IMG/VR virus record: IMGVR_UViG_3300027708_000013
Source: a virus
Lineage: Duplodnaviria > Caudoviricetes
Direction: 5' to 3' (one strand)
Length of the DNA stretch: 64,000 bases
Both the position numbers and the translations under genes were made by a program. Shown piece by piece: positions 1-64,000 of the stretch; the stretch's first letter is position 1, and every line of letters begins with the position of its first letter. Under the pieces are notes generated by a model, which made no database searches, was not told the origin of the DNA, and saw only the letters and a program-made list of their open reading frames with translations.

Positions 1-570
1 ATTAGTGTTTTGCCCTATTGCATAAATCATTGTGGTCCACGCAGCTCTATCTACGCTGTCCCATGAATGATTTTCTAAAAATATCGTTGCGGTGTTACTG
101 GTTCTTGCTACGGCGGGCTGACTAAATTCACGATCTCGATAATCTTGATTTTTATAGTCCCGTAATGTAGTTATCACGCAACTGTCGGCCAGGTTACAAA
201 TTTTTGCTATTGATTCTCTTTGACTTTGTTCACAATCACTGTAAGTAAAATACTCATCAACTGCTATCACCAATTGGAATTTCTTGTGATATTTTGACAA
301 TTCAGTTTCAGGTATATACATAAACTCAATGCCGGACCGGGTCAAATACTCTCTAGCCTCTGAGCTGATGGCAGTTACTGAAACAGGTCGGGCATAATCA
401 ACAAATAAAAAACTACTGAACCCCACACACAATACAGTGGTGGGAATTAAATTGTGAAATTGTGCAATGTCACTTAGTATATCTTGTTTTTTTGCAACTA
501 TATCAGCGTGGCGAACATTGTCGCGAATGGCCAATAAATTAGCGTCGCCCACCTTGATAAAATCTTGCAT
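1..570 (-). CDS. hypothetical protein, 3'-truncated by window edge (>=190 aa, MQDFIKVGDANLLAIRD...)
   Basis: Not in the ORF track. I translated an open frame from ATG at 570 to position 1; a TATAAATA box lies at 592-599. Confidence 0.75.
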   Translation of the reverse strand, partial: MQDFIKVGDANLLAIRDNVRHADIVAKKQDILSDIAQFHNLIPTTVLCVGFSSFLFVDYARPVSVTAISSEAREYLTRSGIEFMYIPETELSKYHKKFQLVIAVDEYFTYSDCEQSQRESIAKICNLADSCVITTLRDYKNQDYRDREFSQPAVARTSNTATIFLENHSWDSVDRAAWTTMIYAIGQNTN

Positions 571-591
571 CAACAATCCTTGTTATGCAAA

Positions 592-599
592 TATTTATA
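592..599 (-). promoter_or_regulatory. T4-type late promoter TATAAATA
   Basis: Exact T4 late -10 consensus, 22 nt upstream of the ATG at 570. Confidence 0.6.
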
Positions 600-1512
600 A
601 AACACCACGTGCAAGATCTAACGTAACACAATGAAATCCACCACCCAAGGTACGGCTGTGTCTCAAGGTTCTGGGCACCACTGTAAAATTCTTTTTTAAT
701 AATGTTTCGATTAACTTGTGTTGTGCCGCATCCACAATCACTGTTTCAGGATCAACCACCAGCATGTTCATGGCTATCCATTTTGATGCGTAGGGATATT
801 GATAAAAATTCTGTGCCACAACATCATCAATGTATATACATTCCCAATCACGGAATACTCGGGGACAATTGTCCCGATTCACTCGAGATGCATTTAGCAA
901 TACCAAGCCTTCACGTACAGGAACAATGGTACTGTCAATATGTACACCTGCATAAAAATTACATAGTTCTATTGTAACATCAGGAAACTGTTCACACAAC
1001 CATTCGTATGCTGATCTATTACCAGATGCTGATTCTAAAAATAACCAAGTTGAGCCCAGTCTGCATATATTGGCTGCATCAAGTACCAAACCCTGATCTC
1101 TGGGCATGGTCAACACACGGCCTGCCAACATGGTGACATGTGCCAGTGCTTCTCTCTCCATGTCTCTACAAGGATACATCATGGCACAATCCACCACAGT
1201 GTCTCCCCATACTAAGAATCTATCTCTGGGGCAATAGTTATACATACCTCCAAACTCTTGGAAATTCATCTCTGCCGGGCGCCAAACTTCTACACCATGT
1301 TGTTCCAGTGTGGTGCATAATATGTCAAGATCTTCATTGGCTTCGTCAATGATATGTGGGGCAACTGGCCCAGCTGGCACAGCAGTTTCACGCCACGTGG
1401 TTTTTAAACTTTCTTGAGCAAATACTGGATCTGAGCTGGGCCAATTGGCATGATCTGCTGTGCCCACCACCACACGTTTTAATGAGTCCCATTCATTGAC
1501 TGTATTGATCAT
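595..1512 (-). CDS. amidinotransferase (glycine/inosamine-phosphate amidinotransferase family)
   Basis: NEWDSLKRVVVG N-terminus, YCPRD, HIDST and C-terminal GGGFHCVT (Asp/His/Cys catalytic set of the pentein fold). Confidence 0.88.
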   Translation of the reverse strand: MINTVNEWDSLKRVVVGTADHANWPSSDPVFAQESLKTTWRETAVPAGPVAPHIIDEANEDLDILCTTLEQHGVEVWRPAEMNFQEFGGMYNYCPRDRFLVWGDTVVDCAMMYPCRDMEREALAHVTMLAGRVLTMPRDQGLVLDAANICRLGSTWLFLESASGNRSAYEWLCEQFPDVTIELCNFYAGVHIDSTIVPVREGLVLLNASRVNRDNCPRVFRDWECIYIDDVVAQNFYQYPYASKWIAMNMLVVDPETVIVDAAQHKLIETLLKKNFTVVPRTLRHSRTLGGGFHCVTLDLARGVL

Positions 1513-2031
1513 CTAGACATGACCTGTGATCTGTACTGTATATCTTGGTTCTGTTCCTGTATTGCCGGCCATGTGTGGTGTTGCCCATGGCCACTCTATC
1601 ACTGTGCCCGCAGACCAAGGAGCTATATCCTCACCAGCACATTCGCTCGAGTGTCCTGGTTTCCATGCTTCTAAAAACACTATGGCACGTCTTATGGTGT
1701 GTTCACGACCCGCCAAGTTGAATAAATCAATGTATCGCACATACCGATCTTGATGTGTGGGCAATACAGTACCCGGCATCATTCTGTAGTAACTGGTGCC
1801 GATATCTTGCCATCCGTAACGTGTGAACAGGTCGATGAATCTTTGATTCCATCTTGGCTGTGGCTTACGCATGTCACACATGTCTCCGGTGACATTGGTA
1901 TATCCCTGACACCGCCACGAGGCCAGTTGTTCAGGGTCGTTGAACAGTTCTTGTGTATATTCTAGATCTCGGTATTCCCCGTTGGTCCAAAACGGAGTTA
2001 TCGAATATCTATTGTAATCTTGTATTGCCAT
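1513..2031 (-). CDS. putative 2OG-Fe(II) dioxygenase / cupin-fold hydroxylase
   Basis: HxD motif (PTHQD) and distal His (PHMAGN), followed by R-Y-T-V-Q-I-T-G. Confidence 0.6.
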   Translation of the reverse strand: MAIQDYNRYSITPFWTNGEYRDLEYTQELFNDPEQLASWRCQGYTNVTGDMCDMRKPQPRWNQRFIDLFTRYGWQDIGTSYYRMMPGTVLPTHQDRYVRYIDLFNLAGREHTIRRAIVFLEAWKPGHSSECAGEDIAPWSAGTVIEWPWATPHMAGNTGTEPRYTVQITGHV

Positions 2032-3235
2032 AGTGTACCACTGTTATTCCTGTGTTGGGTGTTGTGTAGGTTCTCCAAGGGTCAATAATCACGCTGGGAG
2101 GTTCTATCGCACAATATAATTTTTGTTCTTCCGTAACCCCACTGTAGCCATAGGTCACTTGCTGATTATGAGCCAATAACACTATACCTCGTATGCTGTT
2201 GGGAGTTGAAGGTTCTGTCAATGGATCAATATATGTCGGAGTAATACCAAATTCTTGTAGATAATGTCCCACTAATAAACTGTAACTGCCTTCTGTGTAT
2301 GACACTCCTGGTTTATATGCCCGACCGTGTATGTACACCGGTGCTGGGTCAGCATTGTAATACTGACAAACAAAGTTGGCCATGTTGCGAGCCTGCTGTT
2401 CTCTTGCTGTCATGATGGTGTCAAAAATATCGTAGCCAAGATCCAAGCGTTCTGCAAGATAACGCAAGGCAATGTTATCTCTTGGATGACATGGCCCTGC
2501 ATCTCCCATTCCTGCTGTCATGTATTTGGGGCCCATGATACGCATGGTACTTTTAGCCAAGGCATCGGTTACTACATCAACGTTGATATTGCCTTGACGC
2601 ACAGCAACATCCTGTATCATGTTTACCAAACCAATCTTTGCGGAGATGAAGGTATTATAAAACACCTTGATACATTCAGCTTCGTCCCACGTGCCCACTA
2701 CGTAACGTGGATTGTTTTCCATTAATGTATTATAGAAATCGGTTAACAAGCGAGCATCACCAGTCTCACTTCCGTCTTCTGTACCAATTATAACCATCTC
2801 GGGGTTAACCATGTCCCATTCTACTGAACCCATGGCGATTAAATATGGGTTATAAATGAAACGTGCATTGGTAATGTTCTTCTTCAGTTCTCTCCGTGTA
2901 GTGCCGGGTAGAACTGTGGAGATAAGTACCACTAGTTGGTCCTGTGTTGCAAATTCATTTACTTGTTTGAGTACTGCATTTACTATTGTATAGTCAAAGT
3001 CTCTATTTGCCAAATGAGCAATGGGTCGCTCTCCGCCATACGCAACATCATGTGGAGTTGGCACTGCAATAAAGATTAGTTCTTTCCCCTCTACTGCTTG
3101 TTGCAGTGTAGCGGCAATTTTTATACGACTACTGGTGACTGGATAAATATCGTAGCCGGTTACTGTGTGTTTGCTTGCCATTGTTTCGGCACAGGCCAGC
3201 CCTAATTTTCCAATTCCTATAAAGCCTACGTTCAT
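2009..3235 (-). CDS. ugd: UDP-glucose/GDP-mannose dehydrogenase family protein
   Basis: Rossmann GIGKLG, IAVPTP, STVLPGTT, YNPYLI, EAECIKVFYN, catalytic Cys in GPCHPRD, YKPG. Confidence 0.88.
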   Translation of the reverse strand: MNVGFIGIGKLGLACAETMASKHTVTGYDIYPVTSSRIKIAATLQQAVEGKELIFIAVPTPHDVAYGGERPIAHLANRDFDYTIVNAVLKQVNEFATQDQLVVLISTVLPGTTRRELKKNITNARFIYNPYLIAMGSVEWDMVNPEMVIIGTEDGSETGDARLLTDFYNTLMENNPRYVVGTWDEAECIKVFYNTFISAKIGLVNMIQDVAVRQGNINVDVVTDALAKSTMRIMGPKYMTAGMGDAGPCHPRDNIALRYLAERLDLGYDIFDTIMTAREQQARNMANFVCQYYNADPAPVYIHGRAYKPGVSYTEGSYSLLVGHYLQEFGITPTYIDPLTEPSTPNSIRGIVLLAHNQQVTYGYSGVTEEQKLYCAIEPPSVIIDPWRTYTTPNTGITVVHYGNTRLQ

Positions 3236-3238
3236 TTA

Positions 3239-4426
3239 ATGTTTTCCTTAGACAAATTTTACCACATACTACACGATAACCTAATATCACATTTACCACA
3301 CAGTGAATCATTTTGGTGCTATCCTTTTGGCACTTATGATGGTTATGAATCAATTACACAACCAAACCCTCATCAACCAAAAACAAATTTTCAATTTTAT
3401 TTTTATGATCAAGAACCATATTATGACTTTAGTTTAGATATAATTAAAAATTATATTGAAAACTCGCATAGACGAATGAATCGTTTTTGCATACTGGCCA
3501 ATAGTGAACATTCAGAATTAAAAACTCAATTCATCAACTACAATGAATATTACGATTGGTATTATTTTTTTCACGGTTTTGTGGCACTAGATTGGTATCG
3601 AGATTTTCAATATATGAATCCAAATTCATTTAATCAGTTTGATAAAGTATTTATATGTTACAATCACCTGACTAGTAAATTTCGATCTTATCGTTTACAT
3701 CTTGTGTCTAATTTGATACTGCAGGATTTAATACCATATGGTAGAGTAAGTTTATTCCTTGACGATAGCACAGGTACATGGCAACAAGCAATACAAGATC
3801 CTGAAAGTCTTTTAGACTCTCGAGCTAAAATTAAAATATACACGGCGCTTAAAGATCGCACTGAACCGTTGACCATAGACACTGCTACTCCAGTGGGCAA
3901 TTTAAGTGCCACGGTTAATTTTAAAGATTTAACCAGTGCGTTATGGCATATAGTTACTGAAACTGTGTACTTTGACAGTAAACTACATCTAACAGAAAAA
4001 ATATTTAAACCCATTGTTGCTCGGCGTCCGTTCATACTTGTAGCAGCTCCGGGTAATCTTGCCTATTTAAAAAGTTATGGCTTTCGCACATTTGATCGTT
4101 GGATAGACGAAAGTTACGACCAAGAAACTGATCATTACTTAAGAATAGAAAAAATAACAGAGGAAATAGCAAAATTGTGTGCCCGTGAACCCAGTGATTT
4201 GATCATGATGCATGAAGAGATGCAAGAGGTATTGGAATATAATTTCAATCACTTTTATATAACATTTAAAGATCTTATAGTAGACGAACTAGTAGATAAC
4301 TTTGAACAAGTGATTGATCAAATAAATTGTACACCAACTCCAATGGTACATGTTGTTCAACCACACCAACATATTGATTTTCCAGAAAACTATTTGGCAG
4401 AAGTTAAAAAACGTCTTAAGCAATAA
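3239..4426 (+). CDS. glycosyltransferase-like protein (GT10/fucosyltransferase-like TEK motif family of large phages)
   Basis: IVTETVY...LTEKIFKPI...PFILV...LKSYGFRTF...IDESYD block; paralogous to 33718-34782; AT-rich and inverted relative to neighbours. Confidence 0.55.
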   Translation: MFSLDKFYHILHDNLISHLPHSESFWCYPFGTYDGYESITQPNPHQPKTNFQFYFYDQEPYYDFSLDIIKNYIENSHRRMNRFCILANSEHSELKTQFINYNEYYDWYYFFHGFVALDWYRDFQYMNPNSFNQFDKVFICYNHLTSKFRSYRLHLVSNLILQDLIPYGRVSLFLDDSTGTWQQAIQDPESLLDSRAKIKIYTALKDRTEPLTIDTATPVGNLSATVNFKDLTSALWHIVTETVYFDSKLHLTEKIFKPIVARRPFILVAAPGNLAYLKSYGFRTFDRWIDESYDQETDHYLRIEKITEEIAKLCAREPSDLIMMHEEMQEVLEYNFNHFYITFKDLIVDELVDNFEQVIDQINCTPTPMVHVVQPHQHIDFPENYLAEVKKRLKQ

Positions 4427-4429
4427 ATA
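4423..4429 (+). promoter_or_regulatory. late-type promoter ATAAATA
   Basis: TAAATA core 42 nt upstream of the 4471 operon. Confidence 0.45.
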
Positions 4430-4470
4430 CTTGAAATAGAACAGTTGAAACTGTCAAACAAGGATCTGGA

Positions 4471-4752
4471 ATGGGTGATATATTTAAGGTCATAGGCGAT
4501 CTAGGAATGCCAGTGGTTGCAGCATTGGCGGGAGGATACTTTGTGTATCTCACATTGAAATTGTTATTGGCTGGAGTACTCAGCAACATCAAAAGCATGG
4601 CCGGTATCATTACAGCCCTGGACAATAGAGTTAAAACAATGAATCATGATGTCATAAGAATTGACACTGTGGTGTCAAATGCACTAGGATTAAAACCAGA
4701 TGTAGAACGCATTAGTCGTGCAGATGGTAAGTCAGATGCGAGACGCGACTAA
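4471..4752 (+). CDS. small membrane protein (YvrJ/BhlA-holin-like), paralogue 1
   Basis: N-terminal TM (LGMPVVAALAGGYFVYLTLKLLLAGVL) then coiled coil LDNRVKTMNHDVIRID. Confidence 0.6.
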   Translation: MGDIFKVIGDLGMPVVAALAGGYFVYLTLKLLLAGVLSNIKSMAGIITALDNRVKTMNHDVIRIDTVVSNALGLKPDVERISRADGKSDARRD

Positions 4753-4931
4753 TGAAACACTGGGACTACGAGTGGGACATTTACCCTAACTATCTACTAA
4801 TAGATCGCGAGTTAAATTTAGATTGCTTGGGATGGAAAGCAGGAGATCTATTTAGACTTGAAAATTATAATGGTCAGCCCATGCTTAAAAAAGTTGACCC
4901 TGTGGAAAAATTTGTAAGAGGATACGAGTAA
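4752..4931 (+). CDS. hypothetical 59-aa protein (MKHWDYEWDIYPNY...VRGYE)
   Basis: Below the track cut-off; joined to both neighbours by TAATG overlaps. Confidence 0.7.
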   Translation: MKHWDYEWDIYPNYLLIDRELNLDCLGWKAGDLFRLENYNGQPMLKKVDPVEKFVRGYE

Positions 4932-5242
4932 TGGACATTGTAGAACTGGTAAACAAATATGGATTCCCTGTTGTAATGATGGTGGGCCTGGGCTATATTA
5001 TAAAATATGTATGGGAATGGGCAACAAAAGAAGTTAAACCTGTTATCTCAGATGCCAACACTGTGCTTATTGCACTGATTGACCGTATTCGTATGTTGGA
5101 CAACGATCTTATCAGATTGAATCAAAAGGTCAATACTGTGTTACACTTACGTGGCAAAAGCATCGAGCATGAACGTGTAGCAGCTGAACGAGAAATTAAC
5201 AAAACTGTTGATGATCGAGAAGCCTCGGGCGGTAACGGTTAA
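4931..5242 (+). CDS. small membrane protein (YvrJ/BhlA-holin-like), paralogue 2
   Basis: KYGFPVVMMVGLGYIIKYVW TM then LIDRIRMLDNDLIRLN, which aligns by eye with 4471-4752. Confidence 0.6.
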   Translation: MDIVELVNKYGFPVVMMVGLGYIIKYVWEWATKEVKPVISDANTVLIALIDRIRMLDNDLIRLNQKVNTVLHLRGKSIEHERVAAEREINKTVDDREASGGNG

Positions 5243-7252
5243 TTACTTGCTGGTGGCACGGTAGGTGCCTGACCAGTCTTTAGGCACACCTTCTGCCAAT
5301 CTCAAGCTCATGCTTTTGTAGTACTCAGTTAACTCTGGCGATTGATTCGTACAATACTCTACCATTTGTAGTGCCTTCTTCCAGTTGCCAGCATAGTAGT
5401 GTCTTAAAAACTCTTGATGACCCAATTTAGTTTCAGCCAGTGTATAAATTTTTACACCTTGAGTTTTACCTTTTACAGCAATACAATCTAGTTCGGCTAC
5501 GGGATATGTATCTTTTACCAATTCCGCAGTGCGTTGACCAAGTACAATTTTGACACCGTACGGCTTGCTTTGTCCTTCCAGTCTACTCGCCAAATTGACG
5601 CCATCGCCCAAGCAAGTATAGTCAAAGCGTTGATCAGATCCCATGTTACCCACCACAACACTTGCACTGTTGATGCCAAGCCCCATGCCAAAAGCCGGCA
5701 CACCTTCTGCTGTAATTTCTCTATTAAATTCATCCAAACTCTCCATCATTTCCAACGCTGTGCGTACTGCGTCTACCGCATGTTGTGGGTTATCTAACGG
5801 TGCGTTCCAAAATGCCATCTGTGCATCACCAATGTATTTGTCCAGTGTGCCTTTGTTCTCAAGTATACGTTTGGTCATTGCTGTCATGTAACGATTCATG
5901 ATCTTTGTAAGACCCTGTACATCTGCTCCGTAATGTTCACTAATGGTGGTGAATCCACGCACATCGGTAAACATGATGGACAGTTCACGTTCCTCACCAC
6001 CCAAGGTCAACAGTTCTGGTTGACGCTGTAACTGTGCCACTAGGTCCGGACTTAGATAAGTTCCAAACTGCCGTTTAATCTGTTGTTTTTGTAGGAACTC
6101 GCTTACAAATTTAACACCATAGGCATGAAGCATAACCAGTACAAGGCCAGCGACCAAACCAGTAACATCAATAAGCCAATGGTACTGCGAGTAAGCCAAC
6201 TGGCTAGCAAAAACAACCCCCACAACAACCCCCACACTAGATATGATTCCCACATACATCCACCTCGTTAAAAATAGTAGTACTACTGCCAACACAGCCA
6301 ATCCCGCAAGTTCTGCACCATCTGCCCAAGCGGGTCTTTGTATATTTACACCACGAGCCACAGTTGCTATTACTGCAGCCTGTACGTCTTGTGGCCACAC
6401 AGCACCCACAGCAGTGGGCACTGGATTTGCTATGCCCGCGGCCGTAACCCCCACTATCACTATAGAATTATCGAACGTGTTGGGCAAATCTGTCATACTG
6501 ACCGCACGACTGCGTTGACTCCAGTCAATCCAAATTCTTCCTGACCTGTCAGTGTCAAGTATGCCTATACCACCGGGTCCACGCATCTTTTCAATACCCA
6601 ACTCACTCATTTTGATTTGAAAGTTAGTGTTGCCCTCTGCTGTCATCAGTGTGGCTAAACTGGCAGATGGATACAAGTTGCCATCAATTGCTACTACCAA
6701 GGGCATGCGACGAACAACACCATCAATTTCTGGCAGTGTGTTAACTATGCCCGAGCTTGCCGCAGCAAACTCTAAAGCAGGAATGTTTGCTATCATGCCG
6801 GGATAAGTGACTATGAGTTCGCCGTGATTGCTTCCAATAACGCTGGAGCCGGGTGGGCGTGGTGTGTTTTTATTTTGACCTGCAGGAATGTTGCTGAGTA
6901 CTACCGGATACTTCTTCAATACTTGAATCAGTGCGGCATCACCACCGGATCTATCCCGTTCACTCATTACAATGTTAAACACCACTAAGCCGGCACCTCT
7001 TTTGTAAAGGTCTCGGATCAAGTCAGCATACACACGCCGATCAAAAGGATACTGCCCATGCTGTGCTAGTGCGGCTTCGTCTATATTAATTGTGTAAATG
7101 TTGTTTAGTGTGGGTGCTTTGGCAGTGATTACAGTGTCAAAATATCTTAGTCTTACACTTTCAACAAATGTAGGATCTGCAATTCTAACGGCCAACACTA
7201 GTGCCAGTGTAAGCAAGGCTGTCCAAGGTGAGGTTAATATTTTTTTCATCAT
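5243..7252 (-). CDS. CHASE2-domain class III adenylate cyclase (membrane sensor)
   Basis: N-terminal TM, CHASE2 motifs (IDEAAL...YPFDRR, DGVVRRMPL), three TMs, then FTDVRGFT, DKYIGDA, RFDYT, GDGVNLASRLEG, VKGK. Confidence 0.93.
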   Translation of the reverse strand: MMKKILTSPWTALLTLALVLAVRIADPTFVESVRLRYFDTVITAKAPTLNNIYTINIDEAALAQHGQYPFDRRVYADLIRDLYKRGAGLVVFNIVMSERDRSGGDAALIQVLKKYPVVLSNIPAGQNKNTPRPPGSSVIGSNHGELIVTYPGMIANIPALEFAAASSGIVNTLPEIDGVVRRMPLVVAIDGNLYPSASLATLMTAEGNTNFQIKMSELGIEKMRGPGGIGILDTDRSGRIWIDWSQRSRAVSMTDLPNTFDNSIVIVGVTAAGIANPVPTAVGAVWPQDVQAAVIATVARGVNIQRPAWADGAELAGLAVLAVVLLFLTRWMYVGIISSVGVVVGVVFASQLAYSQYHWLIDVTGLVAGLVLVMLHAYGVKFVSEFLQKQQIKRQFGTYLSPDLVAQLQRQPELLTLGGEERELSIMFTDVRGFTTISEHYGADVQGLTKIMNRYMTAMTKRILENKGTLDKYIGDAQMAFWNAPLDNPQHAVDAVRTALEMMESLDEFNREITAEGVPAFGMGLGINSASVVVGNMGSDQRFDYTCLGDGVNLASRLEGQSKPYGVKIVLGQRTAELVKDTYPVAELDCIAVKGKTQGVKIYTLAETKLGHQEFLRHYYAGNWKKALQMVEYCTNQSPELTEYYKSMSLRLAEGVPKDWSGTYRATSK

Positions 7253-8133
7253 TGTATTTTAAACTTTACGTATTCTGTAATTAAATCAGCCACATCTACA
7301 CCACAATAGGTTTCAAATCCCAAAAATCCTGGATTACTGTTGGCCTCGCATACTCTAAAACCTCTGGTGTCGAACAGGAGGTCTATGCCGGCTATGTCCA
7401 AGTTCAGTGCCTTGGCAGTTTCTCTGGCTAAAAAATCTATTTCTTCTGTAACTTCAAAGTTTGAACCAGTGCCACCATTGGTGATGTTGGCACGAAAATC
7501 GCCTTCGGGTGCTGTGCGTTTCATTGCACCTATTACTTTGCCACCTATCACCAGCACACGTAGATCTTCGCCCACACGTTCACCGAGATATTCTTGTACT
7601 ATCAATGTTTTTTTATTGCCTAGATTTTTAATAAACTCCATGAGCTTTTTAAAATCTCTACTGCGTTCGCAGAGATAAACCCCTTCGCCGTACGATCCTG
7701 TAACAACCTTGACCACACAGGGAAATCCTATGTTTTCTTTAACCAAAGTCTCGTCTATGGGGAAACGCACCATCATGGTGTTGGGAATGGGTATACCGTG
7801 GCGGCTTAGAATCTGGCTGGTACGCAGTTTGTCTTTTACAGTTTCTATAGCAGTGGCGCCATTTACACAGGGTACACCGGCTTGTTCAAAATGACGCACC
7901 ACAGCCAACTGAAATGGTAGTATGCCGGCGCCCAATCGTACTAGGACTAGTTTGGGCATTTCAATGGTTTCACCTCGCAGTTTGATGCCTTGACGTATGT
8001 TACGATCCACAATGATGTCAAAATCATCAGGGTGTGCCATCACAGCATCAATGTTCTTTTTAGCAAAACTCTCCATTAATCGCTCGCACTCGTATTCGTT
8101 GCGATCTAATTTAGTTAATATCAACACTGTCAT
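7249..8133 (-). CDS. rimK: RimK-family ATP-grasp alpha-L-glutamate ligase
   Basis: DKLRTSQIL, PCVVKVVTGSYGEGV, VQEYL, DLRVLVIG, FRANITNGG, GIDLL, EANSNPG. Confidence 0.85.
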   Translation of the reverse strand: MTVLILTKLDRNEYECERLMESFAKKNIDAVMAHPDDFDIIVDRNIRQGIKLRGETIEMPKLVLVRLGAGILPFQLAVVRHFEQAGVPCVNGATAIETVKDKLRTSQILSRHGIPIPNTMMVRFPIDETLVKENIGFPCVVKVVTGSYGEGVYLCERSRDFKKLMEFIKNLGNKKTLIVQEYLGERVGEDLRVLVIGGKVIGAMKRTAPEGDFRANITNGGTGSNFEVTEEIDFLARETAKALNLDIAGIDLLFDTRGFRVCEANSNPGFLGFETYCGVDVADLITEYVKFKIQ

Positions 8134-8885
8134 TGAATTTCATTCCAAGTTACTATTTCCCAACTGCCGTCCCAATTTTCCACAAGAGCCGAGCAACTTT
8201 CTACCCAGTCCCCATCGTTCATGTACACAATGCCTTCTATGTCACGTATTTCTGCTGTGTGTATGTGTCCACATATTATACCATCGTAACCCTTGCTTCT
8301 ACAATAGTTGGCCAATAATCGTTCAAAATTTAATATATACGCCACTGCCTGTTTGGTATTGTGTTTGATCCATTTGCTCATGCTCCAGTAGGGCAAGCCT
8401 AACCAACTGCGAACCACAGCATGATAATCATTGAGTTTGATAATAATGTCGTATAACTTGTCACCAATGTGCATGAGCCAACGTCCCGAACTGGCATGCA
8501 TCAAACTGTCAAACATGTCTCCGTGTACTATTAGATATCTATTGCCATCTAATCCTACATGTTCATAGCGATTCACCACAGTTAAATTGCCCAGTACCGG
8601 AATAAAATGCAACCATTTTCTTAAAACTTCGTCATGGTTGCCTACGACATAAACAACCTGTGTGCCTTTTTTAGCAATTTTTAATATTTTACGTATGATG
8701 TCGGAATGACTTTCGGGCCAATACCACGATTGACTCAATCGCCAACCATCAACAATGTCGCCTACCAAGTAAAGATGGTCTGCTGTGTTGTGTTTGAGAA
8801 AATTCTTTAACAGCTCGGCCTTGCAACCTCTACTGCCTAAATGTACATCGCTGATTGATATGGTTCTATACTTGTTTTTTGACAT
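8130..8885 (-). CDS. calcineurin-like metallophosphoesterase (UDP-2,3-diacylglucosamine hydrolase-like)
   Basis: SDVHLG, VGDIVDGW, GNHD, HGD, GHIH and NDGDWVESCSAL motifs. Confidence 0.85.
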   Translation of the reverse strand: MSKNKYRTISISDVHLGSRGCKAELLKNFLKHNTADHLYLVGDIVDGWRLSQSWYWPESHSDIIRKILKIAKKGTQVVYVVGNHDEVLRKWLHFIPVLGNLTVVNRYEHVGLDGNRYLIVHGDMFDSLMHASSGRWLMHIGDKLYDIIIKLNDYHAVVRSWLGLPYWSMSKWIKHNTKQAVAYILNFERLLANYCRSKGYDGIICGHIHTAEIRDIEGIVYMNDGDWVESCSALVENWDGSWEIVTWNEIQ

Positions 8886-8903
8886 GATGTTTGATAAAAA
8901 CAG

Positions 8904-9188
8904 TTACAGAGATTTGCCGAGTTTTTTTACACCAAAAGCCAACCCACAAGCATATTCTCCTTGCAATTCTACCAAGGTCCAAGTGCCAGTAGTTTCATTA
9001 CGAAACATTACAACCATACTTTTTTTATCGTTCTGCAGATTATAGTCCGTAAATGTCGGAACTTCTCCGTATCGTTTCAGCTCCTTAATAGCCAGTTCAA
9101 CTGGCGCACAAGTAACAGGTTTAAATGTTTCAATGTTTTGTGCCGATACAACAACAGGGAACATAAGTGCGAGCAAGAGTTTTTGCAT
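8904..9188 (-). CDS. small secreted protein
   Basis: Signal-peptide-like MQKLLLALMFPVVVSA from ATG 9188, just downstream of the ATAAATA box. Confidence 0.6.
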   Translation of the reverse strand: MQKLLLALMFPVVVSAQNIETFKPVTCAPVELAIKELKRYGEVPTFTDYNLQNDKKSMVVMFRNETTGTWTLVELQGEYACGLAFGVKKLGKSL

Positions 9189-9210
9189 AGTGGATCCAAT
9201 CAATTTACAG

Positions 9211-9217
9211 TATTTAT
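9211..9217 (-). promoter_or_regulatory. late-type promoter ATAAATA
   Basis: TAAATA core upstream of the run 9188 to metallophosphoesterase to rimK to cyclase. Confidence 0.45.
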
Positions 9218-9251
9218 TGAGCGTTAACACCCTGTTGTAAAAACGTATGGT

Positions 9252-9821
9252 TTAATTGCGTATATAACTATAATTGCCGCAACCGGAACTGCATTGTATC
9301 GACATACTGCCTTGATTGGCCTGTGTGGGACTAGTCTGTTGTACAGTGACCGTGGCACCCAAGGCACCATTTAAGTTTAAATCAAACGTTTTATTAGCAC
9401 CTACACCACCGCTTTGTGTAACATCTACTGTGTTGTTGTTGTTTGTTGTTCCGGTTGCATTGGTTATAGTTAAATTATGTGCACCGGCACCGGTTTGACT
9501 GATATTGAAGTTGTTAGCAGATCCTGAGAGATTTTGTATAGCGGCTGTGTGATTACCACTGCCATCTTGAAATAGTACAACTCCATTGTTAATGCCCGAA
9601 ACAATTTCAACGCCGACTGTTTTGGCGCCTGTGCCCTGTTGCGTGATTGAAATATTGGTATAGTCCACTGATGAAGTGTTGCCTAGATTAACTGTGGTAC
9701 TGTGGTTGTTGCCATCTTGAATTATTGTGGTAGTGTTATTATTACCAATTTGATCAATGTTGATAGTGTTGTCTGCGGCCCAGGCAACATTAAGCATCAA
9801 TAATAATAATAATTTTTTCAT
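9252..9821 (-). CDS. curlin-repeat protein (CsgA/CsgB-like), short
   Basis: Signal peptide MKKLLLLLMLNVAWA; repeated N-x-h-x-I-x-Q-x-G-x-x-N units (NTINIDQIGNNN, NISITQQGTG, NNFNISQTGAG, NTVDVTQSGG); N/Q/G/T/S-rich. Confidence 0.8.
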   Translation of the reverse strand: MKKLLLLLMLNVAWAADNTINIDQIGNNNTTTIIQDGNNHSTTVNLGNTSSVDYTNISITQQGTGAKTVGVEIVSGINNGVVLFQDGSGNHTAAIQNLSGSANNFNISQTGAGAHNLTITNATGTTNNNNTVDVTQSGGVGANKTFDLNLNGALGATVTVQQTSPTQANQGSMSIQCSSGCGNYSYIRN

Positions 9822-10942
9822 TTTTGTATCACTGTAATCACAGTACTGTTGCCTGAATTCACACGATTTTTAAAATCCAATACACCTTGTGTCATGTAGA
9901 TAGTAGTGTTTTGTGTAGCAGGTACAGTTACACTCATTACATTGCTACCATCGTCACGTGCTAAAGTTATCTTGGGCTCTTGTATATCAACAGTAATGCC
10001 ACTGATAGCATTGTAGTCGGGCAATAATTTATTACTAGTTGTGTTTAATAAATTTAATTGTGCTTTCATTTGAGCATCCACAATGTCAAGAATATTAGCA
10101 AGGAAATTTTGATCAAGAAAGTTACGGGCAAGTTTGTCCTGGAATACTTCTCGAGCCTGTGCGTCTAAAGCATTGGCTAGTCCTTGCTCTTTGAGAAAAT
10201 CCATATCCAATGCAGATTTCATTTCCATTCGAGTAGTAGTTCGATCTTCTTTATTAAGTTCCTTGGGAGGTGATACAATTAACATATTATTAATGGCATC
10301 TTCACTAAGTCGAAGGATAACTGGTTTTGGCGGAGGATTATTACGTGACTCTACCTTGATTGCTTGAAATGCTATATTAAGTGTAACAATGCCGGCATCA
10401 GTAGTAACATCGATGGCACCTGTTACACATTCGTCTATACTTTGATATCCAAGACGACAGCTGGGCAATAAAATAATTGTACTGGTCCCTAACTCGTCAA
10501 CTGTGGCAGTAAAATCAGTTCCGCGAACAGCAATGGTTGCTGTGGGCGTGTTAATAGATACTTTATTAGCCGGATTATGTGCTATAACGCCTGAAGCATA
10601 TCTCACTGTGCCTGCGGCCATGTTGAGTGCTAATTTTCCAGCACTGGGTTTTTTAGGATCGTAAACAAAATCATCAATGATCAAACGACTATTTTCATTT
10701 ACTTGTACTCGAGTGTCATCTGCAAATGTAATGCCAACTTTACCCTGGGCTGTCCGTACGGTGTCGTTCATCTCCATCCCAGTGCCCTTGTTCGCTGTCA
10801 GTGTCGTTGTTGAGCGTTGTATTGAACCCGGACTGTTTATTTGTTCTGTCACTGTTCCTATTGCCGCTATGCAATTCAGTGATGTACTCATCAAGAGTAC
10901 GCATAATACGTCCGTCCATATTAGTCTCCTGGTCTGAATCAT
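9818..10942 (-). CDS. FecR-domain secreted/periplasmic protein with curlin-like C-terminus
   Basis: Signal peptide; FecR pattern MNDTVRTAQGKVGITFADDTRVQVNENSRL...TPTATIAVRGTDF; ends NTTIYMTQG...NSTVITVIQK. Confidence 0.85.
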   Translation of the reverse strand: MIQTRRLIWTDVLCVLLMSTSLNCIAAIGTVTEQINSPGSIQRSTTTLTANKGTGMEMNDTVRTAQGKVGITFADDTRVQVNENSRLIIDDFVYDPKKPSAGKLALNMAAGTVRYASGVIAHNPANKVSINTPTATIAVRGTDFTATVDELGTSTIILLPSCRLGYQSIDECVTGAIDVTTDAGIVTLNIAFQAIKVESRNNPPPKPVILRLSEDAINNMLIVSPPKELNKEDRTTTRMEMKSALDMDFLKEQGLANALDAQAREVFQDKLARNFLDQNFLANILDIVDAQMKAQLNLLNTTSNKLLPDYNAISGITVDIQEPKITLARDDGSNVMSVTVPATQNTTIYMTQGVLDFKNRVNSGNSTVITVIQK

Positions 10943-10943
10943 G

Positions 10944-11858
10944 TTATCTAATAGCTGGCAATGTAACCGGTGCTGTTAATAAGGGCACACCAGAACCTTG
11001 ACTGATATTAACTGTGTTGCTGTTACCGCTAATTTTTACGTTGGCATCATTGGTGGAGCCACCGCCAGCACCTTGATTAATACCAACCCAGTTACTACTA
11101 CCAGTTAAGCCAATGTTGGCCGAGTTGTTGCTACCGTTTTGTACTACAGTAACAGCATTGTCGTTACCAACCAAGGCATCACCACTGGCATAACCTGCTA
11201 TAGATGTGGTATTACCGGCGCCGTTTTGTTTAATGTCAAACGAGTTAGCAATCCCATCAGCGTTGATACCAATTGTGTTGGTGCCGCCGGCTTGATCAGT
11301 GACAACTGTATTTTGTCCGCCAGTTGATAATGATACATTAACGGAGGTAGAGTTATCTCTGATCTTGGTTTGTACATTATCGCCTTGGCCCTCTGTAGTT
11401 ACACTAACAGTATTACCTGAACCTTGTACATCAGCTTTAAAGTTTGCACCGCCTCCGGTTTGAGTGACATCAATTTGAATATTAGATGCTGTGCCTTGAC
11501 CACTGGCATTGACGTCAATTAATGCTGTGTTGTTATTGCCGCCTGACACACTGTAGTTAATGTTGGCCGATACACCGTTAGTAGTTGTTGCAGTAACCCC
11601 AAGTGATAATGTGTTGCCTGCTCCGACTTGGTTTACATTAATTTGTGAATTACTTCCGTTGAGAGTTGCGGCATCTTGCCCTTTGACCCCTGGTGCTCCA
11701 TTGACAATACCTTTGACAGTGTTGCCTGTTCCATCTTGTGTTATATTGATTACGGCATTGTCGCCTGCTTGATCAATATAGATGCTGTTGTCCACAGCAA
11801 TCACATGTGCCGATATCATCATGGCCATTATTGTTGTTATTATTCTAGCTTTTTTCAT
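10944..11858 (-). CDS. curlin-repeat protein (CsgA-like), long, 304 aa
   Basis: SD AAGGAG before MKKARII signal peptide; at least 8 curlin-type units (NSIYIDQAGDN, VINITQDGTGN, QINVNQVGAGN, NSFDIKQNGAGN, NAVTVVQNGSNN). Confidence 0.8.
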   Translation of the reverse strand: MKKARIITTIMAMMISAHVIAVDNSIYIDQAGDNAVINITQDGTGNTVKGIVNGAPGVKGQDAATLNGSNSQINVNQVGAGNTLSLGVTATTTNGVSANINYSVSGGNNNTALIDVNASGQGTASNIQIDVTQTGGGANFKADVQGSGNTVSVTTEGQGDNVQTKIRDNSTSVNVSLSTGGQNTVVTDQAGGTNTIGINADGIANSFDIKQNGAGNTTSIAGYASGDALVGNDNAVTVVQNGSNNSANIGLTGSSNWVGINQGAGGGSTNDANVKISGNSNTVNISQGSGVPLLTAPVTLPAIR

Positions 11859-11887
11859 TTTTAATTCTCCTTGGCTCTTATTGGCCA

Positions 11888-12688
11888 TTATTCTGAACCC
11901 TTGGGTTCTTGAAAATCCCACACCGCCTTTCGTTGACCTTCTTTAATTAATTCCACCACGGCCGCTTCAATTGTTGCTTTGACGGCCAACGTACCGGGTT
12001 CATTGATTGTTAGTCCGGTTTCAAATTCAAATGCCTGTGTACCATTATCTAAAAATTTCAGCACTGCTACACTGTCGGCAGTGCTGTACACTAATTTTGT
12101 CACAGTGACTGCTGCCAATATCTTGCCGGTGTTGACTGATACAGCACGTAGGCTCACTGTGACAATATCTTTACTGTACTGGGTTTGTGTACCAATACCT
12201 AAAAATCTATGTGCCGCTCCTCCAGATTCCATGCCGGTGTCGTAACCAATGATACCACCTTCCATGATGATGCCGGCAAACTGCAAGGGCATGAGTGGTT
12301 TGGCATCTTTGCCTTCGTAGGCTTCACGCATTTGTTTCACTATCATGCGTTCTTTGGTAAGTGCGTCAATGTTTACTCGTTCCACTACTTCAAACCAAGC
12401 ACCATGTCCTACATCTTGTAGTGCTTTGATTAAGAATACTTCACCGCCCTGTGTCACCGCTGTTGACAAACTGGCAATGCCGGGAGTGGGTCTACGTTGA
12501 CCTGTTTTGTCGGCAAACTGATACACAGCCACACTTAATCGTTTACCACCACTTGGAGGAGGTACTGCGTCAAATTCTTTTTGCATGACATTGGCAGCTA
12601 CTCGAGGCTCAAATCGAAATCCTGCCTTTTGAGTCACAGCACATCCACTGAGCAAAGCCACTATTAATAAAGATAAGATCAGTTTCAT
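11888..12688 (-). CDS. csgG: curli secretion channel CsgG (outer-membrane lipoprotein)
   Basis: Lipobox LLSGC; VAVYQFADKTGQRRP, STAVTQG, WFEVVER..L..L..ER.I, GGIIGYD, QYSKD.VTVSLRAVSV.TG.IL, NEPG. Confidence 0.92.
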   Translation of the reverse strand: MKLILSLLIVALLSGCAVTQKAGFRFEPRVAANVMQKEFDAVPPPSGGKRLSVAVYQFADKTGQRRPTPGIASLSTAVTQGGEVFLIKALQDVGHGAWFEVVERVNIDALTKERMIVKQMREAYEGKDAKPLMPLQFAGIIMEGGIIGYDTGMESGGAAHRFLGIGTQTQYSKDIVTVSLRAVSVNTGKILAAVTVTKLVYSTADSVAVLKFLDNGTQAFEFETGLTINEPGTLAVKATIEAAVVELIKEGQRKAVWDFQEPKGSE

Positions 12689-12689
12689 A

Positions 12690-13154
12690 TCAATTTCCAA
12701 ATTGGAACGAACCCAAGGGTACAGTTACCTGTGTTTGATTGCCCACGGAGTCTGTCACAGTCATGTAAATATTACCACTGTCCCGACTCCAAAATATAGT
12801 ATTACCTTCAAAATTCATTGTGCCCGACGTACTACCACCTGACGCAAACATGGCAGTGGCTAAATTTTGACTGATCTGTGCATAGATACGACTTTCCAAG
12901 TTGTTCATAAACTTGCTGATATTGGTATTGGCTGCTTCTGCTCGGGCTTTATCCAATGCGGACTGTATGTCTTTGGCCACTTGCTGTCTACGAGTGTATT
13001 CTTGATTTTCAATCGTGAGAATATGACTGCTATAGCCGGACCCGTTAAAACTGGGACTTTTAAATGAATAGTCTGCTATAGGAGTGGCAAAGGCAAAAGG
13101 TGCCCATACTATGGCACCAAATGCTAGATAAAACTTATTATAATTTTTATACAT
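12690..13154 (-). CDS. csgF: curli assembly protein CsgF
   Basis: Signal peptide then YSFKSPSFNGSGY (CsgF pattern Y.F.NPSFGG), FMNNLESRIYAQIS, GTMNFEG, TQVTVP; directly upstream of csgG. Confidence 0.85.
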   Translation of the reverse strand: MYKNYNKFYLAFGAIVWAPFAFATPIADYSFKSPSFNGSGYSSHILTIENQEYTRRQQVAKDIQSALDKARAEAANTNISKFMNNLESRIYAQISQNLATAMFASGGSTSGTMNFEGNTIFWSRDSGNIYMTVTDSVGNQTQVTVPLGSFQFGN

Positions 13155-13170
13155 ACTCTAGCTCCTAGTG

Positions 13171-13177
13171 TATTTAC
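13171..13177 (-). promoter_or_regulatory. late-type promoter GTAAATA heading the curli module
   Basis: TAAATA core followed by SD TAGGAG and the csgF ATG. Confidence 0.55.
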
Positions 13178-13212
13178 TAAGATTTTGAGTATGTTAATAA
13201 CGCATTAGAACG

Positions 13213-13749
13213 TTAAGTACGTTTAATGCCTAGTTGATGGTAGACATGTTGTACTGCCTGTGCTTGACTTATGCAATCTTCCAAGGCGTTGTGAAGTCCT
13301 GCTTTGTTCCGTTCACGTGGGTCACCGTGTACACCAAACAATGTTCTGCTGTCGCGAATCTGCCAATAGTTCCAAGGTATGGGGCAATCCATTTGACGAT
13401 AGAGGTTTTCCAAAATAGCAATGTCAAACACAGGACCTTGACACCAGATGTTGTCAACTCCCACCAGAAATCGGTTCAACTGTTGATACATTTCTCTCAA
13501 GGAAACTCTGTTGTGTTCGCCAAATGCTTCTTCGTATACATCTGCACTTTGCCTACTCCACCATTCCAGTGTGTCATCCTGTACTGTTCTGCCCAGGGCA
13601 GTTTGCTCATCCACATTGATTCTAAAGTAGAGACCGTTGTCACCACGGATAGTGTCACTGAATGGGTCAAACTTCACAGCACCAAGAGTCAATACCACAC
13701 AATCTGGACGTGTGCCTAGGGTTTCTAAATCAAGCATGCAAGCAGTCAT
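13213..13749 (-). CDS. DEDDh 3'-5' exoribonuclease (Rv2179c/RNase AS-like)
   Basis: MLDLETLG, QGPVFDIAIL, RDSRT, HNALEDC. Confidence 0.85.
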   Translation of the reverse strand: MTACMLDLETLGTRPDCVVLTLGAVKFDPFSDTIRGDNGLYFRINVDEQTALGRTVQDDTLEWWSRQSADVYEEAFGEHNRVSLREMYQQLNRFLVGVDNIWCQGPVFDIAILENLYRQMDCPIPWNYWQIRDSRTLFGVHGDPRERNKAGLHNALEDCISQAQAVQHVYHQLGIKRT

Positions 13750-13755
13750 AGTGTT

Positions 13756-13784
13756 ATTATACTGGGTTATTTGGCGGTTGTCAA
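13756..13784 (-). promoter_or_regulatory. sigma70-type promoter TTGACA-N17-TATAAT
   Basis: Perfect consensus read on the minus strand. Confidence 0.8.
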
Positions 13785-14246
13785 GAGTTTTGATGATTCG
13801 GCTGCCACCACTCGTTTGCGTAGACTACTGCTACTAAACGAATGATCTCTTCCGTTGAATATGCATCGAATGTTTCTTTGAGCACAGGCTTGATCACCAC
13901 TGAAGGGTTTGCCTTCGTATTCCACACCCAACACACGTACATCAATTGGCAGAATCAACAATAGATCAATGAGATCTTGTTCGGTCTGATACACCACCAC
14001 TTCATCCACATATCTACAAGCGGCCAATTGTATCTGTCGTTCCACTACACTTTGTATGGGCGAATTTTTAGTGTCGGGTCTATCTATAGTGGGATCTGTT
14101 TGTAATCCACAAATTAAATAGTCGCAGTGATTTCTGGCTTCGGCCAACATGGCTATGTGGCCAGCATGCAACATGTCAAAGGCACTGAATGTGATGCCAA
14201 TGATTTTACCCTGTTCTTTCAGTGTTCTAACTTTATTGAATATCAT
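13767..14246 (-). CDS. tagD: glycerol-3-phosphate cytidylyltransferase-like nucleotidyltransferase
   Basis: FSAFDMLHAGH (HxGH), CRYVDEV, C-terminal SSSSLR. Confidence 0.8.
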   Translation of the reverse strand: MIFNKVRTLKEQGKIIGITFSAFDMLHAGHIAMLAEARNHCDYLICGLQTDPTIDRPDTKNSPIQSVVERQIQLAACRYVDEVVVYQTEQDLIDLLLILPIDVRVLGVEYEGKPFSGDQACAQRNIRCIFNGRDHSFSSSSLRKRVVAAESSKLLTTAK

Positions 14247-14249
14247 TTA

Positions 14250-15671
14250 TTATTTTCCTTGAATATTATTTTGATCTTTGAGAAATGCGTATAACAATAT
14301 CTGACCACTGGGTTTTATTCCTGTAAGAACAGCTGGCAAATTAAAATATTTTACACTCTCAACACAATGTTCCGGGGATACATTTTTAGCAATTGACTCA
14401 TTGAGTACAGCAAGATCGGTATTCAATGTCGAATCAAACAATGCCAAATAGATTTTGTTATTAGTAAAATCTGGAACCAATTGAAAATTAGTTGGATGGT
14501 AACAAGTACGTAGGTAATTTTCTAACTCTTGTATATAAACAGTCTTATTGTCTATAGTAAATGAATATGTACGACCTTGATAGAACAACTTATCATCATC
14601 CTCTACAAACCCATCAGCAAGTGTGTGCCATTCGTACCCAGTTCTCCGAGCATGAACAAGATTTTTTTCTAGTATAAATTCCAGACCAGGTGCACGTTCA
14701 GTAAACAAGTTATTTACATAATTCCTATAATTACTTTTTGTCACTCTCGAAATAAACATGGTACCTATTTCGCTACAACCAAATTGATTTATAATTTCTT
14801 TGGGATTAATATTTTCAAAAATCCAACTGCAAATATTTGCATCATATCCACGCAAAGTACGAATTGATAACTGGCCTCCCATATCTATAGGAGTTGTTTG
14901 ATCAAAATAATTAACCCATTCGTAGGGAATAATAATAGTAGTTAGTTTGTACTTTTGAATATAAGGCAGTACTAAATTTAGATAATTTTTTGCATTATAA
15001 TTTTCTCCAGTAGTAGCAGATGTCATGGTCCTGATAAAATAGTGTTCTGTTGCAACACTTAATAGGGGTAACGCATAGTCGATAAAAAGTGCCCCATGAT
15101 GGAAAGTTTTAAAATGAAAAGGACGATCTTTATCATTGTACCCGTGAAATGACGCTATTTCTCTTGTGCGATCAATTAAGTGCCGATGTGTAAAATCAAC
15201 TATTTTTGGCCTACCTGTTGTGCCGCTTGTGTGCGTTTTTATAGCCACAGTTGACGTAGATATCTCTATGCAGTCGCTATCTTCGTATTGATTAGCATTA
15301 TTGTAATTGCGTAAATTAATTGATGGCGTATCAAATGAGTTGACTGATCTCGAGGTTGCGGGGTGTGGTATTGATAAATCGATAAAATTATAAAAATCTT
15401 TGAATTCTGGTATTTGAGTAAAACCAACATTGAGATCGTGTACAAATAAATTACCGCCTAACTCCCATACAGCCAGTATTATAGGCACTACCCAATCAAA
15501 ATCATTGATGCCTACATAAATTGTTTTACTGTATGTATTGTCATTTAGTTCTTGACGTATTTGTTTTTTAAGAAAACATTTACGGTTTTGTATCTCTGAG
15601 GGGTTGATTTTTTGGCCAAAAAAATCAACCAATGAACAATCGTCCCTAATTAACTCTGATGCATTATTCAT
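14250..15671 (-). CDS. divergent ANL-superfamily adenylate-forming (AMP-binding) enzyme
   Basis: A3 loop HTSGTTGRPK, A5-like FGCSEIG, A8-like QGR; visibly AT-rich. Confidence 0.6.
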   Translation of the reverse strand: MNNASELIRDDCSLVDFFGQKINPSEIQNRKCFLKKQIRQELNDNTYSKTIYVGINDFDWVVPIILAVWELGGNLFVHDLNVGFTQIPEFKDFYNFIDLSIPHPATSRSVNSFDTPSINLRNYNNANQYEDSDCIEISTSTVAIKTHTSGTTGRPKIVDFTHRHLIDRTREIASFHGYNDKDRPFHFKTFHHGALFIDYALPLLSVATEHYFIRTMTSATTGENYNAKNYLNLVLPYIQKYKLTTIIIPYEWVNYFDQTTPIDMGGQLSIRTLRGYDANICSWIFENINPKEIINQFGCSEIGTMFISRVTKSNYRNYVNNLFTERAPGLEFILEKNLVHARRTGYEWHTLADGFVEDDDKLFYQGRTYSFTIDNKTVYIQELENYLRTCYHPTNFQLVPDFTNNKIYLALFDSTLNTDLAVLNESIAKNVSPEHCVESVKYFNLPAVLTGIKPSGQILLYAFLKDQNNIQGK

Positions 15672-16597
15672 TGGTTGACCTGAATACCTTGTTGTTCGAT
15701 AAATTTCCGGTTATCATTGATTGTTTTTATAATAAAACGATTAAATTCGTTTGCATTTCTGGTCCAAATTTTACCATGTACTATTTCGACTATTTCTTTT
15801 ACTTCCGGAGTTTGTAAAGCCTGCATAATATCAATTTGTATTTGTTTGGCTTTATCTTTTGCTATTGATTTATTAATAAAAAATGCAATTTGTCCGTTAC
15901 TTATATTAAATTTATCACCAAAAAATTCTTGTGCAGTGGGCACATCAGGAAACGCAGGATCCTGTTTTTCAGCTGTTGTTGCTAACCAATTTAATTTACC
16001 ACTGTTACGATATTGTTTAGTAGATCCAATGCTTCCGCATGAAAATGCCAGTTCGCCGCCGGCTACATCGGCGAACCATTGGCTGTATTCTTTATACGGC
16101 ACGTGAGTAACTGATAGGCCTAACATTTTTGCCACTTCGATGCCGCAAAAATGTCCGGCAGAGCCAACCCCCCATGACCCGTAAAAAGGCCTGTCTTTAA
16201 TGATTGTACGTAAATCGTCTAGCGTTCGAATTTTGTTGTTGGTAAATATCACCCAATCATTACTATAAAATGGTGCCAATACTTGTAACTTTGCAAATTG
16301 TTCTTCTTTGTTATACAGTATAGGCATGGTACTCCAGGCACCATGATCAAGCATTAATATAGTGTGATTACTTGCAGGTTCGTTAACGTAATAGTTCAGT
16401 GCTACCACCCCTGCAGCACCGGGTCGATTTTCAATTAATACTGGGGTATTCCATTTAATAGTGAGTACTTCTGCTAACTTTCGTGCCACTGTGTCTGGTG
16501 CAGAACCCGTTGGTAGATTTAAAACTATTCTAACAGGTTCTGCGTGTGCAGACGCAACCAATAGTAAAGTTATTAAAAATTTTAATATACTTTTCAT
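15668..16597 (-). CDS. Bug/TctC tripartite tricarboxylate transporter substrate-binding protein
   Basis: Signal peptide; PTGSAPDTVAR, ENRPGAAG, GSWGVGSAGH, HVPYK, LATT...P.FPDVPT. Confidence 0.85.
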   Translation of the reverse strand: MKSILKFLITLLLVASAHAEPVRIVLNLPTGSAPDTVARKLAEVLTIKWNTPVLIENRPGAAGVVALNYYVNEPASNHTILMLDHGAWSTMPILYNKEEQFAKLQVLAPFYSNDWVIFTNNKIRTLDDLRTIIKDRPFYGSWGVGSAGHFCGIEVAKMLGLSVTHVPYKEYSQWFADVAGGELAFSCGSIGSTKQYRNSGKLNWLATTAEKQDPAFPDVPTAQEFFGDKFNISNGQIAFFINKSIAKDKAKQIQIDIMQALQTPEVKEIVEIVHGKIWTRNANEFNRFIIKTINDNRKFIEQQGIQVNQ

Positions 16598-16603
16598 TGA
16601 ATA

Positions 16604-16918
16604 TTATTCTGATTGAATTTTAACTTGTAGCGGAAAGCCCGAACTTCTGGCCAACAGTGTCACTTCAATGCCTTTTTGTTCCGCTAGTTCATAAGGCAAG
16701 GTTGCCACCACTGCGGAGCCTTCTTCATGCACACGTAGAGTCAATGTTTCTGCACTTTCTCTGGCATAGTTAAACACTGATGTCAGTGTTTCTATAACAA
16801 ATTCTTGTGTGGTAACATCGTCGTTTACGTAAATTACATTGTAGTCGTTGGGTGTTTCTACTTGTTCCCGCGGAGCAATTCTAGGTCTTACAGAGGTTTT
16901 GGTTTTAATGTCTGGCAT
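16604..16918 (-). CDS. clpS: ATP-dependent Clp protease adaptor ClpS
   Basis: YNVIYVNDDVTTQEFV, VHEEGSAVV, AEQK, GFPLQVKI; start moved to ATG 16918, just after a GTAAATA box (16929-16935). Confidence 0.9.
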   Translation of the reverse strand: MPDIKTKTSVRPRIAPREQVETPNDYNVIYVNDDVTTQEFVIETLTSVFNYARESAETLTLRVHEEGSAVVATLPYELAEQKGIEVTLLARSSGFPLQVKIQSE

Positions 16919-16934
16919 AATTGTACTATATTTA

Positions 16935-16958
16935 CAAGGGCGGGTGATTCCGCCCTTG
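16935..16958 (-). terminator. GC-rich hairpin after hsp20 (no U-tract; terminator or processing/stability element)
   Basis: 9-bp stem caagggcgg/ccgcccttg with a 6-nt loop. Confidence 0.5.
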
Positions 16959-16964
16959 AACTGC

Positions 16965-17420
16965 TTACTTGGTAAAAGTAATGTTGATTTTCTTAGGTTG
17001 CTTTTCTTCTGGAACAATATGTTCCAATGCAACAGCCAAGATACCGTGTTGCACAGTGGCACCACGTACTTCTACATCATCGGCCAAGGTAAATGTACGA
17101 ACAAAGTTTCTAGTTGAAATACCTTTGTGCTGATACTCAATCTCTACTTCGGGCTTGGTTTGCTCGCCCTTGACTGTTAGTACACCATCCTTTAATTCTA
17201 CATCTAATTCGCTTTCTTTGAATCCAGCCACAGCAATTTCCACCACATAGTGTGTATCGTCCAATCGGGCGATGTTGTATGGAGGATAATTACCATCTTG
17301 TTTGCTGTTGGCAAAAGTGCGATTCAAGTCATCAAACATACGATCAACCCCAATGGCGTGACGATGTAGTTGTGCGTGAAATGCAGGTAAATCTAGGGTG
17401 TGAAGTGTGAAATTTGTCAT
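16965..17420 (-). CDS. hsp20: small heat-shock protein Hsp20 (IbpA-like)
   Basis: YPPYNI, EIAVAGF, HKGISTRNFVRTFTL, GILAV.L...VPEE..P..I.I; SD AAGGAG. Confidence 0.93.
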   Translation of the reverse strand: MTNFTLHTLDLPAFHAQLHRHAIGVDRMFDDLNRTFANSKQDGNYPPYNIARLDDTHYVVEIAVAGFKESELDVELKDGVLTVKGEQTKPEVEIEYQHKGISTRNFVRTFTLADDVEVRGATVQHGILAVALEHIVPEEKQPKKINITFTK

Positions 17421-17427
17421 TTTATAT

Positions 17428-17442
17428 CTCCTTTTAAGCAAG
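17428..17442 (-). promoter_or_regulatory. ROSE-like RNA thermometer hairpin over the hsp20 SD
   Basis: RNA CUUGCUUAAAAGGAG: UUGCU can pair with AGGAG leaving a bulged G. Confidence 0.5.
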
Positions 17443-17486
17443 TTTATGACTGTTAATGTGTAGCCCCACTATGGGCACTACAAGTA

Positions 17487-17494
17487 TATTTATA
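17487..17494 (-). promoter_or_regulatory. T4-type late promoter TATAAATA (hsp20)
   Basis: Exact consensus. Confidence 0.65.
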
Positions 17495-17508
17495 CAGGAA
17501 ATTTACAA

Positions 17509-17754
17509 CTAATACAACTTTTTTGGTAAACTTTCACCGGCTAATTTTTTACGCCAGCGGTTTTTAGCAGCGGCCTTGGCCTGTTTGCGACGAGTAGTGG
17601 GTTTCACGTAGGTTTCACGTTCTTTTAATTCTCTCAGTAACCCGGATTCCAACACTTTTTTCTTGAATTTTCGTAGAGCTTTTTCAGCGTTGCCATCGTG
17701 TACCACAACAGTGCAACCAGTGAATTTATTGTATTTTGATTTTTCGTATGCCAT
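17509..17754 (-). CDS. rpsU: ribosomal protein bS21 (phage-encoded)
   Basis: VVVHDGNAEKALRKFKKKV...GLLRELKERETYVKPTTRRK; GTAAATA box at 17761-17767. Confidence 0.93.
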   Translation of the reverse strand: MAYEKSKYNKFTGCTVVVHDGNAEKALRKFKKKVLESGLLRELKERETYVKPTTRRKQAKAAAKNRWRKKLAGESLPKKLY

Positions 17755-17759
17755 AGTGT

Positions 17760-19460
17760 TTATTTACCCATTACTGTGTTGACTTGTTGAATTTCCACGT
17801 CCGACAAATCATCAACACTGTATTCTCCAGTGCTAATCTTTTCAGCCAGGTATTGAATATACGCATCGTTGTAGTTGTAGATGTCTGTGGATCGTTTGTT
17901 GATTTCTATCCATTTGACATCGTTCCATTTAAACAGTCTTGAAGGTTTAAAATCGGTTCTTAAAAACATATCACCACGACCAGGAGCATCAGGAAAACCG
18001 ACCCCAAAATCTGCTGAGGGCTGACGTGCAGGCAATGTTTGTATTATTTCTTCTACTATTTCTTCAGGTGTCAAAGACATAGAATCTTCAGGAAAAACTA
18101 CAGGATCGTCCTCTTCTGTAACCGGTACAGCAGGCATTGACGCTATGATATCCAGTTCCTGTGCCAATTCATCGGCACGAGTCATTTCGTAACTGTGTGC
18201 AGAAAACAATTGATCACGTTCTTGTTGTAATATTTCTAATCTTTGCGTAAGTGTGTCAACATGCCGAGTAAGATCTTGTTCACGTCCCAGGGTGCGTAGG
18301 CACTGGTCAGTTATCGAGTTGTGATCCTCTGTTAATTCTTGTAATGCCCGTTGTGTTAGTTCCAGTTCGCGAGTTCTTTCGTTTAATGCTTGTTCTTGAT
18401 TTTGTACAAATTCCACTAGTAATTCAGCATCACGTTGTGCCTGTTGTAGATCCTGTTCAAGACTTGACACACGTGGATCGTCCGTTGCAACAGCGGCAAC
18501 CACTGTGTGTTCTGCTGTTTCATCATCAGCATCATCTAGTACGGTGTATTTGATTTCTCGTTCCACTTCTGCGTCGGCCAATTGATGGTTGACGGTATCG
18601 AAGTCAACCACAGGTGGAGGCGGGGGCTGTACAGGTTCAAGTTGAATTTCGGGGTGTGTGTTTTTTGGTGTAATTTCATTAACTAATTCTTTTAATACAG
18701 GAGTCTTTTTATCCCACTCCAGCTGTTTTAATCCGGCAATGATCAACATCAATGCCAAGGGATCAAACACCAACACAATCAACACAATCACCCAGCGTAC
18801 TGCACGTTCTAGGCTTTCAGCACTGGTATTGTCACTGCTGATCATTGCGGCTACATATTTTAACGGTCCGACTTCAGCTTCCACTTTCCTAACTTCTGCG
18901 GCAATCGGCGCTCGCTCCTGGTTGAGAGCGGTGATCCTTTGTTGAGCCGCTGTAATGTCCTGAGAGATGCGACTACGTTCTTTCTGCTGGCTCTTTCGAA
19001 CACTACTGGATCTACTCGCCCCTTCTTCCGTAGTTGAGCGTGCCATAACTTGGTCCACAGCCTCATCCATCTGTTTGAGTTGTTTGCGATTGGCATCTAT
19101 GTTCTCCCGTTCGGTTTTGATCTTTTCATCAATGATTTCAACTTGTGCTTGTATGTTGCCTGTGGGAATAGCCTGATCTAAATGTGCTTTGGAAAGGAAT
19201 CCAAAAACACCAATGGATGTCAGCAACATTAAAAATATCAGGGCCGGAACTAGATACAGTTTGTATTGTACTCCAGCTCGTTGCCAGTTCTGATGTAACC
19301 AAACCGCTGCCATAATTTTACCAGCTTCCAAGGTTATGCCCATGACAATGATGGGAACAGTGGCGGCAGCAAATATAGCAGTCAATCCCAGTACAGAGTA
19401 ATAAGCCGAAACAGCCGAAATGGCCATGGCAATTAAGAGAGTTGTTATTCCAAGTATCAT
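17760..19460 (-). CDS. membrane-anchored coiled-coil protein of large T4-like phages
   Basis: Three N-terminal hydrophobic helices, long coiled coils, a further TM (VIVLIVLVFDPLAL), C-terminal FPDAPGRGDMFLRTD. Confidence 0.7.
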   Translation of the reverse strand: MILGITTLLIAMAISAVSAYYSVLGLTAIFAAATVPIIVMGITLEAGKIMAAVWLHQNWQRAGVQYKLYLVPALIFLMLLTSIGVFGFLSKAHLDQAIPTGNIQAQVEIIDEKIKTERENIDANRKQLKQMDEAVDQVMARSTTEEGASRSSSVRKSQQKERSRISQDITAAQQRITALNQERAPIAAEVRKVEAEVGPLKYVAAMISSDNTSAESLERAVRWVIVLIVLVFDPLALMLIIAGLKQLEWDKKTPVLKELVNEITPKNTHPEIQLEPVQPPPPPVVDFDTVNHQLADAEVEREIKYTVLDDADDETAEHTVVAAVATDDPRVSSLEQDLQQAQRDAELLVEFVQNQEQALNERTRELELTQRALQELTEDHNSITDQCLRTLGREQDLTRHVDTLTQRLEILQQERDQLFSAHSYEMTRADELAQELDIIASMPAVPVTEEDDPVVFPEDSMSLTPEEIVEEIIQTLPARQPSADFGVGFPDAPGRGDMFLRTDFKPSRLFKWNDVKWIEINKRSTDIYNYNDAYIQYLAEKISTGEYSVDDLSDVEIQQVNTVMGK

Positions 19461-19491
19461 AGTTTAATATTCGTTGAGTTTTTACTCAGTA

Positions 19492-19520
19492 AGTATACTT
19501 GGAATTTTAGGTGAGGTCAA
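19492..19520 (-). promoter_or_regulatory. sigma70-type promoter TTGACC-N17-TATACT
   Basis: Consensus-like hexamers with a 17-bp spacer. Confidence 0.7.
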
Positions 19521-19529
19521 TACGTTTGG

Positions 19530-20642
19530 TTAGTTAACTTTGATCACTGCAAAATTGATTACCAAAGTATCACTTGCATTGGCGCCGGATCCAGTACTGT
19601 CGGCATTATTGATACTAATATCAAAACTTCCACTGGAACTTATATTGTTAACCGAAACACTGTAAGAAACCGTCGCTCCATTGGCAACACTGACCATAAC
19701 TATATCCTTGGCACTGGTAATGTAACTGTTGTTCACTGTAAACTTGACACTGGCACCTTTTGCTATTTGTGTGCTACTTGTAGTAATTTGTCCTGTGCGA
19801 CCATTGCATGTAACTGCTGTGGTCTTGTTTGTCAGCTGTGTTGCTGTGGCATTGTTCTGTGTTTGATCGTAGCGAATGTTACCAGTTACTGTAAGTCCTG
19901 TGTTGTCAATTGATGCCACTTGTGTAATTGTATTTGATCCAATTGGTGTGGTCCATAATGCAATATTACTGCCTTGGTTGGTACTGGTTTGTACTTCTGT
20001 AGCGTACATCTCAATTCGAGTTGTTGACACAGTGGGCCAGCCGCTGGCATTATAAGGAGTAGATCCATATCGTGTTACTAATGTATTTGATTGTACAGCA
20101 GTTGGCGCACCAGCAGTACCATTGTATCGTCGTCCGCCAAAGAAAGCATAGGCATTAGCACCGTCATTATATAATCTCGATGGTGTTGATGGTTGCCCGG
20201 TTATGTGTAACATGACACCAACGTTTTGAGGAGAAACAACAGCTTTGTTGGGTGTGCCAATAATATCAATCCCGCTATCGGTTGCATTTTGAACCGGTAC
20301 GTAGAAATTTATAGTACCGTTGGTCAAACTGTCAATTAATGGGGTTCCGTCAGTTTGTGTAACAAACAATTCACCAATGATCTTGACATTACCTGTACCA
20401 TTGGTAATTAAGTTAATATCTTCATTGGCATTCAATGAAGATATATTTCCGCCTGTTACATATAAATTACCAATGTTGGCACTCAATGTTGTAAATAAAA
20501 TAGATGTGCCGCCTGGGGTGCGGCCGTCGCTTACACGTAGACTTTTTATAGTCTCGTCGTAAAATATACGACCTTTTTCTCCGACGTAAGTGGATCCAGT
20601 TGTTTTTTTTACTCTGCTAGTAAAAAACTTTTGTATTGTCAC
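19530..20642 (-). CDS. putative tail fibre / virion structural protein
   Basis: YVGEKGRIFYD N-terminal motif; T/N/G/S-rich beta-type sequence. Confidence 0.55.
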   Translation of the reverse strand: MTIQKFFTSRVKKTTGSTYVGEKGRIFYDETIKSLRVSDGRTPGGTSILFTTLSANIGNLYVTGGNISSLNANEDINLITNGTGNVKIIGELFVTQTDGTPLIDSLTNGTINFYVPVQNATDSGIDIIGTPNKAVVSPQNVGVMLHITGQPSTPSRLYNDGANAYAFFGGRRYNGTAGAPTAVQSNTLVTRYGSTPYNASGWPTVSTTRIEMYATEVQTSTNQGSNIALWTTPIGSNTITQVASIDNTGLTVTGNIRYDQTQNNATATQLTNKTTAVTCNGRTGQITTSSTQIAKGASVKFTVNNSYITSAKDIVMVSVANGATVSYSVSVNNISSSGSFDISINNADSTGSGANASDTLVINFAVIKVN

Positions 20643-20647
20643 CGAAT

Positions 20648-21028
20648 TTACCCTTCAAAAGGTTCGTCTTCGTCTGCAGCCACGATGGTAAATGTGGGAA
20701 TACCAGCGTTCTGTTTAATTATGTCAAGTTCATCAGGTTGGCCAGATACTTCGCCGTTGGGTTCGCAACCACAAGGATCACAGCCACAACTTGTACAAGC
20801 ACCTTCAACACCGGCTAACTTTTTCATCAAGTCCAGTTTTTGTTGCAGTGGTGCCACCATTGAACGTGTATTGATTACTTCCTTGTTTTCACCATTACCA
20901 GGTTCAACAGTGTGTAATTGTGCCGACTGGTCCTGATGTGGAACTTGCTGTGCAATGTCTTGAGGGCTGTCGGATTCAGCTCCGTCTACTACATCGGCTA
21001 GTCGGCGTAAAATTTCTGCTATGTTCAT
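20648..21028 (-). CDS. hypothetical protein (MNIAEIL leader, CTSCGCDPCGC Cys cluster)
   Basis: ORF track; SD AAGGA. Confidence 0.7.
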   Translation of the reverse strand: MNIAEILRRLADVVDGAESDSPQDIAQQVPHQDQSAQLHTVEPGNGENKEVINTRSMVAPLQQKLDLMKKLAGVEGACTSCGCDPCGCEPNGEVSGQPDELDIIKQNAGIPTFTIVAADEDEPFEG

Positions 21029-21037
21029 TGTTGTCCT

Positions 21038-21352
21038 TTAAACTGCGATGTACCGTTGACCATCACCTACAAATCCTCTAGAGTTGACAGTGCCGATTTG
21101 TGTAACTGTGATTGCTGTTGCCACACCGCCTACAGGGGCAACAGATAAAAATCCACCAATGTTACCATTGGTGATCATGTTGATATCAGTTGGACGATTT
21201 GCGGCTATCATTGGACCAACGTTGGCAGTGGTGCTGGCCAAAGCACTGATGGCATAATAACAAGCATTATTGGCCACCACTTTGACACGAGTGCTGGTAA
21301 TGACCGCGGTATTTGCCACAGTTGTTGTTTGAAATGTATATGATGTTGCCAT
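21038..21352 (-). CDS. small A/T/V-rich putative virion protein
   Basis: Own late promoter TATAAATA at 21377-21384 and SD AAGGA. Confidence 0.6.
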   Translation of the reverse strand: MATSYTFQTTTVANTAVITSTRVKVVANNACYYAISALASTTANVGPMIAANRPTDINMITNGNIGGFLSVAPVGGVATAITVTQIGTVNSRGFVGDGQRYIAV

Positions 21353-21376
21353 GCTAAAATTCCTTAATTATAGTGT

Positions 21377-21384
21377 TATTTATA
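21377..21384 (-). promoter_or_regulatory. T4-type late promoter TATAAATA
   Basis: Exact consensus immediately after a terminator. Confidence 0.7.
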
Positions 21385-21385
21385 C

Positions 21386-21418
21386 AAAAAAGAAAAACCC
21401 ACTTGAGGAAAGTGGGTT
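21386..21418 (-). terminator. rho-independent terminator
   Basis: Stem aacccactt/aagtgggtt followed by a U-rich tract on the minus strand. Confidence 0.75.
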
Positions 21419-21437
21419 CCTGATGGCACACCCGGGG

Positions 21438-21620
21438 TTATTTCAGCTTCATTACATGTTCAAGTATGGCCCGCACATCGGGAAAACCTTGAGTTTCTTT
21501 CGTGGCCACCACAGATTCAATCATGTCCTCTTGTATTTCGTGCAGTCCTGCCACAAACGCACCAATTTGATCTCGGGTCAGTGTCATACGCAATACATTG
21601 TATCGTTTATTTTCTTCCAT
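21438..21620 (-). CDS. hypothetical protein
   Basis: ORF track; overlaps the upstream stop codon. Confidence 0.6.
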   Translation of the reverse strand: MEENKRYNVLRMTLTRDQIGAFVAGLHEIQEDMIESVVATKETQGFPDVRAILEHVMKLK

Positions 21621-21964
21621 TATACTATTACCCTTTGCTCTTGTCCCAGTCTGTTGCTGTAAATTTTAATACCGCGGTGTCGAACCAGCTCGGCCGAGCC
21701 CTGCGGGTCGTTATGAAACATTTCTTTAACATCTTCTTCAGTAATACCCGATTCCACATCTAAGAAGTAGATTTCGTAATTGCGGTGTTCATTGGCACGA
21801 GCCCGTGCCATCAAGCCCCACATTATTCTTTGAACTGAGTGGCCGGGAGTTTTATCTTGCAATATGCCCCATATGCTTTCTTGTTCAACATGAGTGACAT
21901 TGAGCACTGACTCGATGCCCATGCAGTCCCAACTCAGTATGAATCGATTGGCACCGTCGCTCAT
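21620..21964 (-). CDS. hypothetical protein
   Basis: ORF track; ATGA coupling with the upstream gene. Confidence 0.7.
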   Translation of the reverse strand: MSDGANRFILSWDCMGIESVLNVTHVEQESIWGILQDKTPGHSVQRIMWGLMARARANEHRNYEIYFLDVESGITEEDVKEMFHNDPQGSAELVRHRGIKIYSNRLGQEQRVIV

Positions 21965-22281
21965 ACTGTATATTCTTCACCAGTTAAAACATCCACCACT
22001 CGGGCTCCGGCTCCAAAAGCCGCCCGCATTTCAAATAATTCTTCTGCACTTGGTGCTCGACGATTTTTGCGATACTGTTCAATTGCAATACGGTCTTCCT
22101 CTACACGTTGTTCAACACTGTTGCGTAGTTCTTGAGCAGTGATCCAACCAGCATCCACAAAATTCTGCAACATGTCTTCAAACGGGATTCTATCGTTACT
22201 GTTCCAGCGAATCACTGCACCTGTTGCTGAATTGGTTTCGTCAATGTAAAATTGTGATTTGTATTTTGCATCTATCATCAT
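21961..22281 (-). CDS. hypothetical early protein
   Basis: Start moved to MMIDAK after SD AAGGAG within a promoter cassette. Confidence 0.7.
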   Translation of the reverse strand: MMIDAKYKSQFYIDETNSATGAVIRWNSNDRIPFEDMLQNFVDAGWITAQELRNSVEQRVEEDRIAIEQYRKNRRAPSAEELFEMRAAFGAGARVVDVLTGEEYTV

Positions 22282-22308
22282 CAGCTCCTTTTGTTTAACT
22301 ATACAACT

Positions 22309-22337
22309 ATTATAAACGATACGGAATTCTGGGTCAA
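22309..22337 (-). promoter_or_regulatory. early promoter cassette TTGACC-N17-TATAAT
   Basis: Very similar to 63345-63373 (shared GTTTGGTTGACCCAGAATTC). Confidence 0.85.
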
Positions 22338-22345
22338 CCAAACTG

Positions 22346-22570
22346 TCAATTGCGATCCACAGGCAAACACTGGTAATCACGCTGATATTTTAGTTGAATA
22401 TCAACTACTTGCGTCAATTGTGGCGTTGTTGCAACACCCGGAGGGATGGTTTTTGCTGTGTAAATTGCTCGAACAGCAGATTCACAGGCAGATTTTGTGG
22501 GATATGTGCCCAGCAGGGCTGGATTACTGCCTACTGTCACTGCGATAAAGATCAATGCGTACATTAACAA
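22346..22570 (-). CDS. small secreted/membrane protein
   Basis: Hydrophobic N-terminus and two Cys. Confidence 0.55.
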   Translation of the reverse strand: MLMYALIFIAVTVGSNPALLGTYPTKSACESAVRAIYTAKTIPPGVATTPQLTQVVDIQLKYQRDYQCLPVDRN

Positions 22571-22788
22571 CCTCCTGTGATACGGTCAAAAATTTGTTGT
22601 TGTAAAACAGCAACATCTTCATTGCTGACATAAAAATCGGTAGTGGGGTCGTAATACTCGCCAGCTTTGGGGTCGTAGTATAGCACAGCACCACTGGGAT
22701 AATGAAACGGACCTTCTAAATCTTTGCGTGGTTGCCATTTGGCATCGTGTTGGAAAACAGTATAGGCCATGTTATTCCTCCGCATCAA
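22564..22788 (-). CDS. hypothetical protein
   Basis: ORF track; LEGPFHY...YYDPKAGEYYDPTTDFY pattern seen in small phage proteins. Confidence 0.7.
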   Translation of the reverse strand: MMRRNNMAYTVFQHDAKWQPRKDLEGPFHYPSGAVLYYDPKAGEYYDPTTDFYVSNEDVAVLQQQIFDRITGGC

Positions 22789-22975
22789 CTACTAATTCCA
22801 TGTCAACTACTAATTCCACGACATCGTACCAGCAACACCCGCCGTCGTCTTTGTTCAAAGCCTCAAGAACTTTTAATTCATTCTTGGCCTTGAATTCGCT
22901 AGCAAATGCTTTGACTACTTCGTAACGAGAAGTGTATTCTGTTTCGTCACCTTCTACCACGCACCATAATATCAT
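22772..22975 (-). CDS. hypothetical acidic protein
   Basis: ATG 22975 after SD GGGAG. Confidence 0.6.
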   Translation of the reverse strand: MILWCVVEGDETEYTSRYEVVKAFASEFKAKNELKVLEALNKDDGGCCWYDVVELVVDMELVVDAEE

Positions 22976-23004
22976 ATCAACTCCCAAATTGTTACAATAC
23001 TAGT

Positions 23005-23033
23005 ATTATAACAAATGGGCAATTATGGGTCAA
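23005..23033 (-). promoter_or_regulatory. early promoter cassette TTGACC-N17-TATAAT
   Basis: Shares GCGGTTGACCCATAATTG core with 62871-62899 (CGGTTGACCCATAATTG). Confidence 0.85.
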
Positions 23034-23039
23034 CCGCAA

Positions 23040-23261
23040 TTAATGTAGAGTTTGATCGTTGTAAACATTGCTGATGTCAGTGATACCAAATACTTTTAAA
23101 ATTCTAGCAATGTTTTTTGGAGTTTTGAAAGGTACGCTTTCTGGTAAGAATACAGACTTTAGTTCACCGTCGGGTCCTAGTATAAAACCGTAGTCGTCGT
23201 CTGAAATTTCGGTGTCGTATACATCATCTTGATTGACGTCCTGCTGTGCTGTTTTGCTCAT
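23040..23261 (-). CDS. hypothetical protein
   Basis: MSKTAQQ start; acidic N-terminus. Confidence 0.65.
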   Translation of the reverse strand: MSKTAQQDVNQDDVYDTEISDDDYGFILGPDGELKSVFLPESVPFKTPKNIARILKVFGITDISNVYNDQTLH

Positions 23262-23898
23262 TGTATTGACCCTCGAGTATCTTATAATATTTAACACTTT
23301 GTTTTTTTAATTTACTTACTATAGAATGATGTGTACCGAATGCATCACAGTAATTAGTATACATAACAGTGGAGTCTAATGCAAGACTTTTTCCTGATCT
23401 TAACACATGGGCTTGTTCGGCTGCTATGGTAAATGCGTAGGCATCAACTTCGTCTCCGTGTCCGAGATACTCTTGTAGATCCCGGGCATCACTGTCTTGA
23501 CAGGTACTGCGAAAACTTTTACCAGGACGAAAATCTCTGTCGCGGTGTTGATGCAGGTGTACATACTCGTGTCCCAGTACCGAGGCCACATCAAAGCACA
23601 ATTGATTCCATCGAGTGCGAGTCAAGGACCCGCCCATGACAAAATGTTTTTTCTTTTTAAAATAGGCCAACTCAATTTCTATCGGACGGTATCCCCATTG
23701 GTCATCGCCGTAGTCGTACAAGCCCGACACTGTGATGGAATTCAAGGCACAGTTGATGGTTAGGTTTGTTAAAAAAACAACGTCCCGGTAAGGGACGTTT
23801 CGTTCGATCAATCGTGTTATGGCCGCTGGAGTGAACTCGCGGCCTTTGTTTGTATCATACAGTGCTTCCAGTCGATCCAACAGTTGAAAATAGTTCAT
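23224..23898 (-). CDS. HExxH zincin-like putative metalloprotein
   Basis: LGHEYVH and downstream DEVDAYA (third ligand Glu). Confidence 0.55.
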   Translation of the reverse strand: MNYFQLLDRLEALYDTNKGREFTPAAITRLIERNVPYRDVVFLTNLTINCALNSITVSGLYDYGDDQWGYRPIEIELAYFKKKKHFVMGGSLTRTRWNQLCFDVASVLGHEYVHLHQHRDRDFRPGKSFRSTCQDSDARDLQEYLGHGDEVDAYAFTIAAEQAHVLRSGKSLALDSTVMYTNYCDAFGTHHSIVSKLKKQSVKYYKILEGQYNEQNSTAGRQSR

Positions 23899-24578
23899 TA
23901 GTGTCTATCAGTGTAAAATGTGTGTCCACCAATTCTAGCAATCCATGTCATGGTGTTGCTCCATACCGGTCTTAACCCATTGCTGTGAAAGTACAGTGCA
24001 TTGTTATATTTAAGTCTATAATCTTCGTAACCGTTATTTAACAACTCTCGGGCCACACGGCGGCTTTCTTCCCAGGCTGGATTTGTTGCACGTGGTACTC
24101 GTACAAATGCACACACCCACGAAAACTGGCACACCGGTACATGGTTGATCACTGTGTGAGTTTTTGTAATCGATTCAGGTCTGCCAAACCATCCCACATG
24201 TACTATTTCTGTTTCTTTAATCACTGTGCTGCGAACTGTTACTGTGCGTTGTTTTACCACTGCACAGATTGTTTTACCAAATCTGCCATCGTGTACACGA
24301 TTGATAGTAACTATGCCCACTGCCACTTTGCCTTCTTCACTTTCAGCGCCGGCTTCAAAATAAATGTTTCTAGTTAAACATTCTTCATCTTGTGCGGTTA
24401 TTGGAAATGTGACCCAGGGCTGGGTCAATGTGCGGACTAGAGATTCAATTTGATCGCGTCCTTGATTGATGAAACTGCTTGCCACTGTTATTTCTTTTGC
24501 TTCTATTTCTTCTGCATGACCGAGTGCCATTACGGTCAGGGCTAATACTGCAACGATGATATTTGCTATCGTTCTCAT
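23898..24578 (-). CDS. sleB: SleB/CwlJ-family cell wall hydrolase with signal peptide
   Basis: CLTRNIYFEAGAES..G..AVG.V..NRV, CQFSW, ALYFH, RIGGHTFY. Confidence 0.88.
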   Translation of the reverse strand: MRTIANIIVAVLALTVMALGHAEEIEAKEITVASSFINQGRDQIESLVRTLTQPWVTFPITAQDEECLTRNIYFEAGAESEEGKVAVGIVTINRVHDGRFGKTICAVVKQRTVTVRSTVIKETEIVHVGWFGRPESITKTHTVINHVPVCQFSWVCAFVRVPRATNPAWEESRRVARELLNNGYEDYRLKYNNALYFHSNGLRPVWSNTMTWIARIGGHTFYTDRH

Positions 24579-24674
24579 AAAGTCCTCCTTTGGTTGTCGC
24601 CTTTTAAAGGGCGTATGTTTATATAACTTTTTAAAATCAGAGTAATAGACTACTATAACTGATTATAACAGTAT

Positions 24675-24703
24675 ATTATACGTGGTTTTTTGGGTTCGAG
24701 CAA
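24675..24703 (-). promoter_or_regulatory. sigma70-type promoter TTGCTC-N17-TATAAT
   Basis: Perfect -10 box, partial -35 box. Confidence 0.5.
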
Positions 24704-24718
24704 GGTAATATGGAGATA

Positions 24719-26632
24719 TTACGCCAACGAATCACCTATGGCACGGCGGGCATCTGCCAGGGCCTGTTGTGCAGACGTCAAGTTGGTGACAGCAGTTTGA
24801 ATGGCTGTGGCATCGCCCCGCTGTGTGGCTTGGTCCACTGCGGCCTGTGCTGATGCTGTTGCGGCCTGCAAAACAGGTAGCTGGCTGGTGTTGGCATCTG
24901 CCAGGGCCTGTGTGGCATTGGCTTGACTTGCCACTGGTTTACCAACCTTGGAACTTCTGGCAATGTTACGACCTTCCATCAAGCTGGCCTGTATGGCGTC
25001 ACCAGTGAGACTGGCAGTGGCTGTGCCGGCCAATAGTTTATTGTAGCCCACTTGTAAGGTGTCAACTCCCATTGAGCCTAGACTGGTACCAAAACTTAAA
25101 AATGGCATTACACTGTTGCCAAGATTGACTACTGATGTTGACAGTGTCTTACCGGCCAATGACAAGTTGCTGACTTCAGTTGACAGTTTACTCAAGGCTC
25201 CTGCTGTGGCTTGGTTACCCACATCATATGCCGACTGTAAGGCTGTGTTTACCAAGGCCTGACTGTTGAGTGAGGCTATGGCAGTGTCAAGGTTGGCCCG
25301 GGCTGTGGCCACTGCTGGATCAGTACCAGGACTGCCACTGGCGGCAATGGCTGCATTTAACAACACAGTTTTGGCCTGTACATCTTGCCCATAGGAACTG
25401 TTTTGCACTGCAGCCACACTGGCGTTGATATTTTTAAATGCATCCGTGTGTGTGATGCCGGCCACAGATCCAATCATGTCGCCCAGGGTGGGATTGCCAA
25501 ATGGTCCCGAACCCGTGCCCAAGAATGGGGCCAGGGCTGTGTTGACGCTGGTGGGAATCAATGCTGTAAGACTTTCAAGATACTGTAGACTTTTGGTTTC
25601 AATACCGGCAATGAAATCGCCCATTTTAAAATTGTCGGCCTGTACTCCAAGATTAATCAACGTGTTGCCCAATTGTCCCAGTCCGGCAATACCAGCATTG
25701 GCTATGCCCATGGCGGCCAAGGCCTGTGGTGGTAGGAATTTTTCTACTTGCAACAGCTGGCTTAAATTTTGCACCGACTGTACCAGTTTTACTCCTGTGG
25801 CTTCTTGTATTTTTTTAAGATCGTCGCCTTGCACCAGAGCCAACGATGCTGTCAACACAGATTCAGGAACGGAAGTTAAATCCATGGGATCATATCCCTG
25901 TGCTGAAATTGCGTCATTGATGCCGTAACGATCTGCCAGTCCTTTCTCCTGCAGGCTGGCCACTAGACTACGACTGCTGGCTATTTTACCTAGATTTTTA
26001 AAATCAAACAAGGTGCCAAAATTTTGCAGGCCACTGCCCACACTTTTAAGACCGTCACCAACAAAACTACTAGCAGCCGCAGATGGATTCACAGCGGCCA
26101 ATGCAGTGGCTGGACTGATTGTACCCAAAGTGCTGTTTTTGGCCGCTGCGGCCACTCCTGAGATTCCAGTTTGCAGTGAAGGCATAATGGCTCCAACTCC
26201 GCTGGTCAACATGCCAGTGTAATTGTTGATGCCAATGCCAAGGTCTCCAAAACTTTTACCGCTGAACTCTTGCAGTGCCGCTGAATATTCGGCTGCGGCC
26301 GATCCAAACACACTGGCACTGCCAAATGTGTCAAGGAAATTTTTGTTGCCCATGAGTGTTCCGGCGCCGGGCAGTATACCTTGTGCCTGTGTCAGCACAC
26401 TGGCGCCGGTGGTGCTGGAGTTGCCCAGGAACGAGGGAAGACTGGCCAGTGTGGCACTGAGTCCCGGAACAGTATTGGCCCCTGAAGTGTAAGGAGTCAA
26501 TGCTGAAAATCCTGAAATCATGGGATTACTGTTTAATCCAGAGATAGCCGAGGTCATGTCTGTATTGATACCAAAACCATCTCCCGACATGATGCCGGTT
26601 ACTGCAATTAAATTTGTTGGGGTCAGTGCCAT
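24719..26632 (-). CDS. A/G/S-rich 637-aa putative virion (baseplate/tail) protein
   Basis: Long low-complexity helical ORF after the PAAR gene; TTAAATA box at 26654-26660. Confidence 0.55.
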   Translation of the reverse strand: MALTPTNLIAVTGIMSGDGFGINTDMTSAISGLNSNPMISGFSALTPYTSGANTVPGLSATLASLPSFLGNSSTTGASVLTQAQGILPGAGTLMGNKNFLDTFGSASVFGSAAAEYSAALQEFSGKSFGDLGIGINNYTGMLTSGVGAIMPSLQTGISGVAAAAKNSTLGTISPATALAAVNPSAAASSFVGDGLKSVGSGLQNFGTLFDFKNLGKIASSRSLVASLQEKGLADRYGINDAISAQGYDPMDLTSVPESVLTASLALVQGDDLKKIQEATGVKLVQSVQNLSQLLQVEKFLPPQALAAMGIANAGIAGLGQLGNTLINLGVQADNFKMGDFIAGIETKSLQYLESLTALIPTSVNTALAPFLGTGSGPFGNPTLGDMIGSVAGITHTDAFKNINASVAAVQNSSYGQDVQAKTVLLNAAIAASGSPGTDPAVATARANLDTAIASLNSQALVNTALQSAYDVGNQATAGALSKLSTEVSNLSLAGKTLSTSVVNLGNSVMPFLSFGTSLGSMGVDTLQVGYNKLLAGTATASLTGDAIQASLMEGRNIARSSKVGKPVASQANATQALADANTSQLPVLQAATASAQAAVDQATQRGDATAIQTAVTNLTSAQQALADARRAIGDSLA

Positions 26633-26684
26633 AGAAATATACCTTTATGTGTATATTTAATCTTTTTGATTAACTGCTGTTATT

Positions 26685-26942
26685 TTAATTGATAGTGACA
26701 CCACTGCTAGACATCACAGTGATGGTGGTGTTTTTATCTGTTTTACTGCCTTTGAGAGCAACGGGTTTACCGTTGATGGTTACCCCTTCGCTGAGCTCGC
26801 TTTGTATGATTTTGCCATCTTCCAGCCGACTGCCCTTGAGTGCAACGGGTTTACCGTTGATGGTCACGCCAGCACTGACTTGATCAACGATGGCTTTGTT
26901 TTTGTCATCCTTGTCGTCTTTGAGTGCTGGTTGTTTACTCAT
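26685..26942 (-). CDS. PAAR-like spike-tip protein
   Basis: Three units PALK...S.GVTIN / KPVALKGS...; 23-bp exact duplication at 26758-26780 and 26842-26864. Confidence 0.7.
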   Translation of the reverse strand: MSKQPALKDDKDDKNKAIVDQVSAGVTINGKPVALKGSRLEDGKIIQSELSEGVTINGKPVALKGSKTDKNTTITVMSSSGVTIN

Positions 26943-27265
26943 TAGATTACGATCCCACCACGTGTGACTGGTTCAATCCCGGTTGTGGCTTTGATGTAGT
27001 GATTTTCCATTTGATCCACTGTGGGAGCCAGTATCATAACGTGCTGACGGCTTATTTCTATGTTAGACTCCGGGTCAATGCTGAACATAGACGCCATGTG
27101 CATGGGCACCAACATGACACCTTGCTGACTGGGCACCACTACGCAAGGTTTACTTACTACATAAACACTGTCGGTGATTTCCCTAATTCGAGCAACTACT
27201 TCCTCGCCATTGGTCAACTTGAGACTTGCAATATCAATAGAGATAGTATTTCTTGAAATTAACAT
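26942..27265 (-). CDS. Sm-like-fold small protein of T4-like phages
   Basis: LKLTNGEEVVARI...Y..T.GI pattern. Confidence 0.55.
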   Translation of the reverse strand: MLISRNTISIDIASLKLTNGEEVVARIREITDSVYVVSKPCVVVPSQQGVMLVPMHMASMFSIDPESNIEISRQHVMILAPTVDQMENHYIKATTGIEPVTRGGIVI

Positions 27266-27266
27266 G

Positions 27267-27512
27267 TTATCCTTTTAATGATTGAAAAAATTCTGGTGAT
27301 TGCGATTGTAGTCCCTGTAATCCACCGGGTATCAGTAATTGTCCATCCTGGTAAATTTGTGGAACACTTCTGTGTCCTTCGCTCAGCATGAATTCTCTGG
27401 CCGCAGGTTCCTCGTCACACTTGACTTCGGTATAGGTGATGTTGTGTGCATCCAATAATTGTTTTGCTTGCTGACACTGTGGACAGTGGTTTTTTGAGTA
27501 AATTGTTATCAT
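27267..27512 (-). CDS. glutaredoxin (NrdC/NrdH-like)
   Basis: YSKNHCPQC and SVPQIY; in the nrd operon. Confidence 0.92.
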   Translation of the reverse strand: MITIYSKNHCPQCQQAKQLLDAHNITYTEVKCDEEPAAREFMLSEGHRSVPQIYQDGQLLIPGGLQGLQSQSPEFFQSLKG

Positions 27513-27519
27513 AGTTTTC

Positions 27520-28278
27520 CTATTGGTTTAGTAAATTTTTATTTTTTATATGTGCCAGTAACATATCGGCCCACACCGCATGAGTATCAAATCCCGGATG
27601 GAATCCATCACCTTCTAGATCATTTCGGGCACAGGCCAGTTCGTAAATACCATCTTGACGACTGTTGGTAAATACCCACGAATCAAAGTCAATTTGATCC
27701 ACTAGATATTTTAAATCTGTAAATTGTCCAATTCCAAAATCCAATTGTGCCACTTGTTTTTCTTGGGTCCAGTAGTTTACATAACTACTCATGATGTAAG
27801 GTATATTCTTTTGTTTTAAATAATTTTGTAAACTAAGAATAGATAGCAACGTATCTTGAGCCATGCTACGTTCGTTGCTGTACTTGTACAAAGGATCAAA
27901 TATTTCTCTAGTGGCTGGATGATGTTGCCAACTGCCGTTGACGCCTCCACTGAGTATATAACTGGTTTGATGTCCGGACCAACGTATGAATCCATAACCA
28001 TCCAATGCCGACATAACAGTTTGATCTTCGTGATCCACCGACACATCCTTGCGGGTCAACCCCGACCACATGATGATGGCCAACGACGGTGACGTCCGCA
28101 TGTAACTGTCTAAAATTAATTTGTTGCCAATGTAACCATTACCGGCACCGGGCATGCCGTTGTTTTGTAACTTTACTTCTTGCCCAAAGTCGTCCTGCAT
28201 ACTGTTGGCCAACAGGTGTGGCCAACCACGCTGTTGAGCATAGGTAAAACTGCAACCCACTGTGTATAAATTTATCAT
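27520..28278 (-). CDS. SGNH-hydrolase-like protein
   Basis: VGCSFT (block I), PGAGN (block II), C-terminal DGFHP (DxxH). Confidence 0.55.
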   Translation of the reverse strand: MINLYTVGCSFTYAQQRGWPHLLANSMQDDFGQEVKLQNNGMPGAGNGYIGNKLILDSYMRTSPSLAIIMWSGLTRKDVSVDHEDQTVMSALDGYGFIRWSGHQTSYILSGGVNGSWQHHPATREIFDPLYKYSNERSMAQDTLLSILSLQNYLKQKNIPYIMSSYVNYWTQEKQVAQLDFGIGQFTDLKYLVDQIDFDSWVFTNSRQDGIYELACARNDLEGDGFHPGFDTHAVWADMLLAHIKNKNLLNQ

Positions 28279-28284
28279 AGTGTA

Positions 28285-29385
28285 TTATAAATTAGGCAAT
28301 TCTGCATAGTCAATAGAATCGGACATGATGCCGATTACATAGTTTGTTGATTCAGACTCCTGCAGTGCTGTTTGTTTTTTACTGGTGTCTGTGTGCTTGT
28401 TAAACCATGGAATTGGAGTCGATTTGGGTGCGACCTGCTGGTATTTGATGCCGATATCCTTCAATGCTGCCGCAGCAGTGTAATCCACAAAATCCTTAAG
28501 TATATTGGCATTGAGTCCAATCACAGGACCCTTTTTAAACAGATATTCGGCCCAGGCCTTTTCTTCACGTATCACATCGGCATACATGGCATATACTTCT
28601 GCTTCACAGGCGGCCTTGGCTTCTGCAAAACGAGAGTCTTCTTTTGTCACTTGATTGATTAAATAGGCTGTCCAGCCCTTGTGCAACAGTTCGTCCTGTA
28701 GTATCAAGCTGATGATGTTGCCATTGCCAATAAAGATTTTATTTTCCACCATGGCCAAACTGGTGGCAAATGAAACCATAAAGCGTAGGGCTTCCAGTGC
28801 GTAACTGGCATTCAGTGCCAACCAAACGGCACGAATGTGTTGTTGTTCATCCACTGCTGTTCCAGATTCTTTTAGGCAATTTAGTTTATGCAGTTCATCG
28901 TAGTAGTTGCCAACGGTTGCGGCCATGTCAATGATTTCTTCAGTGTCGTGTATGGTATTAAACACATCCTTGGGTACATTGTAGATGTTGCGTATGATGT
29001 GACTGTAACTTTTTGAATGAATATTGGTTTCAAAAAATCCCCAGTTGTACATCAAGGCTTCAACTTCAGGTAGGCTACACACCGGAGTAAACACCTGTGT
29101 TGGGCCGCGACCCTGTAGGCTGTCTAGTGCTGTCTGTCTCAACAAGTTGCTGGTAAAAATATGCTTGACTGCATCACTGGCATCTTTAAAGTCATTGCTA
29201 TCTTTAGTTAGGCTAATTTCTTCTGGTTGCCAAAAGAATCCTCTGGCAGTGGCTTCAAAGTCAGCAATCTTAGGATAGCGTACTTCTTCAAATCTCTGTA
29301 TGGTCACAGGACCAGCTGGGTCAAGAAACATCTTGCGACTGGTGTAGTTGGTTGGTGTTCGTAAATTGTATTGTTCTTTGCTCAT
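28285..29385 (-). CDS. nrdB: ribonucleotide reductase class Ia beta subunit
   Basis: FFWQPEEI, DSLQG, ETNIHSKSY (radical Tyr), LEALRFMVSFA, DELLH, ALQESE. Confidence 0.96.
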   Translation of the reverse strand: MSKEQYNLRTPTNYTSRKMFLDPAGPVTIQRFEEVRYPKIADFEATARGFFWQPEEISLTKDSNDFKDASDAVKHIFTSNLLRQTALDSLQGRGPTQVFTPVCSLPEVEALMYNWGFFETNIHSKSYSHIIRNIYNVPKDVFNTIHDTEEIIDMAATVGNYYDELHKLNCLKESGTAVDEQQHIRAVWLALNASYALEALRFMVSFATSLAMVENKIFIGNGNIISLILQDELLHKGWTAYLINQVTKEDSRFAEAKAACEAEVYAMYADVIREEKAWAEYLFKKGPVIGLNANILKDFVDYTAAAALKDIGIKYQQVAPKSTPIPWFNKHTDTSKKQTALQESESTNYVIGIMSDSIDYAELPNL

Positions 29386-29630
29386 TGTATTCTCTTGTTA
29401 ATAAGTTTAATCCCGCCGTATGTAACTAGAACGAGTGTTAGTACCTTTGCAATCAATTGCCATTCTACGTTATTATCGGCTTCTATGTCGATTTTTGCAA
29501 TCGGAGTATCTACGTTTACCTTTAATTCTATGGGAGCAGGTCGTGCGGCTTTTTCTTGACCGTATAAAAACATTACTGTTGCCACGCCAATCATTAAACT
29601 GATCCAAATTGATATTATTAATTTTTTCAT
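29382..29630 (-). CDS. small two-TM membrane protein inserted between nrdA and nrdB
   Basis: Two hydrophobic segments; ATGA overlaps at both ends. Confidence 0.65.
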   Translation of the reverse strand: MKKLIISIWISLMIGVATVMFLYGQEKAARPAPIELKVNVDTPIAKIDIEADNNVEWQLIAKVLTLVLVTYGGIKLINKRIQ

Positions 29631-31948
29631 AATTTACAGGCCTCGCAGGATTCTTCACCATCAAAGTCAATCGGTTCTAGCATTGGGGGTGTTTCTTCTG
29701 CTTCTGCTTTACTACCTGCTTTATTCACGAGGCTATAATAAAAAGTTTTTAGGCCCCAGGCGTGTGCCTGCATGAGATTTTTGGCAATCAGTGTGGTTGG
29801 TACTTTACGATCTGCAAAATGTGCAGGATTATAAAAAGTATTTGTACTGATACTTTGATCCACATAGGCTGCAATCACTGCCGCTGTTTTTAAATAACCA
29901 TCACAGTCTTTCTGTTCCCACATGAGCTGATACCGGTTCTTTAACTTGTGATATTCAGGGACTACTTGTACGAACGATCCTGCTTTGCTTTCCTTGACTG
30001 AGATTAAACTCATGGGCATTTCAATACCGTTGGTACTATTGATTACAACACTGCTTGATTCTACAGGTGCCACTGCCATTAGGGTGGCATTACGCACACC
30101 CCACTGGCGCATGTTGGTTCTCAGTGTTTCCCAATCCAGTTCAGGGGCAAAGTCTGCCAGGTCATTTACACCTCGGGCTCTTAATTCCCACGGAAATACA
30201 CCTTGACCATAACGAGTGTGTTCACTGTGCAGGCAAGCACCACGTTCTCTAGCCAGTTCCACAGTGGCTTCTGTTAGATAAAATGCTTGGTGTTCCATCC
30301 ATGTTTTAACATCTTGTAGGGCATCCTGCTCGCCGTATCGGTAACTGCGTTTGGCATGCCAGTAAGCCAAGTTGGTGACGCCAATGCCCAAGGGCGATAT
30401 TTCGTCATTGCTGAGTCGGCTTTGTATACTTAAAAAGTCTTGATAGTCAAGTATGTTGCATAGGCTACGTTGTAGGATACGACAAGCACGGCGCATGTCT
30501 TCGGGATTACGGAACGCACCCCAGTTGATTGAACCCAGAGTACACAAGGCAATTCTGCCGGTGTCGTCATCTAATCTCTTAAAAGGTTTGGTGGGCAATA
30601 GAATTTCGCAACACAAGTTACTTTGATAGATTGTATGATACTCAGGATCAAATGGACCTTGATTCATGACATTGTCAATGAACACAAGATAGATACGTCC
30701 GGTATCTGTGCGTTCTTTCAGTATGCCTGACTTGAATACTTCTTCGGCACTCATGGTCTTGGTACGCAGGTCTTGACGCTTTTCGTACTTGACATACAGT
30801 TTTTCAAACTGTTCTGTGTTTTTATAAAAAGCTTCGTACAAGTCAGGCACTTCATTGGGATCAAAGAATGTAATGTCTTCTTTGTTTTTAAAACGTCTCC
30901 AAAAGAAAGCACTCAACACAACACCATAATCCATGTGTCGGACTCGAGTTTCTTCTGTGCCTTGATTGTTTTTTAATACAATTAAATCATCAAACTGATG
31001 ATGCCATATGGGATAGAACACTGTGGCACTTGCATTGCGAATACCACCTTGACTGCAACTACGCAGGTCGCCAAACCACTTTTTCAAAAAAGGTATCATA
31101 CCTGTGTGCATGATTTCTCCACCACGTATGGGCGAACCCAAGGGACGCAAGCGACCAATTTCCAAACCAATGCCGGCACGTTTACTGGCATACTTGGCCA
31201 TCATTTCGCCCGATGCAAATATGCTGTCAAGATCATCGTCGGCCTTGATCAACACACATGAACTAAATTGTTTTGTAGGAGTACCCAAGCCGGCCAGCAC
31301 TGGAGTGGCTAGAGTAAATAAACCATCACTGGCACAGTTGTAATATTCTTTGATATAACGCATACGTGCCGAGTTGGGTTCTTCTCTATGGAACACTGTG
31401 GCTGCAGCAATCATGTATCTAATCTGCGGAGTTTCGTATGTTTGTCGTGTTGTACGATTTTTAACAAGATACTTCTCAATCAACTGCTCAATAGCCGCAT
31501 AGCTGTACTGTTCATCTCGATCGTGATCCAGCATGTCGTTCATTCTATTCCAGTCGTCTTCGGTGTACCATTCCAGCAGTTCACTGGTGTATAAACCTGT
31601 GGCAACATTTGTTTTTACAATTTCATATAAATGAGGCACTGCATAACTGCCATATACATCTTTACGTAGCATGCTGAGTCGCTGTTTGCCTGCCACGTAT
31701 TGATAGTTGACATGTCCGACATCTGGGTTTGATTCTACATCAATCAGATCCACTATGGCTCGTAATGTAATTCCGTCAATTTCTTGTGTTGTAATGCCAT
31801 CATAAAAGTGCGGTTGACTTTTAATTTCTATCATACTCTGACTGACATCAGCAATGCCAGTGCATATTTTAGTAATTTGTGCTTGCCACTTTTCTACTGC
31901 CAACGGTTCTCGTGCGCCGCTTCTTTTTGTGACTTGAATTTGTGTCAT
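29627..31948 (-). CDS. nrdA: ribonucleotide reductase class Ia alpha subunit with ATP cone
   Basis: VTKRSG ATP cone, TPVLAG, FSSCVL, SNLCCEI, GLKTFYY, C-terminal CEACKL. Confidence 0.97.
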   Translation of the reverse strand: MTQIQVTKRSGAREPLAVEKWQAQITKICTGIADVSQSMIEIKSQPHFYDGITTQEIDGITLRAIVDLIDVESNPDVGHVNYQYVAGKQRLSMLRKDVYGSYAVPHLYEIVKTNVATGLYTSELLEWYTEDDWNRMNDMLDHDRDEQYSYAAIEQLIEKYLVKNRTTRQTYETPQIRYMIAAATVFHREEPNSARMRYIKEYYNCASDGLFTLATPVLAGLGTPTKQFSSCVLIKADDDLDSIFASGEMMAKYASKRAGIGLEIGRLRPLGSPIRGGEIMHTGMIPFLKKWFGDLRSCSQGGIRNASATVFYPIWHHQFDDLIVLKNNQGTEETRVRHMDYGVVLSAFFWRRFKNKEDITFFDPNEVPDLYEAFYKNTEQFEKLYVKYEKRQDLRTKTMSAEEVFKSGILKERTDTGRIYLVFIDNVMNQGPFDPEYHTIYQSNLCCEILLPTKPFKRLDDDTGRIALCTLGSINWGAFRNPEDMRRACRILQRSLCNILDYQDFLSIQSRLSNDEISPLGIGVTNLAYWHAKRSYRYGEQDALQDVKTWMEHQAFYLTEATVELARERGACLHSEHTRYGQGVFPWELRARGVNDLADFAPELDWETLRTNMRQWGVRNATLMAVAPVESSSVVINSTNGIEMPMSLISVKESKAGSFVQVVPEYHKLKNRYQLMWEQKDCDGYLKTAAVIAAYVDQSISTNTFYNPAHFADRKVPTTLIAKNLMQAHAWGLKTFYYSLVNKAGSKAEAEETPPMLEPIDFDGEESCEACKL

Positions 31949-31956
31949 TGAATCCT

Positions 31957-32406
31957 CTAATATTCTTGTAATTTTAAATCCGTACTGCTGTAAGTTTTAA
32001 TGTGTGTTAGATTTTTATTTATTGAAACAATATTTACTACTTTGCCATCCTGGAAATTAAGCACATATTTCCCTTGATCCAAAACGACTAAATTGTAAGT
32101 GTGTTGTGTGTTGACATCATTATATACCTGTATTTCTGATTGCAAATCAGATCCGTGTTGCGTAAAGTATATAGTATACAACATTCCAGCCGCTCGAGCA
32201 AGATCACAGTAGTAATTTTCCGCAATCAACTCCCAAGGCGTGGGCCAAGCATCGGGGTAGTCTGGGTCCAAATAAAAAGGACAAAAAGGACAACTGTGCC
32301 AAAAATCACTCACACTTTGCAGTGCCTGATCCACAGGCAAGGCGTCTAGAGTTTTTCTGAATGCTTTCCAATGAGCAGTCCGCTCACTGGCTGGTAATTT
32401 CCACAT
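31957..32406 (-). CDS. conserved hypothetical phage protein
   Basis: ORF track; WPTPWELI..NYYC motif. Confidence 0.7.
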   Translation of the reverse strand: MWKLPASERTAHWKAFRKTLDALPVDQALQSVSDFWHSCPFCPFYLDPDYPDAWPTPWELIAENYYCDLARAAGMLYTIYFTQHGSDLQSEIQVYNDVNTQHTYNLVVLDQGKYVLNFQDGKVVNIVSINKNLTHIKTYSSTDLKLQEY

Positions 32407-32409
32407 GAA

Positions 32410-32961
32410 TTATCGTACAGTGTTTATTTGATACAGCATGTTTGTTGCTGTGGTTGTGGTATAATACAGGTTGGCTTGAGTGGAATTGGCATTGGCTGAA
32501 AATACAATATCCGTAGCAGCAGTTTGGTTATAATCTTCATCGTAGGCAATGGTACTGCCTGATGCAAGTCTTGATAAATGAATAGCACCCGAGCGTTGCA
32601 CACTGCCCTGTGTCAAGGTATAATTAATTGTGGCATTGTTGCTGGTAACAGTGGTGAGTTGACCCGATGACGCAGCAGATAATGCCACAGACACTGTGGA
32701 GCCAAGTTGTCCCTGGATTGAAGCTACATTGCTTTGTAAGCCTGCAACGTTACTTTGTATGGCGGCAATGTTGGCTGACCCGCCAGTGGTCATTATTTGT
32801 GTTCGTCCACCGGGAAGCGGGGCTCCTTCGCTGGCAGTTCCGTTGCCGATCCATAATTCATTTGTGTCGGTACTCCAACCAAATTCGCCTGAACTTAAAG
32901 TTGGGAGGTCTTGACTGAGTCCCCTGCGTATCTGAATGCGACTTATTTGAGTTATTGCCAT
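32410..32961 (-). CDS. putative baseplate/tail structural protein
   Basis: ISRIQIRRG...L..GEFGWSTDTNELWIGNG fibre N-terminal motif; CTAAATA box at 32988-32994. Confidence 0.6.
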   Translation of the reverse strand: MAITQISRIQIRRGLSQDLPTLSSGEFGWSTDTNELWIGNGTASEGAPLPGGRTQIMTTGGSANIAAIQSNVAGLQSNVASIQGQLGSTVSVALSAASSGQLTTVTSNNATINYTLTQGSVQRSGAIHLSRLASGSTIAYDEDYNQTAATDIVFSANANSTQANLYYTTTTATNMLYQINTVR

Positions 32962-32990
32962 ACTTAAATATTCCTAGTTGTATCTAGTAT

Positions 32991-33701
32991 TTAGTTTGTG
33001 AGATAATATAGCTCAACTCTCTTGTTCCATTGATCAGCATAGTGATCAAATTCTGCACCTTCCAGTACAAATTCTTGATAAACTGGGGTATTGTACACAC
33101 CTGGTGTAATTTCTTTTGGTTGCACACACATCATAACAACACCTTTACGAATGTTGGTTCCGTGTGTTGCATTGTGAGCTTGAGCATAGGCCGTTAATTG
33201 TATAAAATAGTCGTCAATATACTCACGTTTTTTAAGTTTGTTGCTTTGTTTGTAATCCATAATGGCAGGCTCACCACCATGCACTCCCACTGAGTCAGTT
33301 GTGCCGGCATATAATCCACTGTAGTACACCGGTACTTCCACTCCCCATACTTCATTGATGGCGGCAAATCCGTCTAGGATTACCTGTGCTGCCATTAGCC
33401 AGCTGGGCATGGCAAAAGGATTGGTGGGCGGGTCACGCATGTCTCCGGTTTTGACATAGTGTTCTAGATAGGTGTGCATCCTTGTGCCCCTATTGGCAGC
33501 CTCTGTGGTGATTTGTTGGGCACGTTCCACACCTATGCTTCGTCTCCAGCGATCCAGTGCATCACGACTTTCTTGACTTTTTGTTCGATCCAAGATTGAT
33601 GTTACACTGGCAACTTTAGATCCGTCGGGTAAACAGTAGTGTCTTTTTCCATCTATGGTTTCACGGCTCAGGGGTTCATAATTGTATCGGGATATTAGCA
33701 T
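32991..33701 (-). CDS. PD-(D/E)xK exonuclease (phage exonuclease, Cas4-like fold)
   Basis: SVTSIL, RGTRMH, YAGTTD, IMDYKQS, QLTAYA. Confidence 0.85.
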   Translation of the reverse strand: MLISRYNYEPLSRETIDGKRHYCLPDGSKVASVTSILDRTKSQESRDALDRWRRSIGVERAQQITTEAANRGTRMHTYLEHYVKTGDMRDPPTNPFAMPSWLMAAQVILDGFAAINEVWGVEVPVYYSGLYAGTTDSVGVHGGEPAIMDYKQSNKLKKREYIDDYFIQLTAYAQAHNATHGTNIRKGVVMMCVQPKEITPGVYNTPVYQEFVLEGAEFDHYADQWNKRVELYYLTN

Positions 33702-33717
33702 TGGTTAAATAATTGTT

Positions 33718-34782
33718 ATGGGCACTGTTATTACTGTGTCAAACTCGCAGAGATCTGAGTTTGATTTTTCCGTTCTTGAAATTAACTCTAAGTATAACAT
33801 ACTTATTCACTGTGTCTACGACCCTGTCAACCACTTTGATGAGGAATTCGCTTTTTTACATGACGCTGCACTAGATCACAACACGTTGGTGATACTGTGG
33901 CATGCTGTGGAGCAGGGCTGGTGGGAACAGGCATGGATAGAAAAGCTCAGTAGTATTGTGGCTTCTGCCCCATATAAATTAGTACTGTTGACTGGTAGAA
34001 GTCATCGGCTCAATATCAACAAACGATATCCACATCAATTTGATATTAAATTTTTTCCAGTGTTTGACATACGATCGCAGAGCATATTTTCAGTTAATGA
34101 TATCCCAGGACCACAACCGATCAATACTGTTAAATCTAAAAAATTCATGTGTATCAATGCCAAAGATGCTGCTCATAGAAAATATATATTAGGCACATTG
34201 ATGAAACATGGTCTCTTAGGTCAAGGCACTGTGAGCTATCAAGGTAGACCGGGTCTACAAACTGAATTTGAATCCATGCATGGATTTACCGCAGATCAAT
34301 TAGAACATGTCAAACAGATAAGTGATCCTGTGTTACCTATACAGCTGGACCACAGTGATTGGGCTGGTTCATTGTCAAGAACTCTTTTTTTAGACAGTTA
34401 CATAAACATTGTGGGAGAAACACACTTTATTAATTTGCCACGTGACAGTAATGCCAGTTTTGTGACAGAAAAAACATTTAATGCCATTATCAACAATCAA
34501 ATGTTTATCATTGTTGGACATGCAGGTAGTTTGGAACTACTACGGCATTTGGGATATCGCACATTTGACGGGGTTATTGATGAAAGTTACGACACCGTGC
34601 TGGAAAATAATCTTCGGTTAGAAATGGTGGCCAAGGAAATTGTAAGATTTCTCTCTAGGTCCATTGAAGAAATTCAACAGGACTATGTTCAAGTACAGGC
34701 CGCGATACAACACAACAGAGACCTGTTGTACAGTCAAAGTTTGCAAACCAGATTACAACAATTAGTCAACCAATTCGGTTAG
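33718..34782 (+). CDS. glycosyltransferase-like protein (TEK-motif family), paralogue of 3239-4426
   Basis: INIVGETH...FVTEKTFNAI...FIIVG...LRHLGYRTF..VIDESYD; own TTAAATA box at 33705-33711; inverted orientation. Confidence 0.55.
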   Translation: MGTVITVSNSQRSEFDFSVLEINSKYNILIHCVYDPVNHFDEEFAFLHDAALDHNTLVILWHAVEQGWWEQAWIEKLSSIVASAPYKLVLLTGRSHRLNINKRYPHQFDIKFFPVFDIRSQSIFSVNDIPGPQPINTVKSKKFMCINAKDAAHRKYILGTLMKHGLLGQGTVSYQGRPGLQTEFESMHGFTADQLEHVKQISDPVLPIQLDHSDWAGSLSRTLFLDSYINIVGETHFINLPRDSNASFVTEKTFNAIINNQMFIIVGHAGSLELLRHLGYRTFDGVIDESYDTVLENNLRLEMVAKEIVRFLSRSIEEIQQDYVQVQAAIQHNRDLLYSQSLQTRLQQLVNQFG

Positions 34783-34787
34783 TGCAT

Positions 34788-35108
34788 TTATACTCTAAAA
34801 CTTTCCCCGCAACCGCAACGGTCACGTTCTTGAGGATTATTGAATTCAAAACCTTCATTTAAACCTTGACGTACATAGTCTACTAATAGCCCATCTAGTA
34901 TCGGAAGATCTCGTGGATCCAACACAATTTTAAAACCGTCAGACTCAAATATTAAATCAGCGGGCAAGGTGGCGTCTACATATTCCAACACATAGGCCAG
35001 TCCTGAACAACCTGTGGTTCTTACTCCAAGTCTTATACCTATGCCTTGACCTCTGCGATCAAGATTGGTGGCAATCTTACTAGCGGCTCGGGGTGTAACA
35101 TGTATCAT
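34788..35108 (-). CDS. iscA: Fe-S cluster assembly A-type carrier IscA
   Basis: GCSGLAY and CGCGESF. Confidence 0.93.
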   Translation of the reverse strand: MIHVTPRAASKIATNLDRRGQGIGIRLGVRTTGCSGLAYVLEYVDATLPADLIFESDGFKIVLDPRDLPILDGLLVDYVRQGLNEGFEFNNPQERDRCGCGESFRV

Positions 35109-35479
35109 TGTTTGTTTTTATAGTCTGCTATTGCGGCTCTTATGGAATCTTCAGCCAAAATCGAACAATGAATCTTGACTGGTGGCAATGCCAACTCTTG
35201 GGCAATTTGTGCGTTGTCTATCTCCAAGGCCTGATCTAAAGTTTTACCTTTGACCCATTCTGTAACCAGACTGCTTGACGCAATGGCTGAACCACAACCA
35301 TAGGTCTTGAACTTTGCATCTGTAATGATGCCATCTATTACTCGAATCTGTAGACGCATTACATCACCACATGCAGGAGCTCCAGTGAGTCCTGTTCCCA
35401 CTGCAGGGTCATTTTTATCAAGTGAGCCAACATTTCTTGGATTTTCGTAATGATCCAGCAACTGTGGTGAATATGCCAT
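35105..35479 (-). CDS. iscU: Fe-S cluster scaffold IscU
   Basis: MAYS...DHYENPRNVG, GAPACGDVM, FKTYGCGSAIASSS, LPPVKIHCS; start moved to ATG 35479. Confidence 0.95.
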   Translation of the reverse strand: MAYSPQLLDHYENPRNVGSLDKNDPAVGTGLTGAPACGDVMRLQIRVIDGIITDAKFKTYGCGSAIASSSLVTEWVKGKTLDQALEIDNAQIAQELALPPVKIHCSILAEDSIRAAIADYKNKQ

Positions 35480-35610
35480 TATTGAATACCTTCTGTGTGT
35501 TTGTGTTTTAAGGACTTTTTGAGAGCTTTGAGCCAAAGTTCTTTTTCCTTGGCTTTGTTGTGATCAAAGCAGGCTTGAAGCAACTTTTTGGCTATTTTTT
35601 TAACCTTCAT
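35479..35610 (-). CDS. 43-aa basic protein (MKVKKIAKKLLQACFDHNKAKEKELWLKALKKSLKHKHTEGIQ)
   Basis: Not in the track; TAATG overlap with iscU; extended -10 TGTTATAAT upstream. Confidence 0.55.
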   Translation of the reverse strand: MKVKKIAKKLLQACFDHNKAKEKELWLKALKKSLKHKHTEGIQ

Positions 35611-35654
35611 GATGTTGGTTCTCCGGGGTAGTGTACTGCTTGATTATAACAGAA

Positions 35655-36074
35655 TTAACCGCGTTTGCCTAGAGCACGGTTGGCCATACTGGATACTGTT
35701 TTTTCAGGTGCTGTTTTAACAGCTTCACCCTCTTCACCAGGTACCTCAACATCGCTGTCAACAGGATTGATGAAAACATACTTTTGCCCATTTTCATCGT
35801 CTTTGATATTGGCAACAATGCTTTTTACTGCTTCGTTGTGTTGTTTGGCTTTTTGCAGTGTTTCCAATGTGAATGCTTCTGCGCCAGGTTTACTGCGTAC
35901 CAGGTTGATCAGTGCTTCCACAGATATTTTTGGCACTGTGGCATGATCACTGCTGTACTGTAATTCTCTCAGTGTGTCAATCAATGCATCATTGGCCGCA
36001 TGGTCGGCGTCATCTTCAACAAAACCGGCTAGGCCATCTTCATTTAATCGACGGGCAAATTCTGTAAATCGCAT
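35655..36074 (-). CDS. putative internal head protein (MRFTEF...LNE leader)
   Basis: Leader resembling a T4 capsid-targeting sequence. Confidence 0.6.
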   Translation of the reverse strand: MRFTEFARRLNEDGLAGFVEDDADHAANDALIDTLRELQYSSDHATVPKISVEALINLVRSKPGAEAFTLETLQKAKQHNEAVKSIVANIKDDENGQKYVFINPVDSDVEVPGEEGEAVKTAPEKTVSSMANRALGKRG

Positions 36075-36766
36075 TAACGCTTTTCTCTGCCAAGTTCTTC
36101 TGGTCCACCAACTGCTGCATCAGTGCCATCAAATCCATCGCCCTCTGGAGCCGGAGCTTCTGGAGCAGGAGCCATACCCGAGTCAGGAGCCGGGGCACCC
36201 ATACCAGTGTCCATACCACCCATGCTCATGTCCGGAGCAGCTTCGCCAGTCAATGCACGGGCAGCACCGTCGGCCTGTTCACGACCAGTGCTGAGTTGTT
36301 GCCATAATTGTTGTAACAAAGGAGTAACTGTGCCTTTGAAACTTTCGGCCTGCTGTTCGCCAATTTGATCACGAATTGTATCTACCAAGGCCGGTAACTG
36401 CTCGTTTTGCATTTTACCAATTTTTTCCAACATGTCCTGTATCGAGTCAACCATGTCTTTGGCAGCTAATGTAGCTTCGGCCTTGGCCATTTCGCTTTCA
36501 CGCAACAGTACATGGCGATTTTCCACCATCCAGCGATTTAAACTTTCACGAACCATCAACAGTTCCATGTATTTGGGATTCTTTTCAGCTGTGTGTACAC
36601 CGTGTGTACGCTTGACAGCATTCAAGCTCTCTGTGATGCCGGTGGCCAATCGATAGGCTTTTGTAAATGTTAAACTGTCGTAGTCAATTTTGAAGCCAAA
36701 TCTGCTTTCAACTACTTGATTAATTCGTTTAGCTCTTGGCTGGTTGCTCATTTCTGATAATTTCAT
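36074..36766 (-). CDS. putative head scaffold/internal protein
   Basis: MKLSE leader, helical core, acidic G/A/P/M-rich tail; CTAAATA box at 36794-36800. Confidence 0.6.
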   Translation of the reverse strand: MKLSEMSNQPRAKRINQVVESRFGFKIDYDSLTFTKAYRLATGITESLNAVKRTHGVHTAEKNPKYMELLMVRESLNRWMVENRHVLLRESEMAKAEATLAAKDMVDSIQDMLEKIGKMQNEQLPALVDTIRDQIGEQQAESFKGTVTPLLQQLWQQLSTGREQADGAARALTGEAAPDMSMGGMDTGMGAPAPDSGMAPAPEAPAPEGDGFDGTDAAVGGPEELGREKR

Positions 36767-36826
36767 GGTTTATTTTTTCCCAAACTTATGTAGTATTTAG
36801 TCGGTTAGTGTAAATCTTTCATTCTT

Positions 36827-37360
36827 TTATTGTTGCCAAATTTTTAAGTTTTTGGCTTGCAGAATATGTTTATTTAACTCTGTTTGCGATATTTGCAATC
36901 TTAATCTTGCATCTGCTAGCCTGGCACTCCATATACTTATGCCATCCAGCCGGGAGTTTTTTCTTGCACGGTCTAGACTGGCTTCATAGTGCGTGACATC
37001 GTTTTTTAATCTCAACACGTCAGTGTCGGCATCTCGTATTCTTGCAGCTATACTGCCAAGTCTCACATGTTCACATAAACAATAAAAAATAGCCGATTGC
37101 TTGCTGTCAAACACATGTATTCTATCTTGATTTCTTGTGGTCAATTCCCAATATCCCAATTGGGGGACCACGTGAAAACCACCAATTTGATAGCCACCTT
37201 GAGGCAAGGGCCATATCAGTGGTACGTTTTTATTGTTGTTTAAGCGGGAAAATTCTCGTTGTGTCCATGCGGATATGTATTGTGCGGCAGCCGCAATAGC
37301 CTGATCAACTTGTTGTTTTGTGGGCTTGACTTCTTGGTTTTCGATAGGTAATACGTCCAT
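36827..37360 (-). CDS. hypothetical protein
   Basis: ORF track. Confidence 0.7.
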   Translation of the reverse strand: MDVLPIENQEVKPTKQQVDQAIAAAAQYISAWTQREFSRLNNNKNVPLIWPLPQGGYQIGGFHVVPQLGYWELTTRNQDRIHVFDSKQSAIFYCLCEHVRLGSIAARIRDADTDVLRLKNDVTHYEASLDRARKNSRLDGISIWSARLADARLRLQISQTELNKHILQAKNLKIWQQ

Positions 37361-37535
37361 TTTCTTGAATTCTCAATAACACATCTTTGTTGACCAAACT
37401 GTTGGCAATTAATTGTTGTCTTGGATCCAATGCAGATTTATGTAATGTTTCTGTATCTGCAAATTGATCTAACAACTCTGCCTCCTCGTTGGTTATAGGT
37501 AGACTAATGTTATTTAAGAGTTCTACTATACGCAT
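37305..37535 (-). CDS. hypothetical protein (MRIVE leader)
   Basis: ORF track; TTAAATA box at 37540-37546. Confidence 0.6.
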   Translation of the reverse strand: MRIVELLNNISLPITNEEAELLDQFADTETLHKSALDPRQQLIANSLVNKDVLLRIQENGRITYRKPRSQAHKTTS

Positions 37536-37538
37536 AAA

Positions 37539-37799
37539 TTATTTAAATGCCGAGTGGATCAGTACACCCAATATAGCAGTGAGCAGTATACCAAAAACAC
37601 TGGTTCCAATGGTGATAATAGTTTTATTACTTTCATTGTTGCCACTGCGGATACTGTCTTTGATATCCACTATATGACCTTCTAATTTATCCATGCGTGT
37701 TTCAAGATTGGAAAGTTTTGTATCCAAGTTGCTATACCTTTCAGCACATAGTTCTACATGGGCTTCAAGGCTCTTTTTTTCTATACCAGTTGAGGACAT
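37539..37799 (-). CDS. XhlA/holin-like protein (coiled coil plus C-terminal TM)
   Basis: LDTKLSNLETRMDKLE heptads then IITIGTSVFGILLTAILGVLI. Confidence 0.55.
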   Translation of the reverse strand: MSSTGIEKKSLEAHVELCAERYSNLDTKLSNLETRMDKLEGHIVDIKDSIRSGNNESNKTIITIGTSVFGILLTAILGVLIHSAFK

Positions 37800-37886
37800 A
37801 AGTGTCTCTTCGCTTTCTTCAGGTTAAGCGATGCGTTGATAGTGCCTGTGTGTGCCTTGATAGTGAGCCTTAATGGTGCCATAACA

Positions 37887-38369
37887 TCAATATATATTTA
37901 TGTTACGGTAGCCAGATTTAAAGTAAATGTTTTTGATTCCGCCATGAGGATAAAAGATTGGCAGCATGAATCTTGCAGTTTCGTCTAGACCCGACACCAC
38001 CGGAACTTGTTCAAACAATTCTTCAAGCAGTGCTGTGGGGCTATTGTATTTTGCAAAAGCAGTGGCATGTTCAATGGCAAATAACCAGGACCACACACGA
38101 TGTTCACCGGAGAAAAATTCTCCAAATTCAACGTATTCCATGGGTACTATGACAGACTCGGGTTCTATCAGTTCCACCGGCTGTGCTCTGAGGCCAATCA
38201 CCTGTAGCACTGTTTCCCAATTACGTTGTTGATCACGACGGTGTTGATCATACCCGCGAGTTTCTCCTGTGGCTGTGATATCTACCAAGGTAAATCCTGT
38301 AAAGTATTCCAGTTGTGTTTGCATACAAGTACTTATTAACGCTGAGATTTGCGGCCACAAAAAAAGCAC
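37887..38369 (-). CDS. hypothetical phage protein
   Basis: ORF track; true start probably at MQTQLEY. Confidence 0.65.
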   Translation of the reverse strand: MLFLWPQISALISTCMQTQLEYFTGFTLVDITATGETRGYDQHRRDQQRNWETVLQVIGLRAQPVELIEPESVIVPMEYVEFGEFFSGEHRVWSWLFAIEHATAFAKYNSPTALLEELFEQVPVVSGLDETARFMLPIFYPHGGIKNIYFKSGYRNINIY

Positions 38370-38383
38370 CGAAGTGCTTTTTT
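38359..38383 (-). terminator. rho-independent terminator with cUUCGg tetraloop
   Basis: AAAAAAGCAC-TTCG-GTGCTTTTTTT on the minus strand. Confidence 0.9.
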
Positions 38384-38409
38384 GTTATAACGGTTAAAAT
38401 ATCCAGCTA

Positions 38410-38832
38410 TTACGCTAATTTCAAACCACCAGTACTTGTAACTGCTGTTAATGTACCAACAGTAACGTTACTTGTAGCACCAATGTTGCCACTGGTTGCT
38501 GCTGTCCACTGACCTGAACCAGTTTGGATAGCTGTTTGTAATGTAGCATCAGTCCAGCTTGAACGCTCAACTAAAACGCTTAACTGTTGTGCTGTATCAA
38601 CTTGATACGCTAAAACTGAAGCATTACCTTCAACTTGACGTAAAATTGTTTCTACTGCGCCACCAACTGCTAATTCAGCTGCTAAGTTACCGCCGAAGCC
38701 TGTAGTGATTTTATATGCTGTCAATGGTGCTGCGATACCTGTGTTGATGATGGTTGCATTAGCAAATGCACGACCTGTGTCAACTTGTCTTGAACCGGCT
38801 GAATCGCCGTTAACTCTTGTGAAAACTGCCAT
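38410..38832 (-). CDS. probable abundant virion protein (140 aa)
   Basis: Monocistronic: CATAAATA at 38877-38884, SD AAGGAGA, strongly A/T-ending codons, UUCG terminator. Confidence 0.65.
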   Translation of the reverse strand: MAVFTRVNGDSAGSRQVDTGRAFANATIINTGIAAPLTAYKITTGFGGNLAAELAVGGAVETILRQVEGNASVLAYQVDTAQQLSVLVERSSWTDATLQTAIQTGSGQWTAATSGNIGATSNVTVGTLTAVTSTGGLKLA

Positions 38833-38899
38833 TTTAATTCTCCTTGTTGTTAATGAGCTGTTACGCTACATGCAAATATTTATGACTGTCAGCAAAAAT

Positions 38900-39994
38900 T
38901 TACAATCTTCCTTGAACATTTGCTGTGGAGAAAGCACTACGATCCACTAGTTTTATAAACCCACTGGCTGTGTCTATATTAAATCCTTCGCCTTTGGGTT
39001 GTCCGCCCACGGATTGCTCGATGTCTGGTACTTGACTATCTAATTGAGTCAATATGGCCAGTTTTAATTGCGTTACAGCCATGTAAACTTTGTGTAAATC
39101 TTCCAATATAGTTTTATTTTCTTCTGCGTTTACTATTTCAAACTGTGGACGGGTCAATTTACTTTGTATCCATGCACCATCCACTTCTTGTCCAGTAGCT
39201 TTGCGATTGTAGTATTGTTGTAATCGATCTTTTGAGGATTGAGTCAAGCTGCTTAAAAATGCATCACCACCTGCGGCAACAAATTTAGCCACAGCACGTT
39301 CAGCGGCTTTTTTTGCTGCGGTGGGTTCTTTCATCTTAAAGGCAGTGCCCATGTTGCCTGTGAACACTGTGATGTATTGATTGGTGCCAGCTAATCCGCC
39401 AAGTCCTGGCAACGTTTGACGACCTACTAAAGGACTGCTTTTAGACTTTTCTATATCAGTGCCGTAGCTGTGTACTGCCAATCCAACACTTCGGCCAGCT
39501 ATGTTTTTGCCAATGGGACTGTTAGCAACAACACTGTATGTAACACCATGTGGATTTGGTTTGAATACAAACTTGCCATCCACAGGTTCTAACGGCTCAC
39601 TCCACATGAGGTCACCTTGTACAAATCCTGCAAAGCCAGCAGGACATATACTGCCCACAGCATTAAACACTGATGCTAGTTTTTGTCCTACTTCCATGTT
39701 CTTGCCATGACCTTGATAAAACTTTAATAACTCTTCCGCACTGGTAACTTGTCCGCCTGGTTCGCCAATGTACTCTTTGTAGTTCATTGTGAATCGACCA
39801 TCCGCGGTTCTACGGCCAAATATAATGGCCGGCGATCCGTCCCATTTAATTGTAACAGTTTCGGGCTGTTTTACAGCACCTGTCATGCCGGCAATGGCAT
39901 CCAGTGCCGCCTTGCTACCTGCAAATATAAAATCCTCCGGATGCGGTGTTCTGGTACCTTCTGCTAACATGGTGATAAATTCTAATAAAATCAT
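38900..39994 (-). CDS. DUF6267-like protein with ligase-type KxDG nucleotidyltransferase motif
   Basis: TIKWDGSPAIIFG (motif I-like), VQGDLM (motif III-like), F.PN...Y.V; MILLEF..LAE leader. Confidence 0.6.
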   Translation of the reverse strand: MILLEFITMLAEGTRTPHPEDFIFAGSKAALDAIAGMTGAVKQPETVTIKWDGSPAIIFGRRTADGRFTMNYKEYIGEPGGQVTSAEELLKFYQGHGKNMEVGQKLASVFNAVGSICPAGFAGFVQGDLMWSEPLEPVDGKFVFKPNPHGVTYSVVANSPIGKNIAGRSVGLAVHSYGTDIEKSKSSPLVGRQTLPGLGGLAGTNQYITVFTGNMGTAFKMKEPTAAKKAAERAVAKFVAAGGDAFLSSLTQSSKDRLQQYYNRKATGQEVDGAWIQSKLTRPQFEIVNAEENKTILEDLHKVYMAVTQLKLAILTQLDSQVPDIEQSVGGQPKGEGFNIDTASGFIKLVDRSAFSTANVQGRL

Positions 39995-41382
39995 TGGAAA
40001 TATCCTTTGACCATGTCCAGTCCTTGTTGTATTTTTTCTCTATCACTATTGGCTCTTGCTACAGCAGCCGGTGTCGAGGCTTTATCACGCTTCTTACCAG
40101 CAATATCTATCTGTGCTTTTTCTTCGTAACGTTGCCAAAACCGGTTGATAAAATCTTGTGCATCAGCAAAGTTGGCAAAGTCGCCTTGTCCAAACATTCC
40201 GTTTGATTCACAGCTTTTAGCAAATCCTTTGACGCCATTCACCAGTCGACTTATTTTAACATTGTTGATGTCATTGCCGGGAAACTGTTTCAGCATTGGG
40301 TCAATCTTGGGATTGTCAATTCCCAACTGTTTTGCTTGATAAACAAATGTATCTAATATAAAAGTAGCAGGTTCTGTGGTCACAGTGACAACTTCTGTGC
40401 CTTTTTGTTTACTAAACGGCACATGTTGCCCGTCCACCACTTTTAACTGCACACCAGCGTGTTGAATACTTAGATCAAGTAGTTCGCCCAACACACTGAA
40501 CATGTTGCCGGTCAGCAGGCCTTTGACTCCACGCTCAGGAGTTACACGGGCGGCACCCCACTTTTCCAAACGTTCCGGGTGCCACATGAAATCTATTTGT
40601 ACAAAATCATTGGCGCCAATTTGGAATGTAGGGTGTCCTGGTTTTTCGCCAACTTCAACATAACTTAATCCTGTGTTAATGAAGTCATCGGCCAACTTGT
40701 TCCAATATGTTGTAAACTGTGTATAGCCTTGACCTGCGGCTTCTGGTGCAATCATTTGTAAATCAATGTCGCCATAGACTTTTTCTGGATCTTCAATGGT
40801 GTCTTGTTCGTGGTAAGCACTGGAACCTGTGGGACGTCCACGACGTATTTGGCCCACTTGTGCAGCATACTTGGCATTAAACTCAGCAACAAAACGATCC
40901 ACCACCTTGAGTGCTACTGCTACAATCCTGGGGTGTAGCACAGTGCCCTGTGTTTTAATCGAGTCCCATCCACCTTCCTGAATCGGCTCCCATGTCATGG
41001 GCTTGGCACCGCGGGCAATGGGCTTGAATCCATGTCTTTTATACAATCTAGTCAATGAGGCTGAACTTATTCTGCCGTGGCTCCAGGGATACAGTGTCAA
41101 TCTAATGTTGGATTCCTGTGCCTGTCGTTGCAGTTCCCGTATGGCTCTACTGCCCACACCTTGACGTTGTTCGGGTCCAGCCATGATCCAGTCTATTTCC
41201 ACTGTGCGGGCATCGGCACCGGGTTTGAGTTTGAATGCAGCAAAAGTTTGTTCTTCGCCTGACCCCCACACCATGACTCGATCTGCTTGGCCGTAGGGCC
41301 ATTCGGGATATCGACTGTACACTTGGTCAATACAAGACTGTGCAGGCGAAATTGATTCAACGATGACTTCACGTATTTTCAT
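39991..41382 (-). CDS. GNAT acetyltransferase fused to a Pol-beta-type nucleotidyltransferase domain
   Basis: GNAT: QRQGVGSRAI...LYKRHGF. NTase: TGSS...YGDIDL, later VQIDF. Confidence 0.6.
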   Translation of the reverse strand: MKIREVIVESISPAQSCIDQVYSRYPEWPYGQADRVMVWGSGEEQTFAAFKLKPGADARTVEIDWIMAGPEQRQGVGSRAIRELQRQAQESNIRLTLYPWSHGRISSASLTRLYKRHGFKPIARGAKPMTWEPIQEGGWDSIKTQGTVLHPRIVAVALKVVDRFVAEFNAKYAAQVGQIRRGRPTGSSAYHEQDTIEDPEKVYGDIDLQMIAPEAAGQGYTQFTTYWNKLADDFINTGLSYVEVGEKPGHPTFQIGANDFVQIDFMWHPERLEKWGAARVTPERGVKGLLTGNMFSVLGELLDLSIQHAGVQLKVVDGQHVPFSKQKGTEVVTVTTEPATFILDTFVYQAKQLGIDNPKIDPMLKQFPGNDINNVKISRLVNGVKGFAKSCESNGMFGQGDFANFADAQDFINRFWQRYEEKAQIDIAGKKRDKASTPAAVARANSDREKIQQGLDMVKGYFQ

Positions 41383-42242
41383 CGCAATCTATTGTTCCAA
41401 TGACGTAACCACTCAGTGGGATGAACACTGGCAGCACTTTCGGGCAGTTGTAAATTTCTCTGTGCAAAATTATCACGTGCATCTTTTAATTTTGCTTCAC
41501 GTTGCGGGTCATTTCTCAATGCTGACACTGTGTTCTTTACTGATGCTAGATCTCTACTATTGTGTCCCGGTCCCAGCAGTATTTCAGCTATGTTGTTGAA
41601 GTCATTGGTTATTAAATCATTGGTTTGACGATTGGACAAGCCCGAGCGCCAGTCAAATTTAACTCCCCCGGGAAAGTCAGCAGTGCGAATGACCTTGCCT
41701 ATGCTGTTGTAAAGTATGGCACGATCTGCGGCTTTGAAGTCTTCACCATCTGCATAGCCTGTCACCTGTTTGCTGAATTCCAAATCGGGCATGAACATGA
41801 AATCTGCCTGCACAAAACCATTTGCGACATTGCCACTGATGGGAGTTCTAAAGTGTATCTGTGATCCGGCATTTTTGATCCAGCCACCCGAAAATCCAGG
41901 ATCTTTTTTCGTTTTGTTGGCCGGACGATTGAGTATTTCTGCTGCGGGTATTTTTTGCTGTTGGCACCAACGTGTCAACACCTGCATCACTGCATCATTG
42001 TTGATCACAGTGGCATCTATGCCAAGGTCCAAGTCACCCAGGCTGGTGGTTCCGGCTCTGGGACGCTTGAGACTGCCTAGTTCATTGCCACGCAGGTTCA
42101 ATCCTGTGATCTTTTCCAGCCAGGTCACTGTGGCAGGCACATCAGCTACATTGATACGTTGTGTAAGTGGGCGACCTTGATCATCTTTGAATACATTGCC
42201 ACCTAGTCCTGCGGCTTCGTTGCCGCCTTCTAGTAATATCAT
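41379..42242 (-). CDS. Pol-beta-type nucleotidyltransferase-like protein
   Basis: LGS-x11-DLD (LGSLKRPRAGTTSLGDLDL), third Asp in VQADFM; MILLE|GGN leader. Confidence 0.6.
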   Translation of the reverse strand: MILLEGGNEAAGLGGNVFKDDQGRPLTQRINVADVPATVTWLEKITGLNLRGNELGSLKRPRAGTTSLGDLDLGIDATVINNDAVMQVLTRWCQQQKIPAAEILNRPANKTKKDPGFSGGWIKNAGSQIHFRTPISGNVANGFVQADFMFMPDLEFSKQVTGYADGEDFKAADRAILYNSIGKVIRTADFPGGVKFDWRSGLSNRQTNDLITNDFNNIAEILLGPGHNSRDLASVKNTVSALRNDPQREAKLKDARDNFAQRNLQLPESAASVHPTEWLRHWNNRLR

Positions 42243-43681
42243 TTTGTTTTATTTAACAGCAGAGCTGAAAAATCCTTTGATGATTCTGCCATTGCGGGTT
42301 TAGAGTTTGTTCCAGCAGTCGCTGGTGGTTTGTAATTTACATTAGTAGATGTATTTTTGGCATTAGTATACGGCAGAGTAGTGACCTGAGGCATTGGGCT
42401 AGTAGGCACATTGTATGTAGGTTTTGCATAACCAGTAGGTCGTTGACCATAGTTCGGTGTTGCAGTTGTAGCTTGTTTCGTGTAGGGCAATCGTTGCGGG
42501 GCAGATACTGCTGGTAGTTGTGCGATATTTTTATTATTTGGATTAGCTCTATGAACTTGTCCGGTAGGAGTAGTGGTTGTTTGACCCCCGGTGGCCGAGG
42601 TTGCATTATTAGGCAATCTTGTATATGCTGTATCTACTGGGCCCATATTTTTACTCGGCATTTGAGGCATTGTGGTTGCTTGAGACTGTTGTTGAGCACG
42701 TTGTTGTGCTTGTGCTGGTCGTGCCGGTTGTGCCGGTTGTGATGACGCTGGTTGTGCCTGTGCTGGCGCTGGTTGTGCCACCGCTGGTTGTGCCTGTGCT
42801 GGTTGTGCTGGCGCTGGTTGTGCCTGTGCTGGTTGTGCCTGTGCTGGTGCATTCGGATCGTTGGGAAATCTGTTATCCACCGGCGGAGTTTTTGTAGTTA
42901 CCGGCGGAGCTACTAGTTGTTTTGCCTGTGTTGGTCTATTGGGACTACGATAAGACTGATCGGCTACGTTACCGATTCCAGCAAAGGCTGCCCGATTAAC
43001 TGCGTCGGCGGCTCCTTTTGCTACATTGCCAACAGCATTGCCAATTTTAGTACCTAGGCTGTCGGTACTTTGGGGTGTTGTTGCTTGAGTTGCTTGAGCT
43101 TGAGTTTGAGCTTGGGCTCCTCTTGCTTGAGCCAATTGTGCTTGCAAACCGCTGATGGCAGTTTTATGTTGATCGATTTGATTTTCAATTGATGCAACAT
43201 CTACCCCTGCACCCGAGGCCGAAGTGTTAGATGCAGTTGCGGTGGGTTGTGCAACAGGATCTTGTTTAAAAACTTTACCTAATTTATCTGCTGGCTCCCC
43301 ACCTACAGCGTTGGCTCCAGTGTTGAATCCCTTTGAGGCAGCACGAGCAACACCGGTGGTGGCACCTCCGGCCACAGCACCAGCTCCACCGGCGACATCT
43401 CCGGCCACTGTTGCGGCTGCTTTTCCTAGACCTTTTGCTCCGCTTTTAACAGCATTGTAGGCACCGGCCACTGGTCTGGCCACCAATTGATTGCCAAGTG
43501 CTTTACCAGCACCACCAATGGCACTGGCGGCACCTGCCACAGCATCGCCAGTTTTGTTTACGTTCTTAGTAAACTTTTGAGCACCCTTGGTTATTTTTTT
43601 AGCACCTTTTTGGATATCATTAAACCCAAACTCATCTAATTGCTGTTCTGTTACAATGTCATTAATCTTCACGATTTTCAC
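42239..43681 (-). CDS. low-complexity A/Q/P/T-rich protein, probably packaged
   Basis: MKIVKINDIVTEQQLDE leader; G/A-rich amphipathic N-half; AQP repeats. Confidence 0.7.
   Translation of the reverse strand: MKIVKINDIVTEQQLDEFGFNDIQKGAKKITKGAQKFTKNVNKTGDAVAGAASAIGGAGKALGNQLVARPVAGAYNAVKSGAKGLGKAAATVAGDVAGGAGAVAGGATTGVARAASKGFNTGANAVGGEPADKLGKVFKQDPVAQPTATASNTSASGAGVDVASIENQIDQHKTAISGLQAQLAQARGAQAQTQAQATQATTPQSTDSLGTKIGNAVGNVAKGAADAVNRAAFAGIGNVADQSYRSPNRPTQAKQLVAPPVTTKTPPVDNRFPNDPNAPAQAQPAQAQPAPAQPAQAQPAVAQPAPAQAQPASSQPAQPARPAQAQQRAQQQSQATTMPQMPSKNMGPVDTAYTRLPNNATSATGGQTTTTPTGQVHRANPNNKNIAQLPAVSAPQRLPYTKQATTATPNYGQRPTGYAKPTYNVPTSPMPQVTTLPYTNAKNTSTNVNYKPPATAGTNSKPAMAESSKDFSALLLNKTK
42705..42850 (-). 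repeat. imperfect tandem AQP/PAQ-coding repeats
   Basis: ctggttgtgcctgtgctgg recurs several times on the plus strand. Confidence 0.85.
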
Positions 43682-43931
43682 CTTTTAATTTTCGTACACC
43701 ACGTATAAATTTATTGGGATCTTGACTGCGTATGCTGTTTAACAAGCGATTTTCCAACTGCTGTGCTGTGTCACTATCATAGTTTTCACGAATATAATTT
43801 AGTAGATTGATGGCACTGGTGATAACATTGTTGGCACGGCTTTCTACGAGATTTTCTTTATCTCGATGCACCAACATAGTGTCTAATTCATCTAAAATAC
43901 TACGGGCTCGCTTTTGCAAGATTTGCTCCAA
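43662..43931 (-). CDS. conserved hypothetical protein
   Basis: ORF track (TTG start); TATAAATA at 43941-43948. Confidence 0.7.
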   Translation of the reverse strand: MEQILQKRARSILDELDTMLVHRDKENLVESRANNVITSAINLLNYIRENYDSDTAQQLENRLLNSIRSQDPNKFIRGVRKLKGENRED

Positions 43932-43970
43932 TTTATGTTATATTTATATGGATTTAAAGTAATAAAGGTT

Positions 43971-44657
43971 TTAAAAATTTATAACATTTTCCCAGAGTTG
44001 TACACGGTCTGCATCGTAAGGTATCCATAATTGTGTTTCTATTCTGGTTTTAAGTTCACGAACTTTTACAATGTTGGGTTGTATTGGCATTAATGGTAGT
44101 ATTTTTTCTTCAACATAAGACATGTGTACAATTGGTGATGGTTGAATTTCATTTTGTCGAACATCTTTAAATCTAGGCTGGCGAGAGTATATTTCCATAT
44201 CAACTGTTGAGAAAAATATAGATTGATTTTTTAGCAAATTTAATAACAAATACTTGTAATTAGTTGTTCTTAATTCTGATTGTTTTGTTTGTATATAATG
44301 TGTGTGATAGTGCTGTATATCTTTTTGTTTACTAGCACTACTAATCCACCAGCGGTGGTTGTTTAAATCAACAGTATTAAAATAGTAAACAGGGTCTGTT
44401 TTTATAAGCTCATCCCAAGAATTATCTTGCAATAATTTATCAAATCTATTAGGGTGTGCCCATTGTACCAAAAAGAATGCTACGGGATTTTCCTTATGTG
44501 CTTCGATTACCGCCGAGGTTATAAACTCGTTACCGGCTCCAATAGCTCCAAAATTTTTATTTTCTATATCGTTGTACAATGCCGCAACTATAGCAGGCCA
44601 CTCAGGCCATATATGATTAGCAGCATAACCGTCACCAAAACAAAAAATTTTATTCAT
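43971..44657 (-). CDS. SGNH-like hypothetical protein (AT-rich insert)
   Basis: FCFGDGYA...WP..V, GAIGAGNEFI, VQW...R, resembling 27520-28278. Confidence 0.45.
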   Translation of the reverse strand: MNKIFCFGDGYAANHIWPEWPAIVAALYNDIENKNFGAIGAGNEFITSAVIEAHKENPVAFFLVQWAHPNRFDKLLQDNSWDELIKTDPVYYFNTVDLNNHRWWISSASKQKDIQHYHTHYIQTKQSELRTTNYKYLLLNLLKNQSIFFSTVDMEIYSRQPRFKDVRQNEIQPSPIVHMSYVEEKILPLMPIQPNIVKVRELKTRIETQLWIPYDADRVQLWENVINF

Positions 44658-45303
44658 AAAGATAAGATATATTTAAATTGACTTCGAATTCTGCCTCGTA
44701 AAATCTTTTTACCGGAATAGAATTCCATATGTTGGGGTCATATAAAAAACTATTTGCAAATTGCCATCTATCTAAATGGGTTTTAGTTGCTAAATTGCCT
44801 ATTAGTTTTTTAAACATTAATGTATTTTCAACTACTTCAGCGAATTCAATATTTTTAATATTATCTGCTACTACCGGTAAAAAAGACTTAAGATAATTTT
44901 TAGCGGTTTCTCGCTCTTTGTCGATTCGATCTAGTCCAGTAACACTGGTCCATGGTGTAGATTTATTATAATAGTGGTAATATGCTCTAGCCCAACGATA
45001 AATCTTGCTTTTAAAAGTAGTAGTAGTAATTGCAATTATTTGAGTAAACTTTGAAAAATCTAATAGATTAGGGTGGCAATGGGTTGCCACCCAATCGGTT
45101 TCTTTAAGATCATAAGAACCTATTTTTTTATATAGTAAATTAGGATCATATACGTTAAATATATCATCACTATCTCCGATTTTCCCAATTGAATGATTAA
45201 TTGATGCTATACCCCCATTTGCACTTAATCCAGAAAATGTTTGTTGCATGATATCGCACAGTAATCCTCCGCATGTATAGTGGGGGAAACAAATTAAATT
45301 CAT
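44650..45303 (-). CDS. hypothetical protein, possibly sulfotransferase-like P-loop (AT-rich insert)
   Basis: N-terminal ICFPHYTCGGLL loosely resembles a PAPS-binding loop. Confidence 0.35.
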   Translation of the reverse strand: MNLICFPHYTCGGLLCDIMQQTFSGLSANGGIASINHSIGKIGDSDDIFNVYDPNLLYKKIGSYDLKETDWVATHCHPNLLDFSKFTQIIAITTTTFKSKIYRWARAYYHYYNKSTPWTSVTGLDRIDKERETAKNYLKSFLPVVADNIKNIEFAEVVENTLMFKKLIGNLATKTHLDRWQFANSFLYDPNIWNSIPVKRFYEAEFEVNLNISYLYE

Positions 45304-46742
45304 TCTGCTTTACTCTTCAATCCAGCCAGCATGCTTTTGAGTCTGCTGCTGTCCACTGTGGCCGAGGGCGGCGGGCTAGCATCCTTGTCAATGCTAAATC
45401 CCGACTTGGCTTTAACATCAAATTGATTAACTGTGGTGGTGGTTTTGATCTGATCCATAATTGAGGTCATTCTGGGTGGGCCACCGGCACCTGTATAACT
45501 TTCTTGGCCTTCTTCACCGGGGTCGGTGATACGCATGGTTTCTATGTTGTATTCTAAATCAATTTTATGTCCAACTCCGGTTGAGCTACGCGATTTCATA
45601 CACTGAATTTGATAACGCCCACGCTCTTTCATGGCTCTGCTGGTAAAAATACCAAACACATTGTCTGCGGTGTTGATCTTTGAAATACCGCCTGCGATAT
45701 GACTGTGATCAAACTCTATCTCTTCCACTGCACTTCTGTTCAGTTGCGATGCTGTTACAAACAACACATTGAGTTCTTTGGCTAGGTTACGCAATTCTTC
45801 CGCCACATACTTGTCTTTGATAAACTGGTCATTGGGATTGACCTTGACCGATACCGGCATCACCAAGTCCAAGTAGTCACACATGACAAAGTCCACACGG
45901 TTTCCGGTTTGTATTTGATACTCTTTGATGAAACTGCGAATGTCATTCACTGTGCTCTGTGCCGGCAGTGCCTTGATTCTATAGGCTCCGGCTTTTTTGC
46001 CCACCATTTTAACTTTGAGTGTGGTGGTGTCTATGTCCTTGCGTATGTCTTTTGTACCTGTGCTGGTCAACATGGCATCGGTTCTCAAGGCACACAGTTC
46101 TTCTGACAGTTCTAAACTGACGTACACCCCCGATAGTCCGGCCTGTAACCACGACAGTGCTATGTTCATCATGACAAGACTTTTACCCGAACCTGACCCT
46201 CCGGCAAATATGTTTAGCTCACCTCTGCTCATGCCACCGTATAAAATCTTATCCATGGTGGGCCAGCCGGTTGACACTTGTCCGCCTGAGTTGTAGTATC
46301 TATCAATACGTGACTTGGGATCTAAAAAATAGTCTGTGCCCAAGTCTTTAGTCAAACTTATTTGCACGGCGTCTTTGATCAATTTCTCCACAGGATCGTA
46401 GTCGCCTTTTTCCAGCAGGTCTGCTGATTTTAAAATGGCACGTTCCAGTTCCATGCGTCTAGTGAAACTTTCAAATTCAGTCATGAACCAGTCGTGATGT
46501 CCGGCCACTGTGTCGGGTACTGGCTTGAGTTCTACTCCGGTCACTGCATGAATCTGTTCAAGTGTGGGCAATGTTTTATAATCGTTACTGTGTGTTCGAA
46601 CGAACTCGGCCACTGCACGTAGGCTTCTATCAAAGTTTTCTGGATTATATATGTTTTGTACTCTGACGTAACTCTGTGCATCAGTCAACATCATTTCCAA
46701 AAACAATCGTTGTATCTCGGGGCTGTATTCTTTTGTTGTCAT
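45300..46742 (-). CDS. gp41: replicative DNA helicase (T4 gp41/DnaB family)
   Basis: STGWPTMD, Walker A AGGSGSGKS, VSLELSE, Walker B CDYLDL, TASQLNR, CMKSRS. Confidence 0.92.
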   Translation of the reverse strand: MTTKEYSPEIQRLFLEMMLTDAQSYVRVQNIYNPENFDRSLRAVAEFVRTHSNDYKTLPTLEQIHAVTGVELKPVPDTVAGHHDWFMTEFESFTRRMELERAILKSADLLEKGDYDPVEKLIKDAVQISLTKDLGTDYFLDPKSRIDRYYNSGGQVSTGWPTMDKILYGGMSRGELNIFAGGSGSGKSLVMMNIALSWLQAGLSGVYVSLELSEELCALRTDAMLTSTGTKDIRKDIDTTTLKVKMVGKKAGAYRIKALPAQSTVNDIRSFIKEYQIQTGNRVDFVMCDYLDLVMPVSVKVNPNDQFIKDKYVAEELRNLAKELNVLFVTASQLNRSAVEEIEFDHSHIAGGISKINTADNVFGIFTSRAMKERGRYQIQCMKSRSSTGVGHKIDLEYNIETMRITDPGEEGQESYTGAGGPPRMTSIMDQIKTTTTVNQFDVKAKSGFSIDKDASPPPSATVDSSRLKSMLAGLKSKAE

Positions 46743-46746
46743 ATCG

Positions 46747-47778
46747 TTAATTATATAATCTTTTCTTTAGTAATTCAATTTTTAATCTACTGGTTTGTTT
46801 GCCTGCTAATATTGATTTCAATACAAATAATTTGCCATACTGTTGTACTGCTGCACCCACATCTTTGCATTCGCGTTGCCATTCGGGATAGCTCACTGCC
46901 CATCCGTACTCCAATGCAGCATCAATCAGTCGGGCACCGGCTCTATCGGCATCGGGCACTACTATAACTTCACGTGCTAGGCCATCAATGATGTCGGCCT
47001 GTTGCTCACTGACTTCGTTGCCCAACACTGCAACGCCATCTATGGCCATGGCATCAAACGGTCCTTCACACACTATGACAAACTTACTCCCAGGCAGTTG
47101 ACCATCAACATTGAACACATAGCCGGGTTCATGACTGTTGTGGTATTTGGGCCTGACATCATCTGAGGTAGCACGGGCAGTGTAACCAATGACCTCGTTT
47201 TGCCACGTAAACGGAATTACAACACGACGATGCAGATTGTTGTGTGTAGCCGGAGTCCACATCAAGTCGTATTTAATCAAGTCAATTCGTCTAGTGGCAC
47301 TGTATATCACAGCCGCATGAAACTCCGTTGGCACATCAGAATCTTTCAGTGTGTACCACGATTCCCAGGCTGTGAAGTTCTGTGCAGATTCTGGCAAGGG
47401 TCTTGGCTTAAAGTTGATGGCCTCGGCCGATTCCACCTCCACCAGTTGTTCGGGTGCTGTCAATTCTCTAATACGTATGGCTTCGATTACCAAGCGTTTT
47501 ACTGTGTTTTCATCAGCACCCAACCATGTTAATAATTTTCTAAACTTGTAAGTTAAATGCCGACCGGGTTGGTAAGATGCTCGAAAATTGCAGTTGAAAC
47601 AGGAATAACTCACAGCACCATCGGGATTGACAATGACTCCACCACGACCACGTGTGTCGGCACTTTCACCCGAATGTGGGCAACAAACAGCATTGAATGA
47701 CGTCCATCCGGTGGTGCTGTTGGTTCTCCGCCGTGCTGGTAATAGTTGTGTTAGGGCGAGTACAATAGAATTTGACAT
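46747..47778 (-). CDS. gp61: DNA primase (T4 gp61 family)
   Basis: Zn ribbon CCPH...CFNC, GYTAR, TOPRIM VCEGPFDAM, VPDADRAG, KDV. Confidence 0.88.
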   Translation of the reverse strand: MSNSIVLALTQLLPARRRTNSTTGWTSFNAVCCPHSGESADTRGRGGVIVNPDGAVSYSCFNCNFRASYQPGRHLTYKFRKLLTWLGADENTVKRLVIEAIRIRELTAPEQLVEVESAEAINFKPRPLPESAQNFTAWESWYTLKDSDVPTEFHAAVIYSATRRIDLIKYDLMWTPATHNNLHRRVVIPFTWQNEVIGYTARATSDDVRPKYHNSHEPGYVFNVDGQLPGSKFVIVCEGPFDAMAIDGVAVLGNEVSEQQADIIDGLAREVIVVPDADRAGARLIDAALEYGWAVSYPEWQRECKDVGAAVQQYGKLFVLKSILAGKQTSRLKIELLKKRLYN

Positions 47779-47786
47779 TGTGTTAC

Positions 47787-47815
47787 AGTATATACGACTG
47801 CTGTCACAATGTCAA
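47787..47815 (-). promoter_or_regulatory. sigma70-type promoter TTGACA-N17-TATACT (primase/helicase operon)
   Basis: Near-perfect consensus. Confidence 0.8.
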
Positions 47816-47846
47816 AAGGTTTGATAACAATGCCGATGTTATTGGA

Positions 47847-48539
47847 TTATAACGGAACTTCTTCCCATAACAGTGATGTAGTAGCTGAGTGAGCAACAGG
47901 AGTAGCAGTTGCCATCAAGCACAACACAGCGTTGGGCGGAACAATGATGTGTCCGTCAAAGTTTTCTACAAAACCCATTAATGATGGTTGTATACCAACA
48001 GCAGTACCAGTAAATGTTACGTTGAGTGGTTGACCGCCGCCTAATGAAGAACCAAATGCCACTGCCAAAGTACCAGTTAAACCAGTTAGTGCTGTATTAA
48101 GTGGAACATAACGACCCTGTGCACCAGAAGCTGTAAGAGTTTTCATGTTATATGGCTGAGCACCAGTTGAGATTGGACCTGCCAGAGCCGATACCATCCA
48201 AACATAGGGGCCAGCACCAGTGGCTGTCAATGCACTCAGTGTCACTGCCAATGTGGCCTGTAACAACACACAGTTCACAGTGGAACCCGATGGGTTATAT
48301 AAAGTAGCCAGTGGAGTTGCAGTGGCACCAGTTGTGGCTGAGGTAAAAGTTGCCGCGTTGATTGCAGTTGTTGTTGTACCGCCTTTGTACAAACTACCAC
48401 GATATGCTTGTTCGTAAAATCTGCCGTGTAGTTCACTGACAATTAAGTCACCCAATTGTCCTGCTCTAGCAGGTGCTTGTAAACCTGCAGAAATACTTGT
48501 TGTGGTAGCGATTGGACCTACCTGGTTTTGAATTAACAT
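47847..48539 (-). CDS. putative virion structural protein
   Basis: TATAAATA at 48591-48598, SD AAGGAG, A/T/G-rich. Confidence 0.55.
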   Translation of the reverse strand: MLIQNQVGPIATTTSISAGLQAPARAGQLGDLIVSELHGRFYEQAYRGSLYKGGTTTTAINAATFTSATTGATATPLATLYNPSGSTVNCVLLQATLAVTLSALTATGAGPYVWMVSALAGPISTGAQPYNMKTLTASGAQGRYVPLNTALTGLTGTLAVAFGSSLGGGQPLNVTFTGTAVGIQPSLMGFVENFDGHIIVPPNAVLCLMATATPVAHSATTSLLWEEVPL

Positions 48540-48621
48540 CTTTTAAATCTCCTTAAATTTTTAGTGTAATTGACTTACGACTCTTAACTGTATTTATACA
48601 TTTGGTATTTTATCAAATGGT

Positions 48622-49992
48622 TTACTGCTGTTGACCAAACAATGATGCATCATTACGCATGTCTTTGGGTTCATCGCCCAGCTGTGTGTTCTGTACCGGT
48701 ACAGCAGTGGCGGAGCCATTGAATGCCGCCTGTTGTATTCTTGGCAATTCAAATATCTGTTGGTTCATGATTTTTAATTCTTGCAAGATCAGTGCCAATA
48801 TTTCAATCTGTGACTGTCCTTCATATTGGCTAGTGTCTTGCACAGTTAACGCAACTTGATTGTTGTAACCGGTGGCACTAATTGGAGCATTACCTGTTGT
48901 TGCAGAGCTTATTGCGGCGTTACTGGTTGGTATTGTTCTGTTGGCTATGATCAAGTCGCCCAACATGGTGGATGACAGTCGTCTTGCGGCACCTGCGGGG
49001 TCTATGCCGCCTGTGATCAAAGGGAAACTTGTTGCCGGCGGAGCAGAACCTACTGCAACGTTACCACCAACTGAGAGTACACCAACGGTATCTGTTGCTA
49101 ATTTACGAGCTAACCCTCCTGAATCAGCCCCACCAACAATCAACGGTACGTTGGTTGTTGTGGCACCGTGAGCAACTGGAGCAACACCACCGATTGCAAC
49201 CAAATTTTGACCTGTCAGTTGTGCGGCTGCATTTCTTAATACATAGGTAAATTGACCACCGGCAGTGGCAGTGATTCTGGCAAATCTAGCCAAAACAGGA
49301 ATTGTATAAGTTGTATTCGCAGCCAATGTCGTAGAGTAAGCACCCGATGCAGTCAACATTGGTGTGTTTGAACCAAAAGTCAAATTCGCACCGTCATTGG
49401 AAAATGCAACGCCTGCCGTAGCAGTAAAAGTAGCATTGGTTGACAAGTGTATGGTTTGATAGCCGGTGGTATCAATAATGTTGACACTACCAGCTTGTGC
49501 CAGAACTGTCACCGGCTGTGGTGCATCCGATAATATAAATGCACCTGATAAATCTTGTTTGATACCTGAGTTTTGTGCTTGTAGTTTGACGTTCAATGGT
49601 GAGTTGTTTGATTCGTCCATGGCCAATGAAACACGGTCGACAGGATTACTTGACAAATAATTATTACCTAAAATCAATAGTGTTGCGGTACCAGAAATAT
49701 TTGTTACGTTATAACGAATATAACGACTATCAGCTTTAACTAGATAAACACCATCAACTTCAATTTGTGATTTTGATCCTAAACTGGCCAATTCTGTGAC
49801 AAAAGTTGGCGTCCAATACACGCCATCCAAAGAATTTTCAACCGTTATGATACCAGAAAATGTATTACCAGAAACTTGCCATACACTTTGAACGTAACCT
49901 GTAGTATCAATTGCAGAACCTGCACCAGTAGCGGATAATGTTCCGTTGAATAAAACACTATTATCCGGGTATTGTTGTCCGATATAACTCAT
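48622..49992 (-). CDS. putative tail fibre / structural protein
   Basis: Beta-rich T/A/G/N composition, in the fibre operon. Confidence 0.55.
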   Translation of the reverse strand: MSYIGQQYPDNSVLFNGTLSATGAGSAIDTTGYVQSVWQVSGNTFSGIITVENSLDGVYWTPTFVTELASLGSKSQIEVDGVYLVKADSRYIRYNVTNISGTATLLILGNNYLSSNPVDRVSLAMDESNNSPLNVKLQAQNSGIKQDLSGAFILSDAPQPVTVLAQAGSVNIIDTTGYQTIHLSTNATFTATAGVAFSNDGANLTFGSNTPMLTASGAYSTTLAANTTYTIPVLARFARITATAGGQFTYVLRNAAAQLTGQNLVAIGGVAPVAHGATTTNVPLIVGGADSGGLARKLATDTVGVLSVGGNVAVGSAPPATSFPLITGGIDPAGAARRLSSTMLGDLIIANRTIPTSNAAISSATTGNAPISATGYNNQVALTVQDTSQYEGQSQIEILALILQELKIMNQQIFELPRIQQAAFNGSATAVPVQNTQLGDEPKDMRNDASLFGQQQ

Positions 49993-50309
49993 TAGGTCAC
50001 CTCAATTACAGAAACAATAACATCCACACTTTGTGAACTGCTGACAGCAATCAAATTGTTGGCGGCCACTATGAATCTGTTGGCATCCACTATGTTGATC
50101 GTAGTGCCGGGAAATATGTTTACCGTGCTGACAATGTTGGCTCTTGTGGCTCCTGAGTACATGGCTATGTTGGCAATGGCTGTGTTTGCTGTGTTATTGG
50201 CCACTGTAAATCCAATCACAGTGGCCTGTATGCCGGTGGCAGTGGGATTGTACACAGTGGTATTACCTGTTATATTTGAAGCAAGATAGTTGGTGTAATT
50301 TATGGCCAT
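49992..50309 (-). CDS. small tail-fibre-associated protein
   Basis: N/T/A/V-rich 105 aa; CATAAATA at 50316-50323. Confidence 0.55.
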   Translation of the reverse strand: MAINYTNYLASNITGNTTVYNPTATGIQATVIGFTVANNTANTAIANIAMYSGATRANIVSTVNIFPGTTINIVDANRFIVAANNLIAVSSSQSVDVIVSVIEVT

Positions 50310-50318
50310 ATAGAGTAT

Positions 50319-52757
50319 TTATGCAATCAGAGCTTGTGCTAGAATGATGCGTTGTATGTCGGTTGCTGTTTGACTGACACCAAATGGCACAGTAAATTTA
50401 GCTGTGACAGCGGCATTTCCAGCTGAAACATTACCGGTATATGTGGGTAAAAACTGTGCAACTTGAGTGTTACCATAACTGCCGGCACCAACTGTTGATA
50501 AAATATTGACACCATTGGCAAACAGGTAGTTGGGTGCAACAACATTGCCTGACACAGTGGCATTGCCACCAACTGCATTCAACGTCAGTAATGTGGTGTC
50601 AAAGTATGTGTTTCGTGTTCCGTAAATGGCCAAGTTGTTGACATCAACTGCTGCTATTTTGTACAGAGTATTACTGGCACCTGAGTAGGTTAAAACAACA
50701 GGACCTTGGGTGGTTATGGTTCCATCACTTTGTACAGCAGGTGCTTGCAACACGCCACCGGTGGTTAAATTGGCTGTGTATGCCCCACTGGCCAATGTAC
50801 TGAATGACAGCGGTGCTCCATTGGCAAAGCGATAATTATTGGTAATGACATTGCCAGCAGTGACGTTGCCCGAGTACCCAGACAAATAAGCAGCCACATT
50901 GCCATTGCCATAACTGTTGCTAGTAGTGACAAATGTAGTGTTGGCATAGGTGTAAAAGCTACCCACGTTGGCACTGAGTGACTGTATTGAGCTGTTGGCG
51001 CCGGTGATCTGACCTTGTAATCCCGCCACATTGGCATTGGCATAAGTGTAGTATGATCCAATGTTGGCACTGAGTGACTGTATTGAGCTGTTGGCACCAA
51101 CAATCTGACCTTGTAATCCCGCCACATTGGCATTGGCATAAGTGTAGTAACTGCCAATATTGGCACTTGTTGCTTGTATCAACCCCTGCTGCGTGGCTGC
51201 ATTGGCCTGCCATGCTATATTGGCACCGATAATTTGACCTTGTAAACCTGCCACATTGGCATTGGCATAGATGTAGTAACTGCCTATATTGGCATTGAGT
51301 GATTGTATTGCGGCATTGGCCCCAGTGACATTGTTATTGGCATAGGTATTGGCTGCAATAATCTTAAGATCTAAATTAACTAGTTCGGTGGCCTGAGCTC
51401 CAGCATTGGCAGTCCACGCTGTGGTCACTGTCGTGATTTGTGTGTCAACATAGCCCTTCATTGCTGTGTTGGCTGTGACAATTTGATTTGCTAAACTGCT
51501 TACATTGGCAAGTAAGTCAACTCCCTGTACCACAACTGTGTTGGCCACTGTGACTGTGCCAGAAACACCCACACCACCAGCCACTGTCAAAGCGCCTGAT
51601 GTGGCACTGGTGCTGGCAGTGTTAGATTGAATCTGAACCACATTGCCAGCAGTAATTCTCATTACTTCACGGGACGCAGTGGCAAATACAATGTCAGTGA
51701 ATGTTGTTGTAACTAATACTAAATTTCCACTACCAGTTACCGAATTTCCGGACACGTTGATAAAAGCATCATTCCGACCAAGAAGACTATAGCCAGGATA
51801 GCTAAAATTACTGCTGCCAATGCCCATGGCAATATAGGTATCCAACAGACTTCCGTTGTTGGGGAGAATACTAAGTACACTGCTGGCCTGGCTACCGGAA
51901 TTGATATTTTGCATGGTCATTCCGCTGTACCCATTGAAGTTGGTGGCCACTTGGAATGCCATTTGTGGTTCATTGAGATATCCTGTACCTATGCCAGCAT
52001 ACAAGGCACCAAATCCGCTGGCATTGCCAAAGAACTGTCCCGAATTTCCTGTAACTGTTTGATTGGTTACATTACCGATAAAATTAATATTTCCGGTTAC
52101 TGTTAAGTTACCGTTGATTGTGGCGTCACCGGCTGTGGCCAATGAGTTGAGTACACCAAGTTGATTGATATTGGGTTGAGTGGCTGTGGTGATGGTACCT
52201 GAAATTGATCCCGCATAACTAGGCAGGTATGTTGCTACATTGGCGTTACTGTAGACTTGAGTCTGTAAGGTGGCGATGGCTGAGTTGGATGCTAGTATGC
52301 TGTTGTTGATACTGGTCAATATGTTGACGCCGTTGGCATAGAGATGGCGATTTGCGAGCACATTACCGGCAGTGATGTTGCCTGAATAAGTAGGCAAGTA
52401 ACTGGCTACATCAACATTGCTGTAGTTACTGCTGACAAATGGAGCACCATTGGCATAAAAATAATTGTTGGTAAAAATATTACCTGTACGTGTGTTCCCG
52501 GCAGTGATGTTGCCCGAATATGTGGGCAAGTATGCCGCCACGTTGGCATTGCCGTAAGTACTGCCACCGACTATTGCGTTGGCCTGTGCTGCTGTGGCCA
52601 TCAAGCGTCCACCAGGAGTTACACCATCCTGCAGTCGCAATGTGCCTAATCCGGTGTCCAGTACCGCTTCGCCTAAAGGTCCTATATAGGTTTGGGCAAG
52701 AGCAGTATTACCACGTTTGAATAGTACTTGGGTTACTTGTACATTGGCAACAGTCAT
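50319..52757 (-). CDS. long tail fibre-like protein with internal repeats
   Basis: QVLFKRGN...YIGPLGEAVLDT...LQDGVTPGG N-terminus; five Y.N..VA.YLP.Y.GN motifs; 32-aa repeats. Confidence 0.7.
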   Translation of the reverse strand: MTVANVQVTQVLFKRGNTALAQTYIGPLGEAVLDTGLGTLRLQDGVTPGGRLMATAAQANAIVGGSTYGNANVAAYLPTYSGNITAGNTRTGNIFTNNYFYANGAPFVSSNYSNVDVASYLPTYSGNITAGNVLANRHLYANGVNILTSINNSILASNSAIATLQTQVYSNANVATYLPSYAGSISGTITTATQPNINQLGVLNSLATAGDATINGNLTVTGNINFIGNVTNQTVTGNSGQFFGNASGFGALYAGIGTGYLNEPQMAFQVATNFNGYSGMTMQNINSGSQASSVLSILPNNGSLLDTYIAMGIGSSNFSYPGYSLLGRNDAFINVSGNSVTGSGNLVLVTTTFTDIVFATASREVMRITAGNVVQIQSNTASTSATSGALTVAGGVGVSGTVTVANTVVVQGVDLLANVSSLANQIVTANTAMKGYVDTQITTVTTAWTANAGAQATELVNLDLKIIAANTYANNNVTGANAAIQSLNANIGSYYIYANANVAGLQGQIIGANIAWQANAATQQGLIQATSANIGSYYTYANANVAGLQGQIVGANSSIQSLSANIGSYYTYANANVAGLQGQITGANSSIQSLSANVGSFYTYANTTFVTTSNSYGNGNVAAYLSGYSGNVTAGNVITNNYRFANGAPLSFSTLASGAYTANLTTGGVLQAPAVQSDGTITTQGPVVLTYSGASNTLYKIAAVDVNNLAIYGTRNTYFDTTLLTLNAVGGNATVSGNVVAPNYLFANGVNILSTVGAGSYGNTQVAQFLPTYTGNVSAGNAAVTAKFTVPFGVSQTATDIQRIILAQALIA
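50950..51320 (-). repeat. about four copies of a 96-bp (32-aa) unit GANSSIQSLSANIGSYYTYANANVAGLQGQI
   Basis: ttggcactgagtgactgtattgagctgttggc occurs at 50968 and 51064 (96-bp period). Confidence 0.9.
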
Positions 52758-53251
52758 TAGATGTATCCACCATCAACCACACTTTGATCAATGCCCGGAG
52801 CAGGTTGTGTGTTGCTCCAATAAGCTGGCATTATTTGTAAATCTAAAGGAACTCCGTAATTGTCATCCACGTACAGTGGCAGTTCGGAGTTGTCTGACGT
52901 CTTGGTAACCTTAAAAGTCAACTTGTAAAATCTCTGTTCCAAGTCATCAATTACCACCTTGGTAAACGTAAATGTTCCTTGGCCCTTGGTTATGTCACTG
53001 AAAGTCACAGGGTAAGTTGTAACTGTTAACTGATTAACAGGGTCTTGTATTTGTGCTTCCACAGTGTATCCAGTTAGATTCACTGCTTTTTGATCTTGGT
53101 TTTTAATTACAATCTGCACTGGGTTATCTATACCTTGATAGACTTTAACGGCTCTTGAGTACACTCGGCGATTCCTTGTAGTAAATATAGTGGGGTCGAA
53201 AATCTGGACCTCCACCACGATAGAATATAAATATGTTTTGATAGTGATCAT
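52757..53251 (-). CDS. BppU-like baseplate/fibre-attachment protein
   Basis: VYQGIDNPVQIVIKNQDQKAVNLTGY motif; CTAAATA at 53272-53278. Confidence 0.55.
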   Translation of the reverse strand: MITIKTYLYSIVVEVQIFDPTIFTTRNRRVYSRAVKVYQGIDNPVQIVIKNQDQKAVNLTGYTVEAQIQDPVNQLTVTTYPVTFSDITKGQGTFTFTKVVIDDLEQRFYKLTFKVTKTSDNSELPLYVDDNYGVPLDLQIMPAYWSNTQPAPGIDQSVVDGGYI

Positions 53252-53253
53252 TC

Positions 53254-53658
53254 ATGATTGCCTTTATAACATATTTAGCGAGAAACGTGGAAGAAATTAA
53301 ACAACTACTAGATCAGTACCCTTATCTTACCCTACTGACCTATGGTGGTGTTGAATATGTAGGCATTGTGCAAAACAGTGATGAACAGATCACTACAATC
53401 TATGATTTTTCAGCACTGAAAACCACAGAACAAAAAGTAAAATTCCTAGAATTGGGAGATGTTTGGTGGTGGGAAAGCAACAGAATTATTCCCATCAATG
53501 TGTTTTTAAAACAGGATTGGACAGAGTTTAAAGCAGTGGTAAAAACAATGAACAGCAAAGATGTTGTGATACAAATTGGACCGCAGGTGAGTTTAAAAGA
53601 AATGAGCCAACGTCGCAGCAAACGCCGATCAATTACCCTAGTCAGGCGTGTTGGCTAG
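53254..53658 (+). CDS. conserved hypothetical protein
   Basis: ORF track; TATAAATA at 53226-53233 on the plus strand. Confidence 0.7.
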   Translation: MIAFITYLARNVEEIKQLLDQYPYLTLLTYGGVEYVGIVQNSDEQITTIYDFSALKTTEQKVKFLELGDVWWWESNRIIPINVFLKQDWTEFKAVVKTMNSKDVVIQIGPQVSLKEMSQRRSKRRSITLVRRVG

Positions 53659-54219
53659 CAAGTTCATATGTACCACGACTAAATGGCTGTAAGCACACGA
53701 GTGAGCTTTTTTAAACGCATACTCGCCATCCGCAGATTTTTCCCAAATAGTTGTTGCAACTTCGCGCCAAGGTAATCCTATTAAATGTCGCTTGGCCGGA
53801 CGTATTATGGCCATAAACATCATCAATCTTGGTATACTATCAACTGCTTCGGGCATTTTGATTAGTGTTTCGTAGTGGTTACCAATGTGTATAAGTTGAC
53901 TACAAAACTCTGGATCGTATAATCTACTCCAGTCGGGCTCTTGTGACATCAACTGTTGTAAGTGAGCTTCATCTTTTATCTGCGTATATAATGACACGTT
54001 GAGAAAGTCCAGTTTGACATAACCCAATTCTTCTGCAGATTTGTAATCAAGACTGGCAGTGCCGGTAAACGGATCGGTGGGAATTGCAGTCACATATACA
54101 CCTGTGTTGTGACGTATCAATCCACCATCACGAACTATACCCGCAGGGTGATGCTCCAGCACTGCCAGTGCCCGAGATCTATCGGGGAAATCTATGTCAA
54201 TGTCTGAACGAAATTTCAT
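53638..54219 (-). CDS. miniature DNA polymerase III alpha (DnaE) catalytic-core homologue, 193 aa
   Basis: SDIDIDF, RHNTGVYV, GYVKLDFL, AIIRPA, FKKAHSCAY; ATGA-coupled start at 54219. Confidence 0.75.
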   Translation of the reverse strand: MKFRSDIDIDFPDRSRALAVLEHHPAGIVRDGGLIRHNTGVYVTAIPTDPFTGTASLDYKSAEELGYVKLDFLNVSLYTQIKDEAHLQQLMSQEPDWSRLYDPEFCSQLIHIGNHYETLIKMPEAVDSIPRLMMFMAIIRPAKRHLIGLPWREVATTIWEKSADGEYAFKKAHSCAYSHLVVVHMNLLANTPD

Positions 54220-54911
54220 AGTCCTGCCTTGGCCAATATGTCTCGAACCCACTCGACATCGGCCAAGTATTCTCGAAACCGCCGTTGCCACGAGTCGGGG
54301 TCGATCATGGGCAAGATCATACCTATCTGTTCTTCAGTGACACTGTCAAGAAATTCCACACCCGTTGCACAATTAAACACCACCCAAGGACTAATCCTAC
54401 CGGTGCTAATATGGAAACAAATCCTATTACTGTTGCCATAACGAAAATAGTCCCCAAAACCTCCCTTAAGATCTGTATTGCTTTCTGCATATGATTCCAT
54501 TTCTCGTAATGCTCGTTCCAATGCGTCCGACACTGCTTCTCTTTTGACATAGTCCGGTAACCATTCTGTGTATAACCCATCACTGCACCAATGATCTATC
54601 TTTTTGTTATTTTTCAACAGCCAATCTAAATAGTTGACAAAGTTGATGCAACGTATGTCCTGACAATATCTACCAAATTTAACAAAGGCGTTGTAGTAAG
54701 GACTGGCAACAAAGTCTGCATAACTTTTTAGTCGTGCTGATCCTTGTGTGGTTTCATAAAAACGCAAGTATGCCCGGAGTCCCAACTGCACACCTGTTTC
54801 ACTTTCCTGTTGCCAGCGACGCTTTGGCTCACACAGGTGAACACTGAGTGTGCTGAGTTTTAAAAAACTCTTGTCACAGTACTTACAGGTATTCTTTGAT
54901 TCGTCGGTCAT
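54216..54911 (-). CDS. hypothetical protein with N-terminal C2H2/C2HC-type zinc finger
   Basis: CKYCDKSFLKLSTLSVHLC fits C-x2-C-x3-F-x5-L-x2-H. Confidence 0.65.
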   Translation of the reverse strand: MTDESKNTCKYCDKSFLKLSTLSVHLCEPKRRWQQESETGVQLGLRAYLRFYETTQGSARLKSYADFVASPYYNAFVKFGRYCQDIRCINFVNYLDWLLKNNKKIDHWCSDGLYTEWLPDYVKREAVSDALERALREMESYAESNTDLKGGFGDYFRYGNSNRICFHISTGRISPWVVFNCATGVEFLDSVTEEQIGMILPMIDPDSWQRRFREYLADVEWVRDILAKAGL

Positions 54912-55356
54912 CCCATCCTTGAGATTTTAAATGTTGTTTAAGATCGTCTTTACTATTCAACCGGGCCAATAATGCAATTTCGTCGTCACGCAGATCAGGG
55001 TACAATTCACGCAGTAGTTTTTCTACTTTGTTGTTACTAGTGTCTTTTTTCTTGGGCGAAATCCACTGGTGAAACTGTCGTCCCATGCCGGGACTCACAG
55101 TGGTGGCCAACAACCACTGTAGTTTTTTATGCTGTGTGGTGTTGATGTCAAAGAAGTTGCGATTGAGTCGTTCGTTGCAACTGATCAAGTAGTAGGCTTG
55201 TAATTCTGCCGAGCCCGACACAGTGGCACCATAGCGTATCATGAGAAATGGTGAGAACTTTTTACGTTCCTCTTCTGTGAGATCATCATAGAAGTCACGG
55301 TTCTTTGAATCAAACTGTGCCATTTCATTTGCGATTGATAGTTTATCTGTTGTCAT
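54883..55356 (-). CDS. gp62: sliding-clamp loader small subunit (T4 gp62-like)
   Basis: FSPFLMIRY...NERLN..F...H.KLQW...GRQFHQWI. Confidence 0.65.
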   Translation of the reverse strand: MTTDKLSIANEMAQFDSKNRDFYDDLTEEERKKFSPFLMIRYGATVSGSAELQAYYLISCNERLNRNFFDINTTQHKKLQWLLATTVSPGMGRQFHQWISPKKKDTSNNKVEKLLRELYPDLRDDEIALLARLNSKDDLKQHLKSQGWDDRRIKEYL

Positions 55357-55576
55357 ATTTTAATTTATAGTACATTATAGCAGGCTCTAGTAATTCTTGC
55401 AAGCCGGCATCCGTTTGAGCTGTTCTTCTGATATTGATCCACAGTTGATCCTCACGCATTTGTTCTAAGTGATCTGCATGCCGGGATGAAACATGATGCA
55501 GTTGTCTATCCGTTTCACCCATGTTTCTAACATACACAGTTTCACCCGAATCTGGGCTTTCGTATATCTTGGTCAT
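55343..55576 (-). CDS. hypothetical protein
   Basis: IYESPDSGETVYVR motif; overlapping junctions. Confidence 0.7.
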   Translation of the reverse strand: MTKIYESPDSGETVYVRNMGETDRQLHHVSSRHADHLEQMREDQLWINIRRTAQTDAGLQELLEPAIMYYKLKYDNR

Positions 55577-55579
55577 GGT

Positions 55580-56083
55580 TTACCAAACTAAACTGTAGTT
55601 GACCACTTCACTTTGACGACTGATGTCTTTGACAAAGTAAGCACACATGGGCCCGTCAACACCGTTTTCCAGGGGCACTGCCAACAGTTGTCCAGGCTTG
55701 AGTTTGGGAAAATACCATTTGACATCTTGATAAATGTCTACAATTTCCACCGGATAAAAGTCCGGACGGAAACTGGTCTTGGGATTGAATGCAAAGGCCG
55801 AGAATCCCCTATCGTTGATACTTGTCAGGGGTACCACTTCTAAATCGCCCATGTCTTTTTCGCCAATCAACAGTTGCCAATCCACTGGCATACGAATGGT
55901 GTGTTCACCAATCTTCAACACCAGGGCTGGACTGTTGAAGCTTTCCATAAAGATCAAGGGAATATAAAAGTAGTCTGGATCCTTGGGATTACTGTTGTCC
56001 AGCACACAGAAATTGAGTTCGTCAATCTCGTCGGGTATTTCATCTAAGGGATAACTTCTATTTTCTAAAGTCAAAATTCTCAT
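55580..56083 (-). CDS. conserved all-beta hypothetical protein (possibly Hint-like fold)
   Basis: ATGA-coupled to uvsW; beta-strand pattern. Confidence 0.65.
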   Translation of the reverse strand: MRILTLENRSYPLDEIPDEIDELNFCVLDNSNPKDPDYFYIPLIFMESFNSPALVLKIGEHTIRMPVDWQLLIGEKDMGDLEVVPLTSINDRGFSAFAFNPKTSFRPDFYPVEIVDIYQDVKWYFPKLKPGQLLAVPLENGVDGPMCAYFVKDISRQSEVVNYSLVW

Positions 56084-57537
56084 TGCCAGTCTGCTTTCTC
56101 TATTGTGTAGGGGTATTGAGCTTCCGTATAAAATTTCTTACGTGCGGTTAAATGTCTTTTTGCGAATTTACAGGTGCTGGTGATGTCCCAGATTTGCACA
56201 TGATCTTTGTCTTCGGCTTTTCTGATGCCACGCCCGATGCTTTGTATGACTCGAACAAAACTTTTGCCCGGCTCAAGTAACACAAGATTAAATATCCTAG
56301 GGATATTAATACCCACAGCAGCAACACCATAGGTAGCAATGATAATTTTATCACTACTGACGGCAACTTCATCGTATTCATCTTTTCTCTCCTGAGCCTT
56401 GGTTGATCCCGATACAAACACAGCACGTTCGCCTAAGCGTTCCAACAACAGCTTTCCTGTGGCAATTCTATCTACCAAGATAAGTGTGTTGCCAGTTTCG
56501 TTTACACTGTTTATCAACTGTGCCAGGTAATCAAGTCTACCTGCTGTTTCGGTCAAGTATTTAAGCTCGCTTTGGTAGTTGGTATATTCAACGTGGTCTA
56601 TCAACTGTACTATATTTACGTGACAACGGGCCAGGTGGCCCGCTTCTTGAAGTTCCGACGCACTTAATCGACCCACTACTGAGCCTAGACTACAAAAGAT
56701 ACTGGTCTTTTCGTAATCTTCTCGGGGCACGGTACCAGTGAGTCCCCAGCGTATGGGCACATGGGCAAACACTCCGGTCAGCAAAGTCTTTAGTGCATCG
56801 GCCTTGGCCATATGTACTTCATCCACCATGACCAACACCACACCTTCAATAAACTCGCCAATGGTGACCTCGGCCTCTGCCGACTTGGTGTTCTTTAATA
56901 GGATGTTTAGGCTTTGCCAAGTGCAAATGGTGTGTGTTCGACCAAATTCTTTTCTATCGCCAAAGTACACTCCCACATCTAGTCCTAGATTTTTGTAGTC
57001 GTCTTCGGTCTGTGTCACTAGACTTTTGTTGGGCACAATGACAATGGATCTGCCATACTGTTCCACACTGCGACTCAAGGCCGCGGTCATAATAGTTTTG
57101 CCAGCACCAGTGGCTATTTCTTGTATACTCTGTGGATTACTTAAAAAGTTATTGATAATTTCCACTTGATAGTCGCGAAACACTATGGGTTCGCCGGCTC
57201 GGGGATGGCCTGCGGGCCATGTTTGATCGCTGAAACTATCTTCTCGAAATTCTGCAAACTCAAACTGTGTGCGGTAGTCACGAACATCCTCCAACTCAAC
57301 ATCGTATCCTTGGGATTCCAGGATGGGCAGGATATCCGGCAACAGGTTTACATAACTGGTGCCACTGAGTTGAAAGAACGCAACCTTGCCGTCCCATCTG
57401 CCCAATCTCACTGCGGGTTGATATCTGGCACCGGGTATTTCAAATTTGAACCGATCCACTAGCTTTTTACGTGTGGCCAAATCAAGACCTTCAATCTTGA
57501 TGTTGACTTCATCACGTATTACTAATTTAGCTTTCAA
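56080..57537 (-). CDS. uvsW: SF2 DNA helicase UvsW-like
   Basis: RDYQ, ATGAGKT, VDEVH, GLTGT, VGINIPRI, QSIGRGIR. Confidence 0.9.
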   Translation of the reverse strand: MKAKLVIRDEVNIKIEGLDLATRKKLVDRFKFEIPGARYQPAVRLGRWDGKVAFFQLSGTSYVNLLPDILPILESQGYDVELEDVRDYRTQFEFAEFREDSFSDQTWPAGHPRAGEPIVFRDYQVEIINNFLSNPQSIQEIATGAGKTIMTAALSRSVEQYGRSIVIVPNKSLVTQTEDDYKNLGLDVGVYFGDRKEFGRTHTICTWQSLNILLKNTKSAEAEVTIGEFIEGVVLVMVDEVHMAKADALKTLLTGVFAHVPIRWGLTGTVPREDYEKTSIFCSLGSVVGRLSASELQEAGHLARCHVNIVQLIDHVEYTNYQSELKYLTETAGRLDYLAQLINSVNETGNTLILVDRIATGKLLLERLGERAVFVSGSTKAQERKDEYDEVAVSSDKIIIATYGVAAVGINIPRIFNLVLLEPGKSFVRVIQSIGRGIRKAEDKDHVQIWDITSTCKFAKRHLTARKKFYTEAQYPYTIEKADWQ

Positions 57538-58390
57538 AATATACTTTGGTTATAGATTGTCGTTGTGCAATTTCTTTTAACAATTCATCTCTAGGCCGAG
57601 TTTCAATTAATTCTGCTACAGGAAACCTCAACGGTAACAGTCGAGGATCTTCAAATTTAGCAAATCCCTGACTGTTAAAGAACTCTTTATTCTTTATATA
57701 GTATTGTAACATATTCTCCAAGGTGCTATCAACCTGAGTTTTAAAAAACCTAACTGCAAAATCTGCACTGTAAACTCCAAATGGTCGAAATGCCTCCTGG
57801 CTGATGTATTGATCTTTATCAAGGGCAAGGTCTTCTAGGGTTTTACCTATCTCACAATAGTTTAAGCACACAGAGCCAAATCCAGGATCAAGTGTTCCGT
57901 ATTCCTCCATCAAATCGGGATCAAGTACATGAACTTTGGGTAGTCCGTACCAAGTACACACAAAACGTGGTTGGTTACCTCTGGCTACTGATTCGCAACG
58001 GTGTACATTGATATTTAAATCAGCCATGGCTTGTTTAACTGTTGCAGGTGCAGTGTTCCAAAATTTGTTTGATTGCTGATCTAGCAAACCATGATATTGT
58101 TCAAAAATACTGTGTAGATAATTAAGCGTATCTTGATCCTGCACACTGGATATCGTTCGGGTAATAATATTATTGTGACTGTTGATGGTGTCGATACTGG
58201 CCTGTATCATTGCCACAGCACGAGATTCTTCTTGTGCCACACTGTTGAATCCATAAAACCTGTCAGGATGGTCCAATGGATACGGCTCTCTGGCCATCAT
58301 ACGTTCCAGCCACTGAGTGGCTATGGGTGTGCGTAACACTTTAAATCGCAATGCAAATTGGTCTGAGCCTAGTTCAATACACAATATCAC
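57527..58390 (-). CDS. hypothetical protein
   Basis: ORF track; overlapping both neighbours. Confidence 0.7.
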   Translation of the reverse strand: MILCIELGSDQFALRFKVLRTPIATQWLERMMAREPYPLDHPDRFYGFNSVAQEESRAVAMIQASIDTINSHNNIITRTISSVQDQDTLNYLHSIFEQYHGLLDQQSNKFWNTAPATVKQAMADLNINVHRCESVARGNQPRFVCTWYGLPKVHVLDPDLMEEYGTLDPGFGSVCLNYCEIGKTLEDLALDKDQYISQEAFRPFGVYSADFAVRFFKTQVDSTLENMLQYYIKNKEFFNSQGFAKFEDPRLLPLRFPVAELIETRPRDELLKEIAQRQSITKVYFES

Positions 58391-59523
58391 AATCGTTTTA
58401 CCTTAGTGTTGTTCTTCTTATTGTACACTTCTTGTGCCACATACACAACCTTTTCGGCCTGTTGTAACATGTGTTGCCTGTCTCCTCCAAACACCATGCC
58501 AACACTGCTGATCAACAATCCAATGGGCCGATCCACAAGTGGTTGCTGTGTATGTATATACTGTTGCATTTTAAAAACTTCATCGGTGCCAACTCGTCTT
58601 TGTAACTGTTTCAACATGCGATAGGAACTGTTGGGCTCGTAGATCACCACAGGGTAACGATTCACAGCTTCAGCATAATCCAACACAGTGTCAAAGTCAA
58701 CATTGTTGGCAAATGTAGCGGGATCAAGTCTGAGTTCTCTATGCACCAATAAATTATAAAATTTGGCACCACGTGTGGCCATGATGGATTCGGCAATGGC
58801 TGGCTCCACAGTGTAGCCCAACACACCACTCATGTCCACCAGGTACAGCAGGCGATCCAGGCCAAACCCACCGTGAGAGTTGATGTATTCTCGCAGGCTG
58901 TCTGGTGAGTTGCGTATGTCAAGTTGATCCCCGTTGATATACAGTTCTATAGCATAGGGCTGTGATTCAACCTGATGAATTTGATCCATGAGACTGTGAA
59001 CAGCTGAGTCGATTTCAAATCGGTTTTTATTGGCCCAAGTGGTTAGCCAACTTACGTTGTATTCTGTCACTGCCGCAGTCCATACTCGGTGATTTTGATC
59101 CCATCTTACCTCACCTTGACTGGTTTTGGAAAAGTCTCTTATGTCGCCGATGTGGTCATTGTTGAATGGAAACCGTATCAACAATCTATCTCCGTCGCGG
59201 GTCAAAGAACAAGTGTAGTCCAGTTGACGCAAGGGCTGTCTCCATACAGGTTGACGCACAGGTTCAACATCAATACCTTGTGCCTGCAACTGTCGTTGGT
59301 ATTTGAGTACAATCTTGACCAGCAGGTCGGCCTGGCGTAGGGTCAAGGACTGTGATACAGAAACTGAAGTGGCCATGCTTTCCAGTACACCAACATCGTA
59401 TCTGGCCAAGCTGATTATGGGTTTGATGTCGGCCAACCATGGATTAAGCAGTTGTCCAGACACAGGATCTCTGTGTCCCACTATCACTTCTAAATAATCT
59501 TCCACATGAGTAAATTGTCGCAT
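58387..59523 (-). CDS. hypothetical protein with possible HARP-like segment
   Basis: IRFPFNNDHI..IR.......RWD...RVWT resembles HARP-type domains; extended -10 TGTTATAAT upstream. Confidence 0.55.
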   Translation of the reverse strand: MRQFTHVEDYLEVIVGHRDPVSGQLLNPWLADIKPIISLARYDVGVLESMATSVSVSQSLTLRQADLLVKIVLKYQRQLQAQGIDVEPVRQPVWRQPLRQLDYTCSLTRDGDRLLIRFPFNNDHIGDIRDFSKTSQGEVRWDQNHRVWTAAVTEYNVSWLTTWANKNRFEIDSAVHSLMDQIHQVESQPYAIELYINGDQLDIRNSPDSLREYINSHGGFGLDRLLYLVDMSGVLGYTVEPAIAESIMATRGAKFYNLLVHRELRLDPATFANNVDFDTVLDYAEAVNRYPVVIYEPNSSYRMLKQLQRRVGTDEVFKMQQYIHTQQPLVDRPIGLLISSVGMVFGGDRQHMLQQAEKVVYVAQEVYNKKNNTKVKRL

Positions 59524-59550
59524 AATGTATTATAACACAGTTGGTTGGGT

Positions 59551-59578
59551 AAAAAAAGCCCTGCGGTTAAGCAGGGCT
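59551..59578 (-). terminator. rho-independent terminator
   Basis: AGCCCTGC/GCAGGGCT stem plus 7 U on the minus strand. Confidence 0.85.
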
Positions 59579-59626
59579 ATAAAACTGTGATTCAGGAGCT
59601 AGAGAGAATCACAGGAAAAACAACAT

Positions 59627-60127
59627 TTATTCGTTTTCTTTCTTACGTCGAGCAGGGCAAGTAAAACCAGTATCAGCCAATGCCTGTCTTACTTCATCAT
59701 CGTTGCACAGTAATGCAATGGCACCAGCCTTCATACCAAAATTCCAAAGTTCACGGGCCAGTTTCAATCGTTTACAGTTGTCATCGACAAATGTAGTACC
59801 ACCACCAAAACCTAATCCGGCAATATTAAAACTGCCCGAAGTTGACCCCATACAAGTATCAAGACCTGACGTTAAGTTGGGACCATTAACTGATGGTACA
59901 TTTTTTACAGTGTAACTGCCGTTGTAAGTAACATCACTACTGCCGCCGCCACTGCCACCAATATTAATGCTTTGTGTATTGCCAATGCCTGTTGCATTGG
60001 GATTGGCAATACTTGTGGCACCTGCATTGGTTGAATTCGCACCAGCACCCACATCCATGTTTGTAGTTTGTGCATGAGCAAGGTTACTGACAATGACTAA
60101 TGCAATTAAGCCGTGGTGTAGTTTCAT
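59627..60127 (-). CDS. secreted protein, G/N/S/T-rich N-half and four-Cys C-domain
   Basis: Signal peptide ending AHA; DTCMGS, DNCKR, LLCND, FTCP. Confidence 0.7.
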   Translation of the reverse strand: MKLHHGLIALVIVSNLAHAQTTNMDVGAGANSTNAGATSIANPNATGIGNTQSINIGGSGGGSSDVTYNGSYTVKNVPSVNGPNLTSGLDTCMGSTSGSFNIAGLGFGGGTTFVDDNCKRLKLARELWNFGMKAGAIALLCNDDEVRQALADTGFTCPARRKKENE

Positions 60128-60129
60128 AG

Positions 60130-60822
60130 TTATTGTCCAATCACGTTAGTAAAAGTACCGTTAAACACACCATTAGCACCAGTTGACCCAACTGCTTGAA
60201 ACGAACCAGTTAATGCATTTGAAACCGATCCAGTATTGGTAATGCTGTTTTGTGCGGTTGCACTGCTGGTAGATCCAGTAACAGAAGTTGCACCAGTTGT
60301 ACTTAATCCAAAAGTCACGCTGGTGGCGTTTTGTCCCACTGCACTGGTACCGCTTGCTACTGTACCAGCACCTGTGAGATTCGCTGAACTACCGCTACCA
60401 AACGATGATACACCAATGCCACCAGCAGATCCAACTGAGTTTGTTAGTGTACCTGTGGCACCATTGACACTGCCATCAATAGTTCTTGTGGCAAAACCTG
60501 ATTGATTAGCAAAAGATTCAGCACCACCTGTGCCTGTACCTGTTACACTGGTTGCAGTTCTACCAGTTGAACTGATGGAAGAATTAATTGTGCCCACACC
60601 TGTTGTGGGATTGATGGTATTGGTAGTTGTGATACCCATGGAGTTACTGGCCGATACTGAACCGGAGTAACTGCTGGAGCCTGCACCTGTTTGTGTGGAA
60701 AACACACTTACGCCACCGTTGATACTGCTGTTACTGGCGCCGGTTACAGCAAAACCTGCCGCATGACCGGTTCCAGTACCACACAAGCCCGCTATCATTA
60801 ATGCTATTAGTTTACGTTTCAT
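60130..60822 (-). CDS. secreted G/S/T/A-rich low-complexity protein
   Basis: MKRKLIALMIAGL signal peptide; mature part almost devoid of charged residues. Confidence 0.7.
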   Translation of the reverse strand: MKRKLIALMIAGLCGTGTGHAAGFAVTGASNSSINGGVSVFSTQTGAGSSSYSGSVSASNSMGITTTNTINPTTGVGTINSSISSTGRTATSVTGTGTGGAESFANQSGFATRTIDGSVNGATGTLTNSVGSAGGIGVSSFGSGSSANLTGAGTVASGTSAVGQNATSVTFGLSTTGATSVTGSTSSATAQNSITNTGSVSNALTGSFQAVGSTGANGVFNGTFTNVIGQ

Positions 60823-61000
60823 TTTTACTACCTTTATGTTGAAAAACAATTAAGTATTATACCAAAAACAAAATGTCTTTGATACCAAATCAAACACGAC
60901 TTAACAGCTCACCCGCATAAATTTAGCACAGTCGATTTCAACCTAAAAGCTCTTGACATCAAGTTAGCACAGTTGGTACTACTTCTTACATCATACATAT

Positions 61001-61029
61001 ATTATAACAAATCTGGGATTATCAGTCAA
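61001..61029 (-). promoter_or_regulatory. early promoter cassette TTGACT-N17-TATAAT
   Basis: Same family as 62871-62899, but no SD or ORF directly follows. Confidence 0.75.
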
Positions 61030-61041
61030 CTACAAATGTTG

Positions 61042-61344
61042 TTATATTGCTACAATTTCTATAGTAGCACCAGCAACCTCCGCATCACGTTTAAAACTTT
61101 CAAATACACTTCTAGTGTACGCACTCATGCCTTCACTACCTTTGTAACACTTGTATATTGAACCTGAATAACCAACAACATCATAATGGTCACCTTGATC
61201 AATCACCTGTTCAATACCCGAGTTCATTCTCCAGCTATCAGAACCGGCATATCCGCCGTACCAACTACCAAGTACCTTGCGAATTCGACCGTGTTCGCTG
61301 TTCATTTCCACTATAACCCAACGGTCTGGTGTATATTCACTCAT
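61042..61344 (-). CDS. conserved small phage protein (YTPDRWV family)
   Basis: KVLGSWYGGYAGSDSWRMNSGI motif. Confidence 0.75.
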   Translation of the reverse strand: MSEYTPDRWVIVEMNSEHGRIRKVLGSWYGGYAGSDSWRMNSGIEQVIDQGDHYDVVGYSGSIYKCYKGSEGMSAYTRSVFESFKRDAEVAGATIEIVAI

Positions 61345-61532
61345 TTAATTTCTCTCGCCGCCATCATGGCATCTGCCACATCATATGCTTCTCTTGCTAC
61401 AAAATGTGCGGTTTTACTGTGTGTAAGTGCATGTGTAACAATCGCGGGCACGGCTTGAGCCGCAAAGTAATCTCTTAGGTCCATGCCTTCGTCCCATACT
61501 CTTTCTGAATTACCTACAGGAAATGCTTTCAT
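61341..61532 (-). CDS. small phage protein (GMDLRDYFAAQA family)
   Basis: GM.LRDYFAA.A...AY..ADAM..AR pattern. Confidence 0.75.
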   Translation of the reverse strand: MKAFPVGNSERVWDEGMDLRDYFAAQAVPAIVTHALTHSKTAHFVAREAYDVADAMMAAREIK

Positions 61533-61786
61533 TCTTCAACTCCAAAAGTTTTTCTAATTTCGTATTCCACCAAGTGTAATGCGCCATTGTAATCTGTATA
61601 CAATTCATCTGTAGTCCAAGATCCATCTTCATTCCTATCTATCAAACCGTCCACCGCAGATAAACATCGTTGTACGATCAACTCGGCAAACTGTTCCACA
61701 GTGGGTGCCAATGCTGTTTCTGATTCTCCAATGATGCCTGCTTGTTGAGCTAATTTGATAATTTGTTGGTTCATAATGTTCTCCAA
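61529..61786 (-). CDS. hypothetical small phage protein
   Basis: I.KLAQQAG...FAELIV..C pattern. Confidence 0.7.
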   Translation of the reverse strand: MENIMNQQIIKLAQQAGIIGESETALAPTVEQFAELIVQRCLSAVDGLIDRNEDGSWTTDELYTDYNGALHLVEYEIRKTFGVEE

Positions 61787-61806
61787 AAAACTGCTGTTAA
61801 GCAGTT
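61785..61806 (-). terminator. short terminator overlapping the AAA-ATPase stop
   Basis: AACTGC-TTAACA-GCAGTT followed by TTTT. Confidence 0.45.
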
Positions 61807-62840
61807 TTCATACATGTTACCGAGGCCATTGCTTTCCATTTTAGTGGGAAGCTCTTACGCAGGTCTGCGATTTTGATTGCCATACGCAGACTAACTTCAC
61901 GCAAGCGGTTCTTGTTGTCTTCCAAGAAGCCAATGATCTCATCTTGCACACACGGTTCAAAATCATAGTCCGCAAACAAGGCACCATCCTGTGCAATTTG
62001 CTTGATACGCAACACCTTGTCACGCATGGTGTCCAAGGTCAAGTCCAAGTAATGGCATCTTGACTGTAGTGCATCCAAGTGATCTTTCAACTTCTGACTT
62101 TTCATTTGATCAAACTTGAGGTTGGTAATAAACACTATACTGCCACGAAACTCAAACGAGCTGGGAACATCTTCACGTTTCAGCATACTGCTGTCACTCA
62201 ACCAAGAAATTTTACGTTTCTTACCCGAGTCCAGGGCACCTTTCAACAAGTTCAATGCCACATCATCAACCAAGATACTATCACAGTCATCAAATACCAG
62301 CATGCAGTTGGCATCTGAATACTTGTACAGTGTGGAATACAAACCCAATGCGGTAGCACTGCCTTTGACAACTTCTGCACGTAGTCGACGACCTGAGATT
62401 TGATCAAACAAACAGGCCTTTTCCACAATACGTTCTACACCGTAACTTTTACCAACTCCTGGGGGGCCCGATACAATCATTGCACGGATGTCGCCTGTGG
62501 TTGCGGCAGTGGCCATTTCATCTAAGATCTCAAATCTTTGACGAATACGCTCGATGGCTTGTTCATCTGTTTCTTGTGCAGTGACCAACGCTTCAGCTTC
62601 AGCCACCGGTGTATTACCGGCATCAACATATTCTGCTTCGCTCACAAATTCATAATCCGTCATACCCGATACCTTTACACGAATGTCGTCTGGGAAACCA
62701 GCAAATACTCCGCCATTTCTCACAGTGACATAGCCACCTTTGGCGGTAGTTTTATACTGCTCTACCAATTGGAAAATTTTACCACTTACATCTGTAGTGC
62801 GATAAGCACCTGATTTGATACGAATAAAACTGTTTGTCAT
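61797..62840 (-). CDS. phage AAA+ ATPase
   Basis: Walker A GPPGVGKS, Walker B LVFDDCD, FITN, ALQSR; start moved to ATG 62840 after SD TAGGAG. Confidence 0.85.
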   Translation of the reverse strand: MTNSFIRIKSGAYRTTDVSGKIFQLVEQYKTTAKGGYVTVRNGGVFAGFPDDIRVKVSGMTDYEFVSEAEYVDAGNTPVAEAEALVTAQETDEQAIERIRQRFEILDEMATAATTGDIRAMIVSGPPGVGKSYGVERIVEKACLFDQISGRRLRAEVVKGSATALGLYSTLYKYSDANCMLVFDDCDSILVDDVALNLLKGALDSGKKRKISWLSDSSMLKREDVPSSFEFRGSIVFITNLKFDQMKSQKLKDHLDALQSRCHYLDLTLDTMRDKVLRIKQIAQDGALFADYDFEPCVQDEIIGFLEDNKNRLREVSLRMAIKIADLRKSFPLKWKAMASVTCMKTA

Positions 62841-62870
62841 ACTAGCTCCTACTGTTGTTAATATACATAT

Positions 62871-62899
62871 ATTATAGCAAAACCCCAATTATGGGTCAA
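62871..62899 (-). promoter_or_regulatory. early promoter cassette TTGACC-N17-TATAAT
   Basis: Consensus; followed by ATATGTATATTAACAACAGTAGGAG. Confidence 0.88.
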
Positions 62900-62905
62900 C
62901 CGTTT

Positions 62906-63052
62906 TTAGCCTTCCAAAGATGCAATAATCAAGGCGTTTGAAACTATAAGACCAACCACTGCAATGGCCATAGCCGTCATGTCATGAATTATCAATTGCC
63001 CTGCTATAATGCCAAGACATCCACTGTTTATCATTACCGCTATTTTTTTCAT
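62906..63052 (-). CDS. 48-aa hydrophobic membrane peptide (MKKIAVMINSGCLGII...)
   Basis: Not in the track; own cassette promoter and SD TAGGAG. Confidence 0.65.
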   Translation of the reverse strand: MKKIAVMINSGCLGIIAGQLIIHDMTAMAIAVVGLIVSNALIIASLEG

Positions 63053-63081
63053 TTCTGCTCCTAATCGTTTACTATACTAAT

Positions 63082-63110
63082 ATTATAGCAAAATGGCTAT
63101 TATTGGTCAA
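63082..63110 (-). promoter_or_regulatory. early promoter cassette TTGACC-N17-TATAAT
   Basis: Shares AAAAACGGTTGACC and TTTTGCTATAAT with 62871-62899. Confidence 0.88.
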
Positions 63111-63315
63111 CCGTTTTTGCCACTTTCATCATTTTAAGATTGCTGTCTGTAGCACAAATTCTAACGCCATAACAGTCGTTTTCACCGTAAATTACATCAA
63201 TCCAAGGCACTGTTTTTTCTGCGGCATTTTCGGATAATGCAATGTTTTTGATTGTACCAGTTAATTTACCAGCGGCACTAACCCAAGTAATTTTATCATT
63301 AACATTTAATTTCAT
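63100..63315 (-). CDS. small early protein
   Basis: ORF track; SD CAGGAG. Confidence 0.75.
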   Translation of the reverse strand: MKLNVNDKITWVSAAGKLTGTIKNIALSENAAEKTVPWIDVIYGENDCYGVRICATDSNLKMMKVAKTVDQ

Positions 63316-63344
63316 TTCAGCTCCTGTTGTTTAACTATACTAAT

Positions 63345-63373
63345 ATTATAGCAAATGGCGAATTCTGGGTCAA
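63345..63373 (-). promoter_or_regulatory. early promoter cassette TTGACC-N17-TATAAT
   Basis: Consensus; close to 22309-22337. Confidence 0.88.
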
Positions 63374-63393
63374 CCAAACTGCATTAAACTACT

Positions 63394-63669
63394 TCAAATT
63401 CCATACTTAATGTTGATATCTGCTGGGCGAGACCAAAAATCATTACGAGCCAAAGATGAGGTTTCTACAATGTTAGCGAATTTTTTGAAAAATTCAATTG
63501 GCCAACCGTCCCATATCTCTACGACTTGGTGTGCTCGATCAGACTGAGGATCGCGAAGCAAAGTAGCATAGTGTATGATCAATTGACGAATATCAGTATC
63601 TGTCATATTTTCAAAGTCAACTTGTACCGTGCTGGGTTGAGTGAGCTCTGCTTGTATTTGGTCTTTCAT
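63394..63669 (-). CDS. hypothetical protein
   Basis: ORF track. Confidence 0.65.
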   Translation of the reverse strand: MKDQIQAELTQPSTVQVDFENMTDTDIRQLIIHYATLLRDPQSDRAHQVVEIWDGWPIEFFKKFANIVETSSLARNDFWSRPADINIKYGI

Positions 63670-63680
63670 TTTTCTACTCT

Positions 63681-63851
63681 TTAGGAATTCACTGTGTTGA
63701 ATGGGCTTAGATCTTCTTCAAACTCACAGACTTGGTCGGCGGCTACTAACTTTGTTGAAAACTCTAAACTTTCTGCCCAGGCTTGATGCTCGGTTTCTGA
63801 GGGAAATGCTGACGAATATTCTTCGCTGGGTATGGTATTTGCATTGTTCAT
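63681..63851 (-). CDS. small acidic early protein (MNNANTIP...DLSPFNTVNS)
   Basis: ATG 63851 after SD CAGGAG. Confidence 0.65.
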   Translation of the reverse strand: MNNANTIPSEEYSSAFPSETEHQAWAESLEFSTKLVAADQVCEFEEDLSPFNTVNS

Positions 63852-63880
63852 TTCTACTCCTGATGATTGACGTAACTGCA

Positions 63881-63909
63881 AGTATAACACAGCAAGAATT
63901 GTCAGTCAA
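63881..63909 (-). promoter_or_regulatory. sigma70-type promoter TTGACT-N17-TATACT
   Basis: Consensus-like. Confidence 0.75.
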
Positions 63910-63910
63910 G

Positions 63911-63953
63911 AAAAAACCCGCCCAAGTGTGCATCGCAGAGAGGCCGGGCGGGT
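63911..63953 (-). terminator. terminator with a 22-nt loop
   Basis: ACCCGCCC/GGGCGGGT stem plus U-tract after the partial ORF ending ...PNAEYDVIAVK* at 63963. Confidence 0.65.
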
Positions 63954-64000
63954 GTGTCCTACTTATTTAACAGCAATTACATCATATTCGGCATTTGGGG

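Follow-up and report, generated by a model that had tools for sequence, protein, structure and literature searches.

The genes considered here lie on the minus strand of a 64,000-nucleotide stretch of viral DNA (IMGVR_UViG_3300027708_000013; hereafter, the window), which comes from a freshwater metagenome and belongs to a contig of ~341 kb. Cassette assignments were made on minus-strand ORFs by Pfam matches exceeding the gathering score. The ORF calls were borne out, and the genes follow each other in the order csgF, csgG, curlin A, FecR, curlin B, three lineage-specific inserts, and CHASE2 cyclase. The first gene, csgF (12690..13154), encodes the outer-membrane accessory protein for a type VIII secretion system (T8SS), with a hydrophobic N-terminus and a signal peptide (Pfam CsgF, 49.3 bits; phrog_35372, E = 8.5e-63). 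It is followed by csgG (11888..12700), encoding the outer-membrane pore lipoprotein (Pfam CsgG, 154 bits; phrog_20175, E = 4e-99); translation probably starts from the ATG at 12688, giving MKLIL...LLSGC with a lipobox. Two genes encode curlin-repeat proteins (PF07012) with N-terminal hydrophobic segments and signal peptides, both above the Curlin_rpt cut-off of 20.7 bits: curlin A (10944..11858; 304 aa, 26.8 bits) and curlin B (9252..9821; 189 aa, 34.6 bits). The curlin A ORF extends over 10944-11921; translation probably begins from the ATG at 11858, which AAGGAG precedes by 8 nt. Between them is the gene of a periplasmic FecR-domain protein with a signal peptide (9818..10942; 374 aa; Pfam FecR, 44.4 bits; phrog_37870, E = 2.8e-131). 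The last gene (5243..7252) encodes a class III adenylate cyclase of the CHASE2 receptor type (Pfam CHASE2, 137.6 bits; Guanylate_cyc, 73.4 bits; phrog_35576, E = 2e-238). None of the nine cassette proteins matched CsgE, CsgC, or CsgD in Pfam or NCBIfam.

This locus belongs to the published phage T8SS (curli) module, of which it represents a freshwater member with a large genome. The genes of CsgF, CsgG, and curlin-repeat proteins are co-oriented in a phage genome, FecR comes directly after the first curlin gene, the second curlin gene and an adenylate cyclase follow, and CsgE, CsgC, and CsgD are absent. The enterobacterial csgBAC-csgDEFG system shares with it the CsgG lipoprotein, CsgF, and signal-peptide curlin-repeat subunits. 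The cassette differs in lacking the other three proteins, in the much greater length and the divergence of its curlins, in having FecR placed between the genes of the two subunits, and in ending with a receptor cyclase.

The sequence-only reading had described 1-bp and overlapping junctions around the FecR gene, and both could be read in the sequence: the curlin A stop TAA is followed by 1 base and then the FecR ATG, and an ATGA overlap joins the FecR stop to the curlin B start. A T4-type late-promoter-like core, GTAAATA (13171..13177, minus strand), lies 22 nt ahead of the ATG of csgF, with TAGGAG after it. The hexamer TAAATA was found 16 times on the coding strand 8-70 nt 5' of gene starts, against 3.0 expected. 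Among the cassette genes the core was present at csgF only, which suggests one late transcription unit, and the cassette is probably a single late operon. Two lake metatranscriptome libraries contained short contigs 100% identical to the window on most genes and spanning 3 gene junctions, which may be explained by DNA carry-over.

The cyclase has hydrophobic segments at residues 4-30 and 308-384, and Pfam CHASE2 spans 15-325. This corresponds to the topology of CHASE2 receptors (PF05226): an N-terminal transmembrane helix, a periplasmic CHASE2 domain (~25-305), three transmembrane helices (308-384), and a cytoplasmic output domain, here catalytic (~420-610). The enzyme had been called motif-complete, and all the residues could be located: D430 (FTD), K472 and D476 (DKYIGD), D544 (FDYT), and N553 and R557 (VNLASR). 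They align with the same residues of Pseudomonas aeruginosa CyaB (3R5G, E = 1.4e-31) and make up the class III adenylate cyclase set (PF00211): two Asp that bind metal, a Lys and an Asp that specify adenine, and the Asn/Arg pair of the transition state. The signature of the window cyclase, DKDDTNR, is the canonical set, which includes T546; D430, K472, D476, and R557 are invariant across 69 cassette cyclases. Judged by its residues, the catalytic site of the cyclase is complete and of the ATP type, and synthesis of cAMP from ATP is predicted. Bacterial CHASE2 cyclases have the same topology and catalytic type.

The FecR-domain protein consists, in the AlphaFold2 (AF2) model, of a signal-peptide helix (2-23), a FecR/PupR-type beta domain (~29-215), a linker (219-300), and a C-terminal domain (316-373), with pLDDT values of about 90 for the beta domain, <50 for the linker, and 92 for the C-terminal domain folded alone. 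The N-terminal domain matched the CCSSD of PupR (6OVK; Z = 15.2, rmsd of 2.7 Å over 135 residues, at residues 57-221) and BDI_1681 (4M0N; Z = 13.9). It is the only part in common with bacterial relatives in AFDB, which reach 1276 aa. The C-terminal domain is modelled as a compact six-stranded unit of about 60 residues, with no barrel. It had no fold match (best Z = 3.5, Foldseek E above 0.07), and neither CsgA nor another curlin was among the matches; on this model it is an orphan fold. Since the signal peptide directly precedes the beta domain, the protein is without a membrane anchor and without an anti-sigma domain in the cytoplasm. Rather than an anti-sigma factor, it is a soluble protein that is exported.

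These features bear on the possibility that FecR regulates the module in response to iron (ferric citrate), a role implied by its Pfam family name and given to it in the published work on viral T8SS, where CHASE2 goes unmentioned (PMC9599517). The anti-sigma regulators FecR and PupR of Escherichia coli and Pseudomonas share the periplasmic FecR/CCSSD fold, but N-terminal to it they have an anti-sigma domain in the cytoplasm and one membrane anchor, whereas the window protein has only its cleavable signal peptide. Moreover, no FecI-type sigma factor or TonB-dependent transducer is found among the cassette genes, and the bacterial counterparts adjoin CHASE2 sensors, not fec genes. We consider an iron regulator very improbable.

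The tail of this protein had been described as curlin-like. The strings NTTIYMTQG and NSTVITVIQK do exist (residues 345-353 and 365-374), but the curlin spacing does not, the Asn being 7 and not 6 residues before Q352. Pfam Curlin_rpt gave no match to the tail even at E<=10, seven of eight local alignments with the phage's own curlins fell within composition-preserving shuffles (z of 0.1-1.1), and profile-profile comparison with hhalign gave a probability of 4.9%. In the AF2 model, the tail forms the last two strands of the compact six-stranded domain. A curlin repeat (PF07012) was accordingly rejected, for lack of both a profile match and a curlin-type fold. The tail is strongly conserved, with Q352, T370, and Q373 invariant down to 38% identity. 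A curlin-strand weight matrix scored 9-15 bits in the tails of ~8 of 32 FecR family members and 1.9 bits in that of the window.

The arrangement had been thought to be undescribed in phages, which did not hold: it was reported in pelagiphages as CsgF-CsgG-CsgA/B-FecR-CsgA/B-adenylate cyclase by Wittmers et al. (2022), who found FecR always after a curlin gene and the cyclase merely frequent (PMC9599517). Annotations of Pelagibacter phage HTVC008M and Methylophilales phage Melnitz show an identical gene order. The gene set and order are shared by the known viral T8SS (HTVC008M, Melnitz, and HTVC023P-type podophages), which also lack CsgE, CsgC, and CsgD (Zaragoza-Solas 2020, PMC7029224; Buchholz 2022, PMC9004378; Wittmers 2022, PMC9599517), and full-length PHROG families cover four of the proteins. 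Compared with the cultured pelagiphages and methylophages, the window FecR is 37-45% identical and the cyclase about 36%. The window further differs in being from freshwater and in a contig of ~341 kb, versus marine genomes of 140-147 kb, in having three additional genes after curlin B and before the cyclase, in a short 270-aa form of CsgG, and in the canonical Asn/Asp set of its cyclase, where Melnitz has a variant set. What is new here is the freshwater copy, the large contig, the bacterial FecR-CHASE2 pairing, the domain architecture of FecR, and the domain-wise co-variation.

The order was surveyed in a sample of 80 IMG/VR loci. The commonest order was CsgF-CsgG-curlin-FecR-curlin-cyclase, CsgG and CsgF lay upstream in all 72 testable loci, and the CHASE2 cyclase accompanied the cassette in 45-48 of 52 (downstream and on the same strand in 45); 3 loci stop after the second curlin. 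The FecR family occurs on at least 571 IMG/VR stretches, including complete genomes of 337-338 kb with terminal repeats. Between the window and another locus (L006), FecR has a dN/dS of 0.08 and is 90% identical, while the cyclases are only 58% identical, so one FecR can ride with very different CHASE2 domains. At the sequence level, all the cassette genes are intact and under purifying selection.

These data contradict the idea of a bacterial operon captured once and decaying, which had been raised with the original reading, or of a bacterial contig mistaken for phage. Three metagenome-assembled genomes (MAGs) in the genome collection do carry the family, but on short contigs (6.8-18.9 kb) bearing the same cassette, and in a sample of 400 further genomes from that class, none had the family-specific C-terminal domain of FecR. 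Together with the hundreds of viral contigs, complete genomes among them, the low dN/dS, the retained catalytic residues, and the phage replication genes and late-promoter motifs of the window, this makes such a capture scarcely credible.

The partnership of FecR and CHASE2 is known from bacteria. In Sinorhizobium meliloti, NsrA, which we take to be a FecR-domain outer-membrane receptor, goes with the cyclases CyaK and CyaD1/D2, and its putative exported N-terminal FecR fold is encoded beside a CHASE2 sensor, as in the window. CyaK signaling requires NsrA (PMC7529298). Clusters of a FecR-domain outer-membrane protein and a CHASE2 cyclase have been reported (PMC9239204), that of Campylobacterota also including a phosphodiesterase and a TPR protein, and LysM-FecR proteins share operons with CHASE2 histidine kinases in Burkholderia and P. 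aeruginosa (PMC5192318); all show the same FecR/CHASE2 adjacency. In our neighborhood survey, a FecR-domain ORF lay within 3 kb of the CHASE2 cyclase in 9 of 20 sampled bacterial loci, these ORFs measuring 163 to 2119 aa from stop to stop, and csgG or csgF was found in none of the 20. As the bacterial pairs occur without csgG and csgF, unlike that of the window, we infer that two bacterial units are combined in the phage module, one for curli export and the other a sensor pair made up of a FecR-domain protein and a CHASE2 cyclase. The phage protein has the N-terminal FecR domain beside a CHASE2 cyclase but not the C-terminal outer-membrane beta-barrel of NsrA-type receptors: bacterial partners are anchored by such a barrel (NsrA, about 1200 aa) or by LysM, whereas the 374-aa phage FecR ends in a small orphan beta domain. 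By analogy with these systems, it is plausible that FecR works with the CHASE2 cyclase as a pair of periplasmic sensors, as had been proposed. A prediction of the FecR-CHASE2 complex scored 0.00, which counts neither for nor against binding.

The two domains of FecR co-vary with different partners. In raw distances, uncorrected for phylogeny, linkage, or rate differences, the C-terminal domain tracked CsgG (rho = 0.65) and CsgF (rho = 0.60) more closely than the N-terminal domain did, with bootstrap intervals of the differences that exclude 0. The same uncorrected distances gave, for the periplasmic CHASE2 domain, a rho of 0.44 with the FecR N-terminal domain, 0.35 with the C-terminal domain, and 0.21 with the catalytic domain of the CHASE2 protein itself, the difference between the two FecR domains being marginal (at or below 0 in 4% of bootstraps). 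The co-variation of the C-terminal domain is suggestive of FecR docking at CsgG. It is also in line with FecR being mainly an accessory of the T8SS (a periplasmic adaptor, cap, chaperone, or fiber anchor replacing the missing CsgE/CsgC), the cyclase being a separate co-traveling auxiliary gene. FecR is indeed tied more tightly to the T8SS genes, accompanying CsgG, CsgF, and a curlin in 72 of 72 loci when 4-7 of 52 lack the cyclase, it is translationally coupled to both curlins, and the cassette has no csgE, csgC, or csgD. To our knowledge, however, no known T8SS includes a FecR-domain protein; the bacterial FecR-CHASE2 cyclase pairs have no curli genes nearby, and the evolution of the periplasmic CHASE2 domain correlates best with that of the FecR N-terminal domain. 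We regard a mainly accessory role as possible but doubtful.

The explanation that we prefer, with confidence evenly divided for and against it, combines the published curli module with a FecR co-sensor of the cyclase, which would bridge the CsgG/CsgF apparatus and CHASE2 to set cAMP; the tighter link of FecR to the T8SS genes (72/72) than to the cyclase (45-48/52) counts against it, as do the 3 loci that stop after the second curlin and the divergent cyclases that go with closely similar FecR proteins in the window and L006. CsgG and CsgF would form an outer-membrane channel in the infected cell, exporting the two curlin-repeat proteins. In the periplasm, the N-terminal fold of FecR would face the CHASE2 domain at the inner membrane, while its linker and orphan C-terminal domain would reach the CsgG/CsgF apparatus, standing in for the outer-membrane barrel of bacterial NsrA-type partners. 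Changes in the pore, fiber, or envelope may then set cAMP synthesis. No gene with a cNMP-binding domain (PF00027) was found in five relatives of 236-349 kb (92-100% complete), so the targets of the cAMP would be receptors of the host, for example regulators of the CRP family.

Another output has been put forward by Buchholz et al. for Melnitz (PMC9004378), in which the CsgG/CsgF pore is repurposed for lysis timing or permeability; FecR and the cyclase would then adjust how the pore opens or when lysis occurs, with fibers secondary or absent. The late-promoter-like signal at the head of the cassette fits this proposal. Two intact signal-peptide curlin genes above the Pfam threshold, however, are kept with the pore in nearly all loci, which argues for a real cargo, and no holin, endolysin, or spanin was identified beside the cassette in the window, where the neighbors are an exonuclease and metabolic genes. 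We therefore hold a lysis channel to be unlikely.

Three minus-strand genes between curlin B and the cyclase had escaped the sequence-only reading. The first (8904..9188; 94 aa from the ATG at 9188) encodes a small secreted phage protein with no Pfam, PHROG, or NCBIfam match and exclusively viral atlas clusters. Its relatives lie elsewhere in other phages, e.g., 5 kb upstream in Melnitz, and it is an insert outside the conserved module. The RimK-family alpha-L-glutamate ligase (7249..8133; TIGR00768, 229.9 bits, cut-off 143) is likewise an insert, unlinked to the module elsewhere, being near the cassette in just 2 of 52 loci. The third gene (8130..8885) encodes a cytoplasmic LpxH-like calcineurin-type metallophosphoesterase (Pfam Metallophos, 56 bits). 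A class III cAMP phosphodiesterase of the CpdA type was considered and rejected: the best NCBIfam model was LpxH (45.9 bits, below the cut-off of 134), and no CpdA model matched. Its PDB matches were LpxH (E of about 1e-3) and a weak partial one to Lmo2642. Its gene recurs as a companion of the cassette in this phage lineage: 12 of the 52 viral loci have it, in positions that vary.

The cassette consists of nine tightly packed minus-strand genes, running from 13154 to 5243 in the ORF calls of the window. Six of the nine proteins passed the Pfam gathering thresholds: CsgF (12690-13154), CsgG (11888-12700), curlin-repeat protein A (10944-11921), a FecR-domain protein (9818-10942), curlin-repeat protein B (9252-9821), and a protein joining CHASE2 to a class III cyclase domain (5243-7252). 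A start at the ATG at 12688 would make CsgG a lipoprotein with the lipobox LLSGC, and curlin A is likely to start at the ATG at 11858, which is preceded by AAGGAG. The window CsgG is a short form of 270 aa; the CsgG proteins of two closely related cassette loci, L003 (7730-8902) and L006 (7439-8668), have 390 to 409 aa and a weak SH3_4-type C-terminal extension. The junctions around FecR are those reported from the sequence alone: the TAA of curlin A and the ATG of FecR are separated by one base, and FecR and curlin B overlap in ATGA.

Three further minus-strand genes, left undiscussed in the sequence-only reading, lie between curlin B and the cyclase. They encode a small secreted protein of 108 aa that belongs to no family, a calcineurin-type metallophosphoesterase, and a RimK-family glutamate ligase (the latter two within 7249-8885). 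The RimK gene overlaps each of its neighbors by 4 bases; it was found near the cassette in just 2 of 52 loci and was rejected as a member of the module. The metallophosphoesterase recurs with the cassette in this phage lineage, in 12 of 52 viral loci and at variable positions, and in relatives it is often beside a GT4 glycosyltransferase. A role as cAMP phosphodiesterase, by analogy with a Campylobacterota cluster, finds no support in its sequence, whose nearest family is LpxH, at a score far under the LpxH cut-off. The 108-aa protein was discarded as a substitute for CsgC or CsgE, being viral only, without family, and unlinked to the cassette elsewhere.

This gene set had been thought to be undescribed in phages, which is wrong because the pelagiphage module of CsgF, CsgG, CsgA/B, FecR, a second CsgA/B, and an adenylate cyclase was explicitly described by Wittmers et al. 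(2022, PMC9599517). They found it in pelagiphages of the podo and myo types alike, at every one of the 65 GOV2 ocean stations, and in metatranscriptomes, and read FecR as an iron regulator. In other work, csgF and csgG were reported with unidentified partners in pelagimyophages, the freshwater fonsimyophages being without them (Zaragoza-Solas et al. 2020, PMC7029224), and a role as a lysis pore was proposed for the Methylophilales phage Melnitz (Buchholz et al. 2022, PMC9004378). Protein searches of the phage collection showed that Melnitz and the Pelagibacter phage HTVC008M share both the genes and their order, and PHROGs full-length families exist for the cyclase, FecR, CsgG, and CsgF. A nucleotide search of that collection with the window DNA gave no match. 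The window cassette is a new case, from freshwater and from a large genome, of a phage module already in the literature; the discovery is incremental since the gene cluster was already known. Few auxiliary gene sets of aquatic phages are as widespread as this module, and its reach now includes freshwater phages whose genomes measure around 340 kb.

A recorded contig of 340,958 bp contains the cyclase sequence of the window, and viral contigs of 236 to 349 kb carry related cassettes; two of these viral contigs are complete and have terminal repeats. Genes neighboring the related cassettes include those for HSP70, HSP20, ClpS, heme oxygenase, and ribosomal protein S21. The window DNA is almost fully present in two freshwater metagenome runs, possibly the samples from which it came.

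FecR has more than 6,700 homologs in a large protein collection, hundreds of them at around 70% identity, and a profile scan confirmed at least 571 IMG/VR stretches among the 600 matches listed. We fetched 80 IMG/VR loci to survey gene order, counting only loci with enough flank. CsgG and CsgF were upstream of FecR in all 72 such loci, and the CHASE2 cyclase was downstream on the same strand in 45 of 52, with 3 more on the opposite strand. The commonest order in the 80 loci was CsgF-CsgG-curlin-FecR-curlin-cyclase. The cassette stops after the second curlin in 3 loci, and in one an autotransporter-type protein takes the place of the cyclase. In two loci, L003 (12609-15425) and L015 (8057-10093), the second curlin is separated from the cyclase by a large autotransporter beta-domain protein, a further outer-membrane element that travels with the module. 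In the cyclase-less locus L030 (12821-17615), genes for a PQQ-type beta-propeller dehydrogenase and a molybdopterin oxidoreductase come after the cassette; such cargo is unusual on a phage contig. The alternative that the cassette is a bacterial operon captured once and now decaying does not hold, given this wide conservation and the dN/dS of 0.08 between FecR and its nearest relative. This relative is encoded in L006 (10001-11125) and is 90% identical to the window FecR (9818-10942; pS of 0.49). The curlin B, CsgF, metallophosphoesterase, and cyclase of the two loci are 54 to 73% identical (cyclase 58%), with saturated synonymous sites. The similarity of the FecR proteins reflects either a recent gene exchange between phages or an unusual constraint.

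FecR and CHASE2 proteins are also associated in bacteria. A Campylobacterota gene cluster is reported to combine a CHASE2 cyclase with a FecR-domain outer-membrane protein (PMC9239204). In Burkholderia and Pseudomonas aeruginosa, genes for LysM-FecR proteins adjoin those for CHASE2 histidine kinases (PMC5192318), and the outer-membrane protein NsrA of Sinorhizobium meliloti is needed for signaling by a CHASE2 cyclase (PMC7529298). CHASE2 turned up in 89 of the 201 genomes that we sampled from a single bacterial class, and we searched 20 CHASE2 loci from 20 genomes for an ORF with a FecR domain within 3 kb. Nine of the 20 had one, six of these ORFs being within about 1 kb of the CHASE2 gene or overlapping it, and 19 of the 20 loci had a cyclase output. 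None of the 20 had csgG or csgF nearby. Given this pairing and this absence, the phage module looks like a curli export set joined to a bacterial FecR/CHASE2 sensor pair. The proposal that FecR and the cyclase act as such a pair, made from the sequence by analogy with NsrA and its cyclase CyaK, is reasonable and better grounded than it was; its other part, in which FecR might be coupled to the fiber or the pore, is weakly supported.

The phage FecR has a cleavable signal peptide and no further membrane segment in its hydropathy profile, and is therefore an exported soluble protein and not an anti-sigma factor of the Escherichia coli type. An AlphaFold2 model built on 32 diverse relatives revealed a confident beta domain (residues 29 to 215), a low-confidence, partly helical linker (219 to 300), and a six-stranded C-terminal domain (316 to 373; pLDDT of 92 when folded alone). 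The N-terminal domain has structural matches in the cell-surface signaling domain of PupR (6OVK; Z = 15.2) and, with Z = 13.9, in an anti-sigma factor from Bacteroidales (4M0N). A resemblance to the "cell surface anchoring domain" 5IX9 was also seen for its first subdomain (25 to 122), with 25% identity, Z = 9.4, and an rmsd of 2.4 Å over 73 of 76 residues. Bacterial relatives in the AlphaFold database, of 207 to 1276 residues, share the N-terminal domain only. The C-terminal domain had no match among solved structures (best Z of 3.5; Foldseek E > 0.07), and in the AlphaFold database it was found only in its own family and in one FecR protein of 677 residues with the same ending. Cellular matches in the genome collection were all short MAG contigs carrying the whole cassette, and none of 400 further genomes, drawn from the class to which the one MAG bearing the domain belongs, contained it.

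The end of FecR had been described as a curlin-like tail. The quoted strings do exist, rank with the best-conserved stretches of the protein, and make up the final two strands of the C-terminal fold, but all tests of homology to curlins were negative; in its other points the sequence-only observation is sound. Curlin_rpt did not match the tail at E ≤ 10, and a profile-profile comparison with the curlin profile (hhalign) gave a probability of 4.9%. Local alignments with the curlins of the phage itself were no better than those of shuffled tails in 7 of 8 comparisons, and no curlin structure was among the fold matches of the C-terminal domain alone. There is one partial hint: a weight matrix made from phage curlin strands scored 9 to 15 bits in the tail of about one-quarter of the family members, against a background maximum of 7.2, and only 1.9 bits in that of the window FecR. 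We read this as shared beta-strand chemistry and reject the tail as a curlin repeat.

The two FecR domains differ in how they co-vary with the other proteins. Pairwise distances over 59 loci were compared by Spearman correlation with bootstrap; they are raw distances, uncorrected for phylogeny or rate, and the resulting co-variation is for this reason only suggestive. The C-terminal domain was the closer follower of CsgG (rho of 0.65, against 0.55 for the N-terminal domain) and of CsgF (0.60 against 0.47), and the bootstrap intervals of both differences exclude zero. The N-terminal domain was the closer follower of the periplasmic part of CHASE2 (0.44 against 0.35), a marginal difference, with 4% of the bootstraps at or below zero. 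The periplasmic domain of CHASE2 had a rho of 0.21 with its own catalytic domain. This pattern, contrary to what simple linkage by gene distance would give, agrees with a tether that has an end at either membrane. The phage FecR appears to have swapped its membrane anchor for the small C-terminal domain, which co-varies with CsgG and CsgF.

By analogy with published clusters, NsrA probably carries a FecR domain. Bacterial receptors of this type have an outer-membrane barrel, whereas the phage FecR is proposed to have its orphan C-terminal domain in that place. A possible scheme, which we put forward tentatively and regard as rather doubtful, is that FecR spans the periplasm as a tether coupling an outer-membrane pore built by the phage to the inner-membrane cyclase, so that cAMP reports the envelope state. 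Its FecR fold would engage CHASE2, and the C-terminal domain, standing in for the barrel, would engage CsgG/CsgF or the nascent curlin. The cAMP level of the infected cell would then report the state of the pore, fiber, or envelope, and its change would reset host regulation of the CRP type late in infection. The identities between the window and L006, 90% for FecR and 58% for the cyclase, speak against a tight specific pairing of these two proteins. A complex prediction for CHASE2 (24 to 310) and FecR (27 to 218) scored 0.00, which counts neither for nor against the tether.

The cyclase has one N-terminal helix, a periplasmic CHASE2 stretch, three helices (308 to 384), and the catalytic domain, as judged from hydropathy. 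Its best solved relative is CyaB of P. aeruginosa (3R5G; E = 1.4e−31), and alignment to this structure bears out the claim that the catalytic motifs are complete: the metal-binding D430 and D476, the adenine-specifying K472 and D544, and N553 and R557. Among 69 cyclases of related cassettes, D430, K472, D476, and R557 are invariant, and 44, including that of the window, have the canonical catalytic set. A variant set was found in 22 of the 69 (Melnitz, the related locus L001, L003, L006, and others), in which Ser or Gly stands at the position of Asp544, an Asp follows two residues after it, and the transition-state Asn553 has become Ser. These cyclases retain both metal Asp residues, the Lys, and the Arg, and they could form a subtype with changed activity or nucleotide specificity. 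The cNMP-binding domain PF00027 is absent from five near-complete relatives, so that cAMP, if made, most likely acts on host receptors. The graft of the sensor pair, the swap of the anchor, and this absence give the signaling hypothesis a definite form that could be checked at low cost in E. coli.

Short contigs identical to the window were found in two lake-water metatranscriptome libraries from two studies. They cover the cyclase, RimK, metallophosphoesterase, FecR, curlin A, CsgG, and CsgF genes, and three of them span gene junctions, which fits a single transcription unit; carry-over of DNA into the libraries is possible. The csgF start codon has a T4-type late-promoter core, GTAAATA, 22 nt ahead of it, and TAGGAG follows this core; no such core precedes any other gene of the cassette. 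Along the minus strand of the window, coding-strand TAAATA is five-fold enriched 8 to 70 nt upstream of gene starts (16 occurrences, 3.0 expected), and TATAAATA occurs upstream of gene starts 4 times (0.5 expected). Both enrichments are consistent with transcription of the T4 late type in this phage. A perfect sigma-70 consensus (TTGACA, 17 nt, TATAAT) was found at 13756-13784 on the minus strand, just upstream of an Rv2179c-like exonuclease gene (13213-13749), one gene before csgF. There is no convincing terminator between the exonuclease gene and csgF, and early read-through into the cassette is therefore possible.

Follow-up and report, generated by a model that had tools for sequence, protein, structure and literature searches.

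The locus analyzed here lies within a stretch of 64,000 nucleotides of viral DNA (IMG/VR record IMGVR_UViG_3300027708_000013; "the window") and comprises five genes on the minus strand, i.e., csgF (12690-13154), csgG (11888-12688), a gene for a 304 amino acid (aa) curlin (curlin A; 10944-11858), a gene for a FecR-fold protein (9818-10942) and a gene for a second curlin of 189 aa (curlin B; 9252-9821). The HMM search that the initial annotation had proposed placed CsgF, CsgG and Curlin_rpt above the Pfam cut-offs (PF10614 CsgF, 49.3 bits vs. a cut-off of 25.8; PF03783 CsgG, 154.1 vs. 20.8 bits; Curlin_rpt, 26.8 and 34.6 bits for curlins A and B, respectively, vs. 20.7), and the FecR-fold protein also exceeded the cut-off of its model (Pfam FecR, 44.4 vs. 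24 bits). Spacing is 1 nt between csgF and csgG, 29 nt between csgG and curlin A and 1 nt between curlin A and the FecR gene; the FecR and curlin B genes overlap by 4 nt. Pfam matches, positions and junctions thus agree with the co-oriented, tightly coupled order csgF-csgG-curlin-fecR-curlin that was originally described. The last conserved gene of the module, which follows it in nearly all loci, encodes a CHASE2 adenylate/guanylate cyclase (5243-7252, minus strand; Pfam CHASE2, E = 7e-40; Guanylate_cyc, E = 2e-20). As also noted in the initial annotation, no csgE, csgC or csgD was found; this holds for the 19 ORFs between positions 595 and 17065 that were scanned with Pfam and NCBIfam models.

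The length of 304 aa for curlin A applies if translation starts at the ATG at 11858; the longest ORF opens at GTG 11921. For CsgG, the start is most likely the ATG at 12688, which would yield the lipobox L-S-G-C. Read from the sequence, CsgF, curlin A, the FecR-fold protein and curlin B each begin with a positively charged segment, followed by a hydrophobic core and a cleavage site of the A-x-A type; all five proteins are predicted to carry an export signal, either a signal peptide or, in CsgG, the lipobox.

Upstream of csgF lie genes for an Rv2179c-like 3'-5' exoribonuclease (13213-13749, minus strand; Pfam PF16473, E = 4e-36) and a cytidylyltransferase. The exoribonuclease gene adjoins csgF in the closest relatives only and is a co-oriented neighbor that does not belong to the conserved module. 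Just upstream of it, on the minus strand, is a sigma-70-type promoter (TTGACA-17 nt-TATAAT; 13756-13784) with 12 of 12 hexamer matches, the sole perfect consensus site within positions 5000-14500; near-identical sites precede the exoribonuclease gene in close relatives (loci L004 and L017-L021). We infer that this promoter drives the curli module.

The curli system of E. coli and Salmonella (csgBAC and csgDEFG) likewise contains CsgF and a CsgG that can be aligned to its viral counterpart end to end, with residues 4-261 of the latter matching solved E. coli CsgG structures (E = 7e-42). The constriction loop of the viral CsgG, however, has T, S and L in place of the Y, N and F of E. coli, plus a one-residue insertion. 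The score against the enterobacterial equivalog model (NCBIfam NF011731) was 154.7 bits, far below the cut-off of 505, and the protein is best classified, from its sequence, as a member of the family and not as the enterobacterial equivalog. CsgF gave no direct phmmer match to E. coli CsgF chains, indicating that the two are distantly related; the segment following its signal peptide (F-K-S-P-S-F-N-G-S-G) appears to resemble the N-terminal segment by which E. coli CsgF binds CsgG. CsgG is predicted to be an outer-membrane lipoprotein channel, and CsgF the secreted cap and nucleation factor, of a type VIII secretion pore. The E. coli and Salmonella system differs from the viral module in possessing CsgE, CsgC and CsgD and in being arranged as two divergent operons instead of one, and it has no counterpart to the built-in FecR protein and cyclase.

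Both systems also share secreted subunits with a Q/N/G ladder and the solenoid fold of CsgA. Behind their signal peptides, curlin A contains approx. 12 curlin-type repeats and curlin B approx. 6, the latter followed by a conserved two-cysteine C-terminal cap; in 18 relatives, the Q, G and N of every repeat are invariant, as is a C-terminal C-x(2-4)-C-G...S-Y. A curlin A profile (A4) matched the solved Pontibacter CsgA fibril 8C50 (E = 2e-27) and E. coli CsgA 8ENQ (E = 1.5e-5), and a curlin B profile (A3) matched 8C50 (E = 3e-20). The AF2 model of curlin A is an all-beta solenoid (pLDDT 78.5) whose top match in a structural search was 8c50_A (Z = 24.9), compared to 17.0 for the runner-up and 15.2 for 8enq_A. 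The beta-solenoid expected in the initial annotation was thus borne out for curlin A, with CsgA as its best match. Likewise, the solenoid model and the similarity of the profiles to solved CsgA fibrils support the earlier view that the module encodes plausible substrates of CsgG/CsgF next to the pore. The repeats far exceed chance, and the Pfam and profile matches, together with the solenoid model, identify curlins A and B as true curlin homologues. They are 2-3 times longer than the E. coli and Salmonella subunits and have no glycine-rich N22-type leader before the first repeat. This first repeat (N-x-I-Y-I-x-Q-x-G) is conserved and opens all subunits, here as well as in pelagiphage modules. 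Compact and with clear homologues, the two curlins are practical candidates should a viral curlin be tested biochemically for the first time.

The FecR-fold protein has a signal peptide, no membrane anchor and no anti-sigma domain, and is predicted to be periplasmic and soluble. In Foldseek, the N-terminal domain of its AF2 model (residues 29-197) matched the FecR-type domains of PupR (6OVK) and BDI_1681 (4M0H) with E-values of 4e-5 to 2e-4. Here as well as in bacterial loci, the gene for a secreted protein with a FecR fold is paired with one for a CHASE2 membrane protein. The Burkholderia "BiofilmReg" operon (PMC5192318) similarly combines the gene of a secreted FecR-domain protein with that of a membrane protein whose CHASE2 domain is periplasmic; it differs in its histidine kinase output, in a LysM domain on the FecR protein and in having no curli genes.

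The presence of subunit genes in a phage curli module, which the initial annotation had treated as novel, has already been published. Wittmers et al. 2022 (PMC9599517) described, for podo- and myo-pelagiphages, a viral T8SS module comprising CsgA/B fiber genes together with FecR and adenylate cyclase, reported expression of the marine phage module in metatranscriptomes, noted that csgE, csgC and csgD are likewise absent from alphaproteobacterial and viral modules, proposed superinfection defense and "sibling capture", and discussed aggregation. The six-gene cassette is also that of HTVC008M and Melnitz, whose GenBank records already annotate curlin-repeat proteins, FecR and cyclase. The statement in the initial annotation that subunits were deemed absent and a lysis role proposed is correct for Zaragoza-Solas 2020 and Buchholz 2022 (PMC7029224 and PMC9004378, respectively), in which the pore was proposed to time lysis, but not for PMC9599517 or for HTVC008M and Melnitz themselves, which have curlins. 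The genes described here are thus genuine, but the concept had already been published, with this gene set, for marine SAR11 phages.

Gene order is common to the window and the pelagiphage modules (HTVC023P-type podophages, pelagimyophages such as HTVC008M, and the OM43 phage Melnitz), csgC, csgD and csgE are absent from both, and every part is homologous, with approx. 37-45% identity for CsgF, CsgG, FecR and cyclase and 22-30% for the curlins. Relative to HTVC008M and Melnitz, identity is 44% for CsgF, 37-45% for the FecR protein and 36% over the full length of the cyclase (BLASTP E-values: CsgF, 1e-32; CsgG, 1e-71; FecR, 1e-67; cyclase, 1e-129 or better; curlins, 1e-5 to 1e-10). The modules also differ: in the podophage form a histidine kinase gene precedes csgF, with none upstream here, and the second curlin of HTVC008M is fused to a PA14 domain, whereas curlin B is short and without PA14.

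The carrier, however, is distinct from the marine ones. csgG of the window is located on a 340,958-nt contig, i.e., in a freshwater jumbo phage of approx. 341 kb, and related IMG/VR contigs reach 357 kb. Also encoded in the window, for the most part in one orientation, are a primase, helicases of the DnaB-like and other types and a class Ia ribonucleotide reductase; these replication and metabolism genes, together with the large IMG/VR contigs, support a phage origin. A helicase of the carrier is closest (47%) to those of PA5oct-like and Atu_ph07 jumbo phages and not to Kyanoviridae. At least 45 related IMG/VR contigs carry the module, and the order csgF-csgG-curlin-FecR-(curlin)-cyclase is found in HTVC008M, Melnitz and practically all of 73 IMG/VR loci, with a curlin-like ORF directly after csgG in every one of these loci that extends that far. 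New here are the occurrence of the module in a lineage of freshwater jumbo phages and its frequency among large freshwater phages. Also new are the single first repeat conserved in all subunits and the evolution of curlin A, which diverges fastest of all module genes: curlin A was acquired, along with its neighbor FecR, by recombination from another sub-lineage, in an exchange that left csgF, curlin B, the cyclase and the flanking regions grouped with the closest relative, making the subunit gene a hot spot of recombination and divergence. Two lake metatranscriptome libraries contained contigs with sequences identical to those of curlin A, csgF and the cyclase, for which carried-over DNA is a possible source; together with the consensus sigma-70 promoter upstream, these contigs hint at expression.

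The whole cassette was also found, as a further new observation, in a Caulobacteraceae chromosome, which provides a cellular counterpart. In freshwater MAG contigs (L080 and L082), the same six functions occur in one string, with 34-46% identity for CsgF, CsgG, FecR and cyclase; unlike in the phage, both curlin genes precede FecR. The flanking genes are cellular (methylmalonyl-CoA mutase, acyl-CoA dehydrogenase, amidohydrolase and a TetR regulator), and the placement of this copy between ordinary metabolic genes suggests that the cassette is a working type of cellular system.

Gene identities, the curlin fold and synteny in phages and one bacterial lineage are established by these data. We consider it probable that the window contains a freshwater jumbo-phage version of the pelagiphage type VIII secretion (curli) module that exports surface fibers; signal peptides on the soluble parts and the adhesin-type PA14 domain on the second HTVC008M curlin both point to an exported fiber. 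In an infected Gram-negative host, the five proteins would be exported by Sec, CsgG would be lipidated and form the outer-membrane channel, and CsgF would cap this channel on the outside. Curlins A and B would cross the channel unfolded and then stack as beta-solenoid fibers on the cell surface. The FecR-fold protein would probably form, together with the CHASE2 cyclase, a sensor of the envelope whose output is a cyclic nucleotide and which may report subunit traffic or envelope state. The likeliest benefits to the phage would be the blocking of competing phages or the clumping of host cells; the roles suggested in the initial annotation, in which extruded amyloid may aggregate hosts, trap progeny, mask receptors or deter grazers, are likewise hypothetical. 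We counted against the export of fibers the missing csgE, csgC and csgD, the differing CsgG constriction, the low equivalog score and the report that Melnitz-infected cells were not seen to clump (Buchholz et al. 2022, PMC9004378).

An unlikely alternative is that the module serves mainly in signaling, with FecR and the CHASE2 cyclase sensing an envelope or outside cue and setting cAMP in the infected cell, and with the CsgG/F pore and repeat proteins serving this sensor, e.g., as an exposed antenna or ligand trap and not as a bulk fiber matrix. FecR and the cyclase are as well conserved in the module as CsgG and CsgF, FecR-CHASE2 pairs without curli recur in bacteria (loci L104, L129 and L145-L147, Pelagibacter loci L084, L085 and L103; PMC5192318), and the FecR fold in PupR is a periplasmic protein-binding domain. 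However, the repeat proteins are complete curlin homologues whose 6-12 stacking repeats are seemingly more than a sensor needs, and the fiber genes are retained in every lineage; moreover, signaling is compatible with fiber formation and not opposed to it. Less probable still is a plain outer-membrane pore for lysis timing or for uptake or leakage of small molecules, with repeat proteins that are not its cargo. This role was put forward for Melnitz (PMC9004378) and for pelagimyophages (PMC7029224) on the assumption of no subunit genes, which fails, and even though the gate CsgE is missing and the constriction residues are smaller than those of E. coli, the pore has CsgF and two curlins with signal peptides as conserved neighbors in three phage lineages and one bacterium, and the module, with a sigma-70-type promoter in front, is surrounded here by genes for replication and metabolism instead of lysis genes. 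That the repeat proteins are virion parts (fibers or decoration) next to csgG/csgF by coincidence is highly improbable: beta-solenoids are common in tail spikes, many of which score Z = 13-15 against the curlin A model, and the quick divergence and recombination of curlin A resemble those of receptor-binding proteins, but the match is specific to curlin (E = 2e-27; Z = 24.9 for CsgA vs. ≤17 for tail spikes), cleavable Sec signal peptides would take the proteins away from the cytoplasm, where virions are assembled, and the curlin genes are far from any structural gene seen in the window.

If the surface-fiber module works as we read it, the virus lends its host a surface-fiber organelle for the length of the infection, and clumping, sinking, DNA exchange and phage resistance of planktonic bacteria could change, an idea published for SAR11 phages. 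It is tempting to speculate, although we regard this as unlikely, that curlin A may act as a swappable type marker, i.e., a lineage-specific amyloid that polymerizes only with its own kind and with which co-occurring jumbo phages would coat the cells they infect, with FecR matched to the subunit it monitors; this would imply clumping restricted to kin, or an arms race against rival phages and grazers.

Between the curlin B and cyclase genes, the window has three further minus-strand genes that are extra relative to the pelagiphage modules. The first, a 94-aa signal-peptide ORF (8904-9188), does not belong to the conserved module; it gave no Pfam or NCBIfam match and no tblastn match in the 73 viral loci, and its Atlas neighbors are unnamed phage proteins. 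The other two are accessory inserts, i.e., an LpxH-like metallophosphoesterase (8130-8885; Pfam Metallophos, E = 8e-15; below the cut-offs of the NCBIfam LpxH models), which is present at the same place in some relatives only, and a RimK-family alpha-L-glutamate ligase (7249-8133; TIGR00768, 229.9 bits vs. a cut-off of 143.4), which is found in loci L003, L004, L029 and L030 only.

Every gene within 5243-13749 of the window lies on the minus strand. These genes encode, in order, an Rv2179c-like exoribonuclease (13213-13749; Pfam E = 4e-36), CsgF (12690-13154; Pfam, 49.3 bits), CsgG (11888-12688; Pfam, 154.1 bits), a 304-aa curlin-repeat protein (curlin A, 10944-11858; Pfam Curlin_rpt, 26.8 bits), a FecR-domain protein (9818-10942; Pfam, 44.4 bits), a 189-aa curlin-repeat protein (curlin B, 9252-9821; Pfam Curlin_rpt, 34.6 bits), a 94-aa secreted ORF (8904-9188; no Pfam match), an LpxH-like metallophosphoesterase (8130-8885; Pfam Metallophos, E = 8e-15), a RimK-family glutamate ligase (7249-8133; 230 bits, over the family cut-off) and a CHASE2 adenylate/guanylate cyclase (5243-7252; Pfam CHASE2, E = 7e-40; Guanylate_cyc, E = 2e-20). 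From csgF down to curlin B, neighbouring genes are separated by 1 nt, 29 nt and 1 nt in turn, and the last pair overlaps by 4 nt. CsgG carries a lipobox when read from its ATG start, and CsgF, curlin A, the FecR protein and curlin B show typical Sec signal peptides (by eye from sequence). The coordinates, lengths and repeat description that the initial annotation had given for csgF-csgG-curlin-fecR-curlin proved correct by ORF and Pfam analysis, and the HMM search that it proposed matched Curlin_rpt, CsgG and CsgF in the expected genes.

The 94-aa ORF does not recognisably resemble CsgC, CsgE or CsgH. In many relatives the cyclase gene comes straight after curlin B; this ORF, the phosphoesterase and RimK are accessory to the module. 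RimK and the LpxH-like enzyme (7249-8885) occur at the same place in only a few relatives, and a single contig in DNA of another metagenome seems, on weak support, to run from 7252 straight to 9252.

Both repeat proteins are true curlins. Profiles built from alignments of curlin A (A4) and curlin B (A3) with their relatives matched the cryo-EM structure of Pontibacter CsgA (8C50; E = 2e-27 and 3e-20, respectively), and the curlin A profile also matched the E. coli CsgA fibril (8ENQ; 1.5e-5). AlphaFold2 run on A4 predicted a regular all-beta solenoid of approx. 24 strands (pLDDT 78.5, pTM 0.77), the fold that had been anticipated. While a Foldseek search of the PDB with this model gave no significant match, an exhaustive structural search (VIA-align) recovered CsgA, with 8c50_A as the top match (Z 24.9, 27% identity, 238 aligned residues), followed by an unrelated solenoid (Z 17.0); 8enq_A scored Z 15.2. 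Each curlin B repeat keeps its Q, G and N without exception across 18 relatives, and a two-cysteine C-terminal cap is conserved too. A complex prediction for two copies of mature curlin A, made without control runs, scored 0.00, below the mark, a result that weighs on neither side of the question of polymerisation.

The first repeat of mature curlin A (D-N-S-I-Y-I-D-Q-x-G-D-N and variants) is nearly invariant, and a recognisable form of it starts the curlin region in every subunit, including the marine ones; in subunits with an extra N-terminal domain, it comes after that domain. This repeat may thus have a role in pore targeting or as a polymerisation face. In the Pelagibacter phage HTVC008M, the second curlin (L001:7543-8868) joins a PA14 domain to curlin repeats, and several freshwater relatives (among L008, L018-L021, L033 and L040) have long second curlins (480-860 aa) in which an N-terminal domain stands ahead of the conserved first repeat.

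The alignment of the window CsgG with E. coli CsgG runs from end to end (E = 7e-42). Its constriction loop has one inserted residue, and T, S and L stand where the E. coli protein has Y, N and F. As its score is far under the NCBI equivalog cut-off, the window CsgG represents a divergent family member; CsgF was recognised through Pfam only. In many relatives the csgG frame extends 90-180 residues beyond the conserved core (ORFs of 356-444 aa in L003, L006, L011, L018, L025 and others; the extension in L004 is rich in proline, threonine and alanine), a tail that the window CsgG (266 aa) does not have.

The FecR protein, which has neither an anti-sigma nor a transmembrane part, is soluble and periplasmic. 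Its model is mediocre overall (pLDDT 59.7) but reaches a pLDDT of about 70-84 in the beta domain formed by the N-terminal residues 29-197, a domain that matches FecR-type periplasmic domains of PupR (6OVK) and BDI_1681 (4M0H). At its C-terminus (window 9818-9970), a motif conserved among relatives (N-T-T-I-Y-M-T-Q-G ... V-I-T-V-I-Q) looks like the conserved first repeat of the curlins; profile-profile comparisons of this motif, located in a low-confidence region of the model, with the two curlin families were not significant (E = 0.16 and 0.085).

The best-supported reading of these sequences, which we consider probable, is that a working type VIII secretion module would place curlin fibres on the surface of infected cells, and that FecR and the cyclase would be an envelope sensor attached to this module. 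A role of the module centred on signalling is considerably less probable, and would itself be compatible with fibres. It is unlikely that CsgG and CsgF form a plain pore, as this explanation is founded on a mistaken absence of subunits. Specifically, csgA and csgB were stated to be missing from the phage module, for which uptake, "sibling capture" or a lysis-timing pore was proposed (PMC7029224, PMC9004378), but Wittmers et al. 2022 explicitly identified CsgA/B fibre genes, FecR and adenylate cyclase in podo- and myo-pelagiphages (PMC9599517); the absence of phage subunits stated in the initial annotation thus agrees with the former two papers and not with the latter. That the repeat proteins are virion parts is very improbable, being at odds with both their signal peptides and their specific curlin match.

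The pelagiphage modules are without CsgC, CsgD and CsgE, are expressed in metatranscriptomes, and have been discussed in terms of superinfection defence, aggregation and import (PMC9599517). HTVC008M and the Methylophilales phage Melnitz carry csgF, csgG, curlin, FecR, curlin and CHASE2 cyclase in an order identical to each other and to the window; their GenBank records already name most module genes, and every module protein of the window has a homologue in HTVC008M/Melnitz. Hence the initial interpretation is supported in part: while the presence of a curli system including subunits was confirmed by Pfam, profiles and structure, its supposed novelty did not hold, because CsgA/B, FecR and adenylate cyclase had already been identified in pelagiphages (PMC9599517). 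The interest lies not in a phage curli system with subunits as such; new here are the host lineage, a cellular counterpart and a mosaic, fast-diverging subunit gene.

Among 33 distinct freshwater loci, median pairwise identity was 0.69 for CsgG, 0.58 for CsgF, 0.56 for FecR, 0.55 for the cyclase, 0.49 for curlin B and 0.42 for curlin A. Between the window and its closest relative (L004), identity is 87-99% for the cyclase and the flanking genes, as compared to 83% for CsgF, 79% for CsgG, 70% for curlin B, 64% for FecR and approx. 40% for curlin A; the window curlin A is 76-78% identical to that of another locus, L042. Maximum likelihood trees placed the window CsgF with L003, L004 and L006 (support 100/97), whereas curlin A was sister to L042 (100/100) within the L025-L042 group and FecR was sister to that group (99/99); CsgG fell outside it. 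Curlin B, cyclase and flanks group with L004. This conflict indicates that the curlin A and FecR pair was exchanged by recombination, with breakpoints located between curlin A and csgG on one side and beyond FecR on the other.

The contig bearing the window's CsgG (340,958 nt) comes from freshwater metagenome DNA. The replicative helicase of the window is closest (47%) to PA5oct-like and Atu_ph07 jumbo phages, and its ribonucleotide reductase to Xanthomonas and Ralstonia phages. Searches of 50,697 phage records with 25 kb of the window (megablast) and with an 812-aa window ORF (tblastn) found nothing; there is no close relative of this phage among GenBank phage records. Five ORFs of 456-812 aa (17760-19460, 24719-26632, 42239-43681, 48622-49992 and 50319-52757), the 812-aa one included, had no Pfam or PHROG match. 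FecR and CsgG genes occurred only in HTVC008M and Melnitz among the same 50,697 records. An IMG/VR scan yielded 73 loci, approx. 45 of them with CsgG 64-81% identical to that of the window, on contigs of up to 357 kb, and a protein search found thousands of environmental relatives. By tblastn and curlin-profile searches, gene order is the same almost everywhere, and a curlin gene directly follows csgG in every locus reaching that far. The module is common in this freshwater jumbo-phage lineage.

When prokaryotes, each species represented by one genome, were searched with the FecR alignment, seven MAG contigs (L077-L083) turned out to hold the full cassette. We rejected the explanation that all seven are misbinned phage DNA, since L082 is flanked by ordinary bacterial metabolic genes; therefore, at least two Caulobacteraceae contigs (L080 and L082) are genuinely bacterial, while L079 looks like phage DNA. 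Flanking genes of the Caulobacteraceae contigs encode methylmalonyl-CoA mutase, acyl-CoA dehydrogenase, amidohydrolase and a TetR regulator. L082:4803-12112 holds a chromosomal copy of the complete cassette (csgF, csgG, two curlins, FecR and CHASE2 cyclase), as does L080, which points to an alphaproteobacterial source or sink of the phage module. Approx. 430 nt upstream of the Caulobacteraceae cassette lies a metallophosphoesterase gene, but its product is not specifically homologous to the enzyme of the window (E = 0.019). The remaining bacterial matches have the FecR domain alone in common, some adjoining a CHASE2 protein, a pairing also found in Burkholderia (PMC5192318).

A perfect TTGACA-17-TATAAT site of the sigma-70 type (13784-13756) lies upstream of the exoribonuclease gene and is common to the closest relatives only; no module promoter conserved across all relatives was found. 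Mismatch-free matches to curlin A, csgF, exoribonuclease and cyclase occur among contigs of two lake metatranscriptome libraries, with strand and level not readable from contigs and DNA carry-over possible. Immediately upstream of the module (14250-17065) are genes for an AMP-binding enzyme, for a periplasmic solute-binding protein of the TctC (Bug) family that bears a signal peptide, and for a homologue of the ClpS adaptor. Such cargo is unusual for a phage; the TctC protein could be a hint that the host is betaproteobacterial.

Follow-up and report, generated by a model that had tools for sequence, protein, structure and literature searches.

We identified, in a 64,000-nucleotide stretch of DNA from an uncultured giant caudoviral phage (IMGVR_UViG_3300027708_000013, hereafter the window), three translationally coupled minus-strand genes whose products we read as a head-packaged, protease-trimmed, cooperating set of late nucleic-acid fill-and-seal proteins, a reading that in our judgement stands about an even chance of being correct. 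The genes are ORF3 (41379-42242), ORF2 (39991-41382) and ORF1 (38900-39994), exactly where an initial annotation had placed three tandem nucleotidyl-transfer enzymes. In the proposed mechanism, ORF3 and the C-terminal domain of ORF2 (ORF2C) would add nucleotides to 3′-OH ends or gaps through a GS/DxD/D metal site, and ORF1 would self-adenylylate on K50 of its KWDG motif and then seal the resulting nick in the manner of an RNA-ligase-type ligase. As substrate we favour neither DNA nor RNA over the other, and a mixed mode is possible, with ribonucleotide addition at DNA breaks followed by sealing of the 3′-ribo nick. Chance does not account for the motif residues of the three proteins, which stay invariant across family members with as little as 26-36% identity.

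Consecutive genes of the operon are joined by 4-nt ATGA overlaps at 42239-42242, 41379-41382 and 39991-39994. The first large gene (42239-43681, minus strand), which overlaps ORF3 by 4 nt, encodes a 480-aa Ala/Gln/Pro-rich low-complexity protein with the leader MKIVKINDIVTE; its counterpart by position in G006, the closest relative, is a low-complexity protein of 808 aa (L121:814-3240). Just upstream of the operon, whose genes we read as late, lies the T4-late-promoter-like octamer TATAAATA (43941-43948, minus strand), which we count among the points for packaging; five of its seven copies in the window are directly upstream of minus-strand gene starts, and the count itself (3.5 expected) is not significant. 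Primase and helicase genes adjoin the trio, as they do the comparable locus of Agrobacterium phage Atu_ph07. Neither blastn of the region against 50,697 phage records nor tblastn of ORF2 against phage records gave a match, the corresponding search with ORF3 returned a weak match to Atu_ph07 alone, and PADLOC found no match.

Two Pol-beta-fold nucleotidyltransferases

ORF3 (287 aa) starts with the leader MILLE↓GG (residues 1-5, 42228-42242; the arrow marks the boundary here and below), which is short for a targeting sequence. Its motifs are G56-S57 (42072-42077), D70 and D72 (42027-42035) and D147 in VQADFMF (41802-41804); G56, G69, D70, D72 and D147 are invariant in the ORF3 family alignment (A2). 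The GS, DLD and third Asp that the initial annotation had read from the sequence are therefore all in place, except that the spacing between GS and DLD is 12 residues and not 11. The AF2 model of ORF3 (pLDDT 86.6) was used for a Foldseek search, the check that had been suggested, and the best 50 PDB matches were all family-X polymerases, which supports a nucleotidyltransferase fold.

With VIA, residues 19-235 aligned to the palm and thumb of Pol beta at Z 9.2 (rmsd 3.3, 162 aa), to Pol lambda, TdT and TthPolX at Z 8.3-8.4 and to ASFV Pol X (5hr9) at Z 7.9 over 150 of its 176 aa; Pol mu was also among the family-X structures compared. Altogether 35 PDB chains reached a Z of at least 5, and the leading ones were all Pol-beta-fold nucleotidyltransferases. 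Other nucleotidyltransferases, among them those that modify proteins or small molecules (MenT, ANT, CD-NTases and LnuA), aligned over only about 90 aa and at lower Z. The kinship to CCA-adding, AMPylating-toxin and cGAS-like enzymes that had been suggested does not hold up, and we rank these readings low because such folds align with ORF3 over about 90 residues only.

Like ASFV Pol X, ORF3 is too small to hold fingers or an 8-kDa domain, and the Pfam profiles DNA_pol_B_palm and DNA_pol_B_thumb match neither ORF3 nor ORF2 nor any member of the A2 and A5 (ORF2C family) alignments. Because of these two findings, we call ORF3 and ORF2C Pol-X-like and do not file them as members of family X. Profile searches with alignments A2, A3 and A5 against PDB sequences gave nothing meaningful. 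RlaP membership was rejected for both domains, since the RlaP profile PF10127 had no match at E ≤ 1 in 69 members of the A2 and A5 families. The model predicts ORF3 to be a minimal family-X-polymerase-like enzyme consisting of palm and thumb.

ORF2 (463 aa) consists of two parts. The N-terminal part (40975-41382) comprises the leader MKIREVIVE (residues 1-9) and a small GNAT domain (residues ~10-136) that ends in PIQE136, and G137GW opens ORF2C (residues 137-463, 39991-40974). The GNAT domain, which had been recognised from the QRQGVGS motif A and LYKRHGF, is real, though marginal by its Pfam score (Acetyltransf_1, PF00583, E 4.8e-4; 20.8 bits against a cut-off of 20.7). QRQGVGS is conserved among the GNAT-bearing homologues, and the two best PDB sequence matches of the N-terminal part are GNATs (E 0.13). 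The cassette ahead of ORF2C is hypervariable: only about 7 of 120 close homologues carry a GNAT, most being standalone or behind other cassettes, which marks the GNAT domain as a rare insertion.

In ORF2C, G186-S187 (40822-40827), D205 and D207 (40762-40770) and D264 (40591-40593) correspond to the GSS...GDID and third Asp of the initial annotation. E↓GG, GS, DxD and D are invariant in 44 ORF2C-family sequences of 26-58% identity (A5), and close homologues are unusually conserved (70-87% identity). Profile comparison of A5 with A2 by hhalign (probability 75%, E 2.5e-5, 180 columns, motifs in register) identifies ORF2C as a paralogue of ORF3. Its Pol-beta palm fold is indicated indirectly, by this homology and by ESM-Atlas neighbours (NTP_transf_2, DNA_pol_B_palm and NCLDV PolX) of a low-confidence model (pLDDT 0.61). 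Overall, the assignment of both proteins to the Pol-beta superfamily is borne out by the invariant GS/DxD/D residues, together with the palm fold of ORF3 and, for ORF2C, homology to it.

ORF1, a DUF6267 protein with ligase-type motifs

ORF1 (364 aa, 38900-39994) belongs to DUF6267 (Pfam PF19782, E 2.8e-29) and is a predicted divergent covalent lysine nucleotidyltransferase of the RNA-ligase type. Its leader, MILLEFITMLAE↓G (residues 1-12, 39959-39994), is followed by motif I, K50-W-D-G53 (39836-39847), and by Q126-G-D128, both as initially read; D128 (39611-39613, in GDLMW) is the candidate motif III. Downstream of a helical insert (residues 225-319, 39038-39322) are candidate motifs IV, E336-G (38987-38989), and V, K348 (38951-38953). 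K50, W51, D52, G53, D128, E336, G337 and K348 are invariant in the DUF6267 alignment (A4), and K50-W-D-G53 is so in 27 DUF6267 sequences down to 34% identity, with KYDG in Syn9 gp183. The candidate motifs (III D128, IIIa F144, IV E336-G337, V K348/R352), placed by eye and from the register of the alignment ends, are all invariant. The homologue P0232 carries an intein immediately behind KWDG, a position to be expected if the motif is catalytic.

Comparison of the AF2 model (pLDDT 85.9) by VIA gave NgrRnl at Z 7.2, REL1 at 6.7, Trl1 at 6.2 and T4 Rnl1 and Rnl2 at 6.1 (160-195 aa each), and DNA ligases at Z 5.0-5.8 over 160-195 aa. About 20 of the best 50 rows were RNA or DNA ligases (153-195 aligned residues, Z 4.9-7.2) and the remaining ones helical bundles matching the insert. 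Because these Z values stay below 8, we take the ligase-fold match as supportive only when combined with the motifs; the two ends of the alignment are in register with motifs I and V. A Foldseek search of the PDB with the model gave nothing below E 0.3, the ligases surfacing only with an exhaustive aligner, and in the AFDB ORF1 matched an 'RNA ligase domain-containing protein' at E 3e-3. The Pfam profiles RNA_ligase and PF01068 (ATP-dependent DNA ligase) had no match in ORF1. The ligase-type fold that had been proposed for the KWDG protein is thus upheld by the model (Z 6.1-7.2 against RNA ligases) and the invariant K50WDG, and ORF1 is predicted to be a covalent nucleotidyltransferase of the KxDG type whose nearest structural kin are RNA ligases, with a modest fold match.

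T4 Rnl2, T. brucei REL1 and Naegleria NgrRnl share with ORF1 the KxDG lysine-nucleotidyltransferase fold without an OB domain (Z 6.1-7.2 over 172-188 aa); in the model of ORF1 only about 15 residues, forming one helix, follow K348, so that the OB fold with motif VI that ATP-dependent DNA ligases carry behind motif V is missing. Unlike these RNA ligases, which have a terminal accessory domain, DUF6267 carries a helical module of ~95 aa between motifs IIIa and IV, and it differs further in an invariant N-terminal R-x-x-H-x-E-D, an Asp in motif III where ligases have Glu, and a short spacing between motifs IV and V. Homology of ORF1 to ORF2 or ORF3 is not claimed, since hhalign of DUF6267 with the nucleotidyltransferase families aligned only a short shared GFVQxDxMW strand.

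DUF6267 matches 299 phage records, most of them from marine cyanophages, and metagenomes from lakes and oceans contain it in abundance. Because the cyanophage homologue Syn9 gp183 lacks a leader and lies in a replication module beside the gp41 helicase and UvsX, DUF6267 is not intrinsically cargo. A role as the sole DNA ligase of the clade was rejected because the relatives G006 and G008 have an ATP-dependent DNA ligase of the canonical type.

Domain linkage, junctions and virion data

Homologues of the three proteins are joined in other phages. In P0427 (990 aa) a single chain carries DUF6267, then an ORF2C domain at PIDE↓GGW and an ORF3-like domain at LITE↓GGN; P0168, P0194 and P0232 fuse the ORF3-like domain to DUF6267, and P0395 combines an ORF3-like domain, a KxDG domain, an HxGH transferase and ORF2C. 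G006 has the trio in identical gene order, G007 has the three domains in one short cluster in a different order, and in Atu_ph07 a weak RNA_ligase-type gene, gp66, adjoins the ORF3 homologue gp65. By hhalign, gp66 showed no relation to DUF6267 and is not detectably a member. Because the domains are fused in single chains and syntenic in relatives, the trio probably acts together. The ligase-nucleotidyltransferase fusions also divide the earlier idea of a pre-made kit: they favour nucleic-acid repair, of the fill-and-seal type, and speak against the nucleotidylation of host proteins. Complex prediction with mature ORF1 and ORF3, run without controls, scored 0.00 and weighs neither for nor against such an interaction.

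The initial annotation had noted that IQE↓GGW within ORF2 mirrors LLE↓GGN of its neighbour. This resemblance is real and general, being one case of a near-universal [ILV]-x-E↓G boundary, which precedes 188 of 189 ORF2C domains (59 of them internal, behind unrelated cassettes), ~98% of ORF3-family starts and 95 of 95 DUF6267 starts in the jumbo clade, with E at P1 and I, L or V at P3 in 98-100% of domain starts. T4 gp21 cleaves after (I/L)-x-E, and the T4 CTS cargo proteins IPI-III and Alt carry M-K-x-x-(E/D)-h-h-x-E leaders. The boundary fits the gp21 consensus and hence head-protease processing, and the leaders MKIREVIVE, MKIFEILRE↓GGW and MILLEFITMLAE↓G resemble those of IPI-III and Alt. Unlike T4 CTS cargo, the trio is a polymerase-like and ligase-like set, and the site is reused at internal junctions to form polyproteins. 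The conserved E-G-G could also belong to the fold rather than to a cleavage site. The leaders are disordered in the AF2 models of ORF3 and ORF1.

We propose that a short T4-type capsid-targeting leader ending in [IL]-x-E↓G on each protein would lead to loading into the prohead, trimming by a gp21-type protease and ejection with the DNA. The protease would also cut the GNAT cassette from the nucleotidyltransferase at IQE136↓G137, and trimming would leave N-terminal peptides starting GGWDSIK, GGNEAAGLGGNVFK or GTRTPHPEDFIFAGSK. A gp21-type protease (PF03420, Peptidase_S77) is encoded in the relatives G007 and G009 and in Atu_ph07; PF03420 was not found in the closest lineage (G006 and G008; the gp23 gene of G006 is cut by the contig end) or in five smaller related fragments. 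Atu_ph07 gp65 is homologous to ORF3 (hhalign 99.4%, E 6e-21) and was detected in virions by ESI-MS/MS (10 unique peptides, 36.8% of the sequence covered); the adjacent gp55-65 also belong to the virion, and the ligase-like gp66 was not detected in the virion proteome (PMC6102473 Table S5). A GH19 lysozyme-like domain is fused to ORF2C in P0365, and there is also a fusion to SodC. The trio thus carries marks of head-loaded proteins, from which we infer packaging in this phage.

Alternative explanations and known systems

Identical enzymes with the same fill-and-seal chemistry might act unpackaged and late in the cytoplasm, in gap or nick repair, on replication intermediates or in RNA repair, with h-x-E-G(G) serving as a structural or catalytic element at the N-terminus or as a signal of some other kind. 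The primase and helicase genes next to the trio here and in Atu_ph07, the leaderless DUF6267 of T4-like cyanophages beside gp41 and UvsX, the absence of gp66 from the virion proteome and the failure to find a head protease in the G006/G008 lineage would all agree with this. We nevertheless consider it rather unlikely, because [ILV]-x-E↓G is common to three unrelated folds (ligase, Pol-beta and other cassettes) and is kept at the 59 internal junctions with unrelated upstream domains, neither AF2 model shows structure in the leader, Atu_ph07 virions contain gp65 along with the adjacent gp55-65, and the GH19 and SodC fusions resemble a stringing together of cargo.

Injected effectors that modify the host are a distinctly unlikely explanation. 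On this view, host proteins or small molecules would be nucleotidylylated, or nucleotide signals made or capped, by the Pol-beta enzymes; AMPylation of some target would fall to the KxDG protein and acetylation of host proteins to the GNAT domain. Polyvalent head-delivered phage proteins do often combine GNAT, ART and Pol-beta nucleotidyltransferase domains predicted to be protein-directed (PMC5512222), the Atu_ph07 nucleotidyltransferase has as neighbours a fusion of GNAT with an ART-like domain and a series of ART-like paralogues whose leaders are similar, and the cassette ahead of ORF2C is hypervariable. However, ORF3 fits the family-X palm and thumb over 150-180 aa, compared with the ~90 aa and lower Z of MenT, ANT, CD-NTases and LnuA, and recurrent fusion or synteny with a ligase fold is a signature of nucleic-acid end repair, as in PgVPolX (PMC5537341) and RlaP. 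It is highly improbable that the trio consists of former enzymes that have lost catalysis and now serve as internal head or scaffold proteins: the unusual conservation of ORF2C is of a kind often seen in structural proteins, but the metal- and nucleotide-binding residues are all invariant across 26-58% identity and an intein is inserted at KWDG.

The initial statement that no characterised system resembles the trio is too strong, because functional analogues exist in ASFV Pol X with its ligase, the PolX-ligase fusion of PgV and RlaP with an RNA ligase. ASFV Pol X (174 aa) is, like ORF3, a minimal palm and thumb without fingers or 8-kDa domain, and ASFV likewise pairs a family-X enzyme with a ligase in a large DNA virus, for viral base-excision repair; both ASFV proteins are packaged in the virion. 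ASFV Pol X has no detectable sequence similarity to ORF3, its partner is a DNA ligase where the phage has an OB-less RNA-ligase-like DUF6267 protein, and the phage differs further in its two paralogous nucleotidyltransferases and bacterial host.

Phaeocystis globosa virus PgVPolX, which joins a PolX core and an NAD+-dependent ligase in one polypeptide and fills and seals gaps (PMC5537341), is analogous in architecture to the P0427, P0168 and P0194 fusions. Sequence suffices to recognise its PolX, and its ligase domain is homologous to canonical NAD+ ligases, whereas both partners here belong to unrecognised families and are encoded by separate genes with head-protease-type junctions. RlaP (PF10127), which serves bacterial and phage RNA repair, adds 1-2 NMP to damaged RNA 3′ ends ahead of ligation (bioRxiv 10.64898/2025.12.29.696909; PMC7824862) and is, like the trio, a Pol-beta-fold nucleotidyltransferase genomically coupled to an RNA ligase, of the ATP-grasp type; unlike RlaP, the A2 and A5 families lack a PF10127 match, ORF3 has a Pol-X-type thumb, and head leaders are not described for RlaP. 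Within the fill-and-seal reading, the modest ligase-fold match (Z at most 7.2) is a weak point.

A bolder version, which we put forward tentatively and consider rather unlikely, is that DUF6267 is a new, architecturally permuted branch of lysine-adenylyl ligases that, with two new miniature Pol-X-like families, makes up a break-repair machine which giant and marine phages deliver with the virion and which patches the entering genome (or damaged RNA) ahead of all phage gene expression. By analogy with bacterial NHEJ, this machine would possibly add ribonucleotides at breaks and seal the 3′-ribo nick. T4-like cyanophages have been reported to lack a gp30 homologue (PMC2984593), and their leaderless DUF6267 could be the long-missing phage ligase.

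If confirmed, these findings would assign a role to the widespread but functionally uncharacterised phage family DUF6267, establish two new families of Pol-X-like enzymes and point to a possible identity for the ligase thought to be missing from cyanomyoviruses. They would also mean that phages pair a miniature polymerase X with a ligase as ASFV and algal giant viruses do, apparently as pre-made capsid cargo, and that the [ILV]-x-E↓G rule predicts head-protease-processed polyprotein cargo in T4-related giant phages.

Organization of the operon and its genomic setting

ORF prediction on the window placed three minus-strand genes, ORF3 (41379-42242, 287 aa), ORF2 (39991-41382, 463 aa) and ORF1 (38900-39994, 364 aa), exactly where the initial annotation had them. 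Overlaps of 4 nt chain these genes to one another and to the upstream first gene of the operon (42239-43681, minus strand; leader MKIVKINDIVTE), which encodes a 480-aa, Ala/Gln/Pro-rich low-complexity protein with a weak match to a tape-measure PHROG. In the closest relative, this slot (L121:814-3240) is occupied by a low-complexity protein of 808 aa that includes a LysM-like stretch (GESLSQIAKANGVSVEELQAANPEI...), and the product of the operon's first gene may function in ejection or in contact with the cell wall. Because the T4-late-type octamer TATAAATA is located immediately 5′ of minus-strand gene starts at 592-599, 17487-17494, 21377-21384, 43941-43948 and 48591-48598 (all on the minus strand), T4-type late promoters are suggested; the copy at 43941-43948 lies upstream of the operon on its coding strand. 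The total of 7 octamers in the window versus 3.5 expected is not significant as a count alone. Just downstream of the trio, a 230-aa protein beginning MKLSEM... (36074-36766, minus strand) matched PHROG 14154, 'virion structural protein' (E 5.9e-11), consistent with a virion-protein neighbourhood.

The source of the window is an uncultured giant phage; the ORF2 protein was found on contigs of up to 340,958 bp, and the window also encodes a DnaB-type helicase, a primase, a ribonucleotide reductase and a second helicase. The closest lineage reached for comparison comprises the IMG/VR contigs G006 (354 kb) and G008, whose helicases share 77% identity with that of the window.

All motifs quoted in the initial annotation were found, with one spacing corrected: ORF3 contains GS-x12-DLD and not GS-x11-DLD. 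Because the residues are invariant in family alignments extending down to 26-36% identity, these motifs are not due to chance. The invariant positions are G56, G69, D70, D72 and D147 in the ORF3 family; E136, G137, G138, G186, S187, D205, D207 and D264 in the family of ORF2C, the C-terminal domain of ORF2 (residues 137-463); and K50, W51, D52, G53, R62, D128, H175, E336, G337, K348 and R352 in DUF6267 (PF19782), the Pfam family matched by ORF1 (E 2.8e-29).

Predicted folds of the three families

ORF3 matched no Pfam or PHROG family and lies outside the Pfam PolX families by sequence. When its AlphaFold2 model (pLDDT 86.6) was compared with the PDB by Foldseek, the best 50 matches were all family-X DNA polymerases, and the top eight rows of an exhaustive structural aligner held Pol beta (Z 9.2, 162 aa, rmsd 3.3), Leishmania Pol beta, Pol lambda, TdT, Thermus PolX and ASFV Pol X (Z 7.9, 150/176 residues). 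Because the family-X alignments span model residues 19-235, which correspond to palm and thumb, and TUTases, CD-NTases, CCA enzymes, MenT and ANT align over only ~90 residues in the exhaustive search (Z at most 7.3), ORF3 is, by predicted structure, a minimal Pol-X-like enzyme. In BFVD, gp65 of Agrobacterium phage Atu_ph07 ranked first, followed by NCLDV PolX proteins.

The C-terminal 330 residues of ORF2 belong to a highly conserved family (70-87% identity) whose members are mostly standalone proteins of ~338 aa. Profile comparison aligned the ORF2C and ORF3 families over 180 columns (E 2.5e-5) with E|GG, GS, GDxD and VQxDxM in register, and the neighbours of an ORF2C ESM-Atlas model include NTP_transf_2, DNA_pol_B_palm and NCLDV PolX clusters. 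The first 136 residues of ORF2 form a small GNAT (Pfam 20.8 bits versus a cut-off of 20.7; motif A QRQGVGS), for which the two top matches among PDB sequences are GNATs. Only a handful of ORF2C homologues carry this cassette; others hold unrelated cassettes in the same slot (a further NTase, a GNAT of another kind or domains of unknown type).

In the literature searched, DUF6267 was not mentioned. The ORF1 model (pLDDT 85.9) has a beta-rich core with a helical module inserted at residues 225-319 and no OB domain. About 20 of the top 50 rows of the exhaustive structure search were covalent nucleotidyltransferases, and the rest were helical bundles aligning to the insert. The closest folds were NgrRnl (Z 7.2, 188 aa), REL1 (6.7), Trl1 (6.2), T4 Rnl1 and Rnl2 (6.1) and DNA ligases (5.0-5.8). 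As judged from the alignment ends, K50 and K348 of ORF1 are in register with the lysines of motifs I and V in Rnl2, REL1 and NgrRnl. ORF1 also matched an 'RNA ligase domain-containing protein' in AFDB (E 3e-3). Inteins typically insert at catalytic motifs, and P0232, a fused ORF3-like/DUF6267 protein, carries an intein (PF14890, E 3.4e-8) directly after KWDG. We interpret DUF6267 as a divergent lysine adenylyltransferase of the RNA-ligase type, on the basis of modelled folds with modest Z and motifs III to V placed by inspection.

In the cyanophage Syn9 of Synechococcus (L081:4929-8632), the DUF6267 gene gp183 (KYDG, leaderless) adjoins two 'cytidyltransferase' genes near the gp41 helicase and UvsX. 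Because cyanomyoviruses were reported to lack a homologue of the gp30 DNA ligase (PMC2984593), DUF6267 is a candidate for this role there.

Linkage of the three domains and their putative substrate

The three domains recur together in relatives. One chain of 990 aa (P0427) contains DUF6267, ORF2C and an ORF3-like domain in this order; ORF3-like and DUF6267 domains are also fused in P0168, P0194 and P0232, and P0395 joins ORF3-like, KxDG, HxGH transferase and ORF2C domains. The operon of G006 has the gene order of the window minus the GNAT, and in the related contig G007, genes for ORF2C, for an ORF3-like protein and for a fusion of DUF6267 to a cytidylyltransferase lie near one another. Atu_ph07 gp65 is an ORF3 homologue (hhalign 99.4%, E 6e-21) and comes after gp66, which has a KxDG motif and matches RNA_ligase weakly. 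These fusions and shared gene clusters indicate that ORF3, ORF2C and DUF6267 act together. By analogy, the coupling of a polymerase-like NTase to a ligase is a known signature of end repair, with characterised counterparts in RlaP with RNA ligase, in the ASFV pair of Pol X and ligase, and in the PgV PolX-ligase fusion (PMC5537341).

DNA and RNA are about equally probable as the substrate. A DNA substrate would agree with a thumb of Pol-X type, with viral BER analogues and with delivery together with the genome. An RNA substrate would agree with the RNA ligases as nearest modelled folds of the ligase, with its missing OB domain, and with the repertoire of the closest lineage (G006/G008), which encodes a canonical ATP-dependent DNA ligase of its own but in which no Rnl2-type RNA ligase was found.

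Proposed packaging and head-protease processing

Among 189 ORF2C domain starts, Glu precedes GG in 188, and P3, the third residue before the putative cut, is I, L or V in 185. The domain follows a 6-16-aa leader in 130 cases (exactly 9 aa, of type MKIxDIIxE, in 99) and is internal, after unrelated domains, in the remaining 59. The same junction rule holds at 98-100% for the ORF3 family (usual leader MxLxE|GGN) and jumbo-clade DUF6267 (MxLLEFIxxLTE|G), and the leaders are unstructured in the ORF3 and ORF1 models. The h-x-E|G junction is the consensus of the T4 head protease gp21, and such leaders are similar to the capsid-targeting sequence of T4. Polyproteins of up to 1,708 aa with ORF2C or DUF6267 domains (P0365, P0372, P0376, P0395; ESM-Atlas clusters) also contain GH19 lysozyme, amidoligase, HExxH peptidase-like, HxGH transferase and Cu/Zn superoxide dismutase domains, linked by h-x-E|G, including GVAE|GG. 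Here, the fusions of ORF2C to a GH19 lysozyme-like domain and of DUF6267 to SodC look like cargo stringing.

A profile search identified Peptidase_S77 (gp21-type) in G007 and the related contig G009 (E about 1e-27), one of them at L165:1435-2061. No gp21-type protease was found in G006 or G008, in which the contig end truncates the gp23 region. G006 (IMGVR_UViG_3300043418_000072) is rated 100% complete by CheckV; because it ends inside a gp23-like major capsid gene (353941-354096), its head-gene block, possibly with the protease, is incomplete.

Atu_ph07 encodes a gp21 homologue, and gp55-65 were identified in its virions, among them gp65, with 10 unique peptides and 36.8% coverage, and the GNAT and ART-like fusion gp63; the ligase-like gp66 was undetected (PMC6102473). 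In the same phage, gp58-63 (L085:7558-12390) are six paralogous tandem genes of ART-like look with YRG...NSIFC...Y(V/I)(V/I)FP motifs and leaders of type MRWHQLxE, MKWHQLTE or MRLFQLLE, all six of which were found in virions by mass spectrometry (PMC6102473). The extra N-terminal GNAT of gp63 resembles that of ORF2 (E 4e-4).

The initial annotation had proposed a pre-packaged kit for acetylation and nucleotidylation or repair, with the GNAT-NTase fusion split by the head protease. The PolX-like and ligase-like folds support this in part, and because of the junction rule, the unstructured leaders and the Atu_ph07 virion proteome, packaging and cleavage at E136|G137 in the phage of the window are well-motivated predictions. 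Mature proteins would begin at G13 (ORF1), G6 (ORF3) and G137 (ORF2C), and packaged and cleaved proteins would start with GGWDSIK, GGNEAAGLGGNVFK or GTRTPHPEDFIFAGSK. The trio resembles known kinds of systems, namely viral repair by PolX and ligase and T4-type head cargo, and is built from three uncharacterised families.
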